In this document: positions 1-64,000 of the stretch, piece by piece
How positions within the stretch are numbered: the first letter of the stretch is position 1
Layout of the letters: each line of letters starts with the position of its first letter
DNA from: Candidatus Binatia bacterium
GTDB lineage: Bacteria; Desulfobacterota; Binatia; UBA12015
Direction of reading: 5' to 3'
DNA length: 64,000 nt
Assembly (NCBI GenBank): GCA_046327915.1
Contig: JAXLXO010000004.1
Location: forward strand, 311,064-375,063
The notes under the pieces: generated by a model
Told to the model about the DNA's origin: nothing
What the model saw: only the letters and a program-made list of their open reading frames with translations
Database searches by the model: none
Program-made: the position numbers and the translations under genes

Positions 1-123
1 GCCGTCGGCAACCGACTTCCGCGCGATCGTGGTCGCCGATCGCGCGCACGCCGCGCCTGCTGCAGCCTCTGCGCAGACGGAAGCCCTGGCGCGATCCTGG
101 CGCGCGTGCAGGAATGCCGGGAG

Positions 124-840
124 ATGTCCGCGCTTCGCCTCGTCTGCTTCGACCTCGACGACACGCTCTGGCACGTCGAGCCGGTGCTGCTCCGTGCCGA
201 GCACGAGACGTGGGCCTGGCTCGTCGAGCGGCACCCGGACCTCTCGATCTGCTTCGACGCCGCATGGGTGCGCGAGAAGCGCACCGCGCTGCTGCGCCAG
301 CGCCCCGACTACCTGCACGACCTGACCTCGCTGCGCCGGGACGCGATGCGCGACATGCTGCTCGCCGCCGGACGCGACGACGCGACCGCGACGCGCGCCG
401 CGGCCGAGGCGATGGACGTCTTCCTGCACCTGCGCAACCAGGTCGAGTTCTTCCCCGGCGTCCTCGACGCCCTCGAGCGCGTCCGCCGGCGCTGCAAGCT
501 GGCGGCGCTCTCGAACGGCAACGCGAACCTGCAGCGCACGGGGGCGGGACACCTGTTCGACGTCGTGCTCTCGGCCGAGACGGTCGGGCGCGCGAAGCCG
601 CACCCGGCGATGTTCGAGCGCGCGCTCGACGACGCCGGCGTCACCGCGGACGAGGCCGTGCACGTCGGCGACCACCCCGAGCACGACGTGCTCGCCGCGC
701 GCGGCGCGGGGCTGCACGCGGTGTGGGCGAATCCGCTCGCACGGCCGCGCCCCGACGCGCTGCCGGACGACGTGCCCGCGCTCGAGCGCTTCGACGACCT
801 CGACGACGTCCTCGAGCGGCTCGCCGACCGCAGGTGCTAA
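124..840 (+). CDS. HAD-superfamily hydrolase
   Basis: N-terminal motif I 'CFDLDDTLW'. Downstream 'SNGN' and 'GDHPEHD' HAD motifs. An alternative start at 106 (MQECRE...) is possible. Confidence 0.75.
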   Translation: MSALRLVCFDLDDTLWHVEPVLLRAEHETWAWLVERHPDLSICFDAAWVREKRTALLRQRPDYLHDLTSLRRDAMRDMLLAAGRDDATATRAAAEAMDVFLHLRNQVEFFPGVLDALERVRRRCKLAALSNGNANLQRTGAGHLFDVVLSAETVGRAKPHPAMFERALDDAGVTADEAVHVGDHPEHDVLAARGAGLHAVWANPLARPRPDALPDDVPALERFDDLDDVLERLADRRC

Positions 841-867
841 GGGGCTCGTCGTCGAGGAGGAGCGATC

Positions 868-1332
868 ATGGCGGAGAGGGAATACGTGCTGCGACCGATC
901 GGCGAGGTGAAGTCGCCGGTCAAGGATCCCGTGGACGAGGGCTGGGGCACGATCGAGTCGCTCATCCTCGTCGAGGAGGAGCTGCGCGAGGGCCTGCGCG
1001 GCCTCGCGGACTTCTCGCACGTGCTCGTGGTATCGCTGCTGCACGGCGCGCGCTTCGAGCCCGAGCGCCATCTCGTCCGCCGTCCGCGCGGCCTCGCCGA
1101 CATGCCCGAGATCGGCATCTTCGCGCAGCGCGCGAAGGACCGGCCGAATCCGATCGGCGTGACGGTCTGTCCGATCGTGCAGGTGAACGCCGACGGCGTC
1201 GTCGTCACCGGGCTCGACGCGATCGACGGCACGCCGATCCTCGACCTGAAGCCGTACTTCCCGGTGTTCGACACGGCGCCGAACGCGCGCGTGCCGGAGT
1301 GGGTGGACCGGCTGATGGCCGGCTACTTCTGA
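868..1332 (+). CDS. TsaA/TrmO-family tRNA (m6t6A37) methyltransferase (YaeB-like)
   Basis: 154 aa with the characteristic 'RPNPIG' and 'DGTPILDLKPY' motifs. A strong GGAGGAGG RBS sits 6 nt upstream. Confidence 0.75.
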   Translation: MAEREYVLRPIGEVKSPVKDPVDEGWGTIESLILVEEELREGLRGLADFSHVLVVSLLHGARFEPERHLVRRPRGLADMPEIGIFAQRAKDRPNPIGVTVCPIVQVNADGVVVTGLDAIDGTPILDLKPYFPVFDTAPNARVPEWVDRLMAGYF

Positions 1333-1341
1333 GCGCAGGCG

Positions 1342-2109
1342 TCAAGCGACGCGGCGCACCTTCCAGACCTCCTCGCCGGGCCAGCGCCGCGCCCACTCCA
1401 GCGTGACGAACGGATAGCGCGTCGCCGCGTCCGCCGGCGGGCGCAGCTCGACGAGGTCCTCCACCACGAAGCCGTTCGCGTGCAGGAGGCGGATCCAGTC
1501 GCCGTGGCCGAGGTGGAACTCGACGCCGGGATCGCCGGGCCACTCCACGCGGTGCATGCCGAACGCCGGACGCAGCAGACGGTCGCTCGCCGCGACGCCG
1601 TCCTGCTCCTCCATGCACAGCATGAGCAGCGCCGAGTGCACGAGGAAGTGCAGCCGCCCGCCCGGGCGCAGCACGCGCGCCACTTCGGGAACCCACAGGT
1701 ACGGGTCGGCCCACAGGCACGCGCCGTACTCCGAGATCGCGAAGTCGACGCTCGCGTCGCGGCACGGAAGATTCTCGGCGTTGCCGTGCACCAGCGGGAA
1801 CGAGACCGCGTGCTCGCGCTGCAGACGGCGCGCGGTCGCGAGCTGGCGCGCCGAGTTGTCGATGCCGGTGACGCGTGCCCCGCGCCGTGCGAGCCACGAC
1901 GCCACGTAGCCGGTGCCGCAGCCGAGCTCGATCGCGTCGCGTCCGGCGAGGTCCGGCGGCAGCATGCCGACGTCGTTCTCCGGAACACCCCAGATGCCCC
2001 AGTCGGGCGCGTTCGACGCCCACGCCCGCTCGCCGGCCGTGACGTAGCGCGTGGCCCACTCGTCCCACATCGCGCGGTTGCGCCGCACGTGGCCGGTGTC
2101 GTCGCTCAT
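1342..2109 (-). CDS. class I SAM-dependent methyltransferase
   Basis: Glycine-rich SAM motif 'ELGCGTGY'. Start chosen at the internal M (MSDDTG); the table ORF extends to 2181. There is a 4-nt overlap with the upstream gene. Confidence 0.7.
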   Translation of the reverse strand: MSDDTGHVRRNRAMWDEWATRYVTAGERAWASNAPDWGIWGVPENDVGMLPPDLAGRDAIELGCGTGYVASWLARRGARVTGIDNSARQLATARRLQREHAVSFPLVHGNAENLPCRDASVDFAISEYGACLWADPYLWVPEVARVLRPGGRLHFLVHSALLMLCMEEQDGVAASDRLLRPAFGMHRVEWPGDPGVEFHLGHGDWIRLLHANGFVVEDLVELRPPADAATRYPFVTLEWARRWPGEEVWKVRRVA

Positions 2110-2954
2110 TGGGGCTCGTCTCCTTCCCGGCAGAGCGGATCCGCCGGACAGCGCAGGGCGCGCGTGGTCGCGTCCTGCCACCAGAGGATTGGTGCCGTGC
2201 GTTCATTGTCGAGCGCGTCGCCGCGCTCGGCCGCGAAGCGGTAGAGGTAGCGGCGCGCGATCGTCGGACGCTGCGGATCCGTCTGCAGCGCGCCGTCGCG
2301 GTACGTGAGCCACCGTCCGACCAGGTAGAGCCCGTCGCCGCGGTGCGGCTCGCTTCCCCAGCGCCAGCGCGCGTCGAGCAGCCGGCAGACCTTCTTCGCG
2401 CCGCGCGGCGGACCAGCCGGCATCGACAGGAACGGCACGTCGTTCGCCGGCACGCAGGCGCGCGCACGCGACGGATCGCGGGCGTCGAGCACGCACGTCG
2501 TCCACGACTGCACGGCCATGCCGTTCGACACCGCGTCGAGGACGGAGATCACGAGCTCGTCGTGCGCATCGCCGTCGAGATCGGCGAGCGCGACGCGGAA
2601 CGCCGTCACCTCGCCGAGCATCGGCTCGATCGGCCAGGGGGCTTCCGCTCCGCCGCGCACGACCGAGATCCGGAGATCGCCGTCCGTCGCGCCCTTGCAA
2701 GTACAAACTTCCCCGCCGTCCGGCAGGGCGACGCAGGCGGCCGCCGCGCAAGCCTGCTTCGACGCGGCGTGCGGCGCGTCGAGCACGCGTCCGCACGGAA
2801 GGTCCGCGCGCCACGCGTCACCGGCGGCGAACGCGGGTCCGCCGGCGAGGAGGCACCCGAGCGCGGCGGCCACGCACGCGCGGCGCCTGCTGCGTCCCTG
2901 GTCGCGTCCGGGCATCGGGCGGACGAGTAGCATCGGCGCGCGGGCGGCGGCCAT
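2106..2954 (-). CDS. hypothetical secreted Cys-rich protein
   Basis: The C-terminal 280 aa of ORF 2106..3401 has normal composition, a signal-like N-terminus (RRRACVAAALGCLLAGGPAFAAG) and many Cys. The upstream part of the ORF is low-complexity and was rejected. Start is uncertain. Confidence 0.45.
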   Translation of the reverse strand: MAAARAPMLLVRPMPGRDQGRSRRRACVAAALGCLLAGGPAFAAGDAWRADLPCGRVLDAPHAASKQACAAAACVALPDGGEVCTCKGATDGDLRISVVRGGAEAPWPIEPMLGEVTAFRVALADLDGDAHDELVISVLDAVSNGMAVQSWTTCVLDARDPSRARACVPANDVPFLSMPAGPPRGAKKVCRLLDARWRWGSEPHRGDGLYLVGRWLTYRDGALQTDPQRPTIARRYLYRFAAERGDALDNERTAPILWWQDATTRALRCPADPLCREGDEPQ

Positions 2955-3003
2955 GCGGCCGCCTCTTGCCCACGGACGCGCCACTCGCATAGAGCGGCTC
3001 TCC

Positions 3004-3690
3004 ATGACGCGACGCCCGCTCCGTTGGCTGCTGCTCGGGGGTGCGATCGTCGCGGCGCTGCTGCTCGGCGTCGCGCTCCGCGTGCGCCGCACGACGCCGG
3101 TGGAGACGGTCCCCGGCCCGGCGATGCGCGCCGACGCCGGCCTCGAAGGCGGGCCCGCGGCCGACGCGGCGCCCGGGCTTCCGCCCGCGGACGGAACCGG
3201 GCTCGACCCGGGCGCGGCGGAGAGTCCGTTCGACGAGCCGAACGCCTGGGCCTCGGTCGATCTCGACGCCGTGCGCCGCGCGATGCCGGACAACCTGTAC
3301 TGGACGATGTCGTCGCCGACGAAGGACGAGGACGTGCTGCGCGCGCGCGCCGAGGAGCGCGCGCGGTGGAACGAGGAGTACGGGAAGGTGCTGTCGAACA
3401 CGGCGACCGAGCAGGAGATCGACGCGTACTACGCGCACCGCGACCGCCTCGCGTCGGACTACATCCAGTTCGCGACGTACGTCCTCGAGAACTACGGCAC
3501 GCAGCTGCCGATCCGCGACCTCGGCCTGCTCAAGGTCGCGGTCGAGCTGAACCTCGCCGAGCTCGAGGAGATCCCGCGGCGCATCGAGGAGGCGCAACGC
3601 CGCCGGGTCGCGCACCAGCAGGCGCGCGAGGCGTGGCTGCGCGACCAGGCGGAGTTCGGCGGCAAGGACAGCGGTGCGCCGGCGAAGTGA
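3004..3690 (+). CDS. hypothetical membrane-anchored protein
   Basis: MTRRPLRWLLLGGAIVAALLLGVAL is an N-terminal TM anchor, followed by a soluble domain of normal composition. It is divergent from the 2106..2954 gene. Confidence 0.5.
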   Translation: MTRRPLRWLLLGGAIVAALLLGVALRVRRTTPVETVPGPAMRADAGLEGGPAADAAPGLPPADGTGLDPGAAESPFDEPNAWASVDLDAVRRAMPDNLYWTMSSPTKDEDVLRARAEERARWNEEYGKVLSNTATEQEIDAYYAHRDRLASDYIQFATYVLENYGTQLPIRDLGLLKVAVELNLAELEEIPRRIEEAQRRRVAHQQAREAWLRDQAEFGGKDSGAPAK

Positions 3691-3849
3691 AGGCAAACGC
3701 AGAATTTCGCCGGGCGCGCGCTTGAGACGCGTTCCGCGCCCGTGATAGCGCCGCCACACCGCTTCGCCGCAGGCGACGGTTTCCACGTTCCGGAGGGAGT
3801 CGGGAGGAGTCGAACCAGCAACGCACGCCAGAAGAACAGGGGGAAGCCA

Positions 3850-5175
3850 ATGGGAAGCCGCAGTGCGCTCGGAGCGCTTCGCGCGGGGATCGTCTCCGCG
3901 CTGCTCGTCGCAACCGCGTTCGCCGGACGGGCCTCGGCGATCGGCATCGAGGACATCGTCGACGGAGGCAACACCTACGCATGGCAGCGCGTCGAGCTGC
4001 CCAACACGTACTGCAGCGACGGCTCGCAGTACCGCTTCTGGTATTACGACTCGCCGACATCCAACAATCTGCTGATCTCGTTCGAGGGCGGTGGCGCGTG
4101 CTGGGACTACCCGAGCTGCAGCGGCCAGACCGGCATCCTCGGTGCGGCGAATCCGAACGGCATCCCGGTCGACTACATCACGCAGATGAAGGCGACCTAC
4201 GTGTCGCCGCTGGTGAACGGCGCCGATCCCGGCATCCCCGGTCGCGGCAAGACCAACATCGCGACCAACGGCTTCGACGTGGTCTACATGCCGTACTGCA
4301 CCGGTGACGTGCACGTCGGCAACCGCGTCGTCACCTACACCGACCCGACCGGCACCAATCCGCCGATCACCTTCCGCCACGTCGGCTATCAGAACACGAT
4401 CGCCGCGCTGAACTTCCTGCACGGCCGCTTCCCGAGCATCAACAAGCTGCTCGTGACCGGCTTCAGCGCGGGCGGCGTCGCGTCGAGCGCGGTGTTCTAC
4501 CAGGCGCGCCGCACGCTGGTCCCGACGCGCGCGTATCTGCTCAACGACTCGGGCCCGATCTTCCCGGCGCCGAGCTCGACCTACAACTCGCGCCCGCTGC
4601 ACCAGCTGATCACCGCGCAGTGGAACCTCGCCTCGCTGTACTCGCAGCTGCCGGCGTCCTTCAACCCGAACGACTTCGGCAGCATGAACGCGATGGTCGC
4701 GACGCAGTTCCCGAACGACCGCATGGCGTACACGGGCTACTCGAGCGACTACAACTTCTCGCGCTTCTCGTACGAGCGCTTCTATCCCGGCATCACGCAG
4801 AGCGGCATCCTGACCAAGTGGCGCCAGGACCAGACCAACCTCATCAACCAGATCAAGAACTACTCGAACTACAGCTACCACGTGCCGTGGCACCGCCCGA
4901 TCAACGACAGCCACTGCTCGACGATCATCACCTTCATCGGCAGCCACGCCTGCCCGAGCATCCGCAAGAAGTACTGGTACGAGTCGCTCGAGTGGCCGTG
5001 GACGCAGAGCTGGAAGTGCCCGAGCGGCTTCATGCCGATGGAGACCTTCCTCACCAACTGGCTGACCAACAGCCAGCAGGGCCGCATCGTCGAGAAGGAG
5101 AATTACTACAACAACGAGGATCCGGGGATGCAGATCGTCGCCCCGCTGATCAACGACGCTCTCGCCGGAGCCTGA
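3850..5175 (+). CDS. pectin-acetylesterase (PAE/Notum)-family secreted esterase
   Basis: Signal peptide MGSRSALGALRAGIVSALLVATAFAGRASA. Motifs 'FEGGGACWD', 'YCTGDVH' and nucleophile 'GFSAGG'. An AGGGGGAA RBS lies upstream. The C-terminal part is Asn/Tyr/Ser-rich. Confidence 0.7.
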   Translation: MGSRSALGALRAGIVSALLVATAFAGRASAIGIEDIVDGGNTYAWQRVELPNTYCSDGSQYRFWYYDSPTSNNLLISFEGGGACWDYPSCSGQTGILGAANPNGIPVDYITQMKATYVSPLVNGADPGIPGRGKTNIATNGFDVVYMPYCTGDVHVGNRVVTYTDPTGTNPPITFRHVGYQNTIAALNFLHGRFPSINKLLVTGFSAGGVASSAVFYQARRTLVPTRAYLLNDSGPIFPAPSSTYNSRPLHQLITAQWNLASLYSQLPASFNPNDFGSMNAMVATQFPNDRMAYTGYSSDYNFSRFSYERFYPGITQSGILTKWRQDQTNLINQIKNYSNYSYHVPWHRPINDSHCSTIITFIGSHACPSIRKKYWYESLEWPWTQSWKCPSGFMPMETFLTNWLTNSQQGRIVEKENYYNNEDPGMQIVAPLINDALAGA

Positions 5176-5258
5176 GTCCGGCACGACGAAGCGCCGTGTC
5201 CCGGCTGCCCCGCGCGGGCAGCCGGGGCCGCGCCACCCTTCGCGCCGCGGTCCGCCCC

Positions 5259-6026
5259 ATGCGCCTCTCCCGATCCGCCGCGGCGATGCTCCTGTCGCTG
5301 CTCCTCACCGTCACGGCGTGCGAGGAGAAGCAGCAGTCGCCAACCCCGCCGAATGCGGCGGAGCGCGCCGCTGCCGCGCGTGCAGCGAAGCCCGCCGCCG
5401 CCCCCGCGCAGCAGAACCGCGCGATGGGCACCGGCGAAGCGCGCGACCCGCAGCCGTTCACGCGCGAGCAGCGCCTGCTCGACGCCGTGCAGCGCAACGA
5501 CCGCCCGACCATCGAGCGCGCGCTCGAGCTCGGCGTCCCGGTCACGACGAAGGACGATCTCGGACGCGACGCGCTGCTGCTCGCGGCCAGCGACGCCGCC
5601 GACCTGGAGCTCGTCCGCTTCCTGCACGAGAAGGGCGCGCCGGTGGATCAGCCCGACGTGCAGCAGCGCGCCGCGATCAGCTTCGCGGCGGCGAACGGAC
5701 AGCTCGAGATCGTGCGCTGGCTCGCCGACAACGGCGCGCTCGCCGATCGTCCCGACTGGCTGCAGCGCACGCCGCTCTTCCACGCGTCGCTCGGCGATCA
5801 CGCCGAGGTGGTCGCCCTGCTGCTCGACCGCGGCGCGAACGCGAACGCGCGCGACCAGTTCGGCGACACGCCGCTGATCGTCGCCTGCGCGAAGGGCAAC
5901 GCCGCGACGGCGCAGCTGCTGATCGCGCGCGGCGCGGACGCGACGGCACGCGATCAGGAAGGACGCACCGCGCGCGAGCGCAGCGCACCGGGGATCGAGC
6001 CGTGCCTCGCGCTGCCGCAGGGCTGA
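5259..6026 (+). CDS. ankyrin-repeat lipoprotein
   Basis: Lipobox 'LTVTAC'. At least four ankyrin-like repeats (…TPLFHASLGDHAEVVALLLDRGANANARD…, …TPLIVACAKGNAATAQLLIARGADATARD…). Confidence 0.7.
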   Translation: MRLSRSAAAMLLSLLLTVTACEEKQQSPTPPNAAERAAAARAAKPAAAPAQQNRAMGTGEARDPQPFTREQRLLDAVQRNDRPTIERALELGVPVTTKDDLGRDALLLAASDAADLELVRFLHEKGAPVDQPDVQQRAAISFAAANGQLEIVRWLADNGALADRPDWLQRTPLFHASLGDHAEVVALLLDRGANANARDQFGDTPLIVACAKGNAATAQLLIARGADATARDQEGRTARERSAPGIEPCLALPQG

Positions 6027-6037
6027 GATCCAGCGCA

Positions 6038-7654
6038 GTGTCGCCGGCCACCGGCGAGACATCCGGCGGGACGCCCGACCCGACCGCCGCGACGAGCGTC
6101 GCGGACGCAGCACGCTGTCGCGCAGCACGCCCGCGGACGCGGGTCCTCGCGTCCGCGGCGGCAGGCGGCGCGCTCTACGCGCTCGGCTACGTCGGCTTCG
6201 GCCTGTGGCCGCTGCTGTTCGTCTTTCTCGTGCCGCTCTGGCGCGCACTGGAGGCGTCGCGCACGGCGCGCAGCCGCATCGGCGTGCCGCTCGCCGGTGC
6301 AGCCTTTGGCTTGACGGCATTCGTGCTCGGCTTCGAGTGGCTGTGGCAGCTGTTCCCGATCTTCCTCGGCCGCAACGCGACCTTCGCGGCGGTGCTGTGG
6401 CTCGGCTACGGCGCATGGTTCGCGGTCGGCTGGGTCGCATACGCGGCGCTGTTCGCCGCGCTGCGCGAGCGCGGCGCTCCGCTCGCACTCGCCGGGATCG
6501 CGCCGCTGCTGGTGGTCGAGTGGCTGCAGCCGCAGATCTTCACCGTCAACGCGGGCGCGGGCCTGATCGGCGCGCCGTTGCTCGCGCAGGGTGCCGACCT
6601 CGGCGGGCCGCTGCTGCTGAGCGCGCTCGTCGCGGCGGTGAACGTCGCCGCGAGCGCGGCATGGGGATGGTGGCGCGGCGAGCGCGCGGCACCGCGCGCG
6701 GAAGGAGCGGCCGCGCTGCTGCTCCTCGCGGCCGCCGTCGCGTACGGCACGTGGCGCACGGCCGGCGTCACCGCACGCTCGGACGCGGCACCGGCGCTCA
6801 GCGTCGGCGTCGTGCAGGCGAACCTCGGCGTGCTCGAGAAGCGCACGCAGGGGATCGTGAGCCACGAGCGCCATCTCGCGCAGAGCCGCGAGCTGCTCGC
6901 GCAGGGCCCGGTGGACCTTCTGGTCTGGCCCGAGACCGCGTACGTGCGCGGCATCCGCCGTCCGCTGCCGGTGTCGGGACGGCTCGTCGTGGACGACCTC
7001 GCCGTACCGCTGCTGTTCGGCGGGACGTCGGTCGGCGAGGAGAACGGCCGGCGCGTCAAGTCGAACTCCGCGTTCCTCGTCGGCGCGGACGGCACGATCG
7101 CCGACGCCTACGACAAGAACCTGCTCATCCCGCTCGCCGAGTACGTCCCGCTCGGCAGGCTGCTGCCGGCGCTCGGCGAGCTGCTGCCGCAGGTGCAGGA
7201 CTTCACCCCGTCGCAGGAGACCCCCGCGCTGCGCCTCGGCGCGCACCGCATCGCGACGCCGATCTGCTACGAGGCGATCCGTCCGGACTTCGTGCGCCGC
7301 ATGATGCGCGCGAGCGGCGCCGACCTGATCGTCACGCTCGCGAACGACGCGTGGTTCGGCGACTCGCAGGAGCCGTCGATCCACCTCGCGCTCGCGCGGC
7401 TGCGGGCGATCGAGCACCGGCGCTGGCTGGTGCGCGCGACCAACAGCGGCATCAGCGCGTTCGTCGATCCGACCGGTGCGGTCGTCGCGCGCACCGGCGC
7501 GCTCGAGCGCGCGAGCCTGCGCGGCACGGTGCACGCGATCGACGGCACGACGATCTACGGCGCGCTCGGCGACTGGCCCGGCTGGCTCGCGCTGCTCGCC
7601 GTCGCCGGCACGCTCCTCGTCAGGGCGCCGGCAGCGCGCACGCGAACGGATTGA
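6038..7654 (+). CDS. lnt: apolipoprotein N-acyltransferase
   Basis: N-terminal polytopic membrane part plus a CN-hydrolase domain with the E/K/C triad context (WPETAYV, YDKNLLIPLAEYVP, ATPICYEAIRPD). GTG start inferred just after the ankyrin gene stop; the start is uncertain. Confidence 0.7.
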   Translation: MSPATGETSGGTPDPTAATSVADAARCRAARPRTRVLASAAAGGALYALGYVGFGLWPLLFVFLVPLWRALEASRTARSRIGVPLAGAAFGLTAFVLGFEWLWQLFPIFLGRNATFAAVLWLGYGAWFAVGWVAYAALFAALRERGAPLALAGIAPLLVVEWLQPQIFTVNAGAGLIGAPLLAQGADLGGPLLLSALVAAVNVAASAAWGWWRGERAAPRAEGAAALLLLAAAVAYGTWRTAGVTARSDAAPALSVGVVQANLGVLEKRTQGIVSHERHLAQSRELLAQGPVDLLVWPETAYVRGIRRPLPVSGRLVVDDLAVPLLFGGTSVGEENGRRVKSNSAFLVGADGTIADAYDKNLLIPLAEYVPLGRLLPALGELLPQVQDFTPSQETPALRLGAHRIATPICYEAIRPDFVRRMMRASGADLIVTLANDAWFGDSQEPSIHLALARLRAIEHRRWLVRATNSGISAFVDPTGAVVARTGALERASLRGTVHAIDGTTIYGALGDWPGWLALLAVAGTLLVRAPAARTRTD

Positions 7655-9428
7655 CGCCCGGCCGGTCGGTGACCAGCGTGCCCTCGTCGACGCGATCGCG
7701 CGCCGTCGCGGGATTCGCCATCACTCCCGACACGTAGTCGCGCACCGTCACGCCCTGCGCGGCGAGCCCCGAGAACAGCGAGTCCGAGCGCAGCATGGTG
7801 TGGATCGAGCCGGTGTTCGCGGGCAGGAAGAAGTGGATGCCGGCCTGCCCGCGCTCGTCGCAGTAATCCGTCCGCAGCGCGTTGATCCACGCGTTCAGGT
7901 TCGGGAACAGCGTGGTGCTGCTCTGCGTCGAGTCGACCTGGTTCGAGAGGTTGAGGATGCGCTGCGCCGGCGTTCCCTCGAGACGCGCCGACGTGGCGGC
8001 CTCGATCACCGGACCGGAGCCGCAGTCGCCCGCGGTGCAGTACGGCGGCAGCGTCTGGAACATGTTCCATCCGGTCGGCGCACCGTAAAGGGCCGCGAGC
8101 GCCGCGAGTCCCGGTCCGAGCGCGAGCCCCGAGTCGGGAACCGCGGTCGTGTTCACCCAGCGCAGCTCGTCGAGGACGTCGTGGTAGTTGTACATCACGC
8201 CGTAGCCGCCGGCGCTCTCGCCGGCGAACATCACCCGCAGCCGGTCGGGGTGCCAGCCGTCCGGATCGGACGCCTCGGTCGCGGACCACAGCACGTCGCG
8301 CACGTAGCGCAGCGCCGCGCGCGTGTTGACCGCGCCGTAGCGGTGCACCGTGATCGACGGGAACGCCTGCGTGACGCCGCCGCCGATGTGCAGGTCCTGC
8401 GTGCAGTACGGCATGAACACCATCGTCCAGTCGTTGAACGGATTGACGCTCGGGTTGGTCGACAGGTAGCCGCCGCCGGGCTGGCCTTCGTCGGCCCTGA
8501 ACAGGCCGGGGCTGGTGGTGCTGCAGTCGCTCTCGAAGAGGCAGACGCCGCCGCCCTGCATGTCGGTCACGACGCGCGTCAGCGGCGAGCCGGACGGCGC
8601 GAGGCGCAGCCAGAACGCGTACGGGCTGCCGTCGCCGCAGCGCGTGCCCCACGTCGCCTCGTCGAGCGTGACCTTCACCCACTGGCCGCGCGCCGGCACG
8701 GGCGCGTCGGCGCGCGGGCCGCAGCGCAGGTCGAGCGGACCCGCGTCGCCGTGCGCGGTGGCCGTCAAGCACTTCGACTGGGCGGTCGCGCGCGCCGCGT
8801 GCTGCTGCGGCGAGACGTGCAGCAGCGCGTCGAGCGACGTGCACTTGGCCGCGATCTTCGCCGCCGCCTTCTGCTCGAGCGACGCGACCTTGTTCGCGAC
8901 CGTGACTGCGTTGCACACGCCGCCCGTGTGCGTCTTCCGGATGCAGGAGCCCTGCGTCCGGTACGCCGACACCAGCAGCTTGCCGCTCTCGGCGAAGGCC
9001 GCGTCGAGGCACGACGCGTCGGCGGGCGCGGCGCCGTCGAGCAGTGCTGCCTGCGGACCGCCGAAGGTGCGCGCCGCGATCGTCGCGGCCTCGCCGAGGC
9101 AGGCTTCGCGCGCGCGGTCGAGCAGCGCCGCGGCGGTCACGACCGTCCCGTAGCCCGCGGCCTGCGCGACCGCGTCGGTCGCGCAGCGCGCGCCGATCGT
9201 GCGCTGGAGACCGTCGAGGGCGCGCGTGACGCCGGGATCGTTCGGCGCGCATGCCGCGCCGGTGCCGGAGTAGCAGCGCCGCGTGAGCGCGTTCACGCGC
9301 GACACGCAGCTTGCGAGCGCCGACGCGACCCCGGCCTCGCAGCGCTGGCCCGGAGTGGCCGCGAGAACCGACGACGGCAGGACGACGAGTGCGGCGAGGA
9401 AACCGATGGTGCGGGTGACGGCGTGCAT
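7620..9428 (-). CDS. PAE/Notum-family esterase with N-terminal Cys-rich domain (paralog of 3850..5175)
   Basis: Signal peptide MHAVTRTIGFLAALVVLPSSVLAA. Motifs 'MQGGGVC', 'YCTQDLHIGGG' and nucleophile 'GESAGG'. Confidence 0.7.
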   Translation of the reverse strand: MHAVTRTIGFLAALVVLPSSVLAATPGQRCEAGVASALASCVSRVNALTRRCYSGTGAACAPNDPGVTRALDGLQRTIGARCATDAVAQAAGYGTVVTAAALLDRAREACLGEAATIAARTFGGPQAALLDGAAPADASCLDAAFAESGKLLVSAYRTQGSCIRKTHTGGVCNAVTVANKVASLEQKAAAKIAAKCTSLDALLHVSPQQHAARATAQSKCLTATAHGDAGPLDLRCGPRADAPVPARGQWVKVTLDEATWGTRCGDGSPYAFWLRLAPSGSPLTRVVTDMQGGGVCLFESDCSTTSPGLFRADEGQPGGGYLSTNPSVNPFNDWTMVFMPYCTQDLHIGGGVTQAFPSITVHRYGAVNTRAALRYVRDVLWSATEASDPDGWHPDRLRVMFAGESAGGYGVMYNYHDVLDELRWVNTTAVPDSGLALGPGLAALAALYGAPTGWNMFQTLPPYCTAGDCGSGPVIEAATSARLEGTPAQRILNLSNQVDSTQSSTTLFPNLNAWINALRTDYCDERGQAGIHFFLPANTGSIHTMLRSDSLFSGLAAQGVTVRDYVSGVMANPATARDRVDEGTLVTDRPGVNPFACALPAP

Positions 9429-9500
9429 CGCGCCGGGTTATGCGGGGCGCGCGGGAGTGGTCAAGCCGGGATCGTGCGAACGGTCGCCGTCACCTCGCGA

Positions 9501-11633
9501 TCAGGACGACGGGGCCCCGGCGACCGGCGCGCGAACATCGACCTCCAGCTCCGCGGTCAGCGGTACGACGGGATCGGATCCCTGTCCGGCGCGGAGCGCC
9601 AGCACGCGTCGTCCGACGCTCCCGGGCGGGGCGATCCACGCCGCGAGCGACACCGTGGCGCCGCGCGGAACGTCGTCCGGCAGCGAGATCCGGCGCCACG
9701 CGGCCGGGGGTGTGCCGTCGGTCGGCCGCCACGCGTACCAGACCGCGAACCGTCGATCCGGATCGACCGCCGTCCCGGGCCACGTGACTTCGCCGTCGTT
9801 GCGCAGCTCGAGGACGACGCGCCCCTCGCGATGCGGTGACAGCGCTCCCTGCACCGAGGCCTTCAGCACACCCCGCGGCGTGTCGATCGTGGCAACCGGC
9901 GCCCCGGTGACGGTTCGCGCGCGGTCCTGCAGGCCGGGACAGGCGCCGCTTCGCGGCAGCGTGACCCGGTAGAGATCGTCGCCCCGATCGCCGTCCGCAC
10001 CGGGAAAGGTCTTCTCCAGCTGCACGCCGGGAGCATCGCGCCACGCGTTGCGACGTGCGGCCGGCGCGTCGTGCACGAGGATCCATCCGGGGTCGGCGCA
10101 GTCGACGAGAATCCGGAGCGACTCGGGCGACGGCAGCTGCCGCGCGTGCTCGAGCAGGAACGCGCTGCCCGGCGGCATGTATCCGGTGTAGCCGTTCACC
10201 AACGGCAACCAGTGATGGGTGCTTGCGACCATCGCGCGCGCATCGGCGAGGCGGAAGACGCGATCCGTCGGCAGCTCGAGCAGCGGACGCCCGCCACCGT
10301 TCTCCGCGAGCCAGCGATGCGCGGGCGACAGCTGCGCGCGCGTCGCGACCGGGTAGGCCGCGAGATGCCACGGCGACGCGACAACCCAGCTGGCGCAGAC
10401 GAGGACCCCGACGGCGCCCGCGACGACGCGCGCCGCTCCCGGACGCCACGCGGCGAGCCTGCGCTCCGCATCCGCGACGCCGTACGCCGCGAGCGCGCTG
10501 AGCGCGAAGCTCGTCACGATCGCGAAGCGCACGGGCACGCGCAGGCTGCGAAAGCCCGGCACCAGCGCGTACAGCCACGCGTACGGTGCTAACCAGCCGC
10601 CGAGGAATCCTTCCGGTCCCGCAGCGAGCAGCACCCCGGCCGCGGCGGCGAGCACGAGAAACGCGATGCGCAGCCGGTCGCGCTCGCACCGGGAGCCGCG
10701 CGGCACGAGCCGCGACGACAGGAAGGCGATCGCGAGCAGCGCCGTGCCCCAGCCGACGAAGCCGCCGAGGACGTTCATCGGCCTGCCGACCTCTTCCCAC
10801 GGCGTCGCGAGCGACCGCGTGAGCTCGGTGGTGAGTCCGCCGGACGCGCGCGCGAGCACGTACGGGACCGACACGGGCACGACCACCAGCAGCGGACCCG
10901 CGACCGCGATCGCGAGCGCGCGCCACGCGCCCGCTGCGCGAGGCCGCGTCCACTCGACCACGATCCACGTGACGACGAACGACCCGACGACGACATACGC
11001 GGCGTAGCCGAGGTAGTACGAGCACAGCACCTGCACCGCGAGCAGCGCCGCGGTCGCGATCGCCGTGCCCGTGCTTCCGGTCGCAACGGCACGATCCAGC
11101 CCCCACGCGATCATCGGCAGATACTGCACCTGCATCAGATGCGCGCGGCCCAGATCGCCGCGCCACGGCGCGAAGCCGAACGCGAATCCGGCCGCCCACG
11201 CCGCCGCGGTGCTGCCGGTCCAGCGTCGCGCGAGAAAGTGCATCGCGAGCGCCGACAGCACGAAGCTCGCCAGCGTCAGGACGTTCAGGGCGAGAATCGC
11301 GTCGTCGGTCGCGAGCCAGACCGGCAGGAAGATCGGCATGTCTCCGAGCAGATGCTCGGACCTCGCCACCACGTGGGGCGATGGATGCAGGACGTTGCCG
11401 TCGAACAGCGTCAGCGGCGCGGACGTGAGCGCCCGCCCCACCCACGACAGAATCCAGATCACCAGGTGGAGATCGTTCAGCAGACTCGGCGACGACGTGA
11501 CGACGTGGTCGGCGGCGACCGACGCGAGCGGCCAGGTGAACCAGACCGCCGCCGCCGTGTAGACCAGCAGCGGGAGCCCCGCATCGCGCAGCAGGGTGCG
11601 AGTCGTGCGCGCAGTGCCCGGCGGCCGGCTCAC
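9501..11633 (-). CDS. large polytopic membrane protein, possible YfhO/PMT-like glycosyltransferase
   Basis: 710 aa. About 12 predicted TM helices in the N-terminal 430 aa, then a soluble C-terminal domain. No catalytic motif recognised, so the function is a guess. Confidence 0.45.
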   Translation of the reverse strand: MSRPPGTARTTRTLLRDAGLPLLVYTAAAVWFTWPLASVAADHVVTSSPSLLNDLHLVIWILSWVGRALTSAPLTLFDGNVLHPSPHVVARSEHLLGDMPIFLPVWLATDDAILALNVLTLASFVLSALAMHFLARRWTGSTAAAWAAGFAFGFAPWRGDLGRAHLMQVQYLPMIAWGLDRAVATGSTGTAIATAALLAVQVLCSYYLGYAAYVVVGSFVVTWIVVEWTRPRAAGAWRALAIAVAGPLLVVVPVSVPYVLARASGGLTTELTRSLATPWEEVGRPMNVLGGFVGWGTALLAIAFLSSRLVPRGSRCERDRLRIAFLVLAAAAGVLLAAGPEGFLGGWLAPYAWLYALVPGFRSLRVPVRFAIVTSFALSALAAYGVADAERRLAAWRPGAARVVAGAVGVLVCASWVVASPWHLAAYPVATRAQLSPAHRWLAENGGGRPLLELPTDRVFRLADARAMVASTHHWLPLVNGYTGYMPPGSAFLLEHARQLPSPESLRILVDCADPGWILVHDAPAARRNAWRDAPGVQLEKTFPGADGDRGDDLYRVTLPRSGACPGLQDRARTVTGAPVATIDTPRGVLKASVQGALSPHREGRVVLELRNDGEVTWPGTAVDPDRRFAVWYAWRPTDGTPPAAWRRISLPDDVPRGATVSLAAWIAPPGSVGRRVLALRAGQGSDPVVPLTAELEVDVRAPVAGAPSS

Positions 11634-12238
11634 GCGAGCGCGGGGAAGAGCGACACGAGCCCGCTGCGGACCATCTCGACCGCGATCGCGCAGACGATCA
11701 GCCCCGAGACGCGCGTCGACACGTTGATCCCGGTGTCGCCGAGCATGCGGCGCAGCGGGTCGGCCGCACGCAGCGCGAGCCAGGTCGCGACCCCGACGGC
11801 GACGATGATCCCCGACAGGATCGCGTCGTCGGTGGGCGTGCAGCCGTTCCCGGTCGGGCCCTTGCTCGCGTAGACGATGACGCCGCTGATCACGCCGGGA
11901 CCGGCGAGCAGCGGGATCGCGAGCGGCACGATCGCGAAGCTGTCGCCCGGCGCGCCGAAGACCATCTTGACGCCGATCAGGAAGATCAGCAGCCCGCCCG
12001 CGATCATGAAGTCACCGATGCGGATGCCGAGCCCCGCGAGCAGTACGCGCCCGACGAAGAACGACACCAGCATGACGATCGTCACGGCGATGGCCGCCGT
12101 ACGTGCCGTGCCGGCACGTGCCGCGGCGTCGAGGTGCTGGCTGCGCGCCATGAACACGGGCACGCCCTCGAGCGGGTTGACGAGCACGAAGAGCGCGACG
12201 GCGATCTTCGCGAAGGGGGCGATCTCGGCTGCGGACAT
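11630..12238 (-). CDS. marC: MarC-family (UPF0056) integral membrane protein
   Basis: 203 aa, with 'VLVNPLEGVPVF' and 'IAGGLLIFLIGVKM' typical of MarC. ATGA overlap with the downstream gene. Confidence 0.65.
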   Translation of the reverse strand: MSAAEIAPFAKIAVALFVLVNPLEGVPVFMARSQHLDAAARAGTARTAAIAVTIVMLVSFFVGRVLLAGLGIRIGDFMIAGGLLIFLIGVKMVFGAPGDSFAIVPLAIPLLAGPGVISGVIVYASKGPTGNGCTPTDDAILSGIIVAVGVATWLALRAADPLRRMLGDTGINVSTRVSGLIVCAIAVEMVRSGLVSLFPALA

Positions 12239-12381
12239 CGGATGTCTCTCGCGTCGGGAACCTTTCGCCGATCGCCGGGCGCGGTGCAATCGGAAGAGAT
12301 TCGCGCGACGCACACCGCCGACATGCGCGTCGCGGCTTTGTTTCTTGAAATGATCCGGAACCGGGGTAGCCTCGGGGGCCG

Positions 12382-13323
12382 ATGCAGGCGCACAGGATCA
12401 CCGCGTCGTGGGAGCAAGTTCCAGCGGAGACGGCGACGGCCGTGTCGCTCGCCCTGCCCGACTTCGCGGGTGCGGTCAACGCCGAGCTGGTCCGCTTTGC
12501 CGGACCGCAGGTCTCGTCGGTGGTCGCGTCACCGGCGGCACACAGCATCAGCTTCGTGCAGGGCGGCCGCGGACGGATCGCATGGCACGTCGGCGGCCGG
12601 ACGCGCGAGGCCGCGATCGCGAAGGGCGGCTACTCGATCGTGCCGAGCTCCGCGGACGACAACCTCTTCGTCGTCGACGGCGCGCTGGAGTCGCTCCACC
12701 TCGGCATCGATCCGGGATTTCTCGCGAGCGTCGTCGAGCGCGAGCTCGACCGCTCCACATCGGGGCTGGAGCTCCGTCCCGACGTACGGCGGCGCGAGCC
12801 CGCGGTGCTCGCCTTCGGAACGGCACTCGCGAACGAGCTGCGAAATCCCGGCATCGGCTCGCCGCTCTACGTCGACGCGCTGGTGATCGGGCTCGCGGTG
12901 CAGCTCGCACGCGAGCACTCGAACCTCACGGTCGGCGAAGCGCCTCGCGTCCGCCCGCTGTCCGCGCACGACCTGCAGACCGCGACGGATTACATCCGCG
13001 ACAACCTCGCGACCGACGTGCGGCTCGGCGCGATCGCGAGCGTCGTCGGGCTGTCGCCGCACCACTTCGCGAAGAGCTTCAAGGCGGCGACGGGCCAGGC
13101 ACCGCACGCGTACGTGATCGAGCAGCGGGTCGCGTCGGCGCGCCGCATGCTCGCCGACGACGAGGCGAGCATCGCCGACATCGCCTACCGCGTCGGCTTC
13201 TCGAGCCAGAGCCACCTGACGACGACCTTCCGCCGGCTCTGCGGCGTCACGCCCCAGGAGTACCGCCGCCGCAGCGGCGCCTGCGCGAAGTCGCAGCACG
13301 GCGCGCGCGACCGGGTCGCCTGA
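12382..13323 (+). CDS. AraC-family transcriptional regulator
   Basis: C-terminal HTH 'IASVVGLSPHHFAKSFKAATGQAPHAYVIEQRVASARRML…IAYRVGFSSQSHLTTTFRRLCGVTPQEYRR'. Confidence 0.8.
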   Translation: MQAHRITASWEQVPAETATAVSLALPDFAGAVNAELVRFAGPQVSSVVASPAAHSISFVQGGRGRIAWHVGGRTREAAIAKGGYSIVPSSADDNLFVVDGALESLHLGIDPGFLASVVERELDRSTSGLELRPDVRRREPAVLAFGTALANELRNPGIGSPLYVDALVIGLAVQLAREHSNLTVGEAPRVRPLSAHDLQTATDYIRDNLATDVRLGAIASVVGLSPHHFAKSFKAATGQAPHAYVIEQRVASARRMLADDEASIADIAYRVGFSSQSHLTTTFRRLCGVTPQEYRRRSGACAKSQHGARDRVA

Positions 13324-13369
13324 AGCGCGCATCGCGCGTCCGGCGTCCGACCTGCGCGGTGAGCCCGCG

Positions 13370-13846
13370 CTAGAACCAGCTCGTGTCCGTCATCGCGCCC
13401 GGCACCAGTCGCGCGGTGACGTCGTGCGCCTCGTCGCGCACCATGATGTCCTTGCCGTCGGTCCAGACGCGCACGCGCTGCTTCGGGTAGCCGTCGATGT
13501 CGAGCTTCAGGTAGCCCTCGCCGTCGACCGCGTACGTGCCGGTCTTGCGCGTCCTCTGGTCGTCGATGAAGCGCACGGTCGCGGTGAAGCTGCCGTCGCT
13601 GCCGAAGCGGACGCCGACGCCGCTGATCACGAAGAAGAGCGCGCCGCCGGCGTCGAGCGTGTGCCACGCCGTGCCGGGAAGCGCGGGCAGCACGTTCGAC
13701 TCCTGTGCGACGGCGGTGGCGTCCATCGCCGGCGCGCGCAGCACCGCCGCGCACACGAGCGCGAAAAGCACGATCCGTGCAGCCGTCCTCGCGGCGGCGC
13801 GCGCCGGTCGATCGACGGCAGGGAAGGAAGTCCGGTGGTCGGTCAT
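13370..13846 (-). CDS. hypothetical small secreted protein (last gene of nar supercluster)
   Basis: 158 aa. N-terminal hydrophobic signal ([19 protein letters not shown]) and normal composition. ATGA overlap with the TehA-like gene. The Arg-rich 5' extension of ORF 13370..14725 was rejected. Confidence 0.5.
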
Positions 13847-14907
13847 TGCGCGCTCCTCGCGTGCTGTCGAAGGATGGTGTTCAGCATTCCCGCGAACGTC
13901 ACCAGCCACGCCGCGAGCGCCACGAAGACGAACACGCGCGGGATCGCGAGCAGGAACGGCTCGTCGATCGCGTGCGCGAGCTTGAACGTGCACGTGGTGT
14001 ACATGCCGAGCGGGAAGACCATGCCCCAGTAGCCGGGCTCGTACGCGAGCGGGTAACGCCGCACGACGTGGCGCCAGACGCCCATCACGAACAGCATCGG
14101 GATCCACCACGTCGCCGTCGCCCAGAACAGCAGCGTGAGTCCCTTCAGGAAGGGCAGCAGCGACGCGAGCAGCGGATCGGACGCCGCGTTGCCGATCACG
14201 ATCGCGCCGGCCAGCGTCGAGATCGCCATCGCGCCGGTGTCGATCCAGTACGCGGGGCCGGCGTCGGCCGGCTCGAAGCGCAGGAACATGTAGCGGAAGA
14301 AGATCAGCCCGATGATCCAGACGTAGAGCATGCCGCCCGCGAGCCACAGGGCCAGCGTCAGGAACAGCACCTGGTGCTCGTATCCGGGGAAACGGTCGTA
14401 CACCTGGCCGCCGAGCAGGGACACTCCCTGCGTCGCGACGACCGCGACCAGCCATCCGCCGTTGAGCCCGCGCTCGATCGGCGGCTTCTGCTCGTCCACG
14501 GTGAGCAGGGCCAGCACGCCGTAGAGCAGCAGCACCCAGAGCACCAGCGCGAGCAGCCAGAGCGCGGTCGCGATCTCCGGCACGTGCACCACGATCAGCA
14601 GCTGCGCACCGAGCACGCACGTCCCGGCGACGATCGTGAAGTAGCCGACGCCGCGCGCGTGATTGCCGAGGTCCGCGCGCACCGCCGCCGGATACCGCAC
14701 GAGGCGCGCGAGGTAGAGCACCCACAGCACGACGTAGGCGATCACGTTGACGGCGAGCAGCGCGACCGCGACCGGCACGAAGCCGAGCAGCTTGCTCGCG
14801 ATCGAGACGATCCCGGTCGCCATGACCAGCGCGAAGTACGCGGGGTTGAGCGTCTCGAGCCCGCTCGCGGCGGCCTGTGCCTTGCCGCGATCGGCGGCGG
14901 CAGCCAT
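13843..14907 (-). CDS. TehA/TDT-family (SLAC1-like) anion channel/transporter
   Basis: 354 aa, about 10 TM helices, very hydrophobic, with a typical TDT-family helix pattern (…[13 protein letters not shown]…, …[11 protein letters not shown]…, …[13 protein letters not shown]…). The start codon is 5 nt after the cytochrome c stop. Confidence 0.65.
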
Positions 14908-14912
14908 CGCGC

Positions 14913-15281
14913 TCACGGCGTCGCTCCTGCCGTCCTGCGGAATGCTTCGAGGTACGACAGCAGCGCGTCGAGCTGCTCGCCGGACAGCGTGCCGCCGTAC
15001 GCCATCATCGCCGAGCCCGGGACGCCGTTCAGGATCGCGCCGCGCAGCCGCGCGGCATCCGCGTCGCGCCAGAATCCGGCCGATGCGAAGTCGGGCGGCC
15101 TCGGGATCATGGTCACGCCGGCCGGACCGTCGCCTCGTCCACCGTCGCCGTGGCAGAACGCGCACCGGCTGCGGAACAGATCGCCGCCGAGCGCGAGCTG
15201 CGCCGGATCGGCGGTCTGCGCGTCTGCGGTGTGCGCGACGGCCGACACGACCAGCAGCGCCAGTGCGACGCGGCGGATCAC
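14913..15281 (-). CDS. class I mono-haem cytochrome c
   Basis: 'CAFCHG' haem-binding motif, distal Met region 'GSAMMAYGG', signal peptide. GTG start with a GTGA overlap on the ppiC-like stop. Confidence 0.7.
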
Positions 15282-16093
15282 GAACACCCCTGCGTGCCGC
15301 ACTGGCACGACGACTCGCCGTGCGCGGCGTCGACCGTGCGTGCTTCGGCGTCCAGACCCTCGACGTCCGCGGCGGCCACCAGATCGCGCACGAATTCCGC
15401 GGCCGCGGCGCGCCAGCGGCGGTCGAGCAGCCGCTCGCGCGCGAGACCGCGCGCCTCGCGCCACTCGAGCGGACGTCCCGGCGCACGCTCGTCGAGGCGC
15501 ACCACGTGGTAGCCGAAGCGCGTCCGCACCGGCGCGGGACAGACGTCGCCAGGCGCGAGGTGCTGCAGCACCGCCGCGAACTCCGGAACCGTGTCGCGCG
15601 CCGTCACCTGCCCGAGGCTGCCGCCGCTCTGCGCCGACGAGCAGCCGGAACGCTCGCGCGCGAGGTCGGCGAAGCGCGACGGATCGCGCGCCAGCTCCGC
15701 GATGCACTCGGCCGCGGCGCTGCACGCGCGCTCGAGCGCCGCGGAATCCGACGGCGGCGCGAGGAAGAGGATGTGCGACGCCTCGAACAGGTCGGGCGTG
15801 CGGTCGAGCTCGGGATGGCTGTCGTGCTCGGCGCGGCAGTCCGACTCGCTCGGCTCGTCGACCGCGACGTGGCGCACGACCAGCTCGTCGATCGCGCGCT
15901 GGCAGGCGCTCTCGTCGCGCTCGTCCGCGGCGACCAGCCCTTCGCGCGCGGCCGTCTGGCGCAGCACCTCGCGCACCACCAGAGCGCGCGCCGCGCGCAG
16001 CTCCGCGTCCTCGCGGCTCGCCGCGCGATGGTACTGCATCTCGCGCAGCACCTCGTCGTCGCCGATCGCGACCGCGTTCACGCGGAGCGCCAT
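15278..16093 (-). CDS. PpiC/parvulin-type peptidyl-prolyl isomerase (NifM-like)
   Basis: C-terminal rotamase domain '…[55 protein letters not shown]'. Overlaps the narI 3' end by 16 nt. Confidence 0.65.
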
Positions 16094-16812
16094 CCCGGTC
16101 CCTTCCGCGTCCGCGCACGATACGGCTCGCGCACGATCTGGTAGCGGCGGCCGAGGTACCACACCGGCGCGCTCCAGATGTGGATCAGCCGCGTGAACGG
16201 CACCAGCAGCACCACCGTCAAGCCGAGGACGATGTGCAGCTTGTAGACCAGCGGGATCGGCAGCAGCAGCTCCCACGCGTCGGCGCGGAACGTCACCAGG
16301 CGCTGCGCCCAGAACGCGGCGTGAAGCAGCGTCTGTCCCGACACGTGGTCCGCCCACGAGGCCGGCAGCGTCGCGAGCCCGATCGCCAGCTGCACCCAGA
16401 TGATCACGAGGATCAGCACGTCGGACCAGCTGCTCGAGCGCAGCACGCGCGCGTCGAAGAGCCTTCGGTGCAGCAGGATCGTCGTGCCGATGAAGCAGAT
16501 GGTGCCCGAGATGCCGCCGGCGAAGACCTCGAGGACGGCGTGCTCCTGCACGGTGAAGCCGACGCGCGTGTAGAGCGACACCGGCGTCAGCATGCCGGCG
16601 ACGTGGCCGAGCACCAGCGCGATCGCGGCGACGTGGAAGATGTTGCTGCCCCACACCAGCTGCCGCTTGCGCAGCATCTCGCTCGACCCGCTGCGCCACG
16701 TGTACTGCTCGCGCTCGAAGCGCAGCCAGCTGCCGACGAGGAACACCGTCACGCAGACGTACGGGTAGATGCCGAACAGGAAGCGCTGCAGCAGCTCGCT
16801 CGCGACGCTCAC
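16078..16812 (-). CDS. narI: respiratory nitrate reductase gamma subunit
   Basis: 244 aa, 5 TM helices, conserved 'FLFGIYPYV' N-terminus and His ligands. GTG start overlapping the narJ stop (GTGA). Confidence 0.85.
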   Translation of the reverse strand: MSVASELLQRFLFGIYPYVCVTVFLVGSWLRFEREQYTWRSGSSEMLRKRQLVWGSNIFHVAAIALVLGHVAGMLTPVSLYTRVGFTVQEHAVLEVFAGGISGTICFIGTTILLHRRLFDARVLRSSSWSDVLILVIIWVQLAIGLATLPASWADHVSGQTLLHAAFWAQRLVTFRADAWELLLPIPLVYKLHIVLGLTVVLLVPFTRLIHIWSAPVWYLGRRYQIVREPYRARTRKGPGWRSA

Positions 16813-17480
16813 GAGCACCTCCCCGCGCGCGTCGCGGCCGCAGCGTCGGCCGCTCCCGCGCTGGTGAAGTCGACCACCGGCTCCTCCCACTCGCGGTCGA
16901 GGCGCTCGAGCTCGCTTTCCTCGGTCGCGTCGACGGCCTGCTCGACGTCGCGCAGCGCCGCGCGATCGACGGCGTCCCCCGCGAGATCGATCAGCGCCTC
17001 GAGAACCGCCGCGTACGGCGACAGGCGCAGCTCGAGCTTGCGCCGCAGCGCCGCGAGGATCGGCGCCGCGTCGTCGAGCAGCGGGCGCGCGACGCTCTCC
17101 GGCGCGAGCGACAGGAACTCGCACAGCAGCGGCAGGTAGTCGGGCAGCTCGGTGGTCGACGGCTCGAGGCCGTTCTCGACGTACAGGCGGCGCAGGTCGA
17201 CCATCGCCTGGCCGCGCTCGCGCGCCTCGCCGTGCACGTGCTCGAAGAGGTGCAGCGAGCACGCGCGGCCGTGATCGAAGGTCGCGACCCACGCCTCCTC
17301 GAGGTCGAGCAGGGAGCCTTCGCGGAATCCCGCGAGGAGTCGCGCGACGCCGTCGCGCGCGTGCGCGGAGAGCCGCGGCTCCGCGGCGACGCGACGCTCG
17401 ATCTCGTCGACCGCGGCGAGCAGGTCGCTGCTCGGGTAGAGCAGCAGCGCGCCCAGCACCTTGCAGCTCGCGAGGCTCAC
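16809..17480 (-). CDS. narJ: nitrate reductase molybdenum cofactor assembly chaperone
   Basis: 'MSLASCKVLGALLLYPSSDLL…' is a NarJ/TorD-family N-terminus. GTG start overlapping the narH stop (GTGA). Confidence 0.8.
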   Translation of the reverse strand: MSLASCKVLGALLLYPSSDLLAAVDEIERRVAAEPRLSAHARDGVARLLAGFREGSLLDLEEAWVATFDHGRACSLHLFEHVHGEARERGQAMVDLRRLYVENGLEPSTTELPDYLPLLCEFLSLAPESVARPLLDDAAPILAALRRKLELRLSPYAAVLEALIDLAGDAVDRAALRDVEQAVDATEESELERLDREWEEPVVDFTSAGAADAAAATRAGRCS

Positions 17481-19000
17481 ATGACCTCGCTCGGCGTCCG
17501 GCGCCCGGCGCCGCCGCCGAAGAAGACGCTGCCGCGCGAGTCGGGCGCGTCGCAGCCGTTGCCGAAGGTGAAGCCGCACGCGCCGCGCAGCTCGTAGGCG
17601 TCCTCCGCGAGCTCGCGATGGCTGGTCGGGATCACGAAGCGGTCCTCGTAGTTCGCGATCGCGAGCAGGCGGTACATCTCCTCGATCTGCTGCCGCGACA
17701 GCCCGACGCGCGCGAGTACCTCGTCGTTGTCGCGTCCCTCGACGTGGCGGTCGCGCATGAACACCCGCATCGCGAACATGCGCTCGAGGGCGCGCACGAT
17801 CGCGGGCTCGTCGCCGGCCGAGAGCAGGTTCGCGAGATAGCGCACCGGGATGCGCAGCTTGCGGACGTCGGGCAGCGCGCCGTCGAAGCCGATCGCGCCC
17901 GACTCCGCGGACGCCTGGATCGGGCTCAGCGGCGGGCAGTACCAGACCATCGGCAGCGTCCGGTACTCGGGGTGCAGCGGGAACGCGATGCCCCACTCGA
18001 CGGCGAGCTTCCACACCGGCGAGCGCTGCGCCGACTCGATCCACGCCTCGGGAACGCCCGCGTCGCGCGCCGCCTGCTGCACGTCGGGATCGTTCGGGTC
18101 GAGGAACATCTCGAGCTGGGCCGCGTGCAGGTCGCGCTCGTCCGGGGTCGCCGCCGCCTGCTCGATGCGGTCGGCGTCGTAGAGCATGACGCCGAGATAG
18201 CGGATGCGTCCGACGCAGGTCTCCGAGCACACCGTGGGCAGCCCGGACTCGATGCGCGGGTAGCAGAAGATGCACTTCTCGGCCTTGCCCGAGCGCCAGT
18301 TGTAGTAGATTTTCTTGTATGGACAGCCCGACAGGCACATGCGCCAGCCGCGGCACTTGTCCTGGTCGATGAGGACGATGCCGTCCTCCTCGCGCTTGTA
18401 GATCGAGCCCGACGGACACGACGCGACGCAGGTCGGGTTCAGGCAGTGCTCGCACAGGCGCGGCAGGTACATCATGAACGTGTTCTCGAACTGCGCGACC
18501 ATGTCCTTCTCGACGCCTTCGAGGTTGGCGTCGCGACTGCGGTCGGCGAACGCGCCGCCGAGGTCGTCCTCCCAGTTCGCGCTCCACGTCACGCGCTCCA
18601 TGTGCTTGCCGGTCAGCAGCGAGATCGGGCGCGCGACCGGCACGTCCTCCGACTCCGGCGCGGACTGCAGCGTGCCGTAGTCGAAGGTGTACGGCTCGTA
18701 GTAGTCGTCCACTTCGGGCATGTGCGGGTTCGCGAAGATCTGCGCGAGCACGCGGAAGCGTCCGCCGAGACGCGGCACGAGCTTGCCGTCGGCGCGCCGC
18801 ACCCAGCCGCCGCGCCAGCGGCCCTGGTTCTCCCACTCCTTCGGGTAGCCGACGCCGGGCTTGGTCTCGACGTTGTTGAACCACGCGTACTGCACGCCGT
18901 CGCGGTTGGTCCACACGTTCTTGCAGGTCACCGAGCAGGTGTGGCAGCCGATGCACTTGTCGAGGTTCAGCACCATCATGATCTGGGCACGAACCTTCAT
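17477..19000 (-). CDS. narH: respiratory nitrate reductase beta subunit
   Basis: 508 aa, with four FeS cysteine clusters (CIGCHTCSVTC, CEHCLNPTCVASC, CRGWRMCLSGC, CIFCYPR). ATGA overlap with narG. Confidence 0.9.
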   Translation of the reverse strand: MKVRAQIMMVLNLDKCIGCHTCSVTCKNVWTNRDGVQYAWFNNVETKPGVGYPKEWENQGRWRGGWVRRADGKLVPRLGGRFRVLAQIFANPHMPEVDDYYEPYTFDYGTLQSAPESEDVPVARPISLLTGKHMERVTWSANWEDDLGGAFADRSRDANLEGVEKDMVAQFENTFMMYLPRLCEHCLNPTCVASCPSGSIYKREEDGIVLIDQDKCRGWRMCLSGCPYKKIYYNWRSGKAEKCIFCYPRIESGLPTVCSETCVGRIRYLGVMLYDADRIEQAAATPDERDLHAAQLEMFLDPNDPDVQQAARDAGVPEAWIESAQRSPVWKLAVEWGIAFPLHPEYRTLPMVWYCPPLSPIQASAESGAIGFDGALPDVRKLRIPVRYLANLLSAGDEPAIVRALERMFAMRVFMRDRHVEGRDNDEVLARVGLSRQQIEEMYRLLAIANYEDRFVIPTSHRELAEDAYELRGACGFTFGNGCDAPDSRGSVFFGGGAGRRTPSEVM

Positions 19001-22000
19001 CTTGCTGCTCCCTGCGCCTCGTCGCGCGCCGGTCCGCTGCCCCAGCGCGGCTCGCCGAGCTTGCGGATGACGACGGTCTCGTCGCGGTTCGCGCCGATCG
19101 TTCCGTAGTAGTTCCAGCCGTAGCTCAGGTGCGCGTAGCCGCCGATCATGTGCGTCGGCTTCGGGATCACGCGCGTCACCGAGTTGTGGATGCCGCGCGT
19201 TCCGGTCGCCTGCGTCTGCGGCGTGGCCACCAGCTTCTCCTGCGCGTGGTACATCATGCAGGTGCCGCGCATGACGCGCTGGCTGACGATCGCGCGCGCC
19301 GCGACCGCGCCGTTCACGTTCACCGCCTCGATCCAGTCGTTGTCGGCGATTCCCGCCTCGCGCGCCTCGTCCTCGTTGAGCCAGATCACGGGGCCGCCGC
19401 GCGCCAGCGTGAGCATCAGCAGGTTCTCGGTGAACGAGCTGTGGATCGACCACTTCTGGTGCGGCGTCAGGAAGTTCAGCACCAGCGTGCCGGGACCGCG
19501 CAGCTTCGGATCGCGCAGGTCGTCGAGAGCCAGCGTGTCGAGCGGCGGACGATAGGTCGCGAGCGCCTCGCCGAAGGCGCGCATCCACAGGTGGTCCTGG
19601 TAGAGCTCCTGCCGTCCGGACAGCGTGCGCCACGGGATCAGCTCGTGCACGTTGGTGTAGAACGCGGTGTAGCTGACGGTCTCGGAGTCGACGCCGCTCC
19701 AGATCGGCGACGTGATCACTTTTCTCGGCTGGGCCACGAGGTCGGCGAAGCGGATCACCTCCTCGCTGCGCGACGCCGCGAGGTGCCGGTGCTGCCGTCC
19801 CGTCTGGCGCTCGACCGACGCCCACGCGCGCACCGCGACCTGGCCGTTGGTCTCGGGCGACAGCGTCAGCACGGTCTCGCAGGCCTCGACGTCGCTGACG
19901 ATGCGCGGACGGTCGCGCGCGATCTCGTCGCCGCTGTCGCCGTTGAGCGCGCGCAGCATCGCGACCTCGTCGGTCGCCGGCCACGCGAAGCCCTTGGCGC
20001 CGATGCCGGGCTTGTCGACCAGCGGGCCGAGCGCCGTGAAGCGCGCGTACGTGTCCGGGTAGTGGCGCTCGACCACCGCGACGCCGGGCATGGTCCTGCC
20101 GGGCACGGGGTCGCACTCGCCCTTCTTCCAGTCCTTGACGTCGTACGGCTGCGCGAGCTCGCCGGGCGCGTCGTGCTGCACCGGTACGAGCACCGCGTCG
20201 TGCTCGACGCCGAGATGACCCGCGGTGCACTCGGAGAAGCGCCGCGCGATCCCCTTGAAGATCTCCCAGTCGGTGCGCGCCTCCCACACCGGATCGACCG
20301 CGGCGCCGAGCGGGTGCACGAACGGATGCAGGTCCGTCGAGCTGAGGTCGTTCTTCTCGTACCAGGTCGCCGCCGGCAGGACGACGTCGGAGTACATGCA
20401 CGTGCTCGACATGCGGAAGTCGAGCGTGACGAGAAGGTCGAGCTTGCCCTCGGGCGCGTCGCTCTCCCACTCGATCTCGCGCGGCGGCTCGAGGCCGCGC
20501 TCGACGACGTCGCGCGCCTGCACCGCGTTCTTCGCGCCGAGCAGGTGCTTCAGGAAGTACTCGTGACCCTTCGCGCTCGAGCCGAGCAGGTTCGCGCGCC
20601 ACACGAAGAGCATGCGCGGGAAGCTGGTCGGATGGTCGGGGCGCTCGCTCGCGAGGCGCAGCGCGCCCGACTTCAGCGCGTCCGCGACGTGCGCGCCCGG
20701 CGTCGCGCCCGAAGCCGCGATGTCACGCCCCACCTGCAGCGGATTCTGCGCGAGCTGCGGCGACGTCGGCAGCCAGCCCATGCGCTCCGCGCGCACGTTG
20801 AAGTCGATCAGGCTGCCGCCCCAGTCGCCGTCGGGTGCGGTCGGCGACAGCATCTCCGCCGGCGTCACCGTCTCGTAGCGGAACTGGTCGGTGTGCGCGT
20901 AGAAGTACGAGGTCGTGTTCATCTGGCGCGGCGGACGCGTCCAGTCGAGCGCGAACGCGAGCGTCGACCAGCCGACCAGCGGACGGATCTTCTCCTGCCC
21001 GACGTAGTGCGCCCAGCCGCCGCCGGGCTTGCCGACACAGCCGCACAGCACGAGCAGGTTGATGATCGCCCGATACGTCGTGTCGGTGTGGTACGCCTGA
21101 TTGACGCCGCAGCCGATGATGACCTTGGCGCGGCCATCGGTCTTCTCGGCGCTGTGCGCGAACTCGCGTGCGAGGTTGATCGCGATGCGGCGGTCGACGC
21201 CGGTGATCGCCTCCTGCCACGCCGGCGTGAACGGACGATCGGCGTCGTCGTACGTCGCCTCGTCGCCGGGCTCGAGTCCGCGCGGGACGCCGTAGCTCGC
21301 CAGCATCAGGTCGAGCACCGTCGCGACCGGAACCTCGCCGTCGCGCAGCTTCAGGCGACGCACCGGAACGCTGCGCTCGACCACGTGATCGGGCGCCGAC
21401 GCCTCGAAGCGCGGGAACGCAACGTTGGCGAAGCCGTCGCGGCGCTCCGCGACGCTCAGCGCGAGCTCGACCTCGTGGCCGTCGCGCGCGTCGCGCTGCT
21501 CGAGGTTCCATTTCTCCCCCGGGCTCCAGCGGAAGCCGATCGAGCCGTTCGGCACCACGACGTCGCCGCTCTTCGCGTCGAGGCCGACCGTCTTCCAGTC
21601 CGGGTGCTCGTCCTGCGCGAGCGCGCCGTCGAAGTCGGCCGCGCGCAGCATTCGGCCGGGAACCCAGCGATCCCCTTGCCGGTCGAGACGCACCAGCATC
21701 GGCAGGTCGGAGAAGCGGCGCGCGTAGTCGACGAAGTACGGCACCTGCCGGTCGACCCAGAACTCCTTCAGCACGACGTGCCCGACCGCGAGCGCGAGCG
21801 CCGCGTCGGTGCGCTGCCGCGGCCGCACCCACAGGTCGGCGAACTTCGCCGCCTCGTTGAAGTCCGGTGAGACGACGACGGTCTTGGTGCCCTTGTAACG
21901 AGCCTCGACGTAGAAGTGCGCGTCGGGCGTGCGCGTCTGCGGCACGTTCGAGCCCCACAGCACGAGGAACGCGGCGTCGTACCAGGCGGCGCTCTCGGGC

Positions 22001-22710
22001 ACGTCGGTCTGCTCGCCCCAGGTCATCGGCGAGCTCGGCGGCAGGTCGCAGTACCAGTCGTAGAAGCTGAGGCAGGTGCCGCCGATCAGCGACAGGAAGC
22101 GCGTCCCGGCTGCGAACGACACCATCGAGAACGCGGGGATCGGCGTGAAGCCCGCGACGCGGTCCGGACCCCACTTCTCGATCGTGTGCACGGCGGCGGC
22201 GGCGATCATCTCGTTCGCCTCCTGCCACGACACGCGCACGAAGCCGCCGCGTCCGCGCACGCGCTTGTAGGACGCCGCGCGCTCCGGATCGTCGGCGATG
22301 CTGCGCCACGCCTCGACCGGATCCATCGCCGCGCGCGCCGCGCGCCACAGCTCGACCAGACGGCGGCGCACCAGCGGATACTTGACGCGGTTTCCGCTGT
22401 ACAGGTACCAGGACGCGCTCGCTCCGCGCGGACAGCCGCGCGGCTCGTGGTTCGGCAGGTCCGCCCGCGTGCGCGGGTAGTCGGTCGCCTGCATCTCCCA
22501 GGTGACGAGCCCGTTCTTGACGAACACCCGCCAGCTGCACGAGCCGGTGCAGTTCACGCCGTGCGTCGAGCGCACGATCTTGTCGTGGTCCCAGCGGTTC
22601 CGGTAGCCGTCCTCCCAGCTGCGGTCCTCGCGCGTGACGACGCCGAGATCGCCGGCGAACGTGCCGACGTTCTTGCGGAAGAACAGCAGACGGTCGAGCA
22701 GCAGGCTCAC
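18997..22710 (-). CDS. narG: respiratory nitrate reductase alpha subunit
   Basis: 1237 aa. N-terminus 'MSLLLDRLLFFRKNVGTFAGD…WEDGYRNRWDHDKIVRSTHGVNCTGSCSW' matches the NarG FeS0 H-x3-C-x3-C motif. Collinear with NarG throughout. Confidence 0.9.
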   Translation of the reverse strand: MSLLLDRLLFFRKNVGTFAGDLGVVTREDRSWEDGYRNRWDHDKIVRSTHGVNCTGSCSWRVFVKNGLVTWEMQATDYPRTRADLPNHEPRGCPRGASASWYLYSGNRVKYPLVRRRLVELWRAARAAMDPVEAWRSIADDPERAASYKRVRGRGGFVRVSWQEANEMIAAAAVHTIEKWGPDRVAGFTPIPAFSMVSFAAGTRFLSLIGGTCLSFYDWYCDLPPSSPMTWGEQTDVPESAAWYDAAFLVLWGSNVPQTRTPDAHFYVEARYKGTKTVVVSPDFNEAAKFADLWVRPRQRTDAALALAVGHVVLKEFWVDRQVPYFVDYARRFSDLPMLVRLDRQGDRWVPGRMLRAADFDGALAQDEHPDWKTVGLDAKSGDVVVPNGSIGFRWSPGEKWNLEQRDARDGHEVELALSVAERRDGFANVAFPRFEASAPDHVVERSVPVRRLKLRDGEVPVATVLDLMLASYGVPRGLEPGDEATYDDADRPFTPAWQEAITGVDRRIAINLAREFAHSAEKTDGRAKVIIGCGVNQAYHTDTTYRAIINLLVLCGCVGKPGGGWAHYVGQEKIRPLVGWSTLAFALDWTRPPRQMNTTSYFYAHTDQFRYETVTPAEMLSPTAPDGDWGGSLIDFNVRAERMGWLPTSPQLAQNPLQVGRDIAASGATPGAHVADALKSGALRLASERPDHPTSFPRMLFVWRANLLGSSAKGHEYFLKHLLGAKNAVQARDVVERGLEPPREIEWESDAPEGKLDLLVTLDFRMSSTCMYSDVVLPAATWYEKNDLSSTDLHPFVHPLGAAVDPVWEARTDWEIFKGIARRFSECTAGHLGVEHDAVLVPVQHDAPGELAQPYDVKDWKKGECDPVPGRTMPGVAVVERHYPDTYARFTALGPLVDKPGIGAKGFAWPATDEVAMLRALNGDSGDEIARDRPRIVSDVEACETVLTLSPETNGQVAVRAWASVERQTGRQHRHLAASRSEEVIRFADLVAQPRKVITSPIWSGVDSETVSYTAFYTNVHELIPWRTLSGRQELYQDHLWMRAFGEALATYRPPLDTLALDDLRDPKLRGPGTLVLNFLTPHQKWSIHSSFTENLLMLTLARGGPVIWLNEDEAREAGIADNDWIEAVNVNGAVAARAIVSQRVMRGTCMMYHAQEKLVATPQTQATGTRGIHNSVTRVIPKPTHMIGGYAHLSYGWNYYGTIGANRDETVVIRKLGEPRWGSGPARDEAQGAAR

Positions 22711-22817
22711 GGCGCCGGGCTCCGGTGAGCCGGACCCGTCGCGAACCGCGGAGCGCGATCGCCTGCCGAACGTTGCAGCTTCATCGCCGCCGCCAAGCTA
22801 CCACCGACCTGTCGATG

Positions 22818-22837
22818 CGCGAAGAACAGAATTCGCG
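22818..22837. promoter_or_regulatory. inverted repeat CGCGAA-N8-TTCGCG between nasA-like stop and narG start
   Basis: Seen directly: 'cgcgaagaacagaattcgcg', 2 nt after the nasA-like stop, in a 128-bp gap. Confidence 0.3.
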
Positions 22838-22838
22838 T

Positions 22839-25172
22839 TCACGCCGGAGTCTTCGTCGTGTCGCCGTACGTGCGGGACGAGAACGGCTCGTTGGTCGCTC
22901 CCGTCAGCTCCTCGAGCCGGCTGCGCAGCCAGCGCGGCGGCTCGCCGAAGCTCAGCCTCCGCAGCGCGACCGGCGACGACTTGAAGTGCGGCTGCTTGCT
23001 GACAGCATCGCGCGCGTACCACGTGTGCGTGTTGGCCGACTGGTCGGCGCCGCCGTAGTGGAACGGCGCGAACACCTCGCCACGGCGCACCGTGTCGACC
23101 ACCATCGCGATCGCCTCCGAGCGTCCGTGCGGCGAACGGATCTCGACCGCGTCGCCGAGCTCGATGCCGAGACCCGCCGCGTCCTCGGGGTGGATCTCCA
23201 CGTACACGGCCGGGGCGTGCGCGTTCAGCACGTCGGAGCGCGCCGTCTTGGTGCGGGTGTGGAAGTGGTAGACGAGCCGGCCGGTGTTGAGCAGCAGCGG
23301 ATACTCGTCGGAGACCGGATTCGGGTGCGCGTGCCAGTGCACCGGGCGAAGGATCGCCTTGCCGGCCGGATCGGCGCGCCGGTACTCCGCCGGCGACGTG
23401 CCGCGCCCGGTGTAGAAGTCGACGCCGAAGCTCTCGCAGGCGTCCGCGTCGGTCCAGAAGTGCAGATCCTCGTAGAGCCTCTCCGCCCCGCGCGGGTACT
23501 TCTCGTTGCAGGGCCAGCGCACCGCGCCCATCTCGAGGATCAGCTCGTACGTCATGCCGGAGTAGTCGCAGCCGCGGCCCTTCGAGACCTTGCGCCACTC
23601 GTCGAACGCCGCGCGCGGCTCCTGGTACGGCAGCAGCGACTTGCCGTCGCGGTCCTTGAAGCCGAGGCGGTTCGCGATCTCGACGAAGACGTCGAAGTCG
23701 CTGCGCGCCTCCCCCGGCGGGTCCACCGCCTTGAGCAGCAGATTGACGCTGCGATCCGCGTTGGTGACGCAGCCGCTCTTCTCGCCCCACATCGCCGCGG
23801 GGAAGTAGATGTCGGCGAAGTCGACCGTCTCGGCGTCGACGAACGGATCCTGCACGACGAGGAAGAGCTTGTTCAGGATCGCCGCCGTCCGGTTGCGGTC
23901 GGGCACGCTGACGATCGGATTGGTTCCGATCACCCACATGAACTCGATCTCGCCGCGCTCGGCCATCTCGAGCATGGTGAGGATGTCCTTCGGGTCCTCC
24001 GGCCGGAAGCGGTCGAAGTCGATGTTCCAGATCTCGCACAGCTCGCGCATCTGCGGCTCGCTGTGCGGATTCCGGTACGCGGGATACGAGCCGCCGGCTC
24101 CGGTCTCGCGGTTGTTCATCGCGGACGGCTGGCCCGCCATGAGCAGCGGACCGGTGCCCGGCTTGCCGATGGCGCCGGTCAGCAGGTGGACGACGTTGAT
24201 CAGCGACGACGCCGCGGTCGCGCCGATGCTCTGGTAGAAGCCCATCAGCGCGGTCGACACCATCTTCGGCGTCGTTCCGATCCACTCCGCCGCGGTCTCC
24301 AGCTGCGCCTGCGGGATGCCGCAGATCGCGGCGACGCGGTCGGGCGGATACTCGCGCGCCACGGCCGCGACGTCGTCGAACCCGATCGTGTGCTGCGCGA
24401 CGAAGTCACGGTCGACCTGGCCGCGCGCGATCAGCAGGTGGATGATCCCGTTCATCAGCGCGACGTTGGTTCCCACCTTCACCTGCAGATGAAGGTCGGC
24501 GCCCTGCCGAACCGTCGGGGTGGTGCGCGGATCGACCACGATGATCCGTCCGCCGTTCTTCTGCCGCGCCGACAGCATGCGCTCCCAGAGCACCGTCTGC
24601 GTCTCGGCGACGTTGTGTCCGTAGAGGCAGAGCAGGTCGGCCTGGTCGACGTCGGCATAGGATGCGACCGGCCCGTCCGAGCCGAAGGTCGCCGTCAGCG
24701 CCGTCGCCGCGCTCGACGTGCAGAGCCTGGTGTTGCCGTCGATGTTCGACGACTGCAGCCCGCCGCGCCACATCTTCGCCAGCGCGTAGAACTCCTCGAG
24801 CATCAGCTGGCCGGAGCTGTAGCAGGCGAGATTCTGGTGCCCGGACGCCCACGCCGCGCGAAACTTCTCCACGAAGAAGTCCATCGCCTCGGACCAGCCG
24901 ACCGGCTGCAGCGGGTCGGACTTCCGGCGGCGGATCATCGGGGTCGTGCCGCGCCGCTTCGCACCGTTGGCGATCCAGCAGTGCTCGCCCTTCGGGCCGA
25001 GATGTCCGGCGTTGACGGGATGGCTAGTCGTGCCGCGAACGCCGACGATCGCGCGGTCCTTCACCGCGATCTCCAGGCCGCAGCCGTTCGAGCACAGCAG
25101 ACAGGCGGAGTGAACCCAGGCGTCGGGCTCTCCCTGGATGCCGACGTTCACGTCTCTTCGAGGCTGCATCAC
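22839..25172 (-). CDS. cytoplasmic MopB-family nitrate reductase catalytic subunit (assimilatory NasA/NarB-type)
   Basis: 777 aa, no Tat signal. N-terminal 4Fe-4S 'CLLCSNGCG'. NasA/NarB-like segments 'FMWVIGTNP', 'NTGRLVYHFHTRTKT' and 'FAPFHYGG'. Confidence 0.7.
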   Translation of the reverse strand: MMQPRRDVNVGIQGEPDAWVHSACLLCSNGCGLEIAVKDRAIVGVRGTTSHPVNAGHLGPKGEHCWIANGAKRRGTTPMIRRRKSDPLQPVGWSEAMDFFVEKFRAAWASGHQNLACYSSGQLMLEEFYALAKMWRGGLQSSNIDGNTRLCTSSAATALTATFGSDGPVASYADVDQADLLCLYGHNVAETQTVLWERMLSARQKNGGRIIVVDPRTTPTVRQGADLHLQVKVGTNVALMNGIIHLLIARGQVDRDFVAQHTIGFDDVAAVAREYPPDRVAAICGIPQAQLETAAEWIGTTPKMVSTALMGFYQSIGATAASSLINVVHLLTGAIGKPGTGPLLMAGQPSAMNNRETGAGGSYPAYRNPHSEPQMRELCEIWNIDFDRFRPEDPKDILTMLEMAERGEIEFMWVIGTNPIVSVPDRNRTAAILNKLFLVVQDPFVDAETVDFADIYFPAAMWGEKSGCVTNADRSVNLLLKAVDPPGEARSDFDVFVEIANRLGFKDRDGKSLLPYQEPRAAFDEWRKVSKGRGCDYSGMTYELILEMGAVRWPCNEKYPRGAERLYEDLHFWTDADACESFGVDFYTGRGTSPAEYRRADPAGKAILRPVHWHAHPNPVSDEYPLLLNTGRLVYHFHTRTKTARSDVLNAHAPAVYVEIHPEDAAGLGIELGDAVEIRSPHGRSEAIAMVVDTVRRGEVFAPFHYGGADQSANTHTWYARDAVSKQPHFKSSPVALRRLSFGEPPRWLRSRLEELTGATNEPFSSRTYGDTTKTPA

Positions 25173-25413
25173 CTTCTCCGTGTTCGTCCTGCGGGACGAC
25201 GCTTCTCGACGACGCCGGGGACGGCGTCGAGAGGTCTTGCAACGCGGGCCCCGGATCTCTCCGCCGACCTTCGGCCGAGTCTTCGCCCGGCGTGAGCGCC
25301 TTGTATTGCGGAATCGCGCGGCGATCTTTCAGAATCCTGCGCGACGTCGAGGCGGCCGCGAGAGATGCGAAGCTGGAACCGGCTCCACGCGGCGTGCTAC
25401 AGCGGCGTCCCCG

Positions 25414-26766
25414 ATGGCCAGCGCATCCGAGGCGTCAAGCAGTGCTGCGGCGGCCCGCGAGGAAGAGCGGACCGAGCTGGCGGCGGATCGCCGGGATCTC
25501 GTCCGGCTCGCTCTCGTCGCGATTCCCGCCGGAGCGCTGACCGGCCTCCTGGGTGCCGCCTTCCGCATGGTGCTCGACGCCGCCGGGACGTGGCGTCTCG
25601 ATCTCGTGCGGTGGTCGAGCACCCTCGGTGCGTGGGGCGTGGCCGTGCCGATCGTCGTCGTCGCGGCATGCGCGGCGATCGCACGCGCGCTCGTGCGGAT
25701 CGCGCCGGTGGCCGGCGGCAGCGGCGTGCAGCACGTCGAGGCCGTCGCGCGCGGACAGGCCGAGCCGGCACCACCCGTGGTGCTGCCCGTCAAGTTCATC
25801 GGAGGATCGCTCGCGCTGGGCTCGGGCCTCGCGCTCGGACGCGAAGGACCGACGGTGCAGATGGGCGCGGTCGTCGGCGAGGCGCTCGCGCAGTGGGCCC
25901 GGCTGCCGATCGAGGACGTGCGCCGCATGTCCACCGCGGTCGCGGGCGCCGGCCTCGGCGTGGCGTTCTCGGCGCCGCTCGGCGGCGCGACGTTCGCGTT
26001 CGAGGAGGTCGCGCGGCGCTTCGATCTGCGGCTCGTCGTCGCGACCCTGCTGTCCGGCGCCACGGCGGCCGCGGTCGCGTGGTCGCTGATCGGCAATGCG
26101 CCCGACTTCGCGGTCCGTCCGCCGCCGCCGCCCGCGTGGCACGTCGCCGTCCCCGTACTCGTGTTCGGCCTGCTGCTCGGCCTCGCGGGCGTGGCCTACA
26201 ACAGGCTCGTGGTCGCGCTGCTCGATGCGGCCGACCGCTGGCCGCGCGTGCCGGCCGAGGCGCGTGCCGCGCTCGTCGGCGCGCTCTTCGGCCTGCTCCT
26301 CTGGGTCGAGCCGTCGCTGGTGGGCGGCGGCGACGCCGTCAATCAACGGATCCTCGACGGCGCGGTGCCGATCGCCACGATCGGCACGATCGCCGTGGCG
26401 CGCTGGCTGCTCGGCCCCGTCAGCTACGCTCCTGGCGTTCCGGGCGGCCTGTTCGCGCCGCTGCTGCTGGTCGGGTCGGCCGCCGGAGCGCTGTTCGCGT
26501 CGGCGGGGAACCACCTCGTGCCGGCGCTCGGGCTCGACCCGACGGCCTTCGCCATCGTCGGGATGGCGACGTTCTTCGCGGCCGTCGTGCGGGCGCCGCT
26601 CACCGGCATCGTGCTCATCGTCGAGATGACCGCGACGACGACCCAGGTGGTGCCGATGCTCGCGGCATCGACGGCCGCGGTGATCGCGGCGACGCTCCTG
26701 CGTGGCGAGCCGGTCTACGACACGCTGCGCCTGCGCATGCTGAGCCGCACGACCGACCGCCGCTGA
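25414..26766 (+). CDS. ClC-family anion channel/H+ antiporter
   Basis: 'GSGVQ', 'GREGP', 'GGLFAP' selectivity-filter-like motifs and about 10-12 TM helices. Start chosen at MASASE (ORF 25138.. has an Arg-rich junk 5' part). Divergent from the nasA-like gene. Confidence 0.75.
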   Translation: MASASEASSSAAAAREEERTELAADRRDLVRLALVAIPAGALTGLLGAAFRMVLDAAGTWRLDLVRWSSTLGAWGVAVPIVVVAACAAIARALVRIAPVAGGSGVQHVEAVARGQAEPAPPVVLPVKFIGGSLALGSGLALGREGPTVQMGAVVGEALAQWARLPIEDVRRMSTAVAGAGLGVAFSAPLGGATFAFEEVARRFDLRLVVATLLSGATAAAVAWSLIGNAPDFAVRPPPPPAWHVAVPVLVFGLLLGLAGVAYNRLVVALLDAADRWPRVPAEARAALVGALFGLLLWVEPSLVGGGDAVNQRILDGAVPIATIGTIAVARWLLGPVSYAPGVPGGLFAPLLLVGSAAGALFASAGNHLVPALGLDPTAFAIVGMATFFAAVVRAPLTGIVLIVEMTATTTQVVPMLAASTAAVIAATLLRGEPVYDTLRLRMLSRTTDRR

Positions 26767-26800
26767 CCCGACCCTCCGGCTCGCGGGCCGGATCGGCGGC

Positions 26801-27571
26801 TCAGTCGAGCTCCTGACTCCCGCCGCCGCTCACCGTGAGCACCTGGCCGCTGATCCACGCCGCAGCGGGCGAGCACAGGAAGCGGGCTGCGCGCGCGATG
26901 TCCGCCGCCTCACCCAGCCTTCCGAGCGGCGTGTGCGCGAGCATCCGTTTCTCGATCTCCGGTGTGAGCACGCTGGCGAGTGCCGCGGTGCGAATCGCGC
27001 CCGGCGCGATCGCGTTCACGCGGATGCCGCGCGGCCCGAGGTCGAACGCGAGATTCCGCGTGAGGTGATTCACCGCCGCCTTCGACGACGCGTACGAGCT
27101 CATGTCGACGTTCGCGTTCTCGCCCGCCATCGAGCTGACGTTGACGATCGCACCGCGCCCGGCGCGCTCCATGTGCGGTGCGACGAGCTGACACAGGCGA
27201 AAGACGGGGAAGACGTTCAGCTGGTAGGCCCGGAGGAAGTCGTCGAACGGCATGTCGAACGGCTTCGGTCCGCCGCCACCGGCGTTGTTCACGAGGATCG
27301 TCGGCGCGCCGAGGGCACGCTCCGCTTCCGCGACCAGACGAATCAGGTCGTGCTCGACGGTGACGTCCGCCGGGATCGCGATCGCCGTGCAGCCGCTGCG
27401 CTCGATCTCCCCAACCAGTGCGTTCGCCGCGGCGGAATCGCGATCGCTCACCGCGATGCGTGCTCCCGCCGCCGCGAACGCCAGCGCGATGGCGCGTCCG
27501 ATCCCGGCGCCCGCGCCTGTGACGATGGCGACCTCGCCGTCGAGGCGAAACAGCTGATCTTCCGACTTCAC
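26801..27571 (-). CDS. SDR-family oxidoreductase (FabG/7alpha-HSDH-like)
   Basis: 'TGAGAGIGRA' Rossmann motif, 'NNAG', catalytic 'YASSKAA'. Confidence 0.8.
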   Translation of the reverse strand: MKSEDQLFRLDGEVAIVTGAGAGIGRAIALAFAAAGARIAVSDRDSAAANALVGEIERSGCTAIAIPADVTVEHDLIRLVAEAERALGAPTILVNNAGGGGPKPFDMPFDDFLRAYQLNVFPVFRLCQLVAPHMERAGRGAIVNVSSMAGENANVDMSSYASSKAAVNHLTRNLAFDLGPRGIRVNAIAPGAIRTAALASVLTPEIEKRMLAHTPLGRLGEAADIARAARFLCSPAAAWISGQVLTVSGGGSQELD

Positions 27572-27706
27572 CCGCTTCCTCCGATGAATGCACTCGTCGT
27601 CGAAGGATCGAGCATCATCCGTCCGCAGACTGCGAGTCTTCCATCAGGGCGACACCGCATTTCAGGAACGTGCGCCGACATCGGAATCGGCAGCACGACG
27701 AAGCGC

Positions 27707-29085
<1,379 letters not shown>

Positions 29086-29089
<4 letters not shown>

Positions 29090-30567
29090 GCGGAGTCCGC
29101 CTGCGCCACCTGCGTCCCCTGCGCCGGAGGCAGGTGGATCGCCATTTCGGTGCCCCGGCCGCGCTCGCTGCGAACCTCGATCCATCCGCCGGCATCCTGC
29201 ACGATGCCTTCGGCGATCGCGAGCCCGAGGCCGGTCCCCTCGCCGGGGCCCTTGGTCGTGAAGAAGGGCTCGAACACGTGCGGCAGATCCTCGGCCGCGA
29301 TGCCCTCGCCCTCGTCGGCGATCACGATGCGCACGTAGCGGCCCTCGGGTCCGCCGCGCACCGTCGGCGGCGTCGCACGCCGCTCCTCGACGCTCACGCG
29401 CACGCGGCCGCCCTCGTGGCTCGCCTGCACGGCGTTGAGGACGACGTTGGTCAGCACCTGCTGCGCCTCGCCGGCGTCGAGGCGCACGACCACCGGGGAC
29501 ACGGGCGCGTCCACCTCGATGGCGACGTCGCGCGAAGACGCGATCGGGTTCAGCATCTCGGCCGCGGTGCGCACGCACTGCGCGACGTTCACCGCGCCCA
29601 TGCGCGTGCTGCGCCGGCGCGAGAGATCGAGCAGCTGGCGGATCATGTCGGTCATGCGCGACGCCTGCTCGCCGATGACGCGCGCGTGCGCCCGCGTCTG
29701 CGCGTTCAGCTGCAGGTCGGAGCCGATCATCTTGGCGCGCGCCGACACGACGTTGAGCGGCGTGCCGAGCTCGTGTGCGATGCCCGACGCGAAGCGTCCG
29801 ACGCTCGCCAGGCGCTCCGAGTGCCGCATGCGCTCGAGCGCCGCGAGCTTCGCCTCGGTCTCCGCGGCGAGGCGCGCGTTGGTCTCGGCGATCTTCTGGC
29901 ACATGTCGTCGATCTCGGCGCCGAGCTCGCCCATCTCGTCGCGCTGCTTCAGCGACAGGCAGCCCGCGAAGTCGCCTTTGCCCGCGCGCCGCGCGCGGTC
30001 GCGCAGCAGCTCCACGGGACGTCCGACGAACCAGTAGCCCAGAAACAGAGCGGTGAACGCGGACGCGAGCACCACGCACAGCGTGGTGACGAAGATCGCC
30101 GTCTGCGACGTGCGCACGAACGAGACCTCGCGGTAGAGCCGCCGCGTGATCTCCAGCGCCTCCGTGCTGCCGTTGCCCATCGGCACGAAGTTCACGCGCC
30201 GCGGGTCGTCGCCGTGCTCGTCGACCAGCAGCATCAGCACCGCGCCCGCCTCGAGTGCTTGACGGTCCTGCGGCAGCAGTTCGGCGTATCCCTGCTGCCC
30301 GGGCTTCGCCGCGAGGTCGATCCAGCGGACGTCGACGTTCTCGAGCATGTCGGCGACCTTCTCGACGATCTCCTGCGTCTTGACGGCGCCGTCGCGCTTC
30401 CACATCTCCTGGATCAGGAGCCGCACGGCCGCGCCGCGCGTGGCGCTGCCCTGCAGGTCGCCCTCGAAGAGGATGACCTGCTTGCGGCTCAGGTAGAACG
30501 CATAGGCCGCCATCACGACGAAGATCGTCGCGGTCAGCGCGAAGGTGATCTTGCGGGCGAGCTTCAT
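29086..30567 (-). CDS. sensor histidine kinase (two TM, periplasmic sensor, HAMP, HisKA, HATPase)
   Basis: H-box 'ASGIAHELGTPLN', G-boxes 'DEGEGI' and 'GTGLGLAIAEG'. Two TM segments flank a roughly 140-aa periplasmic domain. The low-complexity 5' part of ORF 29086..31614 was rejected. Confidence 0.8.
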
Positions 30568-30695
30568 GCCTGGGATTCGGGGCAGCCGCGGTCCGGCGGC
30601 GATCTCCGGCGCGGCGGCCGGATCATTGCACGTCGGATCGGATGAGCTCCACTCCCGGGCGAAGGTGTCTGCCGGGACGGGCCACACGGCGAACC

Positions 30696-31178
30696 TCAGG
30701 CCACGTTCACGTTCAGTTGAAGGCTCGCGGCGCCTCTTCGCTCCTTCGTGCCCGACGAGGCCGGAGCCGACGTCAGAAAGAAGCTCTCCACGGCGCGATC
30801 CTGCTGTTGAGCGCTTTTGGAAGACCTCGGAGCGAGAAGCATCCAGCGCAGCTTCTCGCCGTCGAGCTCGAGCGCGTCGCAGATCGTGTCGAAGGCGAAC
30901 AACGAGTCGCGGCCGCGGCGCGAGATCCAGGCGCGCGCCTGCATGGCGACGCGCGCACGATGGCTCGGCTTGATCCCCCGTCCCGACAGGCAGGTGATCG
31001 CGTCGACGAGCACCGCGCGCATCAGCGCGAGCTCGCCGACGCTCTCGGTGGTCGGAGCGGAGGTCGAGAGAGGAGGCGTCTCCCCGTCCACCAGATCGGC
31101 CGGGGAGACGCCCAGGGAGGAAGCGTCGACACCGTTGGGGAGCGGTGCGGACGTGGGCGAGGCCGTCGCCGCGTCCAT
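30696..31178 (-). CDS. hypothetical protein (possibly first gene of the two-component operon)
   Basis: The C-terminal 110 aa has normal composition (…LMRAVLVDAITCLSGRGIKPSHRARVAMQARAWISRRGRDSLFAFDTICDALELDGEKLRWMLL…). The N-terminal part is Ser/Thr/Pro-rich. Start is uncertain. Confidence 0.3.
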   Translation of the reverse strand: MDAATASPTSAPLPNGVDASSLGVSPADLVDGETPPLSTSAPTTESVGELALMRAVLVDAITCLSGRGIKPSHRARVAMQARAWISRRGRDSLFAFDTICDALELDGEKLRWMLLAPRSSKSAQQQDRAVESFFLTSAPASSGTKERRGAASLQLNVNVA

Positions 31179-31337
31179 GAAAGACCGGCTTCGACTCCGC
31201 CGAGGGAGGGAAGTGACGACGCGGCCGAGCGGCCTCGACGTGGTTGAAGTTGCCGAGTCGGCCACCTGGGCGGTGGCCGCGTGGGGGGCTTGCCGTCTTT
31301 CGCGTCGCACGGCGGGCGGATAGAGCAGCCGCTGTGC

Positions 31338-31373
31338 CACGAAAAAACCTGCGCGGTTGCTGGGTTTTTCCGG
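31338..31373 (-). terminator. A/T-rich imperfect hairpin followed by a T-run on the minus strand (candidate intrinsic terminator)
   Basis: Plus strand reads 'cacgaaaaaacc tgcgcggttgct gggtttttccgg'. On the minus-strand transcript, a GGAAAAACC…GGTTTTTTC stem precedes T6, downstream of the 31538..31759 gene. It is conspicuous in a 70% GC context. Confidence 0.35.
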
Positions 31374-31537
31374 AGCGCCGAGCGGGCCCTTCCGACACAC
31401 CCCGTGCGCCGCCGCGCGGCGCGGGAGAATTTCCGCTGCAGCGGTGCGGCTTTACCGCCGGGGTGTGTCGCGCGGACACAGCGGAGCGGAACGACCCGGC
31501 GGCCGTGGGCCGCCTTGCGGAGGCGGGTGCCCGGGCG

Positions 31538-31759
31538 TCAGCGGTGCGCCGCGCGGGTGTCGGGCACCGCCCGGAGCCGCGACCCGAGGAGCCACCATGA
31601 GACCGGGAACGCAAGCAGCCCGATCGAGCCCGCGACGATCAGCGCGTCCCACACGGCGTCGTCGCCACCCACGACGAGGACGGCGAACAGCAGCGAGAAG
31701 ATCGCCCCGACGAGGCCGGAGACCGCAGCGATGCCGAGCGCGCCGATGAATCGCGACAT
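31538..31759 (-). CDS. small two-TM membrane protein (hypothetical)
   Basis: 73 aa, 'MSRFIGALGIAAVSGLVGAIFSLLFAVLVVGG…IVAGSIGLLAFPVSWWLL'. Lies 36 nt downstream of the YfhO-like gene. The Arg-rich remainder of ORF 31538..33697 was rejected. The start coordinate may be off by one. Confidence 0.35.
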   Translation of the reverse strand: MSRFIGALGIAAVSGLVGAIFSLLFAVLVVGGDDAVWDALIVAGSIGLLAFPVSWWLLGSRLRAVPDTRAAHR

Positions 31760-31794
31760 GGCGGCGCGATAGCGCAGGTCCTCCGGCGCCGCCA

Positions 31795-34032
31795 CTACGG
31801 AGCCGCCGCCCGCTCCTGCGACGGGGGCGCCCCGCCCCAGCCCGGCGTCTTCCACTCGAAGGACGTACCGAGGTGGCGTCCCGCGTACAGGCTGCGCTCC
31901 CACGCGAGCAGCCCACCCGCGGCGAGCAGCGTCACCGCGACGGCCGCGATCACGCGGACGCCGCGACCCGAGCCGCGGCGTCCGATCCGCGCCGCGAGCA
32001 CGAGCGCGATCGCCCACGCGGTCACGACGCCGAGCCGCATCCCGGCACGCGCGGCGCGCGAGGCGTAGCGCAGCTCGACGACGGTCTCGCCTGCGGGCAC
32101 CGGGACGCCGACGAAGGCGCCGTTCGCGACCCCGACCGGACGCTCCGCACCGTCGACGATCGCGCGCCAGTTGCGCGCGTAGGGCTGGCCGAGCGCCAGC
32201 AGCGCGGGCGCGGGGGTGCGCACGCCGAACACGAAGCGGTTGAACGACGCGTGCAGCAGACGCACGTATCCCTGCGGCGGCGCGCCCCTGCCGCCCGGCG
32301 GCGCCTCCATCGCAGTCCCCTCCAGCGTCGCGACGTTCGGCTCGCGCCCGCGCAGGATCGCGAACGCCTCGTCGCGCGACGCGACCGGGCGCACGTCGCG
32401 GAACAGGCGCGCGAGCGGCGTCGGCTGATTCGCCGGGCCGAGCGCCTTGCGCCGCTCGAGCAGGATCGCCGGCGTCATCCCCGCGCCCGGGTCGCCCTTG
32501 GAGAAGCCGACGCGCAGGCGGTGCCGGCGCACCTGCTCGCTCCACGTCGTGCTGGGCCGCGCGTCGGTGAGCCAGGTTCCGAACCGCAGCACGAGCGTCG
32601 TCTGCGCGAGCACGAGCACGACGAGCAGCGCCGCCGCCGCGCGGCCGGGACGCTGCGCGTACGCCGCGAGCGCGGCGAGGCTCGCGATGCCGAGCAGCCA
32701 CACCGCGCGCACGACGATCGGCGGGATCTCCGCGATGCGCGCCGGCGGTGCGAGCTCGAGCGCGTCGAGCTGCGGCGTCGAGACCAGCGCGTACGCCGCG
32801 TAGACCACCGCCGCGACGAGCGCGACGAGCGCGAGCGGTGCGACGTCGAACGTCCGTCCGCCCAGGCACAGCGGCACCCGCGCGGCGCGGCACAGCCACG
32901 CGAGCACGAGCAGCAGCAGGAACGGCGCCATCATCGTCACGCGCCCGGGCGCGCGGAACGCGGCGAACATCGGCACCAGCTTCCAGGCGAGGAAGTAGAG
33001 CGGCAGCGTCTCCGCGAGCGCGAGCGCCAGCACGAGCAGAGCCGCCGTCCACGTCGCGAGCACCGCCAGCGGCGGACGCCGCACCGCCACGAGCACCGGC
33101 AGCAGCAGCGGCACGGCGAGCGGCGCCGGCCCCGCGAACGAGCCCTGCACGTCGCTCGAGAACGGACGAAAGACGGAGTGCAGCAGGCTCGTCGCCGAGC
33201 GCGTGCCGAACGGCGTGTACACCCACGAGAAGTCCTGCCCCATGCGCTGCGCCGCCCCGGGCAGGAAGTCGAGCACGAACGGCAGCAGGTACGCGGACGA
33301 CAGCAGGATCCCCGCGACGAGCGACGCCGTGCATGCCGCGAGCGCCGGTCCGCGCGGCGGACACGCACCGTCGGGCACCAGCACCGGCAGCAGCAGCGTC
33401 ATGCAGCCGAGCGCGAGCACCGCGCCGCCGAACCCGAGGTACGCCATCTGCGGGTGCCCGCTGCACAGCAGCAGGTACGTCGCGAGCGCCACGCACGCGC
33501 AGCGCACGACGTCCGGCCCGTGCAGCACGACGCGCGCGAGCGCGACGCAGAGCAGGATCGCCGCGGTCCACGCCTGCAGCGACGCGCCGTAGTCGAACAG
33601 CGACAGCATGCGCAGGTTGAAGACCGTGACGAACGACACGACGAACGCGAGCACCGCGTCGACCGCCAGCTCGCGCAGCAGCCGCCAGCACGCCCACTGC
33701 GCGAAGCCGAGCGACAGCAGGTTGAGCACCGTGAACAGGTCGAAGGCGTGACCGTCCCAGTATCCCGGCAGCAGCGCCGCGAGGTGCGAGATGGGGTGGA
33801 ACAGCTGTCCCTGGGTCGCCGCGACCGCCGGCAGCCCGCCCGCGAATCCCGGCAGATAGAGCGGGAAGCTGCCGTTCGCGAGCGAGAACTGCAGGAGCAG
33901 CTGCTGCGGGACGGAGTAGATCATGTAGTCCGAGCCGAGCGTGCGGCCCGACACGAACGGTGCGACGTGCGCGAAGACCGCGAACGGCAGCAGGAGAAAG
34001 CCCGCGAGGACGAGGCCCGCGCGGCCCGCCAT
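31795..34032 (-). CDS. large polytopic membrane protein, YfhO-like family
   Basis: About 745 aa, 12 or more TM helices, with YfhO-like architecture (N-terminal 'LPFAVFAHVAPFVSGRTLGSDYMIYSVP…', soluble C-terminal domain). One-nt TGATG overlap with the upstream ABC-2 permease. Confidence 0.5.
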   Translation of the reverse strand: MAGRAGLVLAGFLLLPFAVFAHVAPFVSGRTLGSDYMIYSVPQQLLLQFSLANGSFPLYLPGFAGGLPAVAATQGQLFHPISHLAALLPGYWDGHAFDLFTVLNLLSLGFAQWACWRLLRELAVDAVLAFVVSFVTVFNLRMLSLFDYGASLQAWTAAILLCVALARVVLHGPDVVRCACVALATYLLLCSGHPQMAYLGFGGAVLALGCMTLLLPVLVPDGACPPRGPALAACTASLVAGILLSSAYLLPFVLDFLPGAAQRMGQDFSWVYTPFGTRSATSLLHSVFRPFSSDVQGSFAGPAPLAVPLLLPVLVAVRRPPLAVLATWTAALLVLALALAETLPLYFLAWKLVPMFAAFRAPGRVTMMAPFLLLLVLAWLCRAARVPLCLGGRTFDVAPLALVALVAAVVYAAYALVSTPQLDALELAPPARIAEIPPIVVRAVWLLGIASLAALAAYAQRPGRAAAALLVVLVLAQTTLVLRFGTWLTDARPSTTWSEQVRRHRLRVGFSKGDPGAGMTPAILLERRKALGPANQPTPLARLFRDVRPVASRDEAFAILRGREPNVATLEGTAMEAPPGGRGAPPQGYVRLLHASFNRFVFGVRTPAPALLALGQPYARNWRAIVDGAERPVGVANGAFVGVPVPAGETVVELRYASRAARAGMRLGVVTAWAIALVLAARIGRRGSGRGVRVIAAVAVTLLAAGGLLAWERSLYAGRHLGTSFEWKTPGWGGAPPSQERAAAP

Positions 34033-35720
34033 CAGCGGCGCCAGCGGAACAGCACGAGCCCGGCGACCAGAAAGACGAGCCCGAACACGAACAGGATCGC
34101 GGTCGGCTCGAGCGCCGCGACGACCGTCTGGCGGCGCATCATCAGGTCCTTGAAGCCGGTCATCGCCCACGTGGTCGGGAACCACTGCGCGACGTCGCGC
34201 ATCCAGCGCGGCTCGAGGTCGATCGGCCACCAGCAGCCGCCGACCGCGCACATGGTGACGATCGCGATCGCGCCGAGCGGCATGACGGCGTCGCGCGTCG
34301 GCGACAGACCGGCCACCAGCACGCCGAATGCGGTGCCGACGAACACGATCCCGGCGCTCGGCAGCAGCAGCGCCGCAGGCTGCGGCCCGACCGACACGCC
34401 GAACGCGTAGTGTCCCACCGCGAGCAGCAGAACCATCTGCATCAGGCCGATCGAGAAGCGCACCAGCAGCTTGCCGACGATCAGCGTCCACATGGGTGCG
34501 GGAGTCGCGCGGATGCGCTCCAGCGTGCCGAGCTCGAGCTCGTCGATCAGCGTCATCGCGACGCCGATCAGCATGCCGAGCATCAGGAAGGTGATGCTGA
34601 AGCCGGGAACGTACTGGTCGAAGCTGTTGAGCCGCTTGGGGGCGCCGGTGACGCTCGCCTCCTCGATGCCCGGCAGCCGCGGCAGGCGCAGCTCCGGCAG
34701 CGGGCGCAGGGGCGGCACCGCGATCTCCGGCAGCGCCGGCAGCGGCGGGACGCTCAGCTCGATCTTCGGCAGCTCGATCTTCGGCGGCGCGCCGCCCTCG
34801 ATCACGCGCGCGGCGATGGCGCTGGTGTCGGCGTTGGCGAGCGTCTGCAGCTCGGGCGGCAGCGCCGGCGGCTCCGGCGGCGCCGGGATGCGGTCGGCGT
34901 AGCTGCCGGCGGCCTCCCGTGCCTGCGCGATCCAGGCCTCGAAGCGCGTGCGGTAGGACGTCAGCTGGTCGAGGAAGGTCCGCACCGGCGCCAGCTCTCG
35001 GCCGAGCTCGCGCTCGGCGCGCGTGCGTGCGGCCGCTGCTTCCTCGACGGTCGCTGCGTCCACGGCGCGACGCAGCTCCGTCGCGACGCGCTTGCGCGTC
35101 GCGTCCACGTCGCGCTCGAGATGCGCGATCACGTCGCGCGCACGACCCTCCGCACCCTCGAGCTGCTTCTTCAGGCGCGTCACGCGGCGCTCGATGCGGG
35201 ACTGCGCCGCCGTGACCTTCGCGCGCACGCGGTCGACGCGCCGTTGCGCCACCGCGAGCGCCTCCTGTCCGAGCCGGTTGCGCAGCTCCTGCACCGCGAA
35301 GCGGACGTTCGCGACCTCGACGAACTTGACCGGGTCGGTGTACAGCTCGAGCGTCGCGTCGCGGCCGTGCTCGAGCGCCGCCATGGTGCCGGCGGGAATC
35401 ACGAGGGCCGCGCCGGCACGGCGGTCGCGCACCAGGACGATCGCGTCCTCGCGGGTCGTCGCGTCGCGCAGCTCGATGCCGGCGTCCGCGTCGAGCCCCT
35501 CGCGGAACGCGCGCGCGACGCGGCCGCCGTCCTCGTCCGCGACCGGCAGGACGTAGCGCGCGTCGCCCTGCGGCGCGCCGCCGAACAGCGTCGAGAGCGA
35601 GAAGCCCGCGACCGACATCACGATCAGCGGCGCGATGGTGAGGAAGACGAGACCGACCTTGTCGCGCAGCAGCAGCCGCGCGTCCTTGACGATCGCCGCC
35701 CGGAGCGCGCGCACGATCAC
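34032..35720 (-). CDS. ABC-2-type exporter permease with large coiled-coil insert
   Basis: N-terminal TM helix, then a roughly 300-aa coiled-coil/Pro-rich insert, then 5 C-terminal TM helices (…FLMLGMLIGVAMTLIDE…). 4-nt overlap with the ATPase gene. Confidence 0.7.
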   Translation of the reverse strand: MIVRALRAAIVKDARLLLRDKVGLVFLTIAPLIVMSVAGFSLSTLFGGAPQGDARYVLPVADEDGGRVARAFREGLDADAGIELRDATTREDAIVLVRDRRAGAALVIPAGTMAALEHGRDATLELYTDPVKFVEVANVRFAVQELRNRLGQEALAVAQRRVDRVRAKVTAAQSRIERRVTRLKKQLEGAEGRARDVIAHLERDVDATRKRVATELRRAVDAATVEEAAAARTRAERELGRELAPVRTFLDQLTSYRTRFEAWIAQAREAAGSYADRIPAPPEPPALPPELQTLANADTSAIAARVIEGGAPPKIELPKIELSVPPLPALPEIAVPPLRPLPELRLPRLPGIEEASVTGAPKRLNSFDQYVPGFSITFLMLGMLIGVAMTLIDELELGTLERIRATPAPMWTLIVGKLLVRFSIGLMQMVLLLAVGHYAFGVSVGPQPAALLLPSAGIVFVGTAFGVLVAGLSPTRDAVMPLGAIAIVTMCAVGGCWWPIDLEPRWMRDVAQWFPTTWAMTGFKDLMMRRQTVVAALEPTAILFVFGLVFLVAGLVLFRWRR

Positions 35721-36679
35721 GCTTCGCCCTCCGCGACCTGCTCGCCCTCGCGCAGCGCGTGACCCGTCAGGCGGAAGAAGACGTCGGCGAGATCCGGGTG
35801 GCGGAGCGCAACGTCGAGGATCTCGCCGCCGTCGGCGCGCGCGCGGTCGAGAAGAGCGGGCACGACGGCCGCGTCGTCGAGCTCGAGCACCGTCCGCGGA
35901 CCCTCTTCCGGCACCACGCGCACGCGCGCGGTCCCGGCGCCCGGCCAGCCCGCCGGCAGCGGACGCGTCGTGCGCAGCGTGAGGCGTGGCCCGAGCCCCA
36001 GCTTCGCCACCAGCTCGGACGGCGTTCCGCTCGCGATCACCCGTCCGGCGTCGACCAGGACGACGCGGTCGCAGAGACGCTCCGCCTCCTCCATCAGGTG
36101 CGTGCTGTGCAGGATCGCCGCACCGCCGGCCGCGAGCTGGCGCTCGAGCGCGTAGATGCGCTCGCGCGCCTGCGGGTCGACCGCGACCGTCGGCTCGTCG
36201 AGCAGGACGACGCGCGGCTCGTGCAGGATGCCGCAGGCGAGGTTCAGGCGGCGCGACATGCCGCCCGAGAACTGCAGCGTCGGCTCGTCGGCGCGTCCGT
36301 CGAGGCCGACCATCGCGAGCACGCGCTCGATCGCCTGCGGGGCCTGCGTGCGGTCGAGCCCCTGCAACGCCGCGAAGTACTCGAGGTTCTCGCGCGCGGT
36401 GAGTGTCGGATAGATGGCGATGCGCTGCGGCACGAGCCCGAGGACGCTCCGCACGCGGGCGGCCTCGCCGGGAAACCGGTGGCCGGCGACCTCGACGTGG
36501 CCGGAGGTCGGCTCGAGCAGCGTCGCCAGGATCGACAGCGTCGTGGACTTGCCGGCGCCGTTCGGCCCCAGCAGCGCCACGATCTCGCCCGGGTGCACCT
36601 CGAAGCTGATGCCGTCGAGGGCCCGTCGCGAGCGGTAGAGCTTCACGACGTCACGGCAGAGGATCGCGGGGGTCAACGG
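35717..36679 (-). CDS. ABC transporter ATP-binding protein
   Basis: Walker A 'GPNGAGKST', signature 'FSGGMSRRL', Walker B 'VLLDEP'. TTG start (MTPAILCRDVVKLY) inferred; there is no in-frame ATG. Confidence 0.75.
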   Translation of the reverse strand, partial: PLTPAILCRDVVKLYRSRRALDGISFEVHPGEIVALLGPNGAGKSTTLSILATLLEPTSGHVEVAGHRFPGEAARVRSVLGLVPQRIAIYPTLTARENLEYFAALQGLDRTQAPQAIERVLAMVGLDGRADEPTLQFSGGMSRRLNLACGILHEPRVVLLDEPTVAVDPQARERIYALERQLAAGGAAILHSTHLMEEAERLCDRVVLVDAGRVIASGTPSELVAKLGLGPRLTLRTTRPLPAGWPGAGTARVRVVPEEGPRTVLELDDAAVVPALLDRARADGGEILDVALRHPDLADVFFRLTGHALREGEQVAEGEA

Positions 36680-36694
36680 TTCCAGTCTCGCAAA

Positions 36695-36745
36695 GGGGGT
36701 CCGGGGCGCAACGCCGGTCGGCGCCCGGGGGTCCGGGGCGCAACG
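36695..36745. promoter_or_regulatory. 19-bp perfect direct repeat GGGGGTCCGGGGCGCAACG x2 (centres 32 bp apart) in divergent promoter region
   Basis: Copies at 36695-36713 and 36727-36745, seen directly. They lie between the ABC ATPase start (36679, minus) and the pilT-like start (36809, plus). Confidence 0.5.
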
Positions 36746-36808
36746 GCACGTCCTAGCACACGGAAACGCGCGGTTGGCAGAGGCGCGCGTCCTGGTCGAG
36801 AATGCGCC

Positions 36809-38308
36809 ATGGCCGCGATCGACGGACTGCTGGGCATCCTCATCGGACAGGGCGCGGACGCGCTGACGCTGACGGAGGGGCAGGCGCCACGGCTGACCCG
36901 GGCCGGCGAGCCCAGGCCGCTGTCGATGCCGCCGTTGCTGCCCGAGCTGCTCGGACGCTTCATCGAGGAGGTGCGCGCCGCCGGCGACGGGACGTCGTAC
37001 CAGCACGAGGCGAAGGGCGTCCGCACCACGTTCGCCGTCGAGATCGAGGGCACGCGCGAGATCCGCTTCCGCCGCGCCGATGCACCGGCCGCGGCTCCGG
37101 CGGACGCCGCGCCCGCCGCTGCCGCACCGGCCGGCGGCGAGCCGGCTGCCGCGCTGCCGCCGACGTCGGCCGCGCCGACCGCGGTCGGCGATTCCGCGCC
37201 CGCCGCGTCACCGCGGCGCCTCTACGCGCAGCCCCGTCCCGGCATCGCCCCGACCAACGGTGCGATCGCGGACCTGATCCGCCGCGCGCTCGACGCCGAC
37301 GCGACCGACCTCTTCGTCTCCACCTCGGCCGACGCCCGCATGCGCGTCGGCATGGAGCTGCGCGAGATCCCCGGCTCCCGGCTCGACGAGGGCACGCTGC
37401 TCGAGCTGGTGGCGCTCGACGACGCGCACCACGCGCGCCTCGAGAAGCACGGCAGCGTGGATCTCGGGCTGCACTTCGGCGACGTCAAGCTGCGCGTCAA
37501 TCTGTTCCGGCACCTCGGCGGTCTCGCCGCGGCGGTGCGTCCGCTGCGCCGCGTGCGCACGCTCGCGGAGCTGGGCCTGCCGCCGGACCTCGAGAAGCTG
37601 ACCGAGCCAATCGACGGGCTGGTGCTGCTGGTCGGACCGACCGGCTCGGGCAAGTCGTCGACCATCGCGGCACTCCTCGACCACGTGAACCGCACGCGCG
37701 CGAAGCACATCCTCACCATCGAGGATCCGGTCGAGTACGAGTACGCGAGCGGCTCGTGCCTGGTGCACCAGCGCGAGGTCGGGCGCGACGTCGAGAGCTT
37801 CGCCGCGGGACTGCGCGCGGCGCTGCGCGAGAGCCCCGACGTGATCCTGGTCGGCGAGATGCGCGACCGCGAGACCTTCGCAGCTGCAATGACCGCCGCC
37901 GAGACCGGACACCTCGTGTTCTCGACGCTGCACTCGGGCAACGCCGCGATGGCGATCGACCGCATCGTCGACTCGTTCCCGCCGCACCAGCAGACGCAGG
38001 TGCGCGCGCAGCTCGCCAACGTCCTGCGCGCGATCGTGACGCAGCTGCTGCTGCCCGCGGCGCAGCCGGGACGGCTCGTGCCGGCGACCGAGCGCATGTT
38101 CGTCACGCACGCGATCGCGCACAAGATCCGCGAGGGACGCGGACACCAGATCAGCGACCTGATCCTGACGGGGCGCGCGGAGGGAATGGTGTCGCTCGAG
38201 GCCTCGCTCGCGGAGCTGGTGCGGCAGAACCGCATCACGCTCGCGACCGCGCGCGCGGCGGCGCGCAACCCCGACGTGATGCGCGAGATGCTCGGCGCGC
38301 GCGCCTAG
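36809..38308 (+). CDS. pilT: PilT/PilU-family type IV pilus retraction ATPase paralog with extended N-terminus
   Basis: Walker A 'GPTGSGKSST', 'HILTIEDPVEYEY', Asp box 'ILVGEMRD', His box 'GHLVFSTLHS'. About 230 aa N-terminal to the ATPase core, including an Ala/Pro-rich linker. Confidence 0.75.
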   Translation: MAAIDGLLGILIGQGADALTLTEGQAPRLTRAGEPRPLSMPPLLPELLGRFIEEVRAAGDGTSYQHEAKGVRTTFAVEIEGTREIRFRRADAPAAAPADAAPAAAAPAGGEPAAALPPTSAAPTAVGDSAPAASPRRLYAQPRPGIAPTNGAIADLIRRALDADATDLFVSTSADARMRVGMELREIPGSRLDEGTLLELVALDDAHHARLEKHGSVDLGLHFGDVKLRVNLFRHLGGLAAAVRPLRRVRTLAELGLPPDLEKLTEPIDGLVLLVGPTGSGKSSTIAALLDHVNRTRAKHILTIEDPVEYEYASGSCLVHQREVGRDVESFAAGLRAALRESPDVILVGEMRDRETFAAAMTAAETGHLVFSTLHSGNAAMAIDRIVDSFPPHQQTQVRAQLANVLRAIVTQLLLPAAQPGRLVPATERMFVTHAIAHKIREGRGHQISDLILTGRAEGMVSLEASLAELVRQNRITLATARAAARNPDVMREMLGARA

Positions 38309-39720
38309 GGATTCGCCGCGTCCCAGCGTCCCGGCGGCCGCACGCCGCTGCCGACGCGACCCGTGAGCCCGTCGCCGAGATCCGCGCGCGCGTCCTCGGC
38401 GATCGCGAGCATCTCGGCGACGACGTCGGGATGCTCGGCCGCGACGTCGTGCGTCTCGCCGAGGTCGCTCTCGAGGTCGAAGAGCGACAGGCCGATCTGC
38501 AGCGTCTGCTCGCGACCGGGCGCGCCGTCGACGCCGGGCTCGACGATCGACTGGTACGGGTGCGGCAGGTGCAGCTTCCACCGTCCGCGGCGCACGGCTT
38601 CCAGCCCGCCGACGCGGTGCACGAGCCACATGCGCTCGTCGAACGACGCCTCGTCGGCGCCGGACAGGACGGGCCAGGCGTCGTGCCCGTCGAGCTTGCG
38701 ATCGTCGGGCAACGTCGCACCCGTCAAGCGCGCGACCGTCGGCAGCACGTCCGCGAGTCCGAGCACCGCGGAGGTCGCAGCGCCCGCGGGAACGTGTCCC
38801 GGCCAGCGCGCGATCGCCGGCACGCGCACGCCTCCCTCGAAGCTCGTGCTCTTGCCCTCGCGCAGCGCACCGGCCGATCCCGCGTGGTTGCCGAAGATCA
38901 GCCACGGTCCGTTGTCGGACACGAAGAGCACCAGCGTGCGCTCGTCGAGGCCGTGCTCGTGCAGCGCGTCGAGGATCCGGCCCATCGACCAGTCGAGCTC
39001 CGCGATCACGTCGCCGTAGAGCCCGCGCGGCGACACGCCGCGGAAGCGGTCGGACGCGGCGATCGGCCAGTGCGGCATCGAGTGCGCGATCTCGAGGAAG
39101 AACGGCGCGTCGGCGTGGCGCGCGATGAAGTCCGTCGCGCGCTCGGTGTAGCGCCGCACCAGCTGGGACTGGTCGGGCTCGGTCTCGATGACGGTCTCGC
39201 CGTCCATCAGCGGCAGGTCGGGGTAGATCGACAGGTCGAGCGGATTCTTCCGCCCCATGTCGTTGGAGTACGGAATGCCGAAGTACTCGTCGAAGCCCTG
39301 CCGCGTCGGCAGGAACGGCGGACGGTGCCCCAGGTGCCACTTGCCGACCAGCCCGGTCGCGTAGCCGCGCTCGCGCAGCACCTCCGCCATCGTGATCTCG
39401 TCGGGCGAGAGTCCGGTGTCGTCCCACGGGTAGTACGCCGGCGGCGCGCTCACGCGCTGTCCGTACGATCCGGTCATCAGCATCGCGCGCGACGGCGTGC
39501 AGGTCGGCGCGCTGTAGAAGCTCGTCAAGCGCAGGCCATCGGCGGCGAGCCGGTCGAAGTTGGGCGTCGGGATGTCGGTCGCGCCGAAGGCGCCGACGTC
39601 GCCGTAGCCCTGATCGTCGGTGAGGAACACGACGACGTTCGGCGGCTGCGTCGTACCCGCGTCGGAGCAGCCGAGCGCGAGCGCGAGCAGGACGAGCGCG
39701 TACGCGCGAATGCCGCTCAT
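38305..39720 (-). CDS. sulfatase (arylsulfatase-family) lipoprotein
   Basis: Lipobox 'LALGCSD'. Formylglycine motif 'CTPSRAMLMTG'. 'GKWHLG'. Confidence 0.85.
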   Translation of the reverse strand: MSGIRAYALVLLALALGCSDAGTTQPPNVVVFLTDDQGYGDVGAFGATDIPTPNFDRLAADGLRLTSFYSAPTCTPSRAMLMTGSYGQRVSAPPAYYPWDDTGLSPDEITMAEVLRERGYATGLVGKWHLGHRPPFLPTRQGFDEYFGIPYSNDMGRKNPLDLSIYPDLPLMDGETVIETEPDQSQLVRRYTERATDFIARHADAPFFLEIAHSMPHWPIAASDRFRGVSPRGLYGDVIAELDWSMGRILDALHEHGLDERTLVLFVSDNGPWLIFGNHAGSAGALREGKSTSFEGGVRVPAIARWPGHVPAGAATSAVLGLADVLPTVARLTGATLPDDRKLDGHDAWPVLSGADEASFDERMWLVHRVGGLEAVRRGRWKLHLPHPYQSIVEPGVDGAPGREQTLQIGLSLFDLESDLGETHDVAAEHPDVVAEMLAIAEDARADLGDGLTGRVGSGVRPPGRWDAANP

Positions 39721-41111
39721 GGTGCGGTCTCCTCGGGCAGGCCGCGGTCGCCCTGCTCCGCCATCCACGCGTCCACCGTGCCGCGCAGACGCGCCAGCAC
39801 GTCCGCCGACGCGGGATCGGACGCGAGGTCGTTCAGCTCCGCGGGATCCGCGTCGAGATCGTACAGCTCCTCCGCCGGGCGGTGCTGGTAGCGCGCCACC
39901 CGAGCGGCGGCGAACGGATCGTCCGCGGCGCGTGCGACCCAGGACTGCCAGCCGCCCTGCCCGACCTCGGTGACGTTGTTGGTGAACGTGGCGTCGGGCA
40001 GCAGGTTCCGGATGTAGTGCCAGCGCTCGTCGCGAACCGAGCGGATCGGATACGGTCCGCCGTTGAAGATGCGCTCGTTGGTGTGCAGCGCGGGGACGAC
40101 GTCGCGGTGCGCGGCGCGCTCGCCGCGCAGGACGGGTGCGAAGCTGATCCCGTCGAGCCCCTCGACCGATGGCGCACCGGCGAGATCCAGCAGCGTCGGC
40201 AGCAGATCGACGAGGCTCACCATCGCGCTCGTTCGGGTGCCCGCGCGAACGTGGCCCGGCCAGCGCACGAGCAGCGGCACGTGCAGCCCCGCGTCGTAGT
40301 TCGTCCACTTCTCGAAGGCGAAGCCGGCGCCGTGGTCGGCGACGTAGACGACGATCGTGTCGCGCGTCTTTCCGGCCGCGTCGATCTCGCCGAGGATGCG
40401 GCCGACGTGGTCGTCGAGCTGCGTGATGAGGTCGTAGTAGCCCGCGCGCTCGAAGCGCGTCTCCGGCGTGTCGACGATGTACGGCGGCAGGACGACGTCC
40501 TGGGGCGCGTACAGCACCGGATCGGGCCAGCCGCCGGCCTCCGTATCGACGGCGTGCGGGCGCGAGTCCGCGACCACCAGGAAGAACGGGCCAGCCGTGT
40601 CGCGGATCACGCGGAGGATGTCGTCCATCTGGCCGTCGATGCGCACCTGCTCGGGACCGATGTGCGAGCCCGGCAGGAACTCGAACGGGAACGACGCTTC
40701 CGGGCCGACGTGCGACTTGCCGGCCAGCGCCACGCGGTAGCCCTGCGCACCGAAGTAGTGCGCGACGCTGCGCACGCCGTCCTTCACGTACTGGTGGTTG
40801 TGGTGCGCACCGTGCCGGATCGGCCAGAGCCCGGTGTACATCGACGAGCGGCTCGGCGTGCAGATCGCCTCCGGCGCGAAGGCGCGCTCGAACGCCATGC
40901 CGTCGCGTGCGAGCGTGTCGACGTTCGGGTCCATGACCACCGGGTTGCCGTACGCGCCGACGTCGCCGAGGGACTGGTCGTCGGCGATCAGCAGGACGAC
41001 GTTCGGACGCGCGGCGGTCGTCGTGCTCTGCGTCGCGTCGCCGCACGCCGCGGCGAGCATCGCCGTCGCCGCGAGCGACAGGACGAGGCAGAGAGTTCGT
41101 GAGCCGCTCAT
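39717..41111 (-). CDS. sulfatase lipoprotein
   Basis: Lipobox 'LAAACGD'. 'CTPSRSSMYTG'. ATGA overlaps on both sides. Confidence 0.85.
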   Translation of the reverse strand: MSGSRTLCLVLSLAATAMLAAACGDATQSTTTAARPNVVLLIADDQSLGDVGAYGNPVVMDPNVDTLARDGMAFERAFAPEAICTPSRSSMYTGLWPIRHGAHHNHQYVKDGVRSVAHYFGAQGYRVALAGKSHVGPEASFPFEFLPGSHIGPEQVRIDGQMDDILRVIRDTAGPFFLVVADSRPHAVDTEAGGWPDPVLYAPQDVVLPPYIVDTPETRFERAGYYDLITQLDDHVGRILGEIDAAGKTRDTIVVYVADHGAGFAFEKWTNYDAGLHVPLLVRWPGHVRAGTRTSAMVSLVDLLPTLLDLAGAPSVEGLDGISFAPVLRGERAAHRDVVPALHTNERIFNGGPYPIRSVRDERWHYIRNLLPDATFTNNVTEVGQGGWQSWVARAADDPFAAARVARYQHRPAEELYDLDADPAELNDLASDPASADVLARLRGTVDAWMAEQGDRGLPEETAP

Positions 41112-42628
41112 GAATCGCCCTCCTCCGCCGGCGCCGATTGCGCCGCCGTTCCAGTGACCGAGCGCAGCTGCACCGACAGCGCGTCGACGACCGCGCGGTC
41201 GGTGCTCTCGGCGACGTTCACCGTCTCGCCGGGATCGTCGTCGTGGTCGTAGAGCATGCGCGCGCGCAGACTGCCATCACGATCGCGCCACTCGGTGTAG
41301 AGCCAGCGTCCGGTACGGATCGACTCGCCGAACCACGGTCCGGGATCGAGCGAGATCGCCGACGTCCACTGGCTCACCGCGAAGCCCCTGCCCGCGCCGC
41401 GCGAGTCGTCGAGGAGCGGCGTCAAGCTGGCACCGCCGAGATCGGATGGCGCGGCGACCCCCGTCAATTCCAGGATCGTCGGCGCGAGGTCGAGGCTCTC
41501 GACGATCTCGTCGGTCGCGGCACCGCGCAGCGCCCCCGGCGCGCGGATCACCAGCGGCGTGCGCAGCGCGAGGTCGAAGTTGGCGTGCTTGGTCCACAGG
41601 CCGTGGTCGCCGAGCAGGTAGCCGTGGTCGCCGGTGAGGATCACGACGGTGTCGTCGGCGAGGCCGAGCTCGTCGAGCGCGTCGAGCACGCGGCCGACCA
41701 GCGCGTCGGTGTAGCTGACCGCGGCGAGATAGCCGTGCACCAGCGTGCGCGCGAGATCCTCGGGGATCGGCTCGGGCGCGGGCGGGATGCCGAGGTACTG
41801 CGCGCGCAGCTCGGGCGACGCGTGCAGCGCCGCGTCGGGTGCACCGTCCGGCCGCTGCGGATCGCGCGCCAGCGGCACGCCCGCGCGGTCGTAGAGATCC
41901 CAGTAGCGCTGCGGGGAGTTGAACGGCAGGTGCGGCTTCCAGAAGCCGGCCGCGAGGAAGAACGGCTTGCCGTCGCGCGCGAGACGGCGCAGATCGGCGA
42001 TCGACTTCTCCGCGACGCGGCCGTTCGGGTACGCGAAGTCGTCGACGTCGGCGGCCTCGTACGCGGGACCGCGGCCGTTCTCGGCGACGAGCCGCCGATT
42101 CTCCGGCAGCAGGTACGCGGTCTGGTCCGCGCCACCCGGCGACACGCGCCACGGCGGCTCGCTCCAGCCGTCGAGATCGTCGTCGTCCCAGTGCAGGACC
42201 TTTCCGTTCGCGATCGTGGTGTAGCCCGCGCCGTGCAGCAGGTCGGCGATCGTCGGGACGCCGGGCACGTCGCGATCGACGCGCGTGTCGAAGCTGACGA
42301 AGCGCCCGTGCGTCGGACGCAGTCCCGTCAGCATGCTCGCGCGCGACGCGCCGCACACGGGAGCCTGCACGTACGCCTGCCGGAACAGCACGCCGTCCGC
42401 CGCGAGCGCGTCGATGCGCGGCGAGCGCACGTGCGGCGCGCCGAGCGTGCCGAGCTCGGGGCGCAGGTCGTCGACCATGATCAGCAGGACGTTCGGACGG
42501 CAGCCGTTGCGCGCGCGGCACGCGCTGGCGTCGGGCGCCGCGCGGTCGCCGCACGCGGCCGCCAGCGCCGCGACGACGACCAGGCCGAGCGCGCGGACGC
42601 ACGCGCTGCGCGGCCGCGACGGCGTCAT
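41108..42628 (-). CDS. sulfatase lipoprotein with variant C-x-A-x-R active-site motif
   Basis: Lipobox 'LAAACGD'. Motif 'VCGASRASMLTG' (Ala in place of the canonical Pro). 'GDHG', 'GKVLHW'. Confidence 0.8.
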   Translation of the reverse strand: MTPSRPRSACVRALGLVVVAALAAACGDRAAPDASACRARNGCRPNVLLIMVDDLRPELGTLGAPHVRSPRIDALAADGVLFRQAYVQAPVCGASRASMLTGLRPTHGRFVSFDTRVDRDVPGVPTIADLLHGAGYTTIANGKVLHWDDDDLDGWSEPPWRVSPGGADQTAYLLPENRRLVAENGRGPAYEAADVDDFAYPNGRVAEKSIADLRRLARDGKPFFLAAGFWKPHLPFNSPQRYWDLYDRAGVPLARDPQRPDGAPDAALHASPELRAQYLGIPPAPEPIPEDLARTLVHGYLAAVSYTDALVGRVLDALDELGLADDTVVILTGDHGYLLGDHGLWTKHANFDLALRTPLVIRAPGALRGAATDEIVESLDLAPTILELTGVAAPSDLGGASLTPLLDDSRGAGRGFAVSQWTSAISLDPGPWFGESIRTGRWLYTEWRDRDGSLRARMLYDHDDDPGETVNVAESTDRAVVDALSVQLRSVTGTAAQSAPAEEGDS

Positions 42629-43791
42629 CGCGCCTCCCGCCGGCTGCGCAGCGCGTCCGCGACCGCGACGTACGCGGGCTTCGCCTGGTACTCCTCGTCG
42701 AAGAGCAGCGGCTCGCCCTTGCGCCGCACGAACTGCTCGATGCTGGTCGGATAGCGGTCGGTGAAGAGCCACACCGTCAGCCCCGTGCACGCCGGCACCG
42801 CGGCGCAGGCCGCGCTCACGTCGGAATAGACGGCGCGCTGCCGCTCGAGACGCGCGGCGCGATCGCCGTCGAAGCGCCAGGTGTGGACGTTCAGCTCGGT
42901 GATCTCGACGTCGATGCCGAGCGTCGCGAAGCGGCGCAGCGTCGCCTCGACCTCGTCCCGCGTCGCGACGTCGGCGTCGCCGGGCGGCGCGTAGGGCAGG
43001 AACCACATGTGGCCCTGCAGCCCGACGCCGTGCAGCGGCACGCCCGCGTCGAGCAGGTCGCGCGCGAGCTGGAAGTAGCGGTCCTGCTTGACGCCGGGCT
43101 TGAGCTCGAGGAACTCGTTCAGGAAGAGCTTCGCGTCCGGATCGGCCTCGTGTGCGACGCGGAACGCGTCCGCGACGTGGCCGGGGCCGAGCTTCTGCAG
43201 GAACGCCGAGTCGCGCAGCCCGCCGGTGCCGCCGTCCTCGCCGAACGCGGTGAGCGGCTCGTTGACGACGTCCCAGCGCGTGACGCGGCCCCGATATCGT
43301 CCCATCACGGTGCGGATGTGATCGGCGGTCGCCGCGCGCAGCGTGTCCGCGTCCATCTGCGCGACGTACGCCGGGTTCGGCGGATCCGACGCGCCGCCCC
43401 AGACCAGCGTGTGTCCGCGCACGCGCATGCCGTGCGCCTGCGCGAAGTCGACGATCGCGTCGGCCCCTGAGAAGTCCCAGCGGTCGGGCTCGGGATGGAT
43501 GCGCCCCCACTTCATCGCCGTGTACGGCGTGATCGAGTCGAACTCGCGCGCCAGCACCTCGCCGTAGCGCGCGTCGCCGGACGACGGCGTCAGGTACTCG
43601 TCGTGCGCCGCGGTGCCGATCGAGAGGCCGCTTCCGGCGGCGACGTCGCGCAGCCCTTCCCCGCCGCCGGAGCCGGCGTCACCGCAGCCCGCGCCGCCGG
43701 GCGACGCCGCGAGGAGTCCGGAAAGAGCCATGCGGCACAGCAACGCGCGTCCCGGCGCCGCGCGCAAGCCGGATGTCGATCGCTCGCGCAT
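42625..43791 (-). CDS. glycoside hydrolase family 10 endo-beta-1,4-xylanase-like
   Basis: 'HTLVWG', 'WDVVNEP' (acid/base Glu), 'ITELNV' (nucleophile Glu). Signal/lipoprotein N-terminus (…GGAGCGD). Start could be the internal M 20 codons downstream. Confidence 0.8.
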   Translation of the reverse strand: MRERSTSGLRAAPGRALLCRMALSGLLAASPGGAGCGDAGSGGGEGLRDVAAGSGLSIGTAAHDEYLTPSSGDARYGEVLAREFDSITPYTAMKWGRIHPEPDRWDFSGADAIVDFAQAHGMRVRGHTLVWGGASDPPNPAYVAQMDADTLRAATADHIRTVMGRYRGRVTRWDVVNEPLTAFGEDGGTGGLRDSAFLQKLGPGHVADAFRVAHEADPDAKLFLNEFLELKPGVKQDRYFQLARDLLDAGVPLHGVGLQGHMWFLPYAPPGDADVATRDEVEATLRRFATLGIDVEITELNVHTWRFDGDRAARLERQRAVYSDVSAACAAVPACTGLTVWLFTDRYPTSIEQFVRRKGEPLLFDEEYQAKPAYVAVADALRSRREAR

Positions 43792-43898
43792 TTCGTGTTC
43801 CCTCCGCCGGTCCGAGCCCGTCCGGCCGCGCCGTCCTAACAGCTCTGTGAAGATCCAGTCAACAGACTTGTCAGGACGCCGCCGCGGTCGCTTCCGCG

Positions 43899-44642
43899 TT
43901 GACCAGGCCGCGCGCGGCGTTCTATTCCACAGGCTTGTCAGCGAAAGCGTCCACGAAGGCGTCCGGCCGCAAGCGGAGTGCTGCGTCCGCGCCGCGGCGC
44001 GGGTCGGCACGGCGCACGCCCGCACCGTCGCGCAAGGAGCAGGGCGAGCTCACGCGGCGCAAGATCCTCGACGCCGCGATCGCGCTCTACGCCGAGGCCG
44101 GCGTGCGCGGCACGGGACTGATGGCGATCGGCAAGCGCGCCGGCGTTCACCACGCGACGGTCCTCTACCACTTCAGGAGCTCGCGCGAGCTGCTGCTCGC
44201 GGTGCTGCAGGAGCGCGACCGTCTGTACATGGAATACTCGCGCGACGTGCTCGACCGCGGCGGCCTCGAGGCACTTCGCCTGCTTCCGTTCACCGGCCGA
44301 TTCAACGTCGAGCACCCGGTTCTGGCGAAGCTCTTCGCCGTCCTGCAGGCGGAGGCCCTCGACCCGGACGCCGAGGCGCACGCCTACTTCCTGGAGCGCC
44401 GCGGCCAGGCGCGAACGCTCGTCCTCGAGCTGCTGCGCACGGCGAAGAAGCGCGGCGAGATCCGCAAGGACGTCGACGCGGAGACCACCGCGGACGTCGT
44501 CCTCGCGTTCACCGCCGGCATCAACATCGGGTCGTTTCTCGACCCGCGAAACGTCGACATCGTCGCGGCGTACCGCCGCTTCACCGACATGCTGATCGGA
44601 GACCTCACGCGCGGCGTCGAGCGCCGCGGAAGGAAGCCCTGA
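43899..44642 (+). CDS. TetR-family transcriptional regulator
   Basis: HTH 'ILDAAIALYAEAGVRGTGLMAIGKRAGVHHATVLYHF'. About 50-aa Arg/Ser-rich N-terminal extension. The start may be further downstream. Confidence 0.7.
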   Translation: MTRPRAAFYSTGLSAKASTKASGRKRSAASAPRRGSARRTPAPSRKEQGELTRRKILDAAIALYAEAGVRGTGLMAIGKRAGVHHATVLYHFRSSRELLLAVLQERDRLYMEYSRDVLDRGGLEALRLLPFTGRFNVEHPVLAKLFAVLQAEALDPDAEAHAYFLERRGQARTLVLELLRTAKKRGEIRKDVDAETTADVVLAFTAGINIGSFLDPRNVDIVAAYRRFTDMLIGDLTRGVERRGRKP

Positions 44643-46279
44643 TGCGCACGCCCGCCGGCCGCCGCACCGCGATCGTTCTCTCGCTGCTGCTCGCGACGCT
44701 CGCCTGCGCCTGCTCCGACGCACCGTCGAGCGCACCCGCCGCGCCTCCGAACGTGCTGTGGATCGTCGCCGACGACATGAGCTTCGAGCTCGGCGCCTTC
44801 GGCGACGGCGTCGCACGCACGCCGAACCTCGACCGTCTCGCGAACGAGGGCGTGCGCTACCCGAACGCGTTCGCGACCGCGGGCGTGTGCTCGCCGAGCC
44901 GCGCCGCGCTCATGACGGGCATGTACGCGACGTCGATCGGCGCGCAGCACATGCGCAGCATCAACGCCGGCTACTACCCGGTGCCGCCGCCGGACGTGAG
45001 GACCTTCACCGAGTACCTGCGCGCCGCGGGCTACTGGGCGAGCAGTCAGGGCAAGCTCGACTACCAGTTCACCGAGGTCTTCGACCACGCGCCGATCACC
45101 AACTGGGACGACGCGAACGGCGACTGGCACGGCCGCGCGCCGGGGCAGCCGTTCTTCGCGCACGTCACGATCTTCGACACGCACGAGAGCCAGCTCTTCG
45201 GCACGAAGCCGCTCACCACCGACCCGGCGAGCGTCGTCGTTCCGCCGTACTACCCCGACACCGAAGCCGTGCGGCGCGACTTCGCGCGCCACTACGACAA
45301 CGTTGCGAGCCTCGACGCGAAGGTCGGCCACCTGCTCGACATGCTCGACGCGGAGGGGCTCGCGGAGAACACCGTCGTGCTCTTCTTCCCCGACAATGGC
45401 CGAGGCCTGCCGCGCGACAAGCGCTGGACCTACGACGGCGGCATCCACCTGCCGCTCATCGTGCGCTGGCCGGGGCACCTGCAGCCCGGAACGATCGACG
45501 AGCGTCTCGTGAGCTACGTCGACTTCGCGCCGACGGCGCTGGCGCTCGCCGGCGTTCCGGTGCCGCCCAACATGCAGGGCCGCGTCTTCCTCGGTCCCGA
45601 CGCCGACCCCGAACCCGAGTTCGTGTTCGCGGCGGCCGATCGCCACGACGAGGCGCGCGACCGCATCCGCGCGGTGCGCGACAAGCGCTTCAAGTACCTG
45701 CGCAACTACCAGCCCGAAACGCCGTACGGACAGTCGATCGCGTTCCGCAACAACCTCGCGACGATGCAGGAGATCTTCCGCCTGCACGACGAAGGTCTGC
45801 TGCTGCCGCCGGCCGACTGGTACTACCGCGCGACCAAGCCGGTCGAGGAGCTCTACGACACGCAGAGCGATCCGTTCGAGCTCGACGACCTCGCCGACCG
45901 TCCGGAGCAGCAGGAGCGCCTCGCACGCATGCGCGCCGCGCACGAACGGTGGGTCGCCGACACCGGCGATCTCGGCGCGGTCCCCGAGTCCGAGCTGAAG
46001 GAGCGCTTCTGGCCCGGCGGCGTGCAGCCCGTGACGCCGCCACCGTCGATCGAGCCCGCGGGCGGCACGTTCGACGGCCCGGTCGACGTCGCGATCCGCT
46101 CCGACGTGGACGGCGCGTCGCTCGCGTACACGCTCGATCCCGGCGACGACGCGCACTGGCTGCTCTACACGCGGCCCGTCCGCCTCGCGGCCGGAAGCAC
46201 GCTGCGCGCGCGCGCCGTGCGCTACGGCTGGGCCGACAGCGCCGACGCGAGCGCGACGTTCGCGATCGGCGGACGCTGA
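44642..46279 (+). CDS. sulfatase lipoprotein
   Basis: Lipobox 'LACACSD'. 'CSPSRAALMTG'. Start overlaps the TetR stop (TGATG). Confidence 0.85.
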   Translation: MRTPAGRRTAIVLSLLLATLACACSDAPSSAPAAPPNVLWIVADDMSFELGAFGDGVARTPNLDRLANEGVRYPNAFATAGVCSPSRAALMTGMYATSIGAQHMRSINAGYYPVPPPDVRTFTEYLRAAGYWASSQGKLDYQFTEVFDHAPITNWDDANGDWHGRAPGQPFFAHVTIFDTHESQLFGTKPLTTDPASVVVPPYYPDTEAVRRDFARHYDNVASLDAKVGHLLDMLDAEGLAENTVVLFFPDNGRGLPRDKRWTYDGGIHLPLIVRWPGHLQPGTIDERLVSYVDFAPTALALAGVPVPPNMQGRVFLGPDADPEPEFVFAAADRHDEARDRIRAVRDKRFKYLRNYQPETPYGQSIAFRNNLATMQEIFRLHDEGLLLPPADWYYRATKPVEELYDTQSDPFELDDLADRPEQQERLARMRAAHERWVADTGDLGAVPESELKERFWPGGVQPVTPPPSIEPAGGTFDGPVDVAIRSDVDGASLAYTLDPGDDAHWLLYTRPVRLAAGSTLRARAVRYGWADSADASATFAIGGR

Positions 46280-46298
46280 GCGCGCGGCCGGCGCCCGC

Positions 46299-46793
46299 TC
46301 AGCGCAGCCACTCGACGACGACGCCGCGGCGCTTCGCGCCGATCTCGATCTCCAGGTCGGCGCCGACGTGCGCCCCGAGCAGCGACGCGCCGAGCGGCGA
46401 CTGCGGCGTCACCACCGTGACCGTCACGCCGCCCGCGTCGATGGTCTCGCCGCCGCCCGCGGGAGCGAGCAGGTAGACCAGCTCCCGGTCGTCCTCGTCG
46501 ACGAGCCCGACCAGCGCGCCCGCGTGCACCGGCTCGTCCTCGTCGAAGTCGCGCGCCTCCAGCGCGGCCAGCGCCGCGACCGCGTCGCGCAGCGTCTCGG
46601 CGCGCTCGGCGAGGCCGCGCGCGAGGTACTGCTGCTCGACGGCGCGCATGTCCTTCGAGTGCTCCTGCTTCGACTCGCCGTGCGTCGCGCCCATCTGCGC
46701 GGACTTCTGCGACGCGACCAGGGCCTCGTAGCGCGCGGCGAGGCGCGCGTGCAGCGCCGCGATCAGCGCCTGCTTGTCGATCTTCGGGGGCAT
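46299..46793 (-). CDS. GreA/GreB-family transcription elongation factor homolog
   Basis: 164 aa. C-terminal FKBP-like Gre domain 'VTPQSPLGASLLGAHVGADLE'. Confidence 0.65.
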   Translation of the reverse strand: MPPKIDKQALIAALHARLAARYEALVASQKSAQMGATHGESKQEHSKDMRAVEQQYLARGLAERAETLRDAVAALAALEARDFDEDEPVHAGALVGLVDEDDRELVYLLAPAGGGETIDAGGVTVTVVTPQSPLGASLLGAHVGADLEIEIGAKRRGVVVEWLR

Positions 46794-46895
46794 GCCGGTA
46801 CGCGGACGTTAGCGTCCCGCGTGCGCGCGCGCTCGCACGGGACGCCGCGGTGCGCGGTCGCGGCGCGCGGCGCGGACGGCTAGACACGCCGGTCG

Positions 46896-48932
46896 ATGCA
46901 CCGCCTGCGCTTCGAGCTCGAGGCGACCGCGCCCGGATCGTCCGCGCGCGCGGGACGCCTGCACACGCTGCACGGCGAGGTGCTCACGCCCGTGTTCATG
47001 CCGGTGGGCACGCAGGCGACCGTCAAGGGCCTGCCGGTGGAGGACCTGATCGAGTCCGGCGCGCAGGTCCTGCTCGCGAACGCGTACCACCTGCTGCTGC
47101 GGCCGGGACCCGAGGTCTTCCGGCACGTCGGCGGCATCCACCGCTTCATGAACTGGCAGCGCCCGATCCTGACGGACTCCGGCGGCTTCCAGGTGTTCTC
47201 GCTGCCCAACGAGCGCGTCATCACCGAGGACGGCGCCGTCTTCAAGAGCTACGTCGACGGGCGCACGATCGTGCTCAGCCCGGAGCACAGCATCGCCACG
47301 CAGCTCGCGATCGGCAGCGACATGCTGATGGCGATGGACGTCTGCGTGCCCTCGACGTCGGACCACGACACGGCTGCCGCGGCCATGGAGCGCACGCACC
47401 GCTGGGCGGCGCGCAGCCTCGACGCGCGCGGCGACGCGCCGCAGGCGCTGTTCGGCATCGTGCAGGGCGCGTGCTTCGACGACCTGCGCCGCGAGAGCGC
47501 CGACGTGCTCACGCGGATGACGTTCGACGGCTTCGCGGTCGGCGGGCTCGCGGTCGGCGAGACCAGGCACGAACGCGAGCGCTGCACGGCGCTGGTCACG
47601 GCGCTGCTGCCGCAGGATCGTCCGCGCTATCTGATGGGCGTCGGCACGCCGATCGACCTGCTCGAGGCGGTCGATCGCGGCATCGACATGTTCGACTGCA
47701 CGATCCCGTCGTCGCTCGCGAAGCAGGGCGTGGTCTACACGTCCACGGGACGCTTCGCGCTGTCGCGCGGCGTCTACAAGCTCGCCGACGTGCCGGTCGA
47801 CGCGCAGTGCCCCTGCTCCACCTGCGCGACCTACTCGCGGGCGTATCTGCACCACCTGATCAAGGCCGGCGAGCCGCTCGCGTGGACGCTGCTGACGCGC
47901 CACAACCTGCGCTTCTACCACGACCTGATGGCGGCGATGCGCGCGGCGATCCTCGACGGCACGTTCGCCGCGCTGCGCGACGAGCGGCGACCTCTGCTCG
48001 AGCGCATCGACGACGAGCACCCCGCGATCGTTCCCGTCGTGCGGCGGCGGCGCCGCGGCGAGGACGTGCTGGCGCGCTTCGACGTGCGCATCGCGGAGGA
48101 AGGACACGCGAGCATCGTCGACCGCGCGTCGGGCGAGATCATGCACGCGGGGCTCGACCCGCAGACCGAGGCGCGCGCTCTCTACGTCGAGCAGTCGCGT
48201 CTGGCGGAGCGCCTGCGCGAGACGGCGACGGAGCCGCTGGTGATCTGGGACGTCGGGCTCGGCGCCGCGCACAACGCGATGGCGGCGATCGAATGCATCG
48301 AGGCCGGTGACGAGACGCAGCGTCCGGTGCACCTCGTCAGCTTCGAGAACGACGTCGCGTCGCTGCGGCTCGCGCTGCGCAACGGCCCGCGCTTCCCGCA
48401 CCTGCGCGGCCCGGCGCCGGGCAAGCTGCTGCGCTTCGGCGAGTGGCGCGCGGAGGAGACGCCGCTGGTGTGGACGCTGCTGGAGGGCGACTTCCTCGAG
48501 CGCATGGGCGAGGCACCGCCACCCGACCTGATCTTCTGGGATCCGTTCTCGCCGAAGACCGACACGCCGCTCTGGACGCTCGACTGCTTCGAGCGCGTGT
48601 TCGCCGCGTGCGCCGACCGCGACGTCGAGCTGTTCACGTACTCTACGTCGACCGCGATCCGCGCGGCGCTGGTCGCGGCGGGATTCGTGATCGCGCGCGG
48701 CGCGCCGACGGGACCGAAGGCGGAGACCACGCTCGCAATGACGCCTGCCGCGTTCGCGCACGCGGCGCGGCGCGGGCGCGACCCGTTCGGCGCCGAGTGG
48801 CTCGACCGCTGGCGCCGCAGCGACGCGCGCTGGCCGTCCGACGTCACGGCCGAAACGCGCGACGCCTTCGCCGAGCGCATCCTCGGCGCGCTGCAGCTGC
48901 GCGGTACGGGGTCCCGTCAAGCCAGCGAGTGA
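46896..48932 (+). CDS. tgt: queuine tRNA-ribosyltransferase fused to C-terminal MnmC-like (DUF752) methyltransferase domain
   Basis: Residues 1-370 show Tgt motifs ('FMPVGT', 'LLANAYHL', 'TDSGGFQ', 'MGVGTP', Zn site 'CPCSTCATYSRAYLHH'). Residues about 430-678 look like a MnmC N-terminal methyltransferase domain ('IWDVGLGAAHN', 'LIFWDPFSPKTDTPLWT', 'TYSTSTAIRAALVAAGF'). Confidence 0.8.
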   Translation: MHRLRFELEATAPGSSARAGRLHTLHGEVLTPVFMPVGTQATVKGLPVEDLIESGAQVLLANAYHLLLRPGPEVFRHVGGIHRFMNWQRPILTDSGGFQVFSLPNERVITEDGAVFKSYVDGRTIVLSPEHSIATQLAIGSDMLMAMDVCVPSTSDHDTAAAAMERTHRWAARSLDARGDAPQALFGIVQGACFDDLRRESADVLTRMTFDGFAVGGLAVGETRHERERCTALVTALLPQDRPRYLMGVGTPIDLLEAVDRGIDMFDCTIPSSLAKQGVVYTSTGRFALSRGVYKLADVPVDAQCPCSTCATYSRAYLHHLIKAGEPLAWTLLTRHNLRFYHDLMAAMRAAILDGTFAALRDERRPLLERIDDEHPAIVPVVRRRRRGEDVLARFDVRIAEEGHASIVDRASGEIMHAGLDPQTEARALYVEQSRLAERLRETATEPLVIWDVGLGAAHNAMAAIECIEAGDETQRPVHLVSFENDVASLRLALRNGPRFPHLRGPAPGKLLRFGEWRAEETPLVWTLLEGDFLERMGEAPPPDLIFWDPFSPKTDTPLWTLDCFERVFAACADRDVELFTYSTSTAIRAALVAAGFVIARGAPTGPKAETTLAMTPAAFAHAARRGRDPFGAEWLDRWRRSDARWPSDVTAETRDAFAERILGALQLRGTGSRQASE

Positions 48933-49456
48933 CGCTCGACGGTGCCGGTCAGCGTCGCGTCGCCGACGGTGACGTAGAGCGTGCGGTCGGTCACGGTCAC
49001 GCCGAGCTTCATGCGACGCTCGAGTCGCGCCGCGAGCTCCGCGAGCAGCGCACGATCGACGGCATGGATCTCGAGCGCGTCGGCCTTGTGGATGCGCTCG
49101 CTCTCGAGCTGACGCACCAGCAACGCGGGATCCTTGTGCGTGTAGACCGCGACGCGCGGCGCCGCCTTGCTCGCCTTGTGCAGCCGCGTCGCGTCGGGTG
49201 AGCCGACCTCGATCCACGCCTGCAGCGCGCCCGTCAGGTCGCGCACCATCAGCGCCGGCTCGTCGGGCTCGGCGAGACCGCGCGACATCTCCAGCCCTTC
49301 CGTGTACTCGAGGCAGTACGCGAGCACGCGCGTCAGCAGATATTCCGCCGTCTCCGACGGATGGCGCGCCGCGCGCAGCGCGAGCGTCGCGTAGACGCCG
49401 CGGTCGACGTCGGAGAGCTCGACCTCGAAGCTGTAGACGGTCGCGTTCAGCGCCAC
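48917..49456 (-). CDS. yaeQ: YaeQ-family protein
   Basis: 'MALNATVYSFEVELSDVDRGVY…' is a typical YaeQ N-terminus; 179 aa. Confidence 0.75.
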   Translation of the reverse strand: MALNATVYSFEVELSDVDRGVYATLALRAARHPSETAEYLLTRVLAYCLEYTEGLEMSRGLAEPDEPALMVRDLTGALQAWIEVGSPDATRLHKASKAAPRVAVYTHKDPALLVRQLESERIHKADALEIHAVDRALLAELAARLERRMKLGVTVTDRTLYVTVGDATLTGTVERHSLA

Positions 49457-49493
49457 GGCGTCGGTGTCCTGCGGGCGTGCGGACGGACCGGCG

Positions 49494-50672
49494 TCAATTG
49501 CGCGCCGCGATCGAGACCACGTCCGCGGGCTGCGCCGTCGTCAAGTAGCTGCGCGCCGCCTCGTCGCCCTGCAGCTCGGCGAGGAAGAACGCCGTCACGT
49601 ACGCCTGTCCGATCGCGATGCCCTCGTCGATCGGCAGGTACGTGAACGCCTCGCCCGGCACGGTCTGCCGCACGCCCTCGCCGCAGCCGGGCGTGAAGTT
49701 GTCGCCGAGGTGGCAGATGTTCGAGAACGACCAGTGGCCCGCGTCGGCGACCTCGACCTTGCGGATCGGACCCGGCGCCTGGTCGAAGTTGAGACGGATG
49801 AACTGGTTGCCGATCTCGCCGATGCTGTTGTCCTCGCGCGCGACCAGATAGAGCACCGGCTGCCCGATGCCGCTCATCGACACGCCGGTGAGCAGCGGGT
49901 TCTCGAACGGTGCCGCGATGCCGAGCCCGGCGACGAAGCGCTTGTCGTCCTGCAGCACGAGCCCGGTCGTGACCGAGCCGAAGCTGTGTCCGAAGACGCC
50001 GAGGCGGCTCTCGTCGAGCGCGCCGCGCAGCGACGCGGGCAGCTGCTCCGCGCCGTTCGTGCCGGCCAGCAGCGCCGTCGTGACGAAGCGGATGTCGGCG
50101 GCGCGGACCTGCAGCACGTCGGTGGTGAGCGGCAGCGTCGGGTCGAACAGCGTGTCGCCGGCGTGGTCGGGTGCCGCGACGACGAAGCCGTGGCTCGCGA
50201 GACGCTCCGCGATCGAGAAGCTCGAGAAGCGGAAGCACTCGAAGCAGTGCGAGAACACCAGCAGCGGGTAGCCGTCCTTCGTGCTCGCCGGTGCGGCGTC
50301 GCGCGCGGCGTGCGTGCGGCGGCTCGGTCCCGGATCGGGCGACTCGGCGAGCAGCGCCGCGTAGCGTGCGCGATCGTCGGCCGACGCGAAGAAGTCCTCG
50401 ACCGGCGCGCCCTTCTCGGCCGCGGCGCGCGCGCTCGCGACCGCGGGATACCAGACCTCGACGGTCAGCGAGCGTCCCCGCGCCTGATCGGTGAGAACGA
50501 TCGTCGTGCTCGCGGGCGGGTACGGACCGGCCCCGTCGGGCGCCGCGGCGCCGCCGCCCGAGGACGTGCTGCCGCAGCCCCACGCCGTGGCGACGATCAG
50601 CGCCGCGAGCAGCAGCTTGACGGGACGTCGGTTCCGGTGCGGGAGCGGGTGGCGGCGGGTCGCGTGCGGCAT
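49494..50672 (-). CDS. alpha/beta-hydrolase lipoprotein (PAF-acetylhydrolase/lipase-like)
   Basis: Lipobox 'ATAWGCGS'. Nucleophile elbow 'GHSFG'. The Arg-rich 5' part of ORF 49494..52595 was rejected. Confidence 0.65.
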   Translation of the reverse strand: MPHATRRHPLPHRNRRPVKLLLAALIVATAWGCGSTSSGGGAAAPDGAGPYPPASTTIVLTDQARGRSLTVEVWYPAVASARAAAEKGAPVEDFFASADDRARYAALLAESPDPGPSRRTHAARDAAPASTKDGYPLLVFSHCFECFRFSSFSIAERLASHGFVVAAPDHAGDTLFDPTLPLTTDVLQVRAADIRFVTTALLAGTNGAEQLPASLRGALDESRLGVFGHSFGSVTTGLVLQDDKRFVAGLGIAAPFENPLLTGVSMSGIGQPVLYLVAREDNSIGEIGNQFIRLNFDQAPGPIRKVEVADAGHWSFSNICHLGDNFTPGCGEGVRQTVPGEAFTYLPIDEGIAIGQAYVTAFFLAELQGDEAARSYLTTAQPADVVSIAARN

Positions 50673-50765
50673 GGGCGCGGGTTCTAGCCGAACCGGCGCG
50701 CGCGGAGAAGCCGGGAACGTGCGGCGCCGCTTGGCAGGGCCGGAGACCTGGGCTAGGTCGGCGGA

Positions 50766-51632
50766 ATGGCGACGACACTCGACGTGAAGCGTCTTTCGGG
50801 CTCGCTGGGCGCGGAGATCCGCGGAATCGACGTCGCGAAGGCCGGCCCTGCCGACGCCGACGCGATCCTGAAGCTGATCGCCGAGCACCTCGTGCTCTTC
50901 TTTCCCGACCAGCACCCGACCCCCGACGAGCACATCGCCTTCGGACGCCTGTTCGGGAAGCTCGAGGGACACCCCAATCTGGCGATGGACAAGGAGCGCC
51001 CCGAGTTCTTCGAGCTGCGCGCCGAGAGCGGCGCCGGAGCCGTCGCCGACGAGTGGCACAGCGACTTGACGTGCGCCGCCGAGCCTTCGGTCTACGCGAT
51101 CCTGCACATGCGCAAGTGCCCGCCGGTCGGCGGCGACACGCTGTGGGCCAGCATGTACAAGGCGTACGAGGAGCTCTCGCAGCCGATGAAGGACCTCTGC
51201 GAAGGTCTCAGCGCGCTGCACGACGCGAGCCCGCACTACACGCCCGAGCGCAAGGCGATCCATCCCGTCGTGCGCGTGCACCCGGTGACGGGACGCAAGT
51301 CGCTGTTCGTGAACGAGCACTTCACGCGCCGCATCGTCGAGCTGAGCCACGAGGAGAGCGAGGTGCTGCTCGCGTACTTGACGCGGCACGCGACGCGCGA
51401 CCGCTTCAGCGTGCGCTACCGCTGGACCGAGGGCACGATCGCGATGTGGGACAATCGCTGCACGCAGCACCACGTGCTCAACGACTTCGACGGCGAGCGC
51501 GTGATCCAGCGCGTGACCGTGATGGGGGATCGTCCGCAGCCCGCGTCGCCGCCGCGCTACGTGCCGTACAAGGACAAGTTCACCTCCGGCAGCTGGCGCG
51601 ACCAGCCGCTGCGGCAGTTCCTGCGCGGGTAG
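50766..51632 (+). CDS. TauD/TfdA-family Fe(II)/2-oxoglutarate dioxygenase
   Basis: 'WHSDLT' (HxD), 'GGDTLWASM', distal His in 'HPVVRVHP'. 288 aa. Confidence 0.8.
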   Translation: MATTLDVKRLSGSLGAEIRGIDVAKAGPADADAILKLIAEHLVLFFPDQHPTPDEHIAFGRLFGKLEGHPNLAMDKERPEFFELRAESGAGAVADEWHSDLTCAAEPSVYAILHMRKCPPVGGDTLWASMYKAYEELSQPMKDLCEGLSALHDASPHYTPERKAIHPVVRVHPVTGRKSLFVNEHFTRRIVELSHEESEVLLAYLTRHATRDRFSVRYRWTEGTIAMWDNRCTQHHVLNDFDGERVIQRVTVMGDRPQPASPPRYVPYKDKFTSGSWRDQPLRQFLRG

Positions 51633-51638
51633 TAGCAA

Positions 51639-51660
51639 CGAGGGGTCACGCGACCCCTCG
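51639..51660 (+). terminator. GC-rich hairpin immediately after the tauD-like stop
   Basis: 'cgaggggtc acgc gacccctcg' has a perfect 9-bp stem and a 4-nt loop, 7 nt after the stop. There is no T-tract. Confidence 0.4.
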
Positions 51661-51830
51661 CCCCACGCGGCGAAGCCGCGCGGAGCCCCACTCCCCGCGC
51701 TCGCTGTCGCTCGGCCGCGCGCGGAGACCCGCGGCCGGGGACCGGCGGCGCGGCAACGGGCAACGGATCGGGAATGCCGCAGCTCGGCACCCGCGTGGTC
51801 CCGGCGCACCGGCCGTAGTATGCAGCCGGG

Positions 51831-52610
51831 ATGCTGATCCTCTTCGAGCACCCGCTGTCGCCGTACGCGCAGAAGGTCAAGATCGCGCTCTACGAGAAGG
51901 GCATCCCGTTCGAGGCGAAGACCCCGGACCTGTTCGGCCAGACCGAGCAGGCCTTCCTCGACTCGAGCCCGCGCCGCGAGGTGCCGAGCCTGGTCGACGA
52001 CGGCTTCACCGTCTTCGACTCGACGATCATCCTCGAGTACCTCGAGGATCGCTTCCCCGAGCCGCGACTGCTGCCGCCGACGCCGCAGGACCGTGCGCGC
52101 GTGCGCATGCTCGAGGAGATCTGCGACACGTACTACGAGGCGATCAACTGGGGCATGGCCGAGATCCTGGTGTTCGGCCGCGCGCAGGGCGAACTGGCGC
52201 AGCAGATGACGGCGCGCGCGGCGGAGCAGACCGCGGGCCTGCACCGCTGGCTCGAGCGCGAGCTCGGCGCGCGCGAGTGGTTCAACGGCGCCGCGTTCGG
52301 CTGGGGCGACCTGTGCGTCTACCCGTACGTCGCCGCATCGGCGAACTGGGGATTCGCGGCACCCGCGGGATCGCGGCTCGCCGCATGGCTGGAGCGCGTC
52401 GCGGCGCGCGACGGCACGAAGAAGTGCGCCGAGGCGGTGGCGACGGTGATGGCGTCCTTCCAGAATCTCGACCCGCTCGTCGAGTCGGGCGTGTTCGTCC
52501 GCGAGTACCGCGACCATCGACTGGAGTGGATGATCCGCTCCGGCGGCATCGAGGTCATTCGCGAGGGGCTCGCCCGGAAGAACATCCGCTTCCACGTCGA
52601 GATCGATTGA
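51831..52610 (+). CDS. glutathione S-transferase-family protein
   Basis: 'MLILFEHPLSPYAQKVKIALYEKGIPFE' is a thioredoxin-like GST N-domain, followed by a C-terminal helical domain. Confidence 0.75.
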   Translation: MLILFEHPLSPYAQKVKIALYEKGIPFEAKTPDLFGQTEQAFLDSSPRREVPSLVDDGFTVFDSTIILEYLEDRFPEPRLLPPTPQDRARVRMLEEICDTYYEAINWGMAEILVFGRAQGELAQQMTARAAEQTAGLHRWLERELGAREWFNGAAFGWGDLCVYPYVAASANWGFAAPAGSRLAAWLERVAARDGTKKCAEAVATVMASFQNLDPLVESGVFVREYRDHRLEWMIRSGGIEVIREGLARKNIRFHVEID

Positions 52611-52618
52611 CGCGTGCG

Positions 52619-53506
52619 ATGAGCGACTCCCTGCAGCGGCTCCTCGACGTCCTCGACCTCGAGCGCATCGAGGCCAATCTCTTCCGCGGCCAGAACCCGA
52701 AGGACCTGCGGCGCCGGCTCTTCGGCGGGCAGGTGCTCGCGCAGGGACTCGTCGCGGCGATGCGCACCGTCGAGGGGCGCCTCGCGCACTCGCTGCACGC
52801 GTACTTCCTGCGCCCCGGCGACGCGCGCGTGCCGACGATCTTCGAGGTCGACCGCGTGCGCGACGGCGGCACGTACACGACGCGTCTGGTGAAGGCGATC
52901 CAGCACGGCGAGGCGATCCTCAACATGTCGGTCTCGTTCCAGGTCGAGACCGAGGGCCTCGAACACCAGATCGCCATGCCGGACGAGCCGAAGGAGCCGG
53001 GCGGCATCCTCTACGAGGAGGAGATGAAGAGCGGCGTCGAGGCGCTCGGCTTCGCGCCGCCCGAGGGCGACATGCTGTTCGACCCGCCGGTCGAGATCCG
53101 CACGCCGGGCGGGCTGCGCATGTTCGATCCGGCGGAGCGCGCGCCGCACACCAGCAGCTGGGTGCGCGCCAAGGGCCGCCTGCCCGACGATCCCGCGATC
53201 CACCAGTGCGTGCTCGCGTACGCGTCCGACATGACGCTGCTGTCGAACGCGGTGAACGCGCACCCGATCGCGGTGACGTCGACGAGCTTCCAGTCGGCCT
53301 CCCTCGACCACGCCATGTGGTTCCACCGCCCGTTCCGCATCGACGACTGGCTGCTCTACGTGATGGACAGCCCGGTGAGCGCGCGACAGCGCGGCTTCTG
53401 CCGCGGCACGTTCTTCACCCGCGACGGGCAGCTGGTCGCGTCCTGCGCGCAGGAGGGGATGATCCGCGTCCGCCGCGGCAAGGGACAAGATCAAACGTCG
53501 CAGTGA
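52619..53506 (+). CDS. tesB: acyl-CoA thioesterase II
   Basis: 'LFRGQNPKDLRRRLFGGQVLAQ', 'HSLHAYFLRPGD', 'HAMWFHRPF' are TesB double-hotdog motifs. The start coordinate may be off by one. Confidence 0.8.
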   Translation: MSDSLQRLLDVLDLERIEANLFRGQNPKDLRRRLFGGQVLAQGLVAAMRTVEGRLAHSLHAYFLRPGDARVPTIFEVDRVRDGGTYTTRLVKAIQHGEAILNMSVSFQVETEGLEHQIAMPDEPKEPGGILYEEEMKSGVEALGFAPPEGDMLFDPPVEIRTPGGLRMFDPAERAPHTSSWVRAKGRLPDDPAIHQCVLAYASDMTLLSNAVNAHPIAVTSTSFQSASLDHAMWFHRPFRIDDWLLYVMDSPVSARQRGFCRGTFFTRDGQLVASCAQEGMIRVRRGKGQDQTSQ

Positions 53507-53648
53507 CCGCTGGACAGCCCCCCGCTCGTTTGCCATCAACGCCCGACCCACCGGCGACCAGGCGCGCATCGCTCCATCCGTGCGCGAAACCGGCGACACC
53601 ACCCGACCTGCCGGTGGGCGGACCATCGAAACACGGAGGGGGCGACAG

Positions 53649-54614
53649 ATGAGGAACCTTTTCAACACCCGGTCACGCGGAGTCCGCCACGCGGTCGCGA
53701 TGCTCGCCGTCGCACTGGCACTGCCGTGCAGCGCCGTCTTCGCGCAGGACGCCGAGGAGACGCTCGACGAGGAGTCCGCGCCGCAGGCCGGCTTCGTCGG
53801 CGAGGTCGGCTACGCGTGGCAGGGCGAGTCGGACATCGACGGCGGCGGCGGCGCGAGCATGCACGTCAATCGCTTCGACGTCGGTCTCCTCGGCCGGCTC
53901 GACTTCGCGGAGCGCTTCCGCTGGACCAACTCGCTCTTCTACGCCGCGAACGACTACAAGTTCGACGGTGCCGGATTCTCCGCCGGCAATCCGTGGGGCA
54001 CCGTCAATACCCTGCGGCTGCAGACCAAGCTGCGCTTCGCGATCGACGAGCAGTGGGGCATCTCGGCCGGCGGCGTGTTCACGTTCGCGCCCGAGAGCGG
54101 CGCCGACTGGGGCGACAGCTTCACCGGCGGCGGCCTGCTCGCGGCGGACTACCGCGCAAGCAAGGATTTCATGGTGAGCCTCGGCGCCGCCGTGGTGAGC
54201 CAGATCGAGGACGACGCGCGCGTCGTGCCGTCGGTGATCATGGTGTGGACGCCGCAGGACGAGTGGGCGGTGCGCGTCGGTGCGGTGCCGGCGAGCGGCG
54301 GTGCCGCGGCCGCGGCCGAAGTCGCCTACCGCATCGCGGAGCCGGTCGAGATCGGACTCGGCGCGCTCTACAACCAGCGCCGCTTCCGTCTCGACGACGG
54401 CGGCCCCGCGCCCGACGGCGTCGGCGAGGACAACAACCTGCCCGTGCGCCTGCGGCTCGGCTGGAACGCGCTGCCGAACCTGTCCTTCAACGCGCTCGCC
54501 GGTGTCGCGCTCGCGGGATCGCTGCAGCTCGACGACCGGTCGGGCAACACGCTCCGGGATCAGAACTACGACCCGGCCCCGTACGTCGGCATGCGCATGA
54601 TCGGCTCGCTCTGA
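53649..54614 (+). CDS. outer-membrane beta-barrel protein (hypothetical)
   Basis: Signal peptide with 'AVFAQDA' cleavage site. Alternating amphipathic beta-strand pattern. Strong GGAGGGGG RBS. No C-terminal Phe. Confidence 0.55.
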   Translation: MRNLFNTRSRGVRHAVAMLAVALALPCSAVFAQDAEETLDEESAPQAGFVGEVGYAWQGESDIDGGGGASMHVNRFDVGLLGRLDFAERFRWTNSLFYAANDYKFDGAGFSAGNPWGTVNTLRLQTKLRFAIDEQWGISAGGVFTFAPESGADWGDSFTGGGLLAADYRASKDFMVSLGAAVVSQIEDDARVVPSVIMVWTPQDEWAVRVGAVPASGGAAAAAEVAYRIAEPVEIGLGALYNQRRFRLDDGGPAPDGVGEDNNLPVRLRLGWNALPNLSFNALAGVALAGSLQLDDRSGNTLRDQNYDPAPYVGMRMIGSL

Positions 54615-54642
54615 GGCGGCGCCGTCGCCGCGCCGGAAGACC

Positions 54643-55221
54643 TCAGCGGACTTCCGGCGCGGCGCGCTGCGGACGCGCGTCGACGAGGTGCACCGACATC
54701 GCGCCCAGGCGCTCGAAGAGCGCCGCCTCGTCGCGGATCGGCCACCAGTCGTAGAGGAAGATCTCGAGCGGCCGCCACAGCGCGATCGCGCCGCCGACGA
54801 GCAGGCTCTCGCGCAGAAGCTCGCCGAACGCCCCGTGCCCGACCATCTCCATCACCAGGTCGCCGAGCAGGATCGCCGTGCCGAGGAAGGCCACGCCGAT
54901 CGCGAGGCACGTCCGGCCGAGGCGGAACAGGCGCTTCAGCCGGTGCCGCTCGCTCACCGCGCGGTGCGAGAAGAACTCGTGCACGGCCTGCCCGAGCACG
55001 GCGCGATCCTCCTCGCGCGGTGCCTCGCCGCCGAGATGGACGACGAGCGCGAGCGGGCGGCGCCGGTCGACGTCGCGGCTCCACTCGAGGATGAACGCCT
55101 CCGCGTTCGGATCGAGGTCGCGATCTCGGAACGGTGCCGCGTCCATGGCGTTGAAGAGCTGCTTGAGCTCGTTGACGCGGAGCTCGATGCGCGCGGCGTT
55201 TGCGGGGATCGGCGCGGTCAT
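54643..55221 (-). CDS. hypothetical membrane protein
   Basis: 192 aa with normal composition and two hydrophobic helices (…TCLAIGVAFLGTAILLGDLVMEMVG…, …LLVGGAIALWRPLEIFLYDWW…). The upstream part of ORF 54643..57156 was rejected as antisense to the mlaA-fusion gene. Confidence 0.45.
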   Translation of the reverse strand: MTAPIPANAARIELRVNELKQLFNAMDAAPFRDRDLDPNAEAFILEWSRDVDRRRPLALVVHLGGEAPREEDRAVLGQAVHEFFSHRAVSERHRLKRLFRLGRTCLAIGVAFLGTAILLGDLVMEMVGHGAFGELLRESLLVGGAIALWRPLEIFLYDWWPIRDEAALFERLGAMSVHLVDARPQRAAPEVR

Positions 55222-55254
55222 GAATCGGCCCTCTGATAGGAAGTGGAGCTCGAG

Positions 55255-57222
55255 ATGACAAGCAAGACCTTCGTGGCCATCGGCCTGCTCGCCGCCGTCG
55301 CGCTGGGGTGCGCGCAGCCGGTGAAGCGTCGCGACTGGTCCGGCTACGACGGTCCGGGAGCCGCGGCCTTCGCGCGCGGCACGTTCCCGCCGCCGATGGT
55401 CGAGGACCCGGTCGAGCCCGCGAATCGCGTGGTGTGGGGCGTGAACGACTTCTTCATCGAGTGGGTCGCGAGCCCGGTCGGCCGCGTCTACCGCTTCGTC
55501 ACGCCGCGCTTCCTGCGCGACCGCATCCGCGACTTCGCGCGCAACCTCGAGTTCCCGCGCAACTTCGTCGCCAACGTCCTGCAGGGCGAGCTCGGCGGCG
55601 CCGGACGCGAGACCGGCCGCTTCCTCGCCAACACCACCGTCGGCATCGCCGGCCTGTGGGATCCGGCGAGCCACTGGTTCCACATCGCGCCGGCCGAGGA
55701 GGACTTCGGACAGGTGTTCGCGCGCTGGGGCTGGCGCCGCTCGACCTACTTGACGCTGCCGATCTTCGGTCCGAGCACGGTGCGCGACGGCATCGGCCTG
55801 ATCCCCGACACTGCGCTCGATCCCGCGCAGCTCTTCTTCCCGGCCGCGCCCGCATTCAAGTTCAACGACCTGGTCGACACGCTCGACGAGTACCAGCGCT
55901 TCTCGGCGAGCTCGTTCGACATGTACGACGACGCGCGCCTGCTCGCGACCTTCGCGCGCGAGGTGGAGATCGAGGAGCCGCGCTGGAGCACGCCGAGCGA
56001 GGACACCGGCGCGGTGCAGACGCTCGGTGCGACGCTGCTCGTCCCGCAGGACGACGGCTTCGCGCGGACGCTCTCGACGGGCTTCGTGCGCGTGCCCGGC
56101 AACGGCGGCCTGCTGCCGTTCTCGTACCGCATGCAGGACGAGCGCGCGCCGCTGGTGTTCATCGTGCCCGGTCTCGGCGCGCACCGCCTGAGTGGAGCCG
56201 TCGTGGCGCTCGCGGAGCTCGCGTGGCAGCGCGGCTGCTCGGTGGCGATCGTCAGCAGCACGATGAACGCAGAGTTCCTCGCCGACGGCGGCAGCGTCCC
56301 CGTTCCGGGCCACGCGCCGACCGACGCGCGCGACGTCCACCTCGCGCTCGACCAGATGGACCACGACCTCGAGCGCCGCTTCCCGGGGCGCGTCGCGCGG
56401 AAGGTCTACCTCGGCTACTCGCTGGGCGCCTTCCACGGCTTCTACATCGCCGCCTCGGAGCGCGACCCCGGCGACGCGCTGGTGCGCTTCGACGACTACG
56501 TGCTGGTCGACCCGCCGGTGAAGCTGGTCGCCGGCATGGAGAAGCTCGACGGCTTCGCGACGGTTCCGCGCGCGCTGCCGGTGGAGCAGCGCGACGCCGA
56601 GGCGCGGCGCATCCTGCTCAAGGGCGTCGCGGTCGGACAGCGCGCGCTCGCGGCGCAGACCGGAGCGGAGATCTTCAGCCACTACACGGTCGACTCGTAC
56701 GAGGAGCTGCCGCCGGCGCTGCCGCAGCCGCTGCCGTTCACCAACGCCGAGGCCGAGTACCTGGTCGGCTTCGCGTTCCAGCGCTCGCTGAAGGCCGTGC
56801 TGTACGCGAGCCAGGAGCGCGACGACCTCGGCATCCTGCTGACCGAGCGCCGTCCGCTGCGGCGCAATCCGCCGTACACCGAGATCGGCGACTACTCGTT
56901 CGCGATGTACTTCTACGGCTTCGTGCTGCCGTACCACCGCGACCATCTCGGGAGCGTCGCGACGGCGGAGCAGATGGTCGAGGCGAACGACCTGCGCGCG
57001 ATCGCCGACGGCCTGCGCGACAATCCGAAGCTGCACGTGTTCGCCAACGAGAACGACTTCCTCACGTCCGACGAGGATCTCGCGTGGCTCTCGGCGACCG
57101 TCGGCAACGAGCGCGTGCGCATCTTCCCGAGCGGCGGACACCTCGGGAACCTGCACCGTCCCGACGTGCAGGCCGTGATCCTGGCACCGCTCACGGCGCC
57201 AGCGCCGACGCCCGCGCCGTGA
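55255..57222 (+). CDS. MlaA/VacJ-family lipoprotein fused to a C-terminal alpha/beta-hydrolase domain
   Basis: Lipobox 'VALGCAQP'. Residues about 50-200 carry MlaA motifs ('NRVVWGVNDFF', 'NFVANVLQG', 'RFLANTTVGIAGLWDPA', 'EDFGQVFARWGW', 'LPIFGPSTVRDGIG'). The C-terminal 450 aa has a 'GYSLGA' nucleophile elbow, 'VFIVPGLGAH' and a terminal 'SGGHLGNLH'. Confidence 0.7.
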   Translation: MTSKTFVAIGLLAAVALGCAQPVKRRDWSGYDGPGAAAFARGTFPPPMVEDPVEPANRVVWGVNDFFIEWVASPVGRVYRFVTPRFLRDRIRDFARNLEFPRNFVANVLQGELGGAGRETGRFLANTTVGIAGLWDPASHWFHIAPAEEDFGQVFARWGWRRSTYLTLPIFGPSTVRDGIGLIPDTALDPAQLFFPAAPAFKFNDLVDTLDEYQRFSASSFDMYDDARLLATFAREVEIEEPRWSTPSEDTGAVQTLGATLLVPQDDGFARTLSTGFVRVPGNGGLLPFSYRMQDERAPLVFIVPGLGAHRLSGAVVALAELAWQRGCSVAIVSSTMNAEFLADGGSVPVPGHAPTDARDVHLALDQMDHDLERRFPGRVARKVYLGYSLGAFHGFYIAASERDPGDALVRFDDYVLVDPPVKLVAGMEKLDGFATVPRALPVEQRDAEARRILLKGVAVGQRALAAQTGAEIFSHYTVDSYEELPPALPQPLPFTNAEAEYLVGFAFQRSLKAVLYASQERDDLGILLTERRPLRRNPPYTEIGDYSFAMYFYGFVLPYHRDHLGSVATAEQMVEANDLRAIADGLRDNPKLHVFANENDFLTSDEDLAWLSATVGNERVRIFPSGGHLGNLHRPDVQAVILAPLTAPAPTPAP

Positions 57223-57250
57223 GGCGCGGGCGCGGCGGCGCGCCCGTCGA

Positions 57251-57646
57251 TCAGACGCCCAGGGCCTTCGCCTTCAGCTTCTCGAACTCGGCCGCGGAGA
57301 TCGTGCCGGAGTCGAGCAGCGCCTTCGCCTTCTGGATCTGATCCGCCGGTCCTTCGCCGCCCGCGACCGAACGCACGTAGCTGTCGAAGCGGGTCTGGGC
57401 CTCCTGCATCGCGCGCGCCGAGCGCGCCGCCATGCCGTTGCCGCGGACCATCAGGTAGACGAACACGCCGATGAACGGCGACACGATCAGCGCGATGATC
57501 CACACCGCCTTCACGCCGCCCGACATCTCGTGATCGCGGAACAGGTCTCCCATGACGTTCATCAGCAGCCAGAACCACACGACGAACAGGAAGATCTCGA
57601 CCATCCAGATCAGAACGTCCCAGTGGCCGAAGGTCGATTGCATCAT
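57251..57646 (-). CDS. PLDc_N-domain small membrane protein with C-terminal SHOCT domain
   Basis: 'MMQSTFGHWDVLIWMVEIFLFVVWFWLLMNV…KAVWIIALIVSPFIGVFVYLM' then 'ADQIQKAKALLDSGTISAAEFEKLKAKAL'. AGGGGGGA RBS. Confidence 0.7.
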   Translation of the reverse strand: MMQSTFGHWDVLIWMVEIFLFVVWFWLLMNVMGDLFRDHEMSGGVKAVWIIALIVSPFIGVFVYLMVRGNGMAARSARAMQEAQTRFDSYVRSVAGGEGPADQIQKAKALLDSGTISAAEFEKLKAKALGV

Positions 57647-57758
57647 GACGATTCCCCCCTTTGCAGCGGTGGCGCACCGGCCGCCGGCTGCCTGATTGTC
57701 GATCGGAACTGACGGGACGCAACCGGGCATTCTCGCGCCGCGGCCACGCCCGTCCAGG

Positions 57759-58919
57759 TCACGAGCCCGGTGCAGACTCCATGCGCTTCGCGGTGAGCGC
57801 ACGCTCGCCGTCGCCGCGGTGCAGGTCGAGCATGCCGCGGTCGATCGCCCACGCGGTGACCGACTCGAGCGCCGCCACGAGCTGCTGCTCCTGCTCCATG
57901 ACGCCTTTCCCGGTGCAGGCCTTCCGCGTCGTCGCGAGAGGGCCGATCGACAGCCGGTCGCCGTCGCGGGTGTAGGCCCCGTTGAAGCCGTTGCACCCGG
58001 CGAACCCGGACACGCGGCCGTCGCGGAACGAGAGCGTGACCGTCGTGTCGCCGAGCGGGCTCACCACGGCCTGGCGTCCGTTGTTGAAGCCCGTGATCGT
58101 CCAGCTGGTGCCGTCGAGCTCGGGCGGCGGAACCTTCGTGAAGGACAACGTCTCGCCGGCGGCCGACACGAGGGTCAGCGCGTCGCCGGCGACGGTGAAG
58201 CGCTGCGTGCCGGTCAGGGCGTGCGCCACGGCGTTCTCGACGTCGCCGAGCGGCGGCGGGCACGCCATGAGCGTTCCGGCCATCGGGCCGAAGGTCACGC
58301 GATCGCCGGCGACGGTGTAGCCGCCGCGCATCCGGTTGCAGCCGGCGAAGACCTGCATCGCTCCCGCGGAGAGCTGCACCGTCACGCCGTCCGGCACCGC
58401 GGCGAGGAAGGCCGCGTCGTGTCCGGGCAGGCTCGCGAGGCGCCAGGTCGGCCCTTCGAGCGCCGATCCGGCCGGAGCGGCGCCCGGGCCCGTCGAGCCG
58501 AGCACGCGACAGCACCCGGCGAGAACGCTCCCGTCGGGCAGCGAGACGCGCACCGTCACGGGATGCTGCACGTCCGACATGCCGTCGCTGCACGGCGTCT
58601 CCCGCAGGAACGCCACCAGCTCACCCGCGCCGGCTTCCGATCGGCCGCGCCAGATCCGCTCGGCCGCGAAGGGAACCTCGGTCGAAGCGCCGCGGAGCTG
58701 CACCGGGGCCGCGTCGGGCCGGTCGAGGCGGGCCTCCCCGGGACGCTCCAGCGAGAGTCCCCAGGACGGCTCGTTGCCGAAGCACATGAGCGGACGCGGC
58801 TCGGCCGCAGCTGCCGGGGAAACGGCGACGATCAGCCCGAGCGCTGCGCCGAGGGAACCCGAGATCCGGCCGCTTCGTCCGAGCGGCCCGCGTCTGCTGC
58901 ACGAGCTGAATGGTGACAT
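57759..58919 (-). CDS. secreted META-domain (HslJ-like) repeat protein
   Basis: Signal peptide. Repeated 'AGCNRMRGGYTVAGDRVTFGPMAGTLMAC' / 'AGCNGFNGAYTRDGDRLSIGPLATTRKAC' META signatures. Confidence 0.65.
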   Translation of the reverse strand: MSPFSSCSRRGPLGRSGRISGSLGAALGLIVAVSPAAAAEPRPLMCFGNEPSWGLSLERPGEARLDRPDAAPVQLRGASTEVPFAAERIWRGRSEAGAGELVAFLRETPCSDGMSDVQHPVTVRVSLPDGSVLAGCCRVLGSTGPGAAPAGSALEGPTWRLASLPGHDAAFLAAVPDGVTVQLSAGAMQVFAGCNRMRGGYTVAGDRVTFGPMAGTLMACPPPLGDVENAVAHALTGTQRFTVAGDALTLVSAAGETLSFTKVPPPELDGTSWTITGFNNGRQAVVSPLGDTTVTLSFRDGRVSGFAGCNGFNGAYTRDGDRLSIGPLATTRKACTGKGVMEQEQQLVAALESVTAWAIDRGMLDLHRGDGERALTAKRMESAPGS

Positions 58920-59020
58920 CCGGCTTTGCGCCCTATCGTTCGGCGGCGTAGATGGTCAAGCATCGGCAACGCCGCGGTCCCGCGCCGGGCACCGCGACCG
59001 GACGCCCGCGGAGACCGGCA

Positions 59021-60364
59021 GTGATCGAGAAACGACGGGATCGGATCGAACGAGGACGCGCGCTGCGCGAGACGGTGACGCGCTCGGCGCATGCCGAGTG
59101 GCAGCCGGGACCCGAGCGCCAGGACCCGATCGCCATCCTCGAGCGCCAGGCGAAGTCGCGGGTGAAGGAGCTGATCCCGGTCCGCTACGCGCGCATGGCG
59201 GAGTCGCCGTTCGCGTTCTTCCGCGGCGCCGCGGCCGTGATGGCGATGGACCTCGCCGCGACGCCGTCGACCGGTCTCCGCGTGCAGGCGTGCGGCGACG
59301 CGCACGTCAACAACTTCGGCAAGTTCGCGACCCCGGAGCGCAACCTGCTGTTCGACATCAACGACTTCGACGAGACGCTGCCGGGTCCGTGGGAGTGGGA
59401 CGTCAAGCGCCTGTGCGCGAGCCTGGCGATCGTCGTCCGGCAGCGCGGCTTCCGCCCGGTCGATGGCGAGCGCGTGGTCGAGGCCGCGGCGCGCACCTAC
59501 CGCGAGCACATGGCCGAGTACGCGCGGATGCGCATGCTCGAGGTCTGGTACGACCGGATCGCGGTCGAGGACGTGATCGCGCACTTCCCCGCCCGCTACC
59601 GCGACGCCGTGCGCCGCGACGTCGAGCGCGCGCAGAAGCGCGACCACCGCCGCGCAGTCGCGAAGCTGACGAAGCCCGTCGACGGCGAGTCGCGCTTCGT
59701 CGAGGACCCGCCGCTCGTGGTGCACGTCGACAAGGCCGGCTACGGCAAGGACGACGTCGCCGCGATGCTCGAGGACTATCGCAGCTCGCTCGCCGTGGAG
59801 CGCCGCGTCCTGCTCGACCGCTTCGAGCTGGTCGACGTCGCGCGCCGCGTGGTCGGCGTCGGCAGCGTCGGCACGCGCTGCTGGCTCGCGCTCTTCGAGG
59901 GACCGTTCCATCCCGATGGCGACCCGCTGGTGCTGCAGATCAAGGAGGCGCAGCCGTCGGTGCTCGAGCCCTACGTCGGCACCTGCGGCTTCGAGCACGG
60001 CGGGCTGCGCGTCGTCGCCGGCCAGCGCATGATCCAGGCCGCGAGCGACCTCTTCCTCGGCTGGTGCACGGCCCCGTCCGGCCGCAAGTACTACGTGCGT
60101 CAGCTGTGGGACGTGAAGGGCCAGAGCGACCCGATGACCATGACGCCGAGCGGGCTCGGCTACTACGGCGCGCTGTGCGCGTGGACGCTGTCGCGCGCGC
60201 ACGCGCGCACCGGCGACGCCGCGGCGATCGCGGGCTGGCTCGGCAAGTCGAACCGCTTCGACCGCGCGATCGTGGAGTTCTCGACGCGCTACGCGGAGGT
60301 CAACGAGAAGGACCACGCCCAGCTGTGCGAGGCGATCCGCAGCGGACGCGTGCGCGCGGCCTGA
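59021..60364 (+). CDS. DUF2252-family protein
   Basis: 'AFFRGAAAVMAMDLA', 'CGDAHVNNFG', 'LLFDINDFDET' are typical of DUF2252. GTG start with a GGAGA RBS; the table ORF starts at 58952, only 32 nt from the divergent gene. Confidence 0.65.
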   Translation: MIEKRRDRIERGRALRETVTRSAHAEWQPGPERQDPIAILERQAKSRVKELIPVRYARMAESPFAFFRGAAAVMAMDLAATPSTGLRVQACGDAHVNNFGKFATPERNLLFDINDFDETLPGPWEWDVKRLCASLAIVVRQRGFRPVDGERVVEAAARTYREHMAEYARMRMLEVWYDRIAVEDVIAHFPARYRDAVRRDVERAQKRDHRRAVAKLTKPVDGESRFVEDPPLVVHVDKAGYGKDDVAAMLEDYRSSLAVERRVLLDRFELVDVARRVVGVGSVGTRCWLALFEGPFHPDGDPLVLQIKEAQPSVLEPYVGTCGFEHGGLRVVAGQRMIQAASDLFLGWCTAPSGRKYYVRQLWDVKGQSDPMTMTPSGLGYYGALCAWTLSRAHARTGDAAAIAGWLGKSNRFDRAIVEFSTRYAEVNEKDHAQLCEAIRSGRVRAA

Positions 60365-60386
60365 GCGCGGCGACGGCACGACGACG

Positions 60387-61157
60387 ATGACGCGCAACCG
60401 CCTGCTGGTCGGCTTCTCGGCGCTGAGCGTCGCGGCGGCACTGCTGCTGCCCGCGGTGCCGCAGCCGCTCGACTACCACGACTTCGCCGACCACCGTGAC
60501 TTCTGCGGCATCGCGAACTTCCTCGACGTCGCGTCGAACGTCGGTTTCCTGCTGGTCGGACTGCTCGGCCTGCGCGTGGTCGCGCGCAGCTCCACCGAGT
60601 TCGAGCAGCCCGTCGAGCGCATTCCCTACGCCGTGTTCTTCGTCGGCATGGTGCTGACCGCGCTCGGCTCCGCGTACTACCACCTGTCGCCCGACAACGA
60701 GCGCCTGTTCTGGGACCGGCTGCCGATGACGGTCGCGTTCATGTCGCTGATCTGCGCGCAGGTGGTGGACCGCGTGTCGGTGCGCGGGGGACTCGCGCTG
60801 CTCGTGCCTCTCCTGCTGCTCGGCGGCGCGTCGGTGGTCTACTGGCTCGCGACCGAGCGCGCGGGCGACGGCAACGTCGTCCCGTACGGCGTCCTGCAGG
60901 GATACTCGGTGGTGATGCTCGCGGTGTTCGCGGTGTCGCATCCGTCGCGCTACACGCGCGGCGCCGACATCTGGTGGGTGTTCGCGGGCTACGTCGCGGC
61001 GAAGGTCCTCGAGGCGGCGGACCGCCAGGCGTTCGAGATCGGCCACGTGCTGAGCGGACACACGCTGAAGCACCTGGTCGCGGCGGTCGCGGGAGCGGTG
61101 CTCTGCCGGATGCTGGCGCGGCGCACGCTGCGCGCGTACGTGCCGGCCGTCGCCTGA
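60387..61157 (+). CDS. ceramidase-family (alkaline ceramidase-like) membrane hydrolase
   Basis: 7-TM protein with 'SAYYHLSPDNERLFWDRLPMT' and C-terminal 'GHTLKHL' His motifs. 22 nt downstream of DUF2252. Confidence 0.6.
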   Translation: MTRNRLLVGFSALSVAAALLLPAVPQPLDYHDFADHRDFCGIANFLDVASNVGFLLVGLLGLRVVARSSTEFEQPVERIPYAVFFVGMVLTALGSAYYHLSPDNERLFWDRLPMTVAFMSLICAQVVDRVSVRGGLALLVPLLLLGGASVVYWLATERAGDGNVVPYGVLQGYSVVMLAVFAVSHPSRYTRGADIWWVFAGYVAAKVLEAADRQAFEIGHVLSGHTLKHLVAAVAGAVLCRMLARRTLRAYVPAVA

Positions 61158-61188
61158 CGCGACGGCGCCGCGCGCACCGTCGCGCAGC

Positions 61189-63267
61189 TCAGCGCACGTC
61201 GTCGGCGGGATCGTCCGCGCCCGACGAGTCGTCGGCGCCCGGCTCGGCGAGCGGCAGGGTCTCGCGCGCTCCCTCGGGCACGTCGAGCTCGACGGTCGCC
61301 GGCTCCGCGGCGAAGCGATCGCCCGGCGGGCGCGGCTCGAGGCGTCGCGGGCAGGCGACGGCGTCGTCGTCGCACACCCGATCGGCGTGCTCGACGAGGA
61401 TGCGGCGCACCTCCTCGATCGCGATCGGGTTGCGCTGCACGGAGTGTCCCGAGCGCGGCACGACCAGCTCCGACGCCACCCAGTCGAGGTGCGCGCTGTC
61501 GTAGCGCACGACGCCGTCGGTCTGGCCGTACGGCGGCAGGTCGCCGCGCACCGGGATGATCGAGTGCGCCTTCACGCCGCTCGGCGGCAGCGTGTCGACG
61601 AGCGCCTCGAGCAGCACGCTGCCGGGACGCATGCCGTACACCGAGCCGAACACCGGACGGCGCGGGTCGAAGCGCAGCGCGTCGGGGTTGCCGGTGACGA
61701 GGTCGCCGGTCGCGCCGGCGAGCGTCTGCGGCAGCTGCACGAAGCGCGCGAGCACGCTCGCGAACGAGCTGTCGGCCAGCGCCGCGCCACGGTGCGGCGT
61801 CGCGATGAACACGAGGCTCTTCACGAACGGCAGCGGCTCGAAGACGAACACCTGGCGCAGCAGCTCGCGCGTCTCCTCGCTCACGTACAGCTCGTCGATC
61901 GGCCGCGAGCTGATGCCCTTCCAGAAGCGGTCGCCGGACTCGATGGCGGTCATGTGCGTCAGCAGCCCGCCCTGGCTGTGGCCGATCACGACCATCTGCT
62001 GCAGCGCCGGATCGCGGTGCCCGGGATCGAGCCGGTCCACGGCGCCGGAAAGTGCTTGACGCAGCCGCATCGCCGAGTACGGGATCGCGTTGCCGCTGTC
62101 GTAGAAGAAGAACCAGAACTGGAAGCGTCCGCGCAGCCGCCGGTCGTTGGCGAGGACGTTGATCATGTCGGCCCAGCGTCCCGGGCTCGACCCGGTGCCG
62201 TGCACGAACACGACCGGGATGCGGCCCGGCCGGTACGGCTCGAGGAAGGTCAGCGGCTGCTCGATCTCGCTGCTGATCAGGTCGCCGCGCAGGATCCCGA
62301 AGCGCTCGAAGCGCCAGATGCGCGAGCGGCTCAGGCTGTAGGCGAGCGTCGCGCTGGGCTCCGACTCGAGCGGCACGCGCTCGCCGGCGATCTCGACGCC
62401 GTCGGTCTCGTAGCGGTTGTAGACGCGCAGCGTGGACTCGATCGTCGGCTGCGTGGCCTGCGTGCGCGGGTCGGGGATGCGCAGCAGCGCCGTGGTCGGG
62501 ACCTTCATCTCCGGCGGCAGGTAGAGCGACTCCGACGACGTCGCGTCGAGCGACTTGGTGCTCGCCGCGAGCGGCGCGCCGAGGCCCGGATCGCGGAAGC
62601 GTGCGCCGAGCCCGCGCACCTCGAGCTCCGCGACCGGCACGAACCCGTACATCCAGCGGTTCGCCCACTCGAGGCTCTGCTCGTCGAAGGTGACCGACAG
62701 CTTCTGTCCGAACGGCAGCGCGAAGTCGCCGGAGTGGAGATCGACCAGCGAGCCGTCGGGCGACGCGAAGCCCGCCGTCAGCGCGCGGTTGTAGAGGTCG
62801 GTCGCGATGCGCAGGCGGGGATCGAAGCGGTCGGGACGATCGGCCTTGTCGTCGGGAAAGAGGAACGCGTACGCGAACACGGCGGCGGCGAGGTCGTACT
62901 CGCGCCGTCCGCTGTCCTCGGCGTGCTTGAAGCACAGCTCGGCGAGCGCGAAGAGCGTGCCCGCGGGGTGGCGGACGGTGACCAGCCGCTCGTGCAGCAC
63001 GTCGAGCGCCGCGGCCGGGTTGCGCCGGAACTGCTCGGTCAGACCCCAGCGGTTGAGCACGTTCTCGCTGAAGATGCTGGGCGAGTCCGAGTTGAGCGCG
63101 CTGCGCGCGAGCTCGGCGCTCACCTGGCGCGCCGGCACGCGGCGCACCGTGATCGGCGGTCCGCACGCCGCGAGACCGAGCGTCAAGAGCAGAGTTGCGC
63201 TCACCCGCGCGACGCGCGATCGCCGCCTGCGTGCCGCCGTCGCCGCACCGCTCGTCGCGGGCATCAT
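61189..63267 (-). CDS. alpha/beta-hydrolase (lipase-like) lipoprotein
   Basis: Lipobox 'LGLAACGPP'. 'VVFVHGTGSS' and nucleophile elbow 'GHSQGG'. The 5' 240 codons of ORF 61189..63984 were rejected (Arg-rich). Confidence 0.65.
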   Translation of the reverse strand: MMPATSGAATAARRRRSRVARVSATLLLTLGLAACGPPITVRRVPARQVSAELARSALNSDSPSIFSENVLNRWGLTEQFRRNPAAALDVLHERLVTVRHPAGTLFALAELCFKHAEDSGRREYDLAAAVFAYAFLFPDDKADRPDRFDPRLRIATDLYNRALTAGFASPDGSLVDLHSGDFALPFGQKLSVTFDEQSLEWANRWMYGFVPVAELEVRGLGARFRDPGLGAPLAASTKSLDATSSESLYLPPEMKVPTTALLRIPDPRTQATQPTIESTLRVYNRYETDGVEIAGERVPLESEPSATLAYSLSRSRIWRFERFGILRGDLISSEIEQPLTFLEPYRPGRIPVVFVHGTGSSPGRWADMINVLANDRRLRGRFQFWFFFYDSGNAIPYSAMRLRQALSGAVDRLDPGHRDPALQQMVVIGHSQGGLLTHMTAIESGDRFWKGISSRPIDELYVSEETRELLRQVFVFEPLPFVKSLVFIATPHRGAALADSSFASVLARFVQLPQTLAGATGDLVTGNPDALRFDPRRPVFGSVYGMRPGSVLLEALVDTLPPSGVKAHSIIPVRGDLPPYGQTDGVVRYDSAHLDWVASELVVPRSGHSVQRNPIAIEEVRRILVEHADRVCDDDAVACPRRLEPRPPGDRFAAEPATVELDVPEGARETLPLAEPGADDSSGADDPADDVR

Positions 63268-63998
63268 GGACGCGCCACCGCCGGCTCGCGTCGCAGCTCC
63301 GGCGCCGCATCGTACACCGCTCTTCCGACGCGCTCGGGGTAGTCGTCGGGGAAGGTCCACAGGCCCTTGCCCGGTCCGTGCACGAGGCCGCGCCACGCCG
63401 GATCGAACGGGTAGACCATCGACAGCAGCACGTCGCTCGACACGCGCTGGTTCGCGAACCAGTAGCCGTGTCCGCGCATGCCGGTGGTCTCGTGGCGCCC
63501 GTAGACGCCGGCGACGTCGATGCCGACCAGACGGTCGTTGCCGACGAGCGTCTCGAGATCCTCGCGCGTCAGCTCGTCGAAGCGCGGACGTCCGAGACGC
63601 GAGGCGCGCGCGAGGAACGCCGCCGCCTTCAGCGCCACGTCGTCCTCGGAGAGATAGACCTCGGTGCGGCGCGCGATCGTCGTGAGCGCCGGCAGCTGCG
63701 CGCGCGCGAACGTCGCGAGGTCGATGTCGGCGGCGACGAAGATCGCGTTGGCGATGCGGTAGCGGCGCTGCAGCGCATCGGCGTCGTCCTCGGGATGGCG
63801 CTCGCGCAGCGCGACCAGCGCATCGGCGAGCAGCGGCGAGCCGCAGCTGAAGGCGATCACGTTGAGGCGCTTCGCCTTGCTGCGCTCCGCGACCAGCGTG
63901 ATCAGCCGCTCGATGTCGGGCACGAAGGCGCGCGCACGCGGGCAGTCGGTGAGGTAGCTCCACACGCGCGTTCCCGTCGGCCACGCGAAGGTCATCAC
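63264..63998 (-). CDS. DUF900-like alpha/beta-hydrolase, 5'-truncated by window edge
   Basis: '…NVIAFSCGSPLLADAL…' and C-terminal '…HGYWF…'. The ORF runs to the window end, so it is a partial gene. ATGA overlap with the downstream lipase gene. Confidence 0.5.
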   Translation of the reverse strand: MMTFAWPTGTRVWSYLTDCPRARAFVPDIERLITLVAERSKAKRLNVIAFSCGSPLLADALVALRERHPEDDADALQRRYRIANAIFVAADIDLATFARAQLPALTTIARRTEVYLSEDDVALKAAAFLARASRLGRPRFDELTREDLETLVGNDRLVGIDVAGVYGRHETTGMRGHGYWFANQRVSSDVLLSMVYPFDPAWRGLVHGPGKGLWTFPDDYPERVGRAVYDAAPELRREPAVARP

Positions 63999-64000
63999 CG

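What the first reader, a model, noticed from the sequence alone, without database searches (positions are those of the whole stretch)
13370..26766. Nitrate-reduction supercluster: cytoplasmic NasA-type reductase + narGHJI + PpiC + cytochrome c + TehA/SLAC1-like channel, with a divergent ClC and no NarK
Ten consecutive minus-strand genes run from 25172 down to 13370 with only short gaps or 4-nt overlaps. A ClC channel is encoded divergently. Textbook nar loci carry a NarK-family MFS nitrate/nitrite porter, and I see none here. Instead, two different anion-channel superfamilies bracket the locus. Both superfamilies (ClC, and SLAC1/TehA) contain nitrate-conducting members in plants. This looks like a non-canonical nitrate import/nitrite export module.
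Basis: partly seen in the sequence, partly recalled or inferred. Interest (0 to 1): 0.75.

Follow-up and report, generated by a model that had tools for sequence, protein, structure and literature searches.

The report
Nitrate reductase operon with SLAC1-type transporter
This is a normal respiratory nitrate reductase operon, except that the usual NarK nitrate/nitrite porter is replaced by an uncharacterised relative of the plant SLAC1 anion channel, and that relative sits next to nitrate reductase genes in many bacterial phyla, so it is a strong and testable candidate for a new nitrate/nitrite transporter family.

Summary
I count nine co-directional minus-strand genes, not ten. They are a NapA/NasA-clade molybdoenzyme, narG, narH, narJ, narI, a PpiC-type isomerase, a monohaem cytochrome c, a SLAC1/TehA-fold membrane protein and a small secreted protein. 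From narG onward each junction is a 4-nt overlap. A ClcA-type gene lies divergently upstream.

No NarK, other MFS, FNT or Nrt transporter is present in the 64 kb.

The SLAC1-type gene is the real finding. In 80 species-level loci of its family, 25 carry narGHI, usually with this gene directly after narI. About 30 carry a second, NasC-like nitrate reductase complex. RIC, Rrf2, Crp, NarK-type MFS and FNT genes recur nearby. In the closest nar operons, the slot after narI holds this gene (three cases) or a NarK (one case).

The ClC claim is weak. It has the chloride-type Ser filter, and none of 80 homologue loci carries nar genes. One related nar operon does carry a different ClC in the same position.

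The "NasA" label is uncertain, because orthologues sit beside DyP–encapsulin and stress genes rather than nitrogen genes.

Verdict: an ordinary Nar operon with a probably unstudied transporter. Transport has not been shown, and whether narK is absent from the whole genome was not tested.

The parts
22839..25172 (-). Cytoplasmic NapA/NasA-clade molybdopterin oxidoreductase, 777 aa ('Mo777'). Nitrate reductase activity is plausible but not established.
   Evidence: Pfam finds Molybdop_Fe4S4 + Molybdopterin + Molydop_binding. All NCBIfam equivalogs (Fdh-alpha, NasC, NasA, NapA) score below cutoff. The best solved structure is D. desulfuricans monomeric NapA at E=1e-111, with the Mo-ligand Cys (RLCTSSA) and the N-terminal Cys cluster aligned. 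No twin-arginine signal is visible in the N-terminus. Homologues are 70-77% identical across phyla, and JGI names some of them ferredoxin-nitrate reductase.
22711..22838 (.). 128-bp gap between the molybdoenzyme gene and narG. It is the only non-overlapping junction in the chain.
   Evidence: Coordinates and sequence. No terminator-like or promoter-like site was found there, and there is no Rfam hit.
18997..22710 (-). narG, the catalytic alpha subunit of a cytoplasm-facing respiratory nitrate reductase
   Evidence: TIGR01580 scores 1909 bits against a cutoff of 1084. The N-terminus MSLLLDRLLFF...HGVNCTGSCSW carries the H-x3-C-x3-C motif and no twin-arginine signal.
17477..19000 (-). narH, the iron-sulfur beta subunit
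   Evidence: TIGR01660 scores 918 bits against a cutoff of 524. Its ATG overlaps the narG stop by 4 nt.
16809..17480 (-). narJ, the assembly chaperone
   Evidence: TIGR00684 scores 115 bits against a cutoff of 59. It overlaps its neighbour by 4 nt.
16078..16812 (-). narI, the membrane dihaem b quinol-oxidising gamma subunit
   Evidence: TIGR00351 scores 246 bits against a cutoff of 106.
15278..16093 (-). PpiC/parvulin-type peptidyl-prolyl isomerase with no visible signal peptide and a Cys-rich C-terminus. It is a Nar accessory protein.
   Evidence: Pfam Rotamase at E=9e-20; sequence. Homologues (36-40% identity) lie directly after narI in P. aeruginosa narK1K2GHJI and in Methylovirgula.
14913..15281 (-). 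Periplasmic monohaem class I cytochrome c associated with NarI
   Evidence: Pfam Cytochrome_CBB3/Cytochrom_C. A signal-peptide-like N-terminus and a CAFCH haem motif are visible. In locus L172 the orthologous domain (52% identity) is fused to the C-terminus of NarI.
13843..14916 (-). SLAC1/TehA-fold (TDT superfamily) anion transporter of a nitrate-reductase-linked subfamily. It is the candidate nitrite/nitrate transporter.
   Evidence: PF03595 at E=5e-49. The AlphaFold model has pLDDT 87.7, and the 24 best PDB matches are all SLAC1 or H. influenzae TehA at TM 0.62-0.84. It is not a member of the TehA/Mae1 subfamily model (TIGR00816, 97 bits against a cutoff of 237).
13370..13846 (-). Small (158 aa) protein with an N-terminal hydrophobic signal or anchor. 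Function unknown. It is the last gene of the operon.
   Evidence: No Pfam or NCBIfam hit. Only 24 relatives were found among 1.84 billion representative proteins. It was not found in the 80 TehA loci. Its ATG overlaps the upstream stop by 4 nt.
25173..25413 (.). Divergent intergenic region between the molybdoenzyme gene and the ClC gene
   Evidence: Sequence. No sigma-70-like promoter, no sigma-54 or FNR-box match in this region, and no Rfam hit.
25414..26766 (+). ClcA-type Cl-/H+ exchanger, divergently transcribed. Its membership of the module is doubtful.
   Evidence: Voltage_CLC at E=8e-82. The ClcA equivalog scores 323 bits against a cutoff of 350. Ser107, Glu148, Glu203 and Tyr445 are conserved in the alignment with E. 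coli ClcA. None of 80 homologue loci has nar genes. One related nar operon has a different ClC in the same place.

Best explanation
The locus is one operon for a cytoplasm-facing, quinol-dependent respiratory nitrate reductase, NarGHJI.

It carries four accessory genes:
- a cytoplasmic PpiC-type folding helper, as in Pseudomonas;
- a periplasmic monohaem cytochrome c that works with NarI;
- a SLAC1/TehA-fold anion transporter;
- a small secreted protein of unknown role.

NarG reduces nitrate inside the cell, so nitrate must enter the cell and toxic nitrite must leave it. I propose that the SLAC1-type protein does this job here in place of NarK.

Its most likely role is to conduct nitrite out of the cell, down the inside-negative membrane potential. 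It may also carry nitrate, by exchange or by proton coupling.

What is shown: gene identities, translational coupling, the SLAC1 fold, and conserved linkage of this subfamily to two unrelated nitrate reductase systems and to nitrosative-stress genes.

What is inferred: the substrate, the direction of transport, and whether the protein acts as a channel or as a carrier.

The upstream molybdoenzyme and the divergent ClC are neighbours whose functional link to the operon is not established.
For: - narG, narH, narJ and narI all pass NCBIfam equivalog cutoffs.
- NarG has the cytoplasmic-type N-terminus.
- 4-nt overlaps run from narG to the last gene.
- The fold is SLAC1/TehA: pLDDT 87.7, and the top 24 PDB hits are all SLAC1 or TehA.
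- The family is large and well conserved, at 50-70% identity across Acidobacteriota, Chloroflexota, Planctomycetota, Myxococcota, Pseudomonadota, Ignavibacteriota and anammox bacteria.
- In 80 species-representative loci, 25 carry narG/H/I. The TehA-like gene typically lies directly after narI on the same strand, for example in L006, L022, L038, L047, L067 and L077.
- About 30 of the 80 loci carry a NasC-like MopB (769 bits to NasC) with a DmsB-like FeS protein, a Rieske protein and a QmoC-like membrane subunit immediately upstream.
- Recurrent neighbours are RIC/ScdA (9 loci), Rrf2 (7), Crp/Fnr (7), NarK-family MFS (11) and FNT (3).
- Closest nar operons: L170 (NarG 75%), L172 (72%) and L177 (67%) have the TehA-like gene after narI. 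L173 (69%) has a NarK-family MFS there instead.
- Several of these contigs, 14-21 kb long, show no other transporter in the operon (L172, L177, L039, L077).
- Nitrobacter genome annotation already lists a TDT-family transporter alongside NarK, NxrX (a PpiC) and cytochrome c as putative nitrite/nitrate transporters of the nxr system (PMC12815253).
- From my own knowledge, not tested here: plant SLAC1/SLAH channels conduct nitrate, and yeast Ssu1 of the same superfamily exports sulfite.
Against: - No transport measurement exists for any member that I could find.
- The family co-occurs with NarK-type MFS (11 loci) and with FNT (3 loci). L067 has all three. So it is not simply a NarK substitute and may do something different.
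- A pure channel cannot import nitrate against the membrane potential, so nitrate entry in this organism stays unexplained unless a narK lies elsewhere in the genome. That could not be checked.
- About 25 of the 80 loci show no nitrogen-oxide gene nearby. Many of these are short contigs, but Ciceribacter (L178) has 10 kb on each side with no nar gene.
- In Natrinema the neighbour is a different molybdenum oxidoreductase, so another oxyanion such as sulfite remains possible.
- The 80 loci were chosen as the best matches to a nar-linked query, which enriches for nar-linked relatives.
Confidence: 0.65

Rival explanations
1. The ClC and the SLAC1-type protein together form a two-channel nitrate-import and nitrite-export module that replaces NarK.
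For: - Both genes flank the nar genes in the window.
- The closest nar operon, L170 (NarG 75%), also has a ClcA-type gene divergent from narG plus a TehA-like gene after narI.
- The two ClCs are only 37% identical, which is less than the window ClC shares with 80 unlinked homologues. So the adjacency probably arose twice.
- From my own knowledge: ClC-ec1 can carry nitrate with poor proton coupling.
Against: - None of 80 loci of ClC homologues (42-57% identity, 31 of them longer than 8 kb) has nar, TehA-like, NarK or Mo777 genes.
- None of the 80 TehA-like loci has a ClC.
- L172, L173 and L177 have no ClC.
- The selectivity filter has Ser, not the Pro of nitrate-selective AtCLCa. The gating and proton glutamates and Tyr445 are canonical for a Cl-/H+ exchanger.
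- My inference: both a channel and a 2-anion/1-proton exchanger would drive anions out of an energised cell, so neither explains nitrate import.
Confidence: 0.2
2. The SLAC1/TDT protein has nothing to do with nitrogen oxyanions. It would be a tellurite, selenite or sulfite resistance protein, or a C4-dicarboxylate transporter, that merely travels with nar genes.
For: - Source annotations call it 'tellurite resistance/C4-dicarboxylate transporter family protein'.
- In Natrinema plasmids it follows a different molybdopterin-dependent oxidoreductase.
- From my own knowledge: Nar enzymes can reduce tellurite and selenate.
Against: - It is very distant from E. coli TehA (hhalign probability 28%, 82 aligned columns).
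- It scores below the TehA/Mae1 subfamily cutoff.
- Its linkage is to two different nitrate reductase types plus RIC, Rrf2, NarK and FNT genes, and not to dicarboxylate metabolism or tehB.
- It is positionally interchangeable with a NarK-family gene in close relatives.
Confidence: 0.1
3. The cluster is a Nitrobacter-like nitrite oxidoreductase system, or a reversible NXR/NAR, rather than a nitrate reductase. The argument is that it shares the NxrX-type PpiC, the class I cytochrome c and the TDT transporter.
For: - The accessory set matches what is described for Nitrobacter nxr clusters.
- JGI labels some homologues 'nitrate reductase / nitrite oxidoreductase alpha subunit'.
Against: - NarG scores far above the narG equivalog cutoff.
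- The gene order is narGHJI-ppiC as in denitrifying Pseudomonas, not nxrA-nxrX-nxrB.
- The related locus L172 continues into nosZ and nosD, which are denitrification genes.
- The window contains no carbon-fixation genes or other traits of a nitrite oxidiser.
Confidence: 0.05

Closest known systems
Pseudomonas aeruginosa narK1-narK2-narGHJI-ppiC operon (also the Methylovirgula MFS-narGHJI-ppiC operon)
   Same: The core is the same narGHJI, followed directly by a PpiC-type isomerase that is 36-40% identical to the window protein.
   Different: Those operons begin with NarK-family MFS porters. The window has none in 64 kb. Instead it adds a cytochrome c, a SLAC1-type transporter and a small secreted protein downstream.
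Nitrobacter nxr gene cluster (NxrA/B, NxrX, NarJ, NarI, cytochrome c class I, NarK and a TDT-family transporter)
   Same: It combines a cytoplasm-facing NarG-type enzyme with a PpiC-type protein, a class I cytochrome c and a TDT/SLAC1-family gene that is annotated as a putative nitrite/nitrate transporter (PMC12815253).
   Different: In Nitrobacter the enzyme runs in the oxidative direction, the PpiC gene lies between nxrA and nxrB (from my own knowledge), and a NarK is also present. I could not test whether the Nitrobacter TDT protein is an orthologue of the window protein.
Plant SLAC1/SLAH anion channels and Haemophilus influenzae TehA (solved structures)
   Same: The ten-helix fold is the same. 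Foldseek gives TM 0.62-0.84 to 7EN0, 8J1E, 3M7x and 8EN9, and the protein is a Pfam PF03595 member. From my own knowledge, the plant members conduct nitrate.
   Different: Sequence identity is only 14-17%, and there is no phmmer hit to any PDB chain. The protein is below the cutoff of the TehA/Mae1 subfamily model. Its genomic linkage to nitrate reductases is a property of this bacterial subfamily and has not been reported for TehA.
NarK/NarU nitrate/nitrite porters (MFS)
   Same: They occupy the same operon position, directly after narI, in the related locus L173 and in L054 and L074. The presumed physiological task is the same.
   Different: The fold is unrelated. The two proteins often co-occur (11 of 80 loci), so their roles may be complementary rather than identical.
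ClC-ec1 (E. coli ClcA) and Arabidopsis CLCa
   Same: The window ClC keeps Ser107, Glu148, Glu203 and Tyr445 of ClC-ec1.
   Different: It lacks the Pro that replaces Ser107 in nitrate-selective CLCa (from my own knowledge). It is only 31% identical to ClcA and scores just below the equivalog cutoff.
Monomeric NapA of Desulfovibrio desulfuricans, and the NarB/NasC assimilatory nitrate reductases
   Same: This is the best structural relative of the upstream molybdoenzyme (E=1e-111). The Mo-ligand Cys and the [4Fe-4S] motif are conserved.
   Different: There is no export signal, no adjacent nitrite reductase and no electron-donor subunit. All equivalog scores are below cutoff. Orthologues lie beside DyP peroxidase and encapsulin, catalase/OsmC, or AhpC/protoglobin.

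Membership tests
Respiratory nitrate reductase NarGHJI (cytoplasm-facing) | All four subunits pass curated equivalog models | tested here: met
   narG scores 1909 bits (cutoff 1084), narH 918 (524), narJ 115 (59) and narI 246 (106).
Respiratory nitrate reductase NarGHJI (cytoplasm-facing) | NarG N-terminus has the H-x3-C-x3-C cluster motif and no functional twin-arginine export signal | tested here: met
   The N-terminus reads MSLLLDRLLFFRKN...HGVNCTGSCSW. Nitr_red_alph_N covers residues 4-40.
SLAC1/TehA (Pfam PF03595, TDT superfamily) | Full-length match to the family profile above the gathering score | tested here: met
   167.6 bits against a cutoff of 27.9, covering profile positions 2-331 of 331.
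SLAC1/TehA (Pfam PF03595, TDT superfamily) | Ten-helix SLAC1/TehA fold | tested here: met
   The model has pLDDT 87.7 and pTM 0.87. Foldseek ranks 1-24 are all SLAC1 or TehA, at TM 0.62-0.84.
SLAC1/TehA (Pfam PF03595, TDT superfamily) | Pore-occluding Phe (F450 in SLAC1, F262 in HiTehA) | not tested
   The tools returned no residue-level structural alignment. An invariant VFPLGMY motif (F301) exists in alignment A1. From memory, it resembles the FP motif that carries the gate Phe.
TehA/Mae1 'tdt' subfamily (TIGR00816) | Score above the subfamily cutoff | tested here: not met
   97 bits against a cutoff of 237. Profile comparison with E. coli TehA gives probability 28% over 82 columns.
NarK/NarU nitrate/nitrite porter (MFS) | An MFS/NarK-family gene in or near the operon | tested here: not met
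   tblastn with E. coli NarK gives a best E-value of 2.3 in the 64 kb. No MFS_1 hit appears in any called gene. The rest of the genome was not available.
ClcA-type Cl-/H+ exchanger | Selectivity-filter Ser, gating Glu, internal proton Glu and central Tyr | tested here: met
   S107, E148, E203 and Y445 are invariant in alignment A2 with E. coli ClcA. The equivalog NF003640 scores 323 bits, just below its cutoff of 350.
Nitrate-selective CLC (AtCLCa type) | Pro in place of the filter Ser (GPGIP) | tested here: not met
   The window has GGSGV, so Ser is retained. The Pro criterion itself comes from my own knowledge.
Assimilatory nitrate reductase NasA/NasC/NarB | Score above an equivalog cutoff | tested here: not met
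   NasC scores 404 bits (cutoff 1100), NasA_Halo 384 (1000), NapA 326 (904) and Fdh-alpha 472 (666).
Assimilatory nitrate reductase NasA/NasC/NarB | Mo-ligand Cys of the Nap/Nas type, rather than the Sec/Cys-His of formate dehydrogenases | tested here: met
   RLCTSSA aligns with RLCMASA of D. desulfuricans NapA.
Assimilatory nitrate reductase NasA/NasC/NarB | Genomic linkage to nitrite reductase, nitrate uptake or an electron-donor subunit | tested here: not met
   None is present in the window. Five orthologue contexts show DyP + encapsulin (three), catalase/OsmC, or AhpC/protoglobin, and no nir or nrt genes.
Nitrobacter-type NXR cluster | The alpha subunit belongs to the NxrA clade | not tested
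   No Nitrobacter sequence could be fetched. The named relatives in the hit list are annotated as nitrate reductase alpha subunits.

The most novel reading that the evidence does not exclude
The nar-linked SLAC1/TDT subfamily is a third, widespread class of prokaryotic nitrate/nitrite transporter, alongside NarK-type MFS and FNT/NirC. It can serve cytoplasmic nitrate reductases without NarK. It would also represent the ancestral physiological function of the fold that plants later used for the SLAC1/SLAH nitrate channels.
Probability: 0.35. Interest if true: 0.75.

Novelty: new variant of a known kind. Interest (0 to 1): 0.55.

Why it matters
Cytoplasm-facing nitrate reductases depend on moving nitrate in and nitrite out. 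The only established routes are NarK/NarU (MFS), NirC (FNT) and the Nrt ABC systems.

The native role of bacterial SLAC1/TehA homologues is still unknown, even though TehA was the structural template for the plant guard-cell channel.

The subfamily described here has these properties:
- it has thousands of members;
- it is 50-70% identical across phyla;
- it sits directly after narI, or after a second NasC-like reductase complex;
- it is surrounded by nitrite and NO stress genes.

Together these give a concrete hypothesis that can be tested genetically. Cultured carriers exist, for example Cognatiluteimonas sedimenti and Mesorhizobium strains.

If the hypothesis is confirmed, this gene should be scored in metagenomic surveys of denitrification and nitrite accumulation. 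It would also link plant nitrate channels to a bacterial respiratory function.

The rest of the locus (narGHJI and ppiC) is ordinary.

Tried and rejected
- **Exact-match lookup of NarH.** Nothing is on record. The organism is not in the collections, and its closest NarG is 75% identical. Taxonomy could not be assigned.
- **Regulatory signals.** I found no sigma-70-like promoter and only one terminator-like site, which lies inside a gene. There is no sigma-54 promoter above chance. No FNR box lies in the two upstream regions; all matches fall inside genes. There is no Rfam element, including no Moco riboswitch; the only hit is a sub-threshold nhaA-I match inside the AraC gene.
- **Sequence search of the SLAC1-type protein against PDB.** No hit. 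Fold comparison was needed instead.
- **Literature.** Seven searches for TehA, TDT or SLAC1 together with nitrate reductase or nitrite terms found only the Nitrobacter annotation statement and no experiment. The Nitrobacter genome paper itself is not held.
- **An error of mine, corrected.** I first read the ClC as lacking Tyr445. The alignment with E. coli ClcA showed that Tyr445 is conserved.
- **The 158-aa protein.** An exhaustive profile search gave only 24 weak or rare relatives and no clue to function.
- **Encapsulin cargo idea for the molybdoenzyme.** I considered it because DyP–encapsulin operons sit next to its orthologues. I see no cargo-peptide-like C-terminus. The idea was not pursued.
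- **NXR reading.** Rejected on gene order and on the narG equivalog score.

Full report
**Observation**

The window is 72% G+C, so raw ORF lists are unreliable. I mapped genes by third-position GC and by start codons next to the upstream stop.

Nine genes lie head to tail on the minus strand between 25172 and 13370. Pfam and NCBIfam identify them as:
- a MopB molybdoenzyme, 22839-25172
- narG, 18997-22710
- narH, 17477-19000
- narJ, 16809-17480
- narI, 16078-16812
- a PpiC-type rotamase, 15278-16093
- a class I cytochrome c, 14913-15281
- a SLAC1/PF03595 protein, 13843-14916
- a 158-aa protein without a family, 13370-13846

From narG onward every junction can be read as a 4-nt ATGA/GTGA overlap, which is the signature of one translationally coupled operon. 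Only the molybdoenzyme is set apart, by 128 bp.

A Voltage_CLC gene is divergent. Its ORF opens at 25138, but coding signal and homologue alignment place the start near 25414.

Otherwise the description is accurate.

**Is NarK absent?**

tblastn with E. coli NarK (fetched) finds nothing in the 64 kb; the best E-value is 2.3. Pfam scans of about 50 called genes find no MFS, FNT, Nrt or nitrite reductase.

The flanks encode an AraC regulator, a MarC protein, a short-chain dehydrogenase (SDR), a sigma-54 two-component pair, ABC-2 transporters, sulfatases and other proteins. The claim holds for the window. It cannot be extended to the genome.

**The core enzyme**

All four Nar subunits pass equivalog cutoffs. 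NarG has the cytoplasmic-type N-terminus with the HGVNCTGSCSW motif and no twin-arginine signal. Nitrate is therefore reduced inside the cell.

The PpiC gene after narI is not unusual. Homologues at 36-40% identity occupy the same place in P. aeruginosa narK1K2GHJI and in Methylovirgula.

The cytochrome c has a signal-peptide-like N-terminus and a CAFCH motif. In the related locus L172 the orthologous domain (52% identity) is fused to the C-terminus of NarI. That fusion argues that the free cytochrome in the window works with NarI on the periplasmic side.

**The SLAC1-type protein**

- It matches PF03595 end to end.
- It falls below the TehA/Mae1 subfamily cutoff.
- It is barely alignable with E. 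coli TehA.
- It has no sequence hit in PDB.
- An AlphaFold model built from 23 homologues is confident (pLDDT 87.7). Its 24 best PDB matches are all plant SLAC1 or H. influenzae TehA, at TM 0.62-0.84 and 14-17% identity.

It therefore has the SLAC1/TehA fold but belongs to a separate subfamily. That subfamily is very large: about 8000 hits at E below 1e-10, with the top 120 at 54-70% identity, from many phyla.

**Synteny test**

I fetched 80 species-representative genomic loci of this subfamily with 10-kb flanks. I then searched them with the window's proteins and clustered all neighbouring ORFs.

- Twenty-five loci carry narG/H/I. The typical order is [dihaem cytochrome c]-narG-narH-narJ-narI-[NarK-type MFS]-SLAC1-type, on one strand.
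- About 30 loci carry a different set directly upstream of the SLAC1-type gene: a QmoC-like membrane protein, a NasC-like MopB (769 bits to the NasC model, below cutoff), a DmsB-like FeS protein and a Rieske protein.
- Recurrent further neighbours are the di-iron repair protein RIC/ScdA (9 loci), Rrf2 regulators (7), Crp/Fnr regulators (7), NarK-family MFS (11), FNT nitrite/formate channels (3), hemerythrin and an NnrS-like protein.
- In a neighbour-joining tree, nar-linked and NasC-linked members are interspersed. The window's protein groups with L170, L171, L172, L177 and L027.

**The closest nar operons give the sharpest evidence**

| Locus | NarG identity | Gene after narI | Other notes |
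|---|---|---|---|
| L170 | 75% | SLAC1-type | divergent ClC upstream of narG |
| L172 | 72% | SLAC1-type | NarI fused to cytochrome c; nosZ/nosD follow |
| L177 | 67% | SLAC1-type | |
| L173 | 69% | NarK-family MFS | no SLAC1-type gene |

Either a NarK or this protein fills the same slot.

**Mechanism**

Two unrelated nitrate reductase systems share this neighbour. What they have in common is the substrate, nitrate, and the product, nitrite.

The stress genes nearby (RIC, and an Rrf2 regulator of the NsrR kind) point to nitrite and NO toxicity.

The superfamily contains anion efflux proteins: SLAC1, and yeast Ssu1 for sulfite. This is from my own knowledge.

An inside-negative membrane potential would push an anion out through a channel. 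I therefore favour nitrite export as the primary role, with nitrate conduction or exchange as a possibility.

Substrate, direction and mode of action are all inferred. Frequent co-occurrence with NarK and FNT shows that the protein is not simply redundant with them. How nitrate enters this cell remains open.

**Literature**

Nitrobacter genome descriptions list a TDT-family transporter, with NarK, NxrX (a PpiC) and a class I cytochrome c, as putative nitrite/nitrate transporters (PMC12815253). The idea therefore exists at the level of annotation.

I found no experimental test and no description of the cross-phylum linkage. The library lacks most subscription journals.

**The ClC**

It aligns with E. 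coli ClcA with Ser107, Glu148, Glu203 and Tyr445 all conserved. It is therefore a canonical Cl-/H+ exchanger and lacks the Pro of nitrate-selective plant CLCa.

None of 80 metagenomic loci of its homologues (42-57% identity) has nar, SLAC1-type, NarK or Mo777 genes. None of the 80 SLAC1-type loci has a ClC.

Against this, L170 has a ClcA-type gene in the same divergent position. It is only 37% identical to the window's ClC, which suggests two independent juxtapositions. I rate a functional link as possible but unproven.

**The upstream molybdoenzyme**

Its nearest solved relative is monomeric NapA of D. desulfuricans (E=1e-111), with the Mo-ligand Cys conserved. It has no export signal.

It passes no nitrate reductase equivalog. 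Its orthologues are 70-77% identical across phyla. Their neighbours are DyP peroxidase plus encapsulin (three contexts), catalase/OsmC (Archangium) or AhpC/protoglobin. They are never next to nir, nrt or nar genes.

'NasA-type' is therefore a family resemblance and not an established function. Its adjacency to narG appears specific to this genome.

**Verdict**

This is an ordinary NarGHJI-PpiC operon. Its unusual feature is a SLAC1-fold transporter of a nitrate-reductase-linked subfamily in place of NarK.

It is a new variant of a known kind. It is moderately interesting because it gives a widespread, unstudied protein family a specific and testable role.

Noticed in passing
Related loci, e.g. 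L002:5383-11020, L009:5183-11068, L066:81-4824, L070:1-5771: About 30 of the 80 SLAC1-type loci carry a conserved cluster directly upstream. Its parts are a QmoC-like membrane protein (about 374 aa, no Pfam hit), a NasC-like MopB (769 bits, below cutoff), a DmsB-like 4Fe-4S protein and an AioB-like Rieske protein with a twin-arginine-like N-terminus. The SLAC1-type gene follows, and often RIC. This looks like an undescribed membrane-linked NasC-type nitrate reductase complex.
   Followed up: partly
L164:6437-10337, L165:6158-10337, L167:6041-10310, L168:6041-10310; also L163:9023-12337: Orthologues of the window's upstream molybdoenzyme (73-75% identical) lie immediately after a DyP peroxidase and encapsulin (Linocin_M18) gene pair in two independent genome contexts. 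A third context has DyP nearby. Other contexts have catalase/OsmC or AhpC/protoglobin. This suggests an oxidative or nitrosative stress role rather than nitrate assimilation.
   Followed up: partly
L172:11026-12078: NarI is fused to a C-terminal monohaem cytochrome c domain that is 52% identical to the window's separate cytochrome c gene. The same contig continues into nosZ and nosD.
   Followed up: yes
L170:1740-3086 versus window 25414-26766: Two ClcA-type genes that are only 37% identical occupy the same divergent position upstream of nar operons whose NarG proteins are 75% identical. The adjacency probably arose twice.
   Followed up: partly
L179:8331-11032 (Natrinema sp. DC36 plasmid); similar hits in other haloarchaeal plasmids: Haloarchaeal megaplasmids carry a homologue (44-46% identity) directly after a 'molybdopterin-dependent oxidoreductase' of about 510 aa, with a ric gene nearby. 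The pairing of this transporter with a molybdenum enzyme therefore extends to archaea and to a different enzyme type.
   Followed up: no
window 38305-46279: This stretch holds four sulfatase genes (38305-39720, 39717-41111, 41108-42628, 44753-46279), a GH10 xylanase-family gene (42625-43743) and a TetR regulator (43935-44642). It looks like a locus for degrading sulfated polysaccharides.
   Followed up: no
window 46896-48932: A 678-aa protein fuses a queuine tRNA-ribosyltransferase (TGT) domain to a C-terminal Methyltransf_30 (MnmC-like) domain.
   Followed up: no
window 27707-30567: A sigma-54-dependent response regulator and a HAMP histidine kinase lie about 1 kb beyond the ClC gene. No sigma-54 promoter match was found upstream of the nar genes, so no link could be drawn.
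   Followed up: partly
window, whole: The FNR-box-like pattern TTGATNNNNATCAA, allowing up to 2 mismatches, occurs 11 times against 2.5 expected, and no shuffle out of 100 reached 11. All matches lie inside coding regions and most contain GATC or CGATC. This is probably a codon or oligonucleotide bias and not binding sites.
   Followed up: no
P0362: The rare 158-aa family of the last operon gene has one relative of 1717 aa in which the domain is repeated about 18 times.
   Followed up: no
window 9501-11633 and 31795-34032: Two large membrane proteins give weak YfhO-family matches on either side of the nar region. Function unknown.
   Followed up: no

Follow-up and report, generated by a model that had tools for sequence, protein, structure and literature searches.

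A putative TDT/SLAC1-family anion pore encoded at the end of a nar operon and linked to nitrate reductases

In textbooks and annotation pipelines, transport for the nitrate reductase NarGHI is assigned to NarK-type MFS porters, NirC and ABC importers. Reduction by NarGHI takes place within the cell, which means that nitrate has to be brought in and nitrite let out. NarK/NarK2 (MFS) and NirC (FNT) do both, and their genes lie in the same operon neighborhood as the reductase. A different family, TDT/SLAC1, includes the plant SLAC1/SLAH channels, which conduct nitrate. One of these, SLAH3, has been termed a nitrate channel (PMC8154061). The yeast TDT protein Ssu1 has been reported, on experimental evidence, to export nitrate and nitrite (Cabrera 2014, as cited in PMC8456426). 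For bacteria, TDT-family genes of Nitrobacter are listed as presumed nitrite/nitrate transporters (PMC12815253, citing Starkenburg 2008). This was the one relevant statement in our literature search for TehA/SLAC1-type proteins with narG or narGHJI, which otherwise returned nothing relevant. The initial annotation of the locus described here had considered a TehA/SLAC1-like gene combined with narGHI to be undescribed. That holds insofar as we found no paper on a TehA/SLAC1 protein with narGHJI, but the idea is not wholly new, because Nitrobacter genome papers already list the family as presumed carriers of these ions. We describe here a TDT gene at the end of a nar operon and the genomic company that its relatives keep.

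A TDT gene in a nar operon

The window, a stretch of 64,000 nucleotides analyzed at its full length, comes from a MAG of a Candidatus Binatia bacterium, an uncultured organism of soil. The genes around the TDT gene are as follows.

13370..13846, minus strand: ORF of 158 aa with a hydrophobic N-terminus; its start overlaps the TDT stop as ATGA
13843..14916, minus strand: putative TDT/SLAC1-family anion pore gene; 357 aa from GTG 14916 or 354 aa from ATG 14907
14913..15284, minus strand: monoheme c-type cytochrome with a signal-like N-terminus (PF13442, 3e-11; PF00034, 2e-7; CAFCH motif)
15278..16093, minus strand: PpiC/NifM-like peptidyl-prolyl isomerase, PPIase (PF00639, 9e-20; TIGR02933 nifM, 2.7e-13, below cut-off)
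16078..16818, minus strand: narI, gamma subunit (PF02665, 1.6e-70)
16809..17480, minus strand: narJ, delta subunit/chaperone (PF02613, 6e-15)
17477..19000, minus strand: narH, beta subunit (PF13247 and PF14711)
18997..22710, minus strand: narG, alpha subunit (TIGR01580, 1909 bits against a cut-off of 1084); cytoplasm-facing type, no Tat signal at the N-terminus
22839..25151, minus strand: NasA/Fdh-like molybdopterin oxidoreductase (PF04879, PF00384, PF01568)
25414..26766, plus strand: ClcA-type CLC H+/Cl- exchanger (PF00654, 7e-82; NF003640 ClcA, 324 bits against a cut-off of 350)

Profile matches confirm narGHJI and the cytochrome c gene as first named, and the exact NarH sequence appears in the database as nitrate reductase subunit beta of a Candidatus Binatia MAG. 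They add the PPIase gene, which had gone unmentioned; it sits between narI and the cytochrome c gene and has no counterpart in the related loci examined. The start of the cytochrome c gene is uncertain, either 15284 or 15302.

The minus-strand TDT gene predicted from the letters alone is well supported. GC3 in its frame is 0.95 (GC2 0.44), the GC3 signal switches frame exactly at the ends of the gene (~14900 and ~13843), and the product matches its family profile over the full length. The 354-aa translation, 13846..14907 on the minus strand, begins at an ATG 5 nt beyond the cytochrome c stop (14913-14915), which is the spacing originally given. That distance is correct for ATG 14907, but GTG 14916 is the better start. 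It has AGGAG 7 nt upstream and overlaps the cytochrome c stop as GTGA, and gene callers chose it, giving 357 aa, for an identical protein on an independent contig (L088). The arrangement points to translational coupling of the TDT gene to the end of a narG-narH-narJ-narI-PPIase-cytochrome c series. With the shared strand, the GTGA overlap and conservation of the linkage elsewhere, the gene can be read as a component of the nar operon. Its placement at the distal end of narGHJI stands in the sense that it is the last conserved gene, but the 158-aa ORF (13846..13370) still lies beyond it. This ORF has no Pfam match and no tblastn homologue in any related locus; it was also called on the independent contig.

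At the other end, the molybdopterin oxidoreductase gene lies 128 nt upstream of narG on the same strand, and its membership in the operon is uncertain. Its best NCBIfam matches all fall below cut-off (Fdh-alpha 472 bits, NasC 404, NasA 384), and it has no twin-arginine motif. A reading of this 770-aa gene as a NarK fusion was excluded by its Pfam matches. The CLC gene is divergent from the nar operon. A nitrate-type CLC, with a GPGIP filter, was considered and rejected, as the Ser in its GSGVQ motif marks the chloride type (its second motif is GREGP). A CLC gene is also found near the TDT gene in related contigs (L001, L055, L089/L090); an association with the operon is possible, but sporadic. 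In the operon region, where the DNA is 72% GC and the promoter scan uninformative, no promoter-like site was found. The terminator scan of the same 72% GC DNA gave one terminator-like site, inside the TDT gene, which is below chance expectation. A search of the locus for FNR/CRP-type boxes found none.

Family, fold and the helix 9 motif

The profile search confirmed the proposed assignment to the TDT/SLAC1 family. PF03595 matches the protein with an E-value of 5.1e-49 (167.6 bits against a cut-off of 27.9), residues 20-342 aligning to positions 2-331 of the 331-position profile. It is the only Pfam match, with no membership of MFS/NNP or FNT. The predicted fold agrees. The AF2 model (pLDDT 87.4, pTM 0.88) has ten long helices, the first starting at residue 22 and the tenth ending at residue 353 of 354, and the best 24 Foldseek matches in the PDB are all SLAC1, SLAH or TehA (TM-score 0.64-0.80, 14-16% identity).

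The protein is remote from the characterized subfamilies. It scores 97.3 bits against TIGR00816 ('tdt', the TehA/Mae1 subfamily), under the cut-off of 237.25. phmmer of the protein against solved structures gave no matches, and a profile of its clade gave only chance matches to DAHP synthases and no TehA or SLAC1 chain. In a neighbor-joining tree, a very long branch separates the clade from E. coli TehA. Judged by these sequence comparisons, the protein is a deep branch of the family, distinct from TehA/Mae1.

A candidate equivalent of the pore-gating Phe was found, as the initial annotation had proposed to check. The pair F298-P299 is invariant in 36 sequences, and a 12-residue segment of the clade profile falls in the same register as LWAFSFGL of H. 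influenzae TehA, which contains F262, and WWSYTFPM of AtSLAC1, which contains F450. In the local profile alignment, whose scores are weak, W294 corresponds to W258/W446 and F298 to F262/F450. F298 was placed in this way, by local alignment and motif register, because hhalign, run between the clade and an alignment of two TehA sequences (38% probability), covers helices 1-7 only and ends before helix 9. Helices 1, 3, 5, 7 and 9, which line the pore in TehA, are on average more conserved in the clade (0.77-0.89) than helices 2, 4 and 10 (0.58-0.63). Besides F298-P299, the invariant residues include H83, R85, K141, R205, R279 and H280. That the conserved residues line a pore here as well is an assumption carried over from TehA.

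Nitrate reductase linkage and the proposed role

Co-occurrence with narG, another check that had been proposed, was examined in 81 non-redundant loci from other species (48-70% identity to the TDT protein). In 24 of them narG/H/J/I genes adjoin, usually with the TDT gene directly after narI on the same strand; in 20 of these 24 it follows narI or a NarK-like gene in the same orientation. Gene order varies around this theme: CLC, narGHJI, TDT in one locus (L001); narI, cytochrome c, TDT in another (L003), with a cytochrome c homologous to that of the window; and narGHJ, a fusion of narI to a homologue of the same cytochrome c, and TDT, followed by a nosZ cluster, in three contigs (L089-L091). 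Another 36 of the 81 loci have an enzyme of an unrelated nitrate reductase type beside the gene. There the TDT gene ends an operon of QmoC-like, NasC-like, DmsB-like, Rieske and DUF6755 genes, whose NasC-like enzyme matches NF047855 at 810 bits, has no Tat signal and is of the cytoplasm-facing type. RIC/YtfE is often the next gene after this operon, and no nitrite reductase gene is found in operons of this type. Nitrate reductase linkage thus amounts to ~74% of the 81 loci. Neither reductase type is seen in the other 21, eight of which have <3 kb of upstream sequence. The remaining recurrent neighbors, NarK-like, NirC, RIC, NnrS and nosZ, all belong to nitrogen-oxide metabolism; examples are NirC (L025, L049), a NarK-like MFS with MoeA (L012) and RIC (L069).

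The clade is large, with at least 929 clusters at 50% identity, and ranges over Acidobacteriota, Planctomycetota (including anammox bacteria), Chloroflexota, Myxococcota, Binatota, Pseudomonadota and haloarchaea. In the neighbor-joining tree, Nar-linked members are scattered among NasC-linked ones, so the protein appears interchangeable between the two enzymes. Their apparent shared need is nitrate in and nitrite out.

From this context we infer nitrite/nitrate transport, and with it the ions carried, their direction and the choice of a channel over a coupled carrier. The protein is likely a ten-helix inner-membrane pore of the SLAC1/TehA fold that carries the substrate and product of cytoplasm-facing nitrate reductases. 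Such a pore would be the path for nitrate entry and nitrite exit. At the least, nitrite would be exported through it, driven by the inside-negative membrane potential; nitrate would probably also be admitted, as the reductase keeps nitrate scarce inside. Should nitrate entry match nitrite exit, the two fluxes would balance electrically, and a pore permeable to both ions could then act as a passive nitrate/nitrite exchanger. The protein would then be a functional analogue of NarK2 or NirC on a different fold.

It is not simply a replacement for these porters, since a NarK-like MFS or NirC co-occurs in some loci. A NarK-like MFS gene lies alongside in ~12 Nar-linked loci and NirC in three loci. 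Within the fetched flanks, 11 of the 24 Nar-linked loci and at least 30 NasC-type loci have no NarK, NarK-like MFS, NirC or NirB. The 64-kb window likewise gave no tblastn match to E. coli NarK, a NarK-like MFS, NirC or NirB; a NarK gene may be present outside it, in the remainder of the 392-kb contig or of the genome.

The protein could instead be an importer dedicated to nitrate and coupled to protons, like NarK1 or NasA, with nitrite leaving by another route. The TDT family does include coupled carriers such as Mae1, a malate/H+ symporter (TC 2.A.16), and in the NasC-type operons the TDT gene is the only transporter gene, in the place that a nitrate importer takes in nas operons. Moreover, no pure channel can concentrate nitrate against the membrane potential, and uptake through one would need either fairly high nitrate outside or coupling. 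However, the fold and the conserved Phe-Pro gate resemble those of channels and not alternating-access carriers, and the ~12 Nar loci with a NarK-like MFS beside the TDT gene already have such a porter. The frequent RIC/YtfE neighbor and the lack of a nitrite reductase gene in NasC-type operons point to nitrite stress and export. We therefore find a dedicated importer unlikely.

Another explanation is a general valve for anions or toxic oxyanions (chloride, sulfite, tellurite, selenite or chlorite) that accompanies molybdoenzyme operons, either for charge balance or for expelling by-products of promiscuous reductases. TehA takes its name from tellurite resistance and Ssu1 from sulfite efflux, the CLC exchanger recurs nearby, and some more distant relatives (33-46% identity) adjoin a cytochrome b561::SUOX-fold molybdoenzyme. 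Yet both dominant neighbor enzymes are nitrate reductase types, one a narG equivalog and the other with NasC as its best match. The other recurrent neighbors all point to nitrogen oxides, and sulfur, tellurium or dicarboxylate-metabolism genes do not recur beside the TDT gene among the related loci. A valve of this kind seems to us quite improbable.

A Mae1-type C4-dicarboxylate transporter that imports electron donors for nitrate respiration would suit the database names of the clade, which are generic ('tellurite resistance/C4-dicarboxylate transporter family protein'). These names are family-level only, and Mae1-type homology without nitrate linkage, which the initial annotation had raised as the contrary outcome, is not what we found: the sub-threshold TIGR00816 score, the neighbors and the reductase linkage led us to reject it as very improbable. 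That the gene is a chance neighbor of nar or a hitch-hiker on a mobile island is scarcely credible, for although some relatives are on megaplasmids and 21 loci have no reductase nearby, the linkage is found in some ten phyla and with two distinct reductase operons, most often in shared orientation and with junctions that are short or overlapping, and by our estimate a random gene in a ~5-Mb genome would lie within 7 kb of a single nar locus in only ~0.3% of cases.

Taken together, the evidence favors a pore for nitrate and nitrite, probably an overlooked route for both ions across the membrane. A wider proposal, which we put forward tentatively and with some doubt, is that the clade might be a third major prokaryotic nitrate/nitrite porter family. 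It would serve cytoplasm-facing nitrate reductases without NarK/NirC as an electrically self-balancing nitrate-in/nitrite-out pore and not as a coupled antiporter, and its commonest partner (QmoC-like, NasC-like, DmsB-like, Rieske, DUF6755) would be an unrecognized membrane-bound nitrate reductase complex. In many uncultured but abundant lineages of soil, sediment and groundwater, the protein that keeps company with nitrate reductases has a fold other than those of the known porters. If it does carry nitrite or nitrate, nitrogen-cycle reconstructions from MAGs that score nitrate/nitrite transport as missing would need revision, the TehA/SLAC1 fold would finally have a function assigned in bacteria, the nitrate channels of plants would be set in an evolutionary context, and the NasC-like/Rieske operon would be a candidate for a new nitrate reductase. 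This prediction can be tested directly, as there are simple complementation assays and cultured hosts such as Mesorhizobium sp. Mes31 and Ciceribacter thiooxidans.

Comparison with known systems

NarK/NarK2 and NirC do the job proposed here, but their folds are unrelated to TDT; they accompany the TDT gene in about half of the Nar-linked loci, and the window has neither. NarO of Thermus, described as a 'new family', is another MFS protein rather than a TDT member.

The plant SLAC1/SLAH channels (PDB 7en0, 7wnq, 8j1e, 9m7r) belong to the same Pfam family, have the same ten-helix fold, with TM-scores reaching the top of the range above, and share the Trp-x3-Phe-Pro motif on helix 9 that holds the gating F450. 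At the sequence level there is no match to them even with a profile. They have cytosolic N- and C-terminal regulatory domains for gating by phosphorylation; the bacterial protein lacks such domains, with ~20 residues before helix 1 and 354 aa in all against 556-577 aa for the solved SLAC1 chains. Its gene, unlike theirs, shares an operon with the genes of a respiratory enzyme. Bacterial TehA (H. influenzae, 3m71; E. coli, b1429) has the same fold, is of similar length (314-330 aa) and contains a gating Phe, F262. In TehA, however, Gly follows this Phe where our protein has Pro, and E. coli tehA is paired with tehB and not with nar.

For Nitrobacter the same idea has been put forward, a TDT protein presumed to serve a cytoplasmic NarG-type NXR, and like the window the cluster described there includes genes for a PPIase, nxrX, and for a class I cytochrome c. 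The source makes this as a genome-annotation statement and concerns nitrite oxidizers; no Nitrobacter sequence was among the 240 homologues listed, including those of a search seeded with a Mesorhizobium protein. The closest functional precedent is yeast Ssu1/Ssu2/Nar1, likened to our protein by family and proposed function. These TDT proteins are eukaryotic, work in detoxification or assimilation and have no link to a respiratory enzyme, but they bring about the efflux of sulfite, nitrate and nitrite.

Gene organisation of the nar-TDT unit

Because the window has a GC content of 72%, raw ORF lists are uninformative, and genes were delimited by third-position GC (GC3). On the minus strand, GC3 frame switches at approximately 22710, 19000, 17480, 16810, 16090, 15290, 14910, and 13843 delimit a tightly packed series of genes. 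Profile searches recognised narG (1909 bits with the TIGR01580 equivalog model, whose cut-off is 1084), as well as narH, narJ, and narI, followed at the distal end by a SLAC1/TehA-family (TDT) gene, confirming its placement in the initial annotation. The relevant features are:

12382..13323 (+), AraC-family regulator, convergent with the end of the nar-TDT unit
13370..13846 (-), 158-aa ORF, ATGA overlap with the TDT stop, hydrophobic N-terminus
13843..14907/14916 (-), TDT gene, PF03595 (SLAC1/TDT) E 5e-49, whole profile covered
14913..15284 (-), monoheme c-type cytochrome (profile search), signal-like N-terminus
15278..16093 (-), PpiC/NifM-like peptidyl-prolyl isomerase (profile search), between narI and cytochrome c
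22839..25151 (-), NasA/NarB/FdhF-like cytoplasmic molybdopterin oxidoreductase, 770 aa, 128 nt upstream of narG, same strand
25414..26766 (+), ClcA-type CLC exchanger, divergent from the nar unit, 324 bits against a cut-off of 350

The TDT gene had been started at ATG 14907, 5 nt past the cytochrome c stop. That spacing is correct, but GTG 14916 is the better start, with AGGAG 7 nt upstream and a GTGA overlap with the cytochrome c stop; gene callers chose it on a short, independent contig (L088) that encodes the identical 357-aa protein and on which the 158-aa ORF is called too. That ORF lacks a Pfam match, and about 90 loci yielded no homologue of it; the isomerase has no counterpart in any related locus examined. 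The 770-aa oxidoreductase is 32–37% identical to the NasC-like subunits of a second operon type (below), and scores below cut-off with the Fdh-alpha, NasC, and NasA models. In the CLC, motifs GSGVQ and GREGP carry Ser where nitrate-selective CLCs have Pro. Loci L001, L055, and L089/L090 likewise have a CLC close to the TDT gene, and Mesorhizobium loti pML2037 has a fragment of one there. An AraC-type gene is found a few kb upstream in L084/L085. Elsewhere, the window holds a cluster (38305..46279) in which four sulfatase genes accompany a GH10 xylanase and a TetR regulator. It also encodes two large YfhO-like membrane proteins (9501..11633, 31795..34032) and two pectinacetylesterase-like proteins. 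All of these are ordinary polysaccharide-degradation and envelope genes unrelated to the TDT finding.

Relatives and their molybdoenzyme partners

Close homologues of the TDT protein number thousands in metagenomes, every name generic. When 1.84 billion cluster representatives were searched by profile, at least 929 clusters matched at E ≤ 1e-30. NCBIfam holds no model for the clade, and source names are generic or wrong. We retrieved 80 loci from species-representative genomes (48–65% identity) and screened them by tblastn with the window proteins and by annotation-free clustering of all neighbouring ORFs. The linkage to narG raised in the initial annotation recurs: narG/H/J/I adjoins TDT in 24 of 81 non-redundant loci, in 20 of which TDT shares the nar strand and immediately follows narI or comes after a NarK-like MFS gene. 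In a further 36, TDT is the final gene of a second operon, here called NasC-type. Neither is seen in the remaining 21, of which eight are cut off less than 3 kb upstream; in several, NirC, NarK-like MFS with MoeA, RIC, or a multihaem cytochrome is adjacent. In the cultured carrier Mesorhizobium sp. Mes31, TDT is divergent from narK-narGHJ. In a second cultured carrier, M. loti, the copy on pML2037 is probably decayed and is surrounded by NnrS, ric, mog, and anaerobic ubiquinone genes. Clade members at about 50% identity also occur in anammox bacteria (Candidatus Brocadia L048, L053, L062; P0337, P0354, P0371); their neighbour is a response regulator, not a reductase, and one bears the misnomer 'C4-dicarboxylate ABC transporter'. 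In a neighbour-joining tree, Nar-linked members are mixed in with NasC-linked ones, the window protein falls with the narI-cytochrome c type, and a very long branch separates the clade from E. coli TehA.

The three nearest relatives with usable context have the orders CLC, narGHJI, TDT (L001); narI, cytochrome c, TDT (L003); and narGHJ, a narI::cytochrome c fusion, TDT, then a nosZ cluster (L089-L091). The NasC-type operon begins with a QmoC/NarI-like polytopic protein whose C-terminal part has CxxC pairs. Next comes a NasC-like molybdopterin subunit, which matches NF047855 over its full length (810 bits) and lacks a Tat signal. A DmsB-like 4x[4Fe-4S] protein, a Rieske protein anchored in the membrane, the two-helix DUF6755, and TDT follow in that order, and after them often RIC/YtfE, an iron-sulfur repair protein that scores above the TIGR03652 cut-off.

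L084 5374-11806, L086 5157-11119, and about 34 more among L005-L082, NasC-type operon
L089 8952-10004, L090 1505-2557, L091 1381-2433, NarI::c-type cytochrome fusion, 350 aa, in the closest full relatives

The NasC-type operon has the look of a nitrate reductase that is bound to the membrane and faces the cytoplasm; we know of no description of one so composed. Cytochrome c is a separate gene after narI in the window and L003. Its fusion to NarI or placement after narI suggests that NarI exchanges electrons with a periplasmic cytochrome c, an unusual feature in NarGHI.

Fold and pore

By sequence, the TDT protein is remote from all characterised family members. It scores 97 bits with TIGR00816 (TehA/Mae1 subfamily; cut-off 237), and PDB searches with the single protein and a 36-sequence profile found neither TehA nor SLAC1. 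An AlphaFold model on the 36-sequence alignment (pLDDT 87.4, pTM 0.88) nevertheless has the SLAC1/TehA fold: its best 24 PDB structure matches are SLAC1, SLAH, or TehA only (TM-score 0.64–0.80, identity 14–16%). The equivalent of the pore-gating Phe, also raised in the initial annotation, is probably F298. Haemophilus influenzae TehA has F262 within LWAFSFGL and AtSLAC1 has F450 within WWSYTFPM (sequences from PDB); a 12-residue segment of the clade profile aligns to both in one register, with weak local scores, placing F298 at the gating Phe and W294 at the conserved Trp. An hhalign comparison of the clade with TehA ended short of helix 9. F298-P299 is invariant across the 36 sequences. Helices 1, 3, 5, 7, and 9, the pore-lining ones in TehA, are the most conserved in the clade (0.77–0.89). 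Plant SLAC1 is gated through phosphorylation, whereas the modelled protein has no soluble domains, so such gating is inapplicable.

Proposed function and known systems

The NarG N-terminus is of the usual type, without a functional Tat signal, and NarI is present alongside, while the NasC-like subunit carries no signal of any kind; both partner enzymes, NarG and NasC-like, are predicted to have cytoplasmic active sites. Their common need would be nitrate in and, with no nitrite reductase gene, nitrite out. NarK, NarK-like MFS, NirC, and NirB homologues are absent from the 64-kb window (tblastn, Pfam survey) and from the flanks of 11 Nar-linked and most NasC-linked loci. Plant SLAC1/SLAH channels conduct nitrate. 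Yeast Ssu1 is cited as an exporter of nitrate and nitrite in PMC8456426, and a site for NsrR, the nitrite/NO-responsive repressor, has been predicted at E. coli tehA (PMC5320621). The shared need, the missing porters in the window, and the family precedent favour the TDT protein as an anion pore conducting nitrite/nitrate for reductases with a cytoplasm-facing active site, a reading that we consider likely. At minimum, nitrite would be exported down the membrane potential; the pore may also pass nitrate, in which case the reductase would serve as nitrate sink. Anion fluxes of the same size in opposite directions would then balance electrically, so that exchange would be passive and need no mechanical coupling. 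RIC, a frequent neighbour, is in keeping with a need to curb cytoplasmic nitrite and NO damage. NarK-like/NirC genes accompany TDT in about half of Nar loci, which argues that it contributes something beyond those porters and is not a simple substitute.

The main alternative, a proton-coupled nitrate importer, overlaps with the pore reading and carries a small share of the probability. Somewhat less probable is a general or toxic-oxyanion valve. In its favour, remoter relatives (33–46% identity) on haloarchaeal and rhizobial plasmids adjoin a third kind of molybdoenzyme partner:

L095 8331-9866, L097 3912-5645, cytochrome b561::SUOX-fold molybdenum domain fusion

The fusion is directly upstream of a TDT relative (46% identity) in Natrinema plasmids, with DUF2249 and ric nearby, and about 4 kb upstream of the copy on pML2037. 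Mae1-type dicarboxylate uptake, which the initial annotation had named as the competing homology, is improbable, as the low TIGR00816 score and the nitrate-linked relatives leave it unsupported by homology or context. Chance linkage to nar is the least credible, since the pairing recurs over about ten phyla.

A full-text literature search found no paper on a TehA/SLAC1-type gene in narGHJI operons; the initial annotation knew of no description of the combination, and this needs qualifying, as one related statement exists, in PMC12815253 (citing Starkenburg 2008), listing Nitrobacter TDT genes as presumed nitrite/nitrate transporters. A 2026 transporter study of such nitrite oxidisers considered NarK, NirC, and NrtABC only. 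Thermus NarO, called a 'new family', was rejected as a precedent because it is another MFS protein. The nitrite/nitrate-pore reading is directly testable. Taken together, we regard this not as a new category but as a fold and a kind of function, both already known, in a bacterial setting that is new, widespread, and uncharacterised. The pairing of NarI with cytochrome c is reminiscent of nitrite oxidoreductase clusters, and the PpiC/NifM-like isomerase has a parallel in nxrX of Nitrobacter nxr clusters.

Follow-up and report, generated by a model that had tools for sequence, protein, structure and literature searches.

We describe a seven-gene operon on the minus strand of a Candidatus Binatia genome in which the four nitrate reductase genes, narG, narH, narJ, and narI, are followed by genes for a parvulin, a c-type cytochrome, and a SLAC1/TehA-family transporter. 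We hold, with slightly more confidence than doubt, that these three genes supply the Nar enzyme with a maturation parvulin of the PA3871 type, a periplasmic cytochrome c linked to NarI, and a SLAC1 carrier for nitrate or nitrite that replaces NarK. The pairing of narI with a parvulin gene is already in the literature; the less ordinary part of the operon is its tail, the cytochrome c and SLAC1 genes. The sequences document the gene identities, the overlaps, the conservation, the NarI fusion in a relative, and the predicted fold; all biochemical roles are inferred. Throughout, the window refers to the whole 64-kb stretch of DNA that was analyzed.

The core of the operon encodes a complete set of Nar subunits. 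The catalytic alpha subunit, NarG (1237 aa; 18997..22710, minus strand, like all seven genes), matches the NCBIfam narG model TIGR01580 at 1909 bits (cutoff 1084), contains the Pfam domains Nitr_red_alph_N, Molybdopterin, and Molydop_binding, and is identical in sequence to NCBI MFN8599872.1 from a Candidatus Binatia MAG; its N-terminal domain is of the cytoplasm-facing type. The iron-sulfur beta subunit, NarH (507 aa; 17477..19000), matches Pfam Fer4_11 (2.2e-37) and Nitr_red_bet_C (2.3e-26), and NarJ, the chaperone for molybdenum cofactor insertion (223 aa; 16809..17480), matches Nitrate_red_del (6.3e-15). NarI, the di-heme b membrane subunit that oxidizes quinol (244 aa; 16078..16812), is recognized by both Pfam (Nitrate_red_gam, 1.6e-70) and NCBIfam (narI, 246 bits, cutoff 105), and its hydropathy profile shows five hydrophobic segments. 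The narI gene begins with GTG, with a GGAGG ahead of the start codon.

Reading the junction sequences, we found that every junction in the operon overlaps, by either 4 or 16 nt. The narG stop and narH start are joined by an ATGA, and narJ is flanked by GTGA overlaps at both ends, so that narG/H, narH/J, and narJ/I all share 4 nt. The longer overlap (16078..16093) lies between the stop codon of narI (TGA, 16080-16078) and the start codon of the parvulin gene (ATG, 16093-16091). Further along, a GTGA at 15278-15281 joins the parvulin stop to the start of the cytochrome c gene, and a second GTGA at 14913-14916 couples the cytochrome c gene to the SLAC1/TehA gene. The original prediction described the parvulin and cytochrome c genes as a pair inserted after narI and translationally coupled by overlaps with GTG starts. 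Both overlaps are real, and narI and the cytochrome c gene do start with GTG, but the parvulin gene starts with ATG; the coupling is also present but, given that overlaps span all seven genes, it is not peculiar to this pair.

The composition of the two genes does not favor a recent foreign insertion: GC3 is 0.92 for the parvulin gene and 0.87 for the cytochrome c gene, close to the values of 0.94-0.97 in the operon. There is a hint, from small numbers of codons, that they are under weaker constraint. Between two strains that are 98.6% identical in DNA, the ratio of synonymous to non-synonymous codon changes is 8:8 in the parvulin gene and 0:3 in the cytochrome c gene compared to 6:1 in narJ, and the ratios of both genes are weaker than those of narJ and narI. 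A scan of 13.2-25.4 kb for promoters and terminators yielded nothing beyond the shuffled expectation. The gene upstream of narG encodes another molybdoenzyme.

The gene directly after narI (271 aa; 15278..16093) encodes a PpiC/NifM-like parvulin, as originally predicted. Pfam Rotamase (PF00639) matches at 8.7e-20 (72 bits, cutoff 21.7), and the parvulin domain occupies residues 107-201 (15491-15775 in the window). Three residues do not vary across 19 aligned sequences, namely H107, C151 (within S149-x-C-x-S153), and H196; we take them to correspond to active-site residues of Pin1. The AlphaFold2 model (pLDDT 92) matches SurA, PEB4, and PrsA over its full length; these are the top Foldseek matches, with E = 1.5e-12 to 1e-8 over 235-300 aligned columns. 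The predicted fold has the SurA/PrsA architecture, in which helices from both termini build a chaperone domain into which a parvulin domain, here probably catalytically intact, is inserted. SurA, PrsA, and PEB4 are only 14-22% identical to the window parvulin and act outside the cytoplasm, in the periplasm or as lipoproteins, whereas the window protein lacks a signal peptide and is therefore predicted to be cytoplasmic. Its last residues (257-271) are disordered in the model (pLDDT <50), and it ends in a lineage-specific, Cys-rich tail (15281..15316) that is missing from 18 aligned homologs.

Parvulin genes of this kind are tightly associated with narI. In 80 of 80 parvulin loci, drawn from 428 species-representative genomes with a relative and mostly from Alphaproteobacteria, the gene immediately upstream, on the same strand, is narI. 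Such a pairing was reported in 52.3% of proteobacterial narGHI operons, where the gene was named 'ppiC' (Bay et al, 2015; PMC4464133), and in Methylophaga narI2 and ppi are co-transcribed, with NarK12f encoded downstream of the nar-linked parvulin (PMC4689864). To this known pairing the window adds one example, together with the statistics of the neighborhood. In the P. aeruginosa record, the order is narK2-narGHJI-peptidylprolyl isomerase-moaA, and the parvulin (PA3871) is 37-40% identical to the window protein. Across 70 relatives, the gene 3' of the parvulin is MobA-like in 8 cases, MobB in 3, MoCF/MoeA/MoaA in about 4, and a hemerythrin in 10; none of the 70 has a cytochrome c gene there. 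The fact that molybdenum-cofactor genes commonly come next fits a role in enzyme maturation.

Parvulins of the PA3871 type, including Psest_3482 of P. stutzeri and Ppi of Methylophaga, resemble the window protein in their position directly after narI on the same strand, in length, in domain layout, and in lacking a signal peptide. The differences are the Cys-rich C-terminal tail, which is unique to the window protein, and what follows the gene: cytochrome c and SLAC1 in the window, but usually moaA, mobA, other cofactor genes, or hemerythrin elsewhere. Neither a cytochrome c nor a SLAC1 gene follows the parvulin in any of the 80 genome loci. One candidate, an ORF with a CxxCH motif overlapping ppiC in the locus L034, proved to be a spurious high-GC ORF; the true next gene downstream of this nar-linked parvulin encodes an FNT nitrite/formate channel.

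NifM is a parvulin required to mature the nitrogenase Fe protein, and the original prediction proposed that the window parvulin serves the nitrate reductase in the same way. NifM is indeed the best NCBIfam match of the window protein (TIGR02933), but at 50.4 bits it falls below the cutoff of 168.2. The alignment spans residues 26-230, including the region N-terminal to the parvulin domain, and in both systems the gene for an accessory foldase sits within a metalloenzyme operon. PA3871 is also sometimes labelled nifM. The window parvulin, however, is linked to nar and not to nif: its neighbors are nar genes, and no nif gene was found among the scanned genes of the window. It is not a NifM ortholog. 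The broader idea of a maturation factor is consistent with the fixed place after narI and with the cofactor genes that come next, although the association itself had been published before. Judging from sequence and gene neighborhood, the parvulin most likely aids the folding or maturation of NarG and NarH around cofactor insertion.

Published transposon fitness data from P. stutzeri bear on how strongly such a factor is needed. At the position of the parvulin ortholog, fitness in the nitrate control is -0.3 compared to -1.8 for narG; with chromate, mutants at this position fall to -2.6, the only condition in which they are strongly deleterious (PMC5554334). Mutants that are near-neutral on nitrate and harmed under chromate argue for a conditional role and not an essential one. 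The nearest Nar relative, L144, whose NarG is 75% identical, has SLAC1 directly after narI with no parvulin and no cytochrome c, and so both are dispensable for Nar as such. The parvulin thus looks useful or conditionally required, but not essential.

The next gene (122 aa; 14913..15281) encodes a class I cytochrome c, matching Pfam Cytochrome_CBB3 (3.4e-11) and Cytochrom_C (2.5e-07), both above cutoff. The assignment as a mono-heme cytochrome, made in the original prediction, is borne out by a single CxxCH motif in the 122 residues (CAFCH, residues 40-44, at 15150-15164) and by a Sec signal peptide. In an alignment with nar-linked homologs, the sequence RCAFCHG and the Met ligand, M92, are invariant. 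The GTG start lies inside the GTGA shared with the parvulin gene; gene callers choose an upstream GTG at 15308, which would give 131 aa, and the homologs favor the 122-aa start.

The closest homologs of this cytochrome (tblastn, 50-63% identical) are all linked to nar genes; they lie at L082, L085/L086, L087/L088, and L148. In L082, L085, L087, and L148 the protein carries a lipobox and would be tethered to the membrane, whereas the window cytochrome has no lipobox Cys and may exist as a free, soluble protein. The L148 cytochrome c gene overlaps narI by 16 nt, in the same register as the window parvulin gene, and its product begins VALR. In two further relatives, L146 and L147, a single 350-aa ORF runs from NarI through an Arg-rich linker and a hydrophobic segment into a cytochrome c domain, which has 52% identity to the window cytochrome. 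The hydrophobic segment is only about 13 residues, short for a transmembrane helix. Because L146 and L147 share 13.6 kb at 100% identity, the fusion represents a single evolutionary event, and it was seen in this one lineage only. Nonetheless, an in-frame fusion to NarI suggests that the cytochrome acts at the periplasmic face of NarI.

Wider searches added little to this set. A word-indexed protein search with the cytochrome returned two matches only; in a metagenome scan with the cytochrome c alignment, generic cytochromes dominate among the matches listed, where the only additions were L092, whose contig is that of L086, and L118, which is divergent. A literature search on fusions of NarI with cytochrome c turned up nothing relevant. 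Three arrangements occur in the closest lineages, all of them known from metagenomes alone: narI-ppiC-cytc-SLAC1, narI-cytc-SLAC1, or the NarI::cytochrome c fusion followed by SLAC1. The narI-ppiC-cytc order pointed out in the original prediction thus recurs in relatives of the window.

The cytochrome is most likely exported to the periplasm and would work at the periplasmic face of NarI, near the distal heme b, where it would give Nar a c-type heme as an exit or entry point for electrons. NarI could pass electrons from quinol through the cytochrome to acceptors in the periplasm, such as nitrite, NO, or N2O reductases; alternatively, electrons may enter Nar from the cytochrome c pool.

The original prediction likened this cytochrome to NarC of Thermus, a di-heme protein that interacts with NarI in two-hybrid assays and has been proposed to relay electrons onward to Nir and Nor (PMC7694296). 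The Thermus operon has the order narCGHJIKT, with narC first, and according to the same review the nar operons of mesophiles lack NarC (PMC7694296). Compared with this description of NarC, the window gene likewise encodes a c-type cytochrome, predicted to be periplasmic, within a nar operon, and its homologs would be membrane-tethered in most relatives and are fused to NarI in one. The architecture is nonetheless unlike that of NarC: the window cytochrome has one heme instead of two, its gene comes after narI and the parvulin gene instead of before narG, and it belongs to a mesophilic soil lineage. What stands of the comparison is a possible likeness in function. With the gene kept beside narI in divergent lineages and fused to it in one of them, a NarC-like role between Nar and the periplasm gains real support from sequence comparison.

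The cytochrome could instead be an ordinary soluble periplasmic carrier for nitrite, NO, or N2O reductases, induced together with Nar and fed by the bc1 complex, that never touches NarI. We regard this as rather unlikely, but several observations fit it. The signal peptide of the window protein looks cleavable and there is no lipobox; the protein is a generic class I cytochrome whose nearest solved relatives are of the CcoP, c6, and c552 types; and denitrification genes do lie close by in some relatives, with a nos cluster that has its own cytochrome c after the L146 operon and nirS 5 kb downstream in L148. In the window, however, no nir, nor, or nos gene was found among the scanned predicted genes. 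A free carrier also sits poorly with the in-frame NarI fusion in L146/L147, with the lipid-anchored homologs in four lineages, and with the fixed place of the gene right after narI or the parvulin gene, with overlapping start codons.

The last recognized gene of the operon (357 aa; 13843..14916) encodes a channel or transporter of the SLAC1/TehA (TDT) family of anion carriers. The profile match is strong and full-length: Pfam SLAC1 (PF03595) matches at 5.1e-49, covering residues 20-342 of 354. The length of 357 aa counts from the GTG within the GTGA at 14913-14916; an alternative start is the ATG at 14907. The NCBIfam tdt model scores 97 bits, below its cutoff of 237, and a sequence search against solved structures gave no match. 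Homologs (tblastn, 57-70% identity) close the nar operons of L085, L087, L144, L146, and L148, and no MFS/NarK gene was found among the scanned predicted genes of the window. The SLAC1/TehA protein is thus the operon's candidate carrier for nitrate or nitrite, in place of the absent NarK; for the window protein it is the position in the operon that suggests this substrate. Literature searches on TehA with narI and on Binatota with narG found nothing relevant.

A second anion carrier may also belong to the locus. Upstream of the operon, on the opposite strand (25138..26766, plus strand), lies a gene for a ClC-type channel/exchanger (Pfam Voltage_CLC, 8.1e-82; NCBIfam ClcA, 323 bits, cutoff 350), whose start is uncertain, either 25138 or 25567. 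ClC genes adjoin nar in L144 and lie near nar and nos in L146, and it is possible that this protein serves the nar locus.

The SLAC1/TDT family is named after tellurite resistance, and one might therefore suppose that the cytochrome c and SLAC1 genes are a unit of their own that deals with some other oxyanion (tellurite, selenite, or chlorate, for example) and has no part in nitrate respiration. SLAC1 homologs do occur away from nar, beside an unrelated cluster encoding a molybdoenzyme, a ferredoxin, a Rieske protein, and DUF6755 in L149 and L151, and alone in the Binatia MAG L145, showing that the family is not Nar-specific. But every cytochrome c recovered from this clade adjoins narI or a nar parvulin gene, and none accompanies SLAC1 away from nar; in L144, SLAC1 follows narI without a cytochrome, so the two are not an obligate pair; and 4-nt overlaps run through the whole operon. 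We consider such a unit improbable.

The SLAC1/TehA gene and the absence of narK had been overlooked in the original prediction, as had a parallel with the nxr genes of Nitrobacter. The nxr cluster of Nitrobacter winogradskyi (nwi_0773-0780) is reported to include genes for a c-type cytochrome, a PPIase (nxrX), narJ-like and narI-like proteins, and a C4-dicarboxylate/tellurite (TDT) transporter (PMC4786786). By published gene content, then, both systems combine a cytoplasm-facing, Nar-type enzyme with the same accessory set. They differ in gene order, with nxrX placed between nxrA and nxrB in Nitrobacter and the cytochrome gene upstream; Nitrobacter also has narK, and the physiological direction of its enzyme is nitrite oxidation.

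In keeping with this likeness to nwi_0773-0780 (PMC4786786), the window enzyme might run in reverse, at least for part of the time, as a cytoplasm-facing nitrite oxidoreductase of the Nitrobacter type, with the cytochrome c as electron acceptor and the parvulin and TDT transporter in the roles of NxrX and nwi_0780; a review of Thermus draws the same comparison for NarC (PMC7694296). We think this very improbable: NarG is a full-length equivalog match at 1909 bits, although this score does not separate NarG from Nitrobacter NxrA, the gene order is unlike that of Nitrobacter, our literature search found no report of nitrite oxidation in Binatia, and the window holds no carbon-fixation or cytochrome oxidase context.

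Returning to the reading that we favor, in which the operon joins a maturation parvulin, a NarI-linked cytochrome, and a SLAC1 carrier to Nar, what it means for the enzyme is best seen against the textbook Nar, a three-subunit quinol:nitrate oxidoreductase. To our knowledge, just one exception has been studied well, the Thermus enzyme with NarC. A bolder reading, which we consider less likely than not, is that Nar in soil lineages of the Binatia type is in effect a four-subunit enzyme, NarGHI-c, in which the mono-heme cytochrome c, whether free, lipid-anchored, or fused to NarI according to lineage, is wired to the heme b on the periplasmic side of NarI. Such an enzyme would be a quinol:cytochrome c branch point, able to feed the periplasmic enzymes of denitrification without bc1 or, in reverse, to pass electrons from nitrite oxidation to the cytochrome c pool. 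SLAC1 would replace NarK in moving nitrate and nitrite, and the set of PPIase, cytochrome c, and TDT transporter would be the stock for Nitrobacter-type clusters.

The parvulin matters less in this respect, as its association with narI is known. If NarI does have a c-type cytochrome as its partner in this widespread and uncultured lineage of soil bacteria, electrons for denitrification in soil could be routed around bc1 or diverge at Nar. Bacterial SLAC1/TehA proteins would acquire a physiological substrate, and the operon would offer a plausible evolutionary link from nitrate-reducing Nar to the nitrite oxidoreductase of the Nitrobacter type.

Because overlapping reading frames run through every junction from narG to a gene for a SLAC1/TehA-family membrane protein, the seven genes of this minus-strand operon form one coupled chain. 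The upstream overlaps are ATGA at narG/narH and GTGA at both narH/narJ and narJ/narI; Pfam and NCBIfam models confirmed the identities of narG, narH, and narJ. The original prediction had placed a PpiC/NifM-like prolyl isomerase (parvulin) and a mono-haem cytochrome c after narI, with overlapping ends and GTG starts, and this observation is confirmed with corrections. narI (16078-16812, 244 aa; Pfam Nitrate_red_gam 1.6e-70) starts with GTG preceded by GGAGG, and its stop overlaps the start of the parvulin gene by 16 nt. The parvulin gene (15278-16093, 271 aa) does match Rotamase, at 8.7e-20 over residues 107-201, and it starts with ATG rather than GTG. It meets the GTG-initiated cytochrome c gene (14913-15281, 122 aa, a single haem; Pfam Cytochrome_CBB3 3.4e-11 and Cytochrom_C 2.5e-07) at a GTGA (15278-15281). 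The SLAC1 gene (357 aa; Pfam SLAC1 5.1e-49), which had gone unreported, is joined on through another GTGA at 14913-14916. GC3 is 0.87-0.97 in all seven genes; the G+C content of the window is 72%. By exact sequence, NarG, NarH, and four further window proteins correspond to NCBI entries MFN85998xx, which belong to a 392,722-bp contig of a 'Candidatus Binatia bacterium' MAG. In near-identical metagenome contigs, gene callers put the cytochrome c start at an upstream GTG (15308); alignment of homologues favours the 122-aa form. A 133-aa ORF lying 71 nt 3' of SLAC1 (13370-13771, minus strand) has good codon statistics (GC3 0.97) but matches neither a Pfam nor an NCBIfam model, and is possibly the eighth gene of the operon.

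The position of the parvulin gene in a nar operon is ordinary and was published before. ppiC occurs in 52.3% of the narGHI operons of denitrifying Proteobacteria, where a maturation role was suggested (Bay et al., PMC4464133), and narI2 and ppi are co-transcribed in Methylophaga (PMC4689864). Our protein search returned many relatives of ~265 aa, and a scan of 185,579 species-representative genomes found a relative in 428 and a close relative in none, the best match being 49% identical. In all 80 of the best 80 loci from these 428 genomes, mostly Alphaproteobacteria, the parvulin gene directly follows narI in the same orientation. PA3871 of P. aeruginosa belongs to this gene type; the order on record there is narK2-narGHJI-peptidylprolyl isomerase-moaA, with a parvulin 37-40% identical to that of the window. 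We inspected the gene 3' of the parvulin in 70 of the best 80 loci. The commonest are hemerythrin (10), MobA-like (8), DUF2478 (4), and MobB (3), other molybdenum-cofactor genes also occur, and none of the 70 is a cytochrome c or SLAC1 gene. NnrS and NnrU appear once each. The molybdenum-cofactor neighbourhood fits a parvulin role near cofactor insertion; the hemerythrin, DUF2478, NnrS, and NnrU neighbours may indicate a tie to NO/O2 sensing, or to repair. The sole functional data we found for a nar parvulin are RB-TnSeq fitness values from P. stutzeri (PMC5554334): it scores -0.3 in nitrate respiration, compared with -1.8 for narG, and -2.6 with chromate, and its role looks conditional.

The parvulin has no signal peptide. 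Its top NCBIfam model is NifM, with a match that reaches N-terminal of the parvulin domain, but the score of 50 bits falls short of the 168-bit cutoff; the protein is NifM-like, as predicted, and not NifM. All 19 aligned homologues share the catalytic residues His107, Cys151, and His196, an N-terminal QxH motif (Q20, H22; mostly QYHPA), and Cys86-Arg87. The AlphaFold2 model (pLDDT 92.2) matches SurA, PEB4, and PrsA across nearly its full length. In the predicted architecture, N- and C-terminal segments together make up a helical chaperone domain into which the parvulin domain is inserted. The Cys-rich C-terminal tail of 11 letters (15281-15316, minus strand) is absent from all 18 other homologues and predicted to be disordered in the same model. 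The alternative GTG of the cytochrome c gene, at 15308, lies within the stretch that codes for this tail.

The distinctive part of the window operon is its cytochrome c-SLAC1 extension. This tail is found in none of the best 80 genome loci, and it is present in the closest parvulin relatives (~50-52% identical, from metagenome contigs only) wherever downstream DNA sufficed for checking. The narI-ppiC-cytc order recurs in L085/L086 (narG-H-J-I-ppiC-cytc-SLAC1) and L087/L088 (narI-ppiC-cytc-SLAC1), while L082 carries ppiC-cytc-SLAC1 with GTGA at both junctions and the P0002 contig carries narH-J-I-ppiC followed by a truncated ORF with a 4-nt overlap. The G+C content of these contigs spans 58%-73%, so several lineages are represented. 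A search from the SLAC1 protein yielded more nar operons with a closer Nar (NarG 72-75% identical): L144 has narGHJI-SLAC1 with neither parvulin nor cytochrome, L148 has narI-cytc-SLAC1, and L146/L147 have narG-H-J, a 350-aa NarI::cytochrome c fusion, SLAC1, and then a nos cluster. The 63-nt narI-SLAC1 spacer of L144 (9938-10000) contains tandem heptamers (GTCCCAA, ~4x).

In both the window (16078-16093) and L148 (917-932), NarI ends in a conserved ...WRSA* tail, and the gene after narI begins at the identical site and in the same register, 16 nt inside narI; this gene is the parvulin in the window and the cytochrome c in L148. The shared start site therefore forces an (M/V)ALR N-terminus on the next protein (MALR in the window, VALR in L148). 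These sequences suggest that genes were exchanged at the 3' end of narI while the coupling site stayed.

In the fusion, NarI is followed by an Arg-rich linker, WIWIALLALISSGC, and a cytochrome domain that shares 52% identity with the window cytochrome c. The C-terminus of E. coli NarI is cytoplasmic; with the added hydrophobic segment, which is short, the haem domain of the fusion would be periplasmic. The cytochromes of L082, L085, L087, and L148 have a lipobox and that of the window has none. The fixed place after narI, the tethering in most lineages, and the fusion, seen in a single lineage (L146 does not differ from L147), point to the cytochrome c as a periplasmic-side partner of NarI. 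L144 shows that a Nar of the window type can dispense with it. Thermus NarC, a di-haem membrane cytochrome described as missing from mesophile nar operons, interacts with NarI, is needed for NarG maturation, and was proposed to carry electrons to the nitrite and NO reductases, replacing complex III (PMC7694296). The window cytochrome c may plausibly work like NarC, though it does not belong to the NarC type; it has one haem where NarC has two, and it sits at another place in the operon. A c-type cytochrome, there di-haem, also follows narI in L118 (1197-8522), where the gene directly after a divergent narGHJI (NarG 44% identical) encodes two cytochrome c domains. The nxr cluster of Nitrobacter winogradskyi is described as running from a cytochrome c gene through nxrA, nxrX (for a peptidyl-prolyl isomerase), nxrB, narJ-like, narI-like, and narK genes to a TDT transporter gene (PMC4786786); by this description, its accessory gene content is that of the window operon except for narK and gene order, and a possible kinship is a lead.

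The N-terminal domain of NarG is of the cytoplasm-facing Nar type; therefore, nitrate has to come in and nitrite to go out. We found no MFS/NarK gene among the scanned predicted genes of the window, which makes the in-operon SLAC1 the obvious candidate nitrate/nitrite carrier; the second candidate is a ClC-type channel/exchanger encoded upstream of nar in the reverse orientation (25138-26766, plus strand). In other lineages, the place 3' of the nar-linked parvulin is taken by NarK12f (from the literature) or an FNT channel (L034). A ClC gene also lies upstream of nar on the opposite strand in L144 (1740-3086) and after the nos cluster in L146 (19524-20852), and this neighbourhood looks recurrent in lineages without narK. 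Judged by its homologues, the SLAC1 family is not Nar-specific: those at 55-70% identity are very numerous, in several phyla, and also adjoin another molybdoenzyme cluster (L149, L151) or stand alone (L145). That cluster (L149 5673-11077, L151 5266-10119), conserved in two MAGs, one from Phycisphaerales, encodes a molybdoenzyme of ~750 aa, a ferredoxin with four clusters (Fer4_11), a Rieske protein, DUF6755, and SLAC1; in L149, it is followed by a complete gene set for molybdenum-cofactor biosynthesis. It appears to be an uncharacterised oxyanion-type enzyme system with a SLAC1 partner in common.

The window itself has a second molybdopterin oxidoreductase (22839-25151, minus strand, 770 aa, N-terminal Fe4S4 domain) that lies upstream of narG in the same orientation, 128 nt away, and is 34-35% identical to the L149 and L151 molybdoenzymes; its top NCBIfam models, Fdh-alpha (472 bits) and the assimilatory nitrate reductase NasC/NasA (404 and 384 bits), all score below their cutoffs. 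Elsewhere, a 678-aa protein (46896-48932, plus strand) joins tRNA-guanine transglycosylase (TGT, residues 16-364) to a C-terminal, MnmC-type Methyltransf_30, and its 90%-identity cluster holds other proteins near its length. A cluster of four sulfatase genes, one for a GH10 xylanase, and a TetR regulator (38305-46279) suggests sulfated polysaccharide degradation by this Binatia genome.

With respect to constraint on the added genes, the RCAFCHG haem motif, the Met ligand, and ~36 positions of the cytochrome c are invariant across deep divergence. Against strain L081 (DNA 98.6% identical), synonymous and non-synonymous codon changes number 6 : 1 in narJ, 5 : 3 in narI, 8 : 8 in the parvulin gene, and 0 : 3 in the cytochrome c gene, small numbers that at most suggest weaker constraint on the last two. 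Taken with the NarI::cytochrome fusion of a relative, the cytochrome c-SLAC1 extension represents a new variation on how Nar operons are organised, from a soil lineage that is uncultured.
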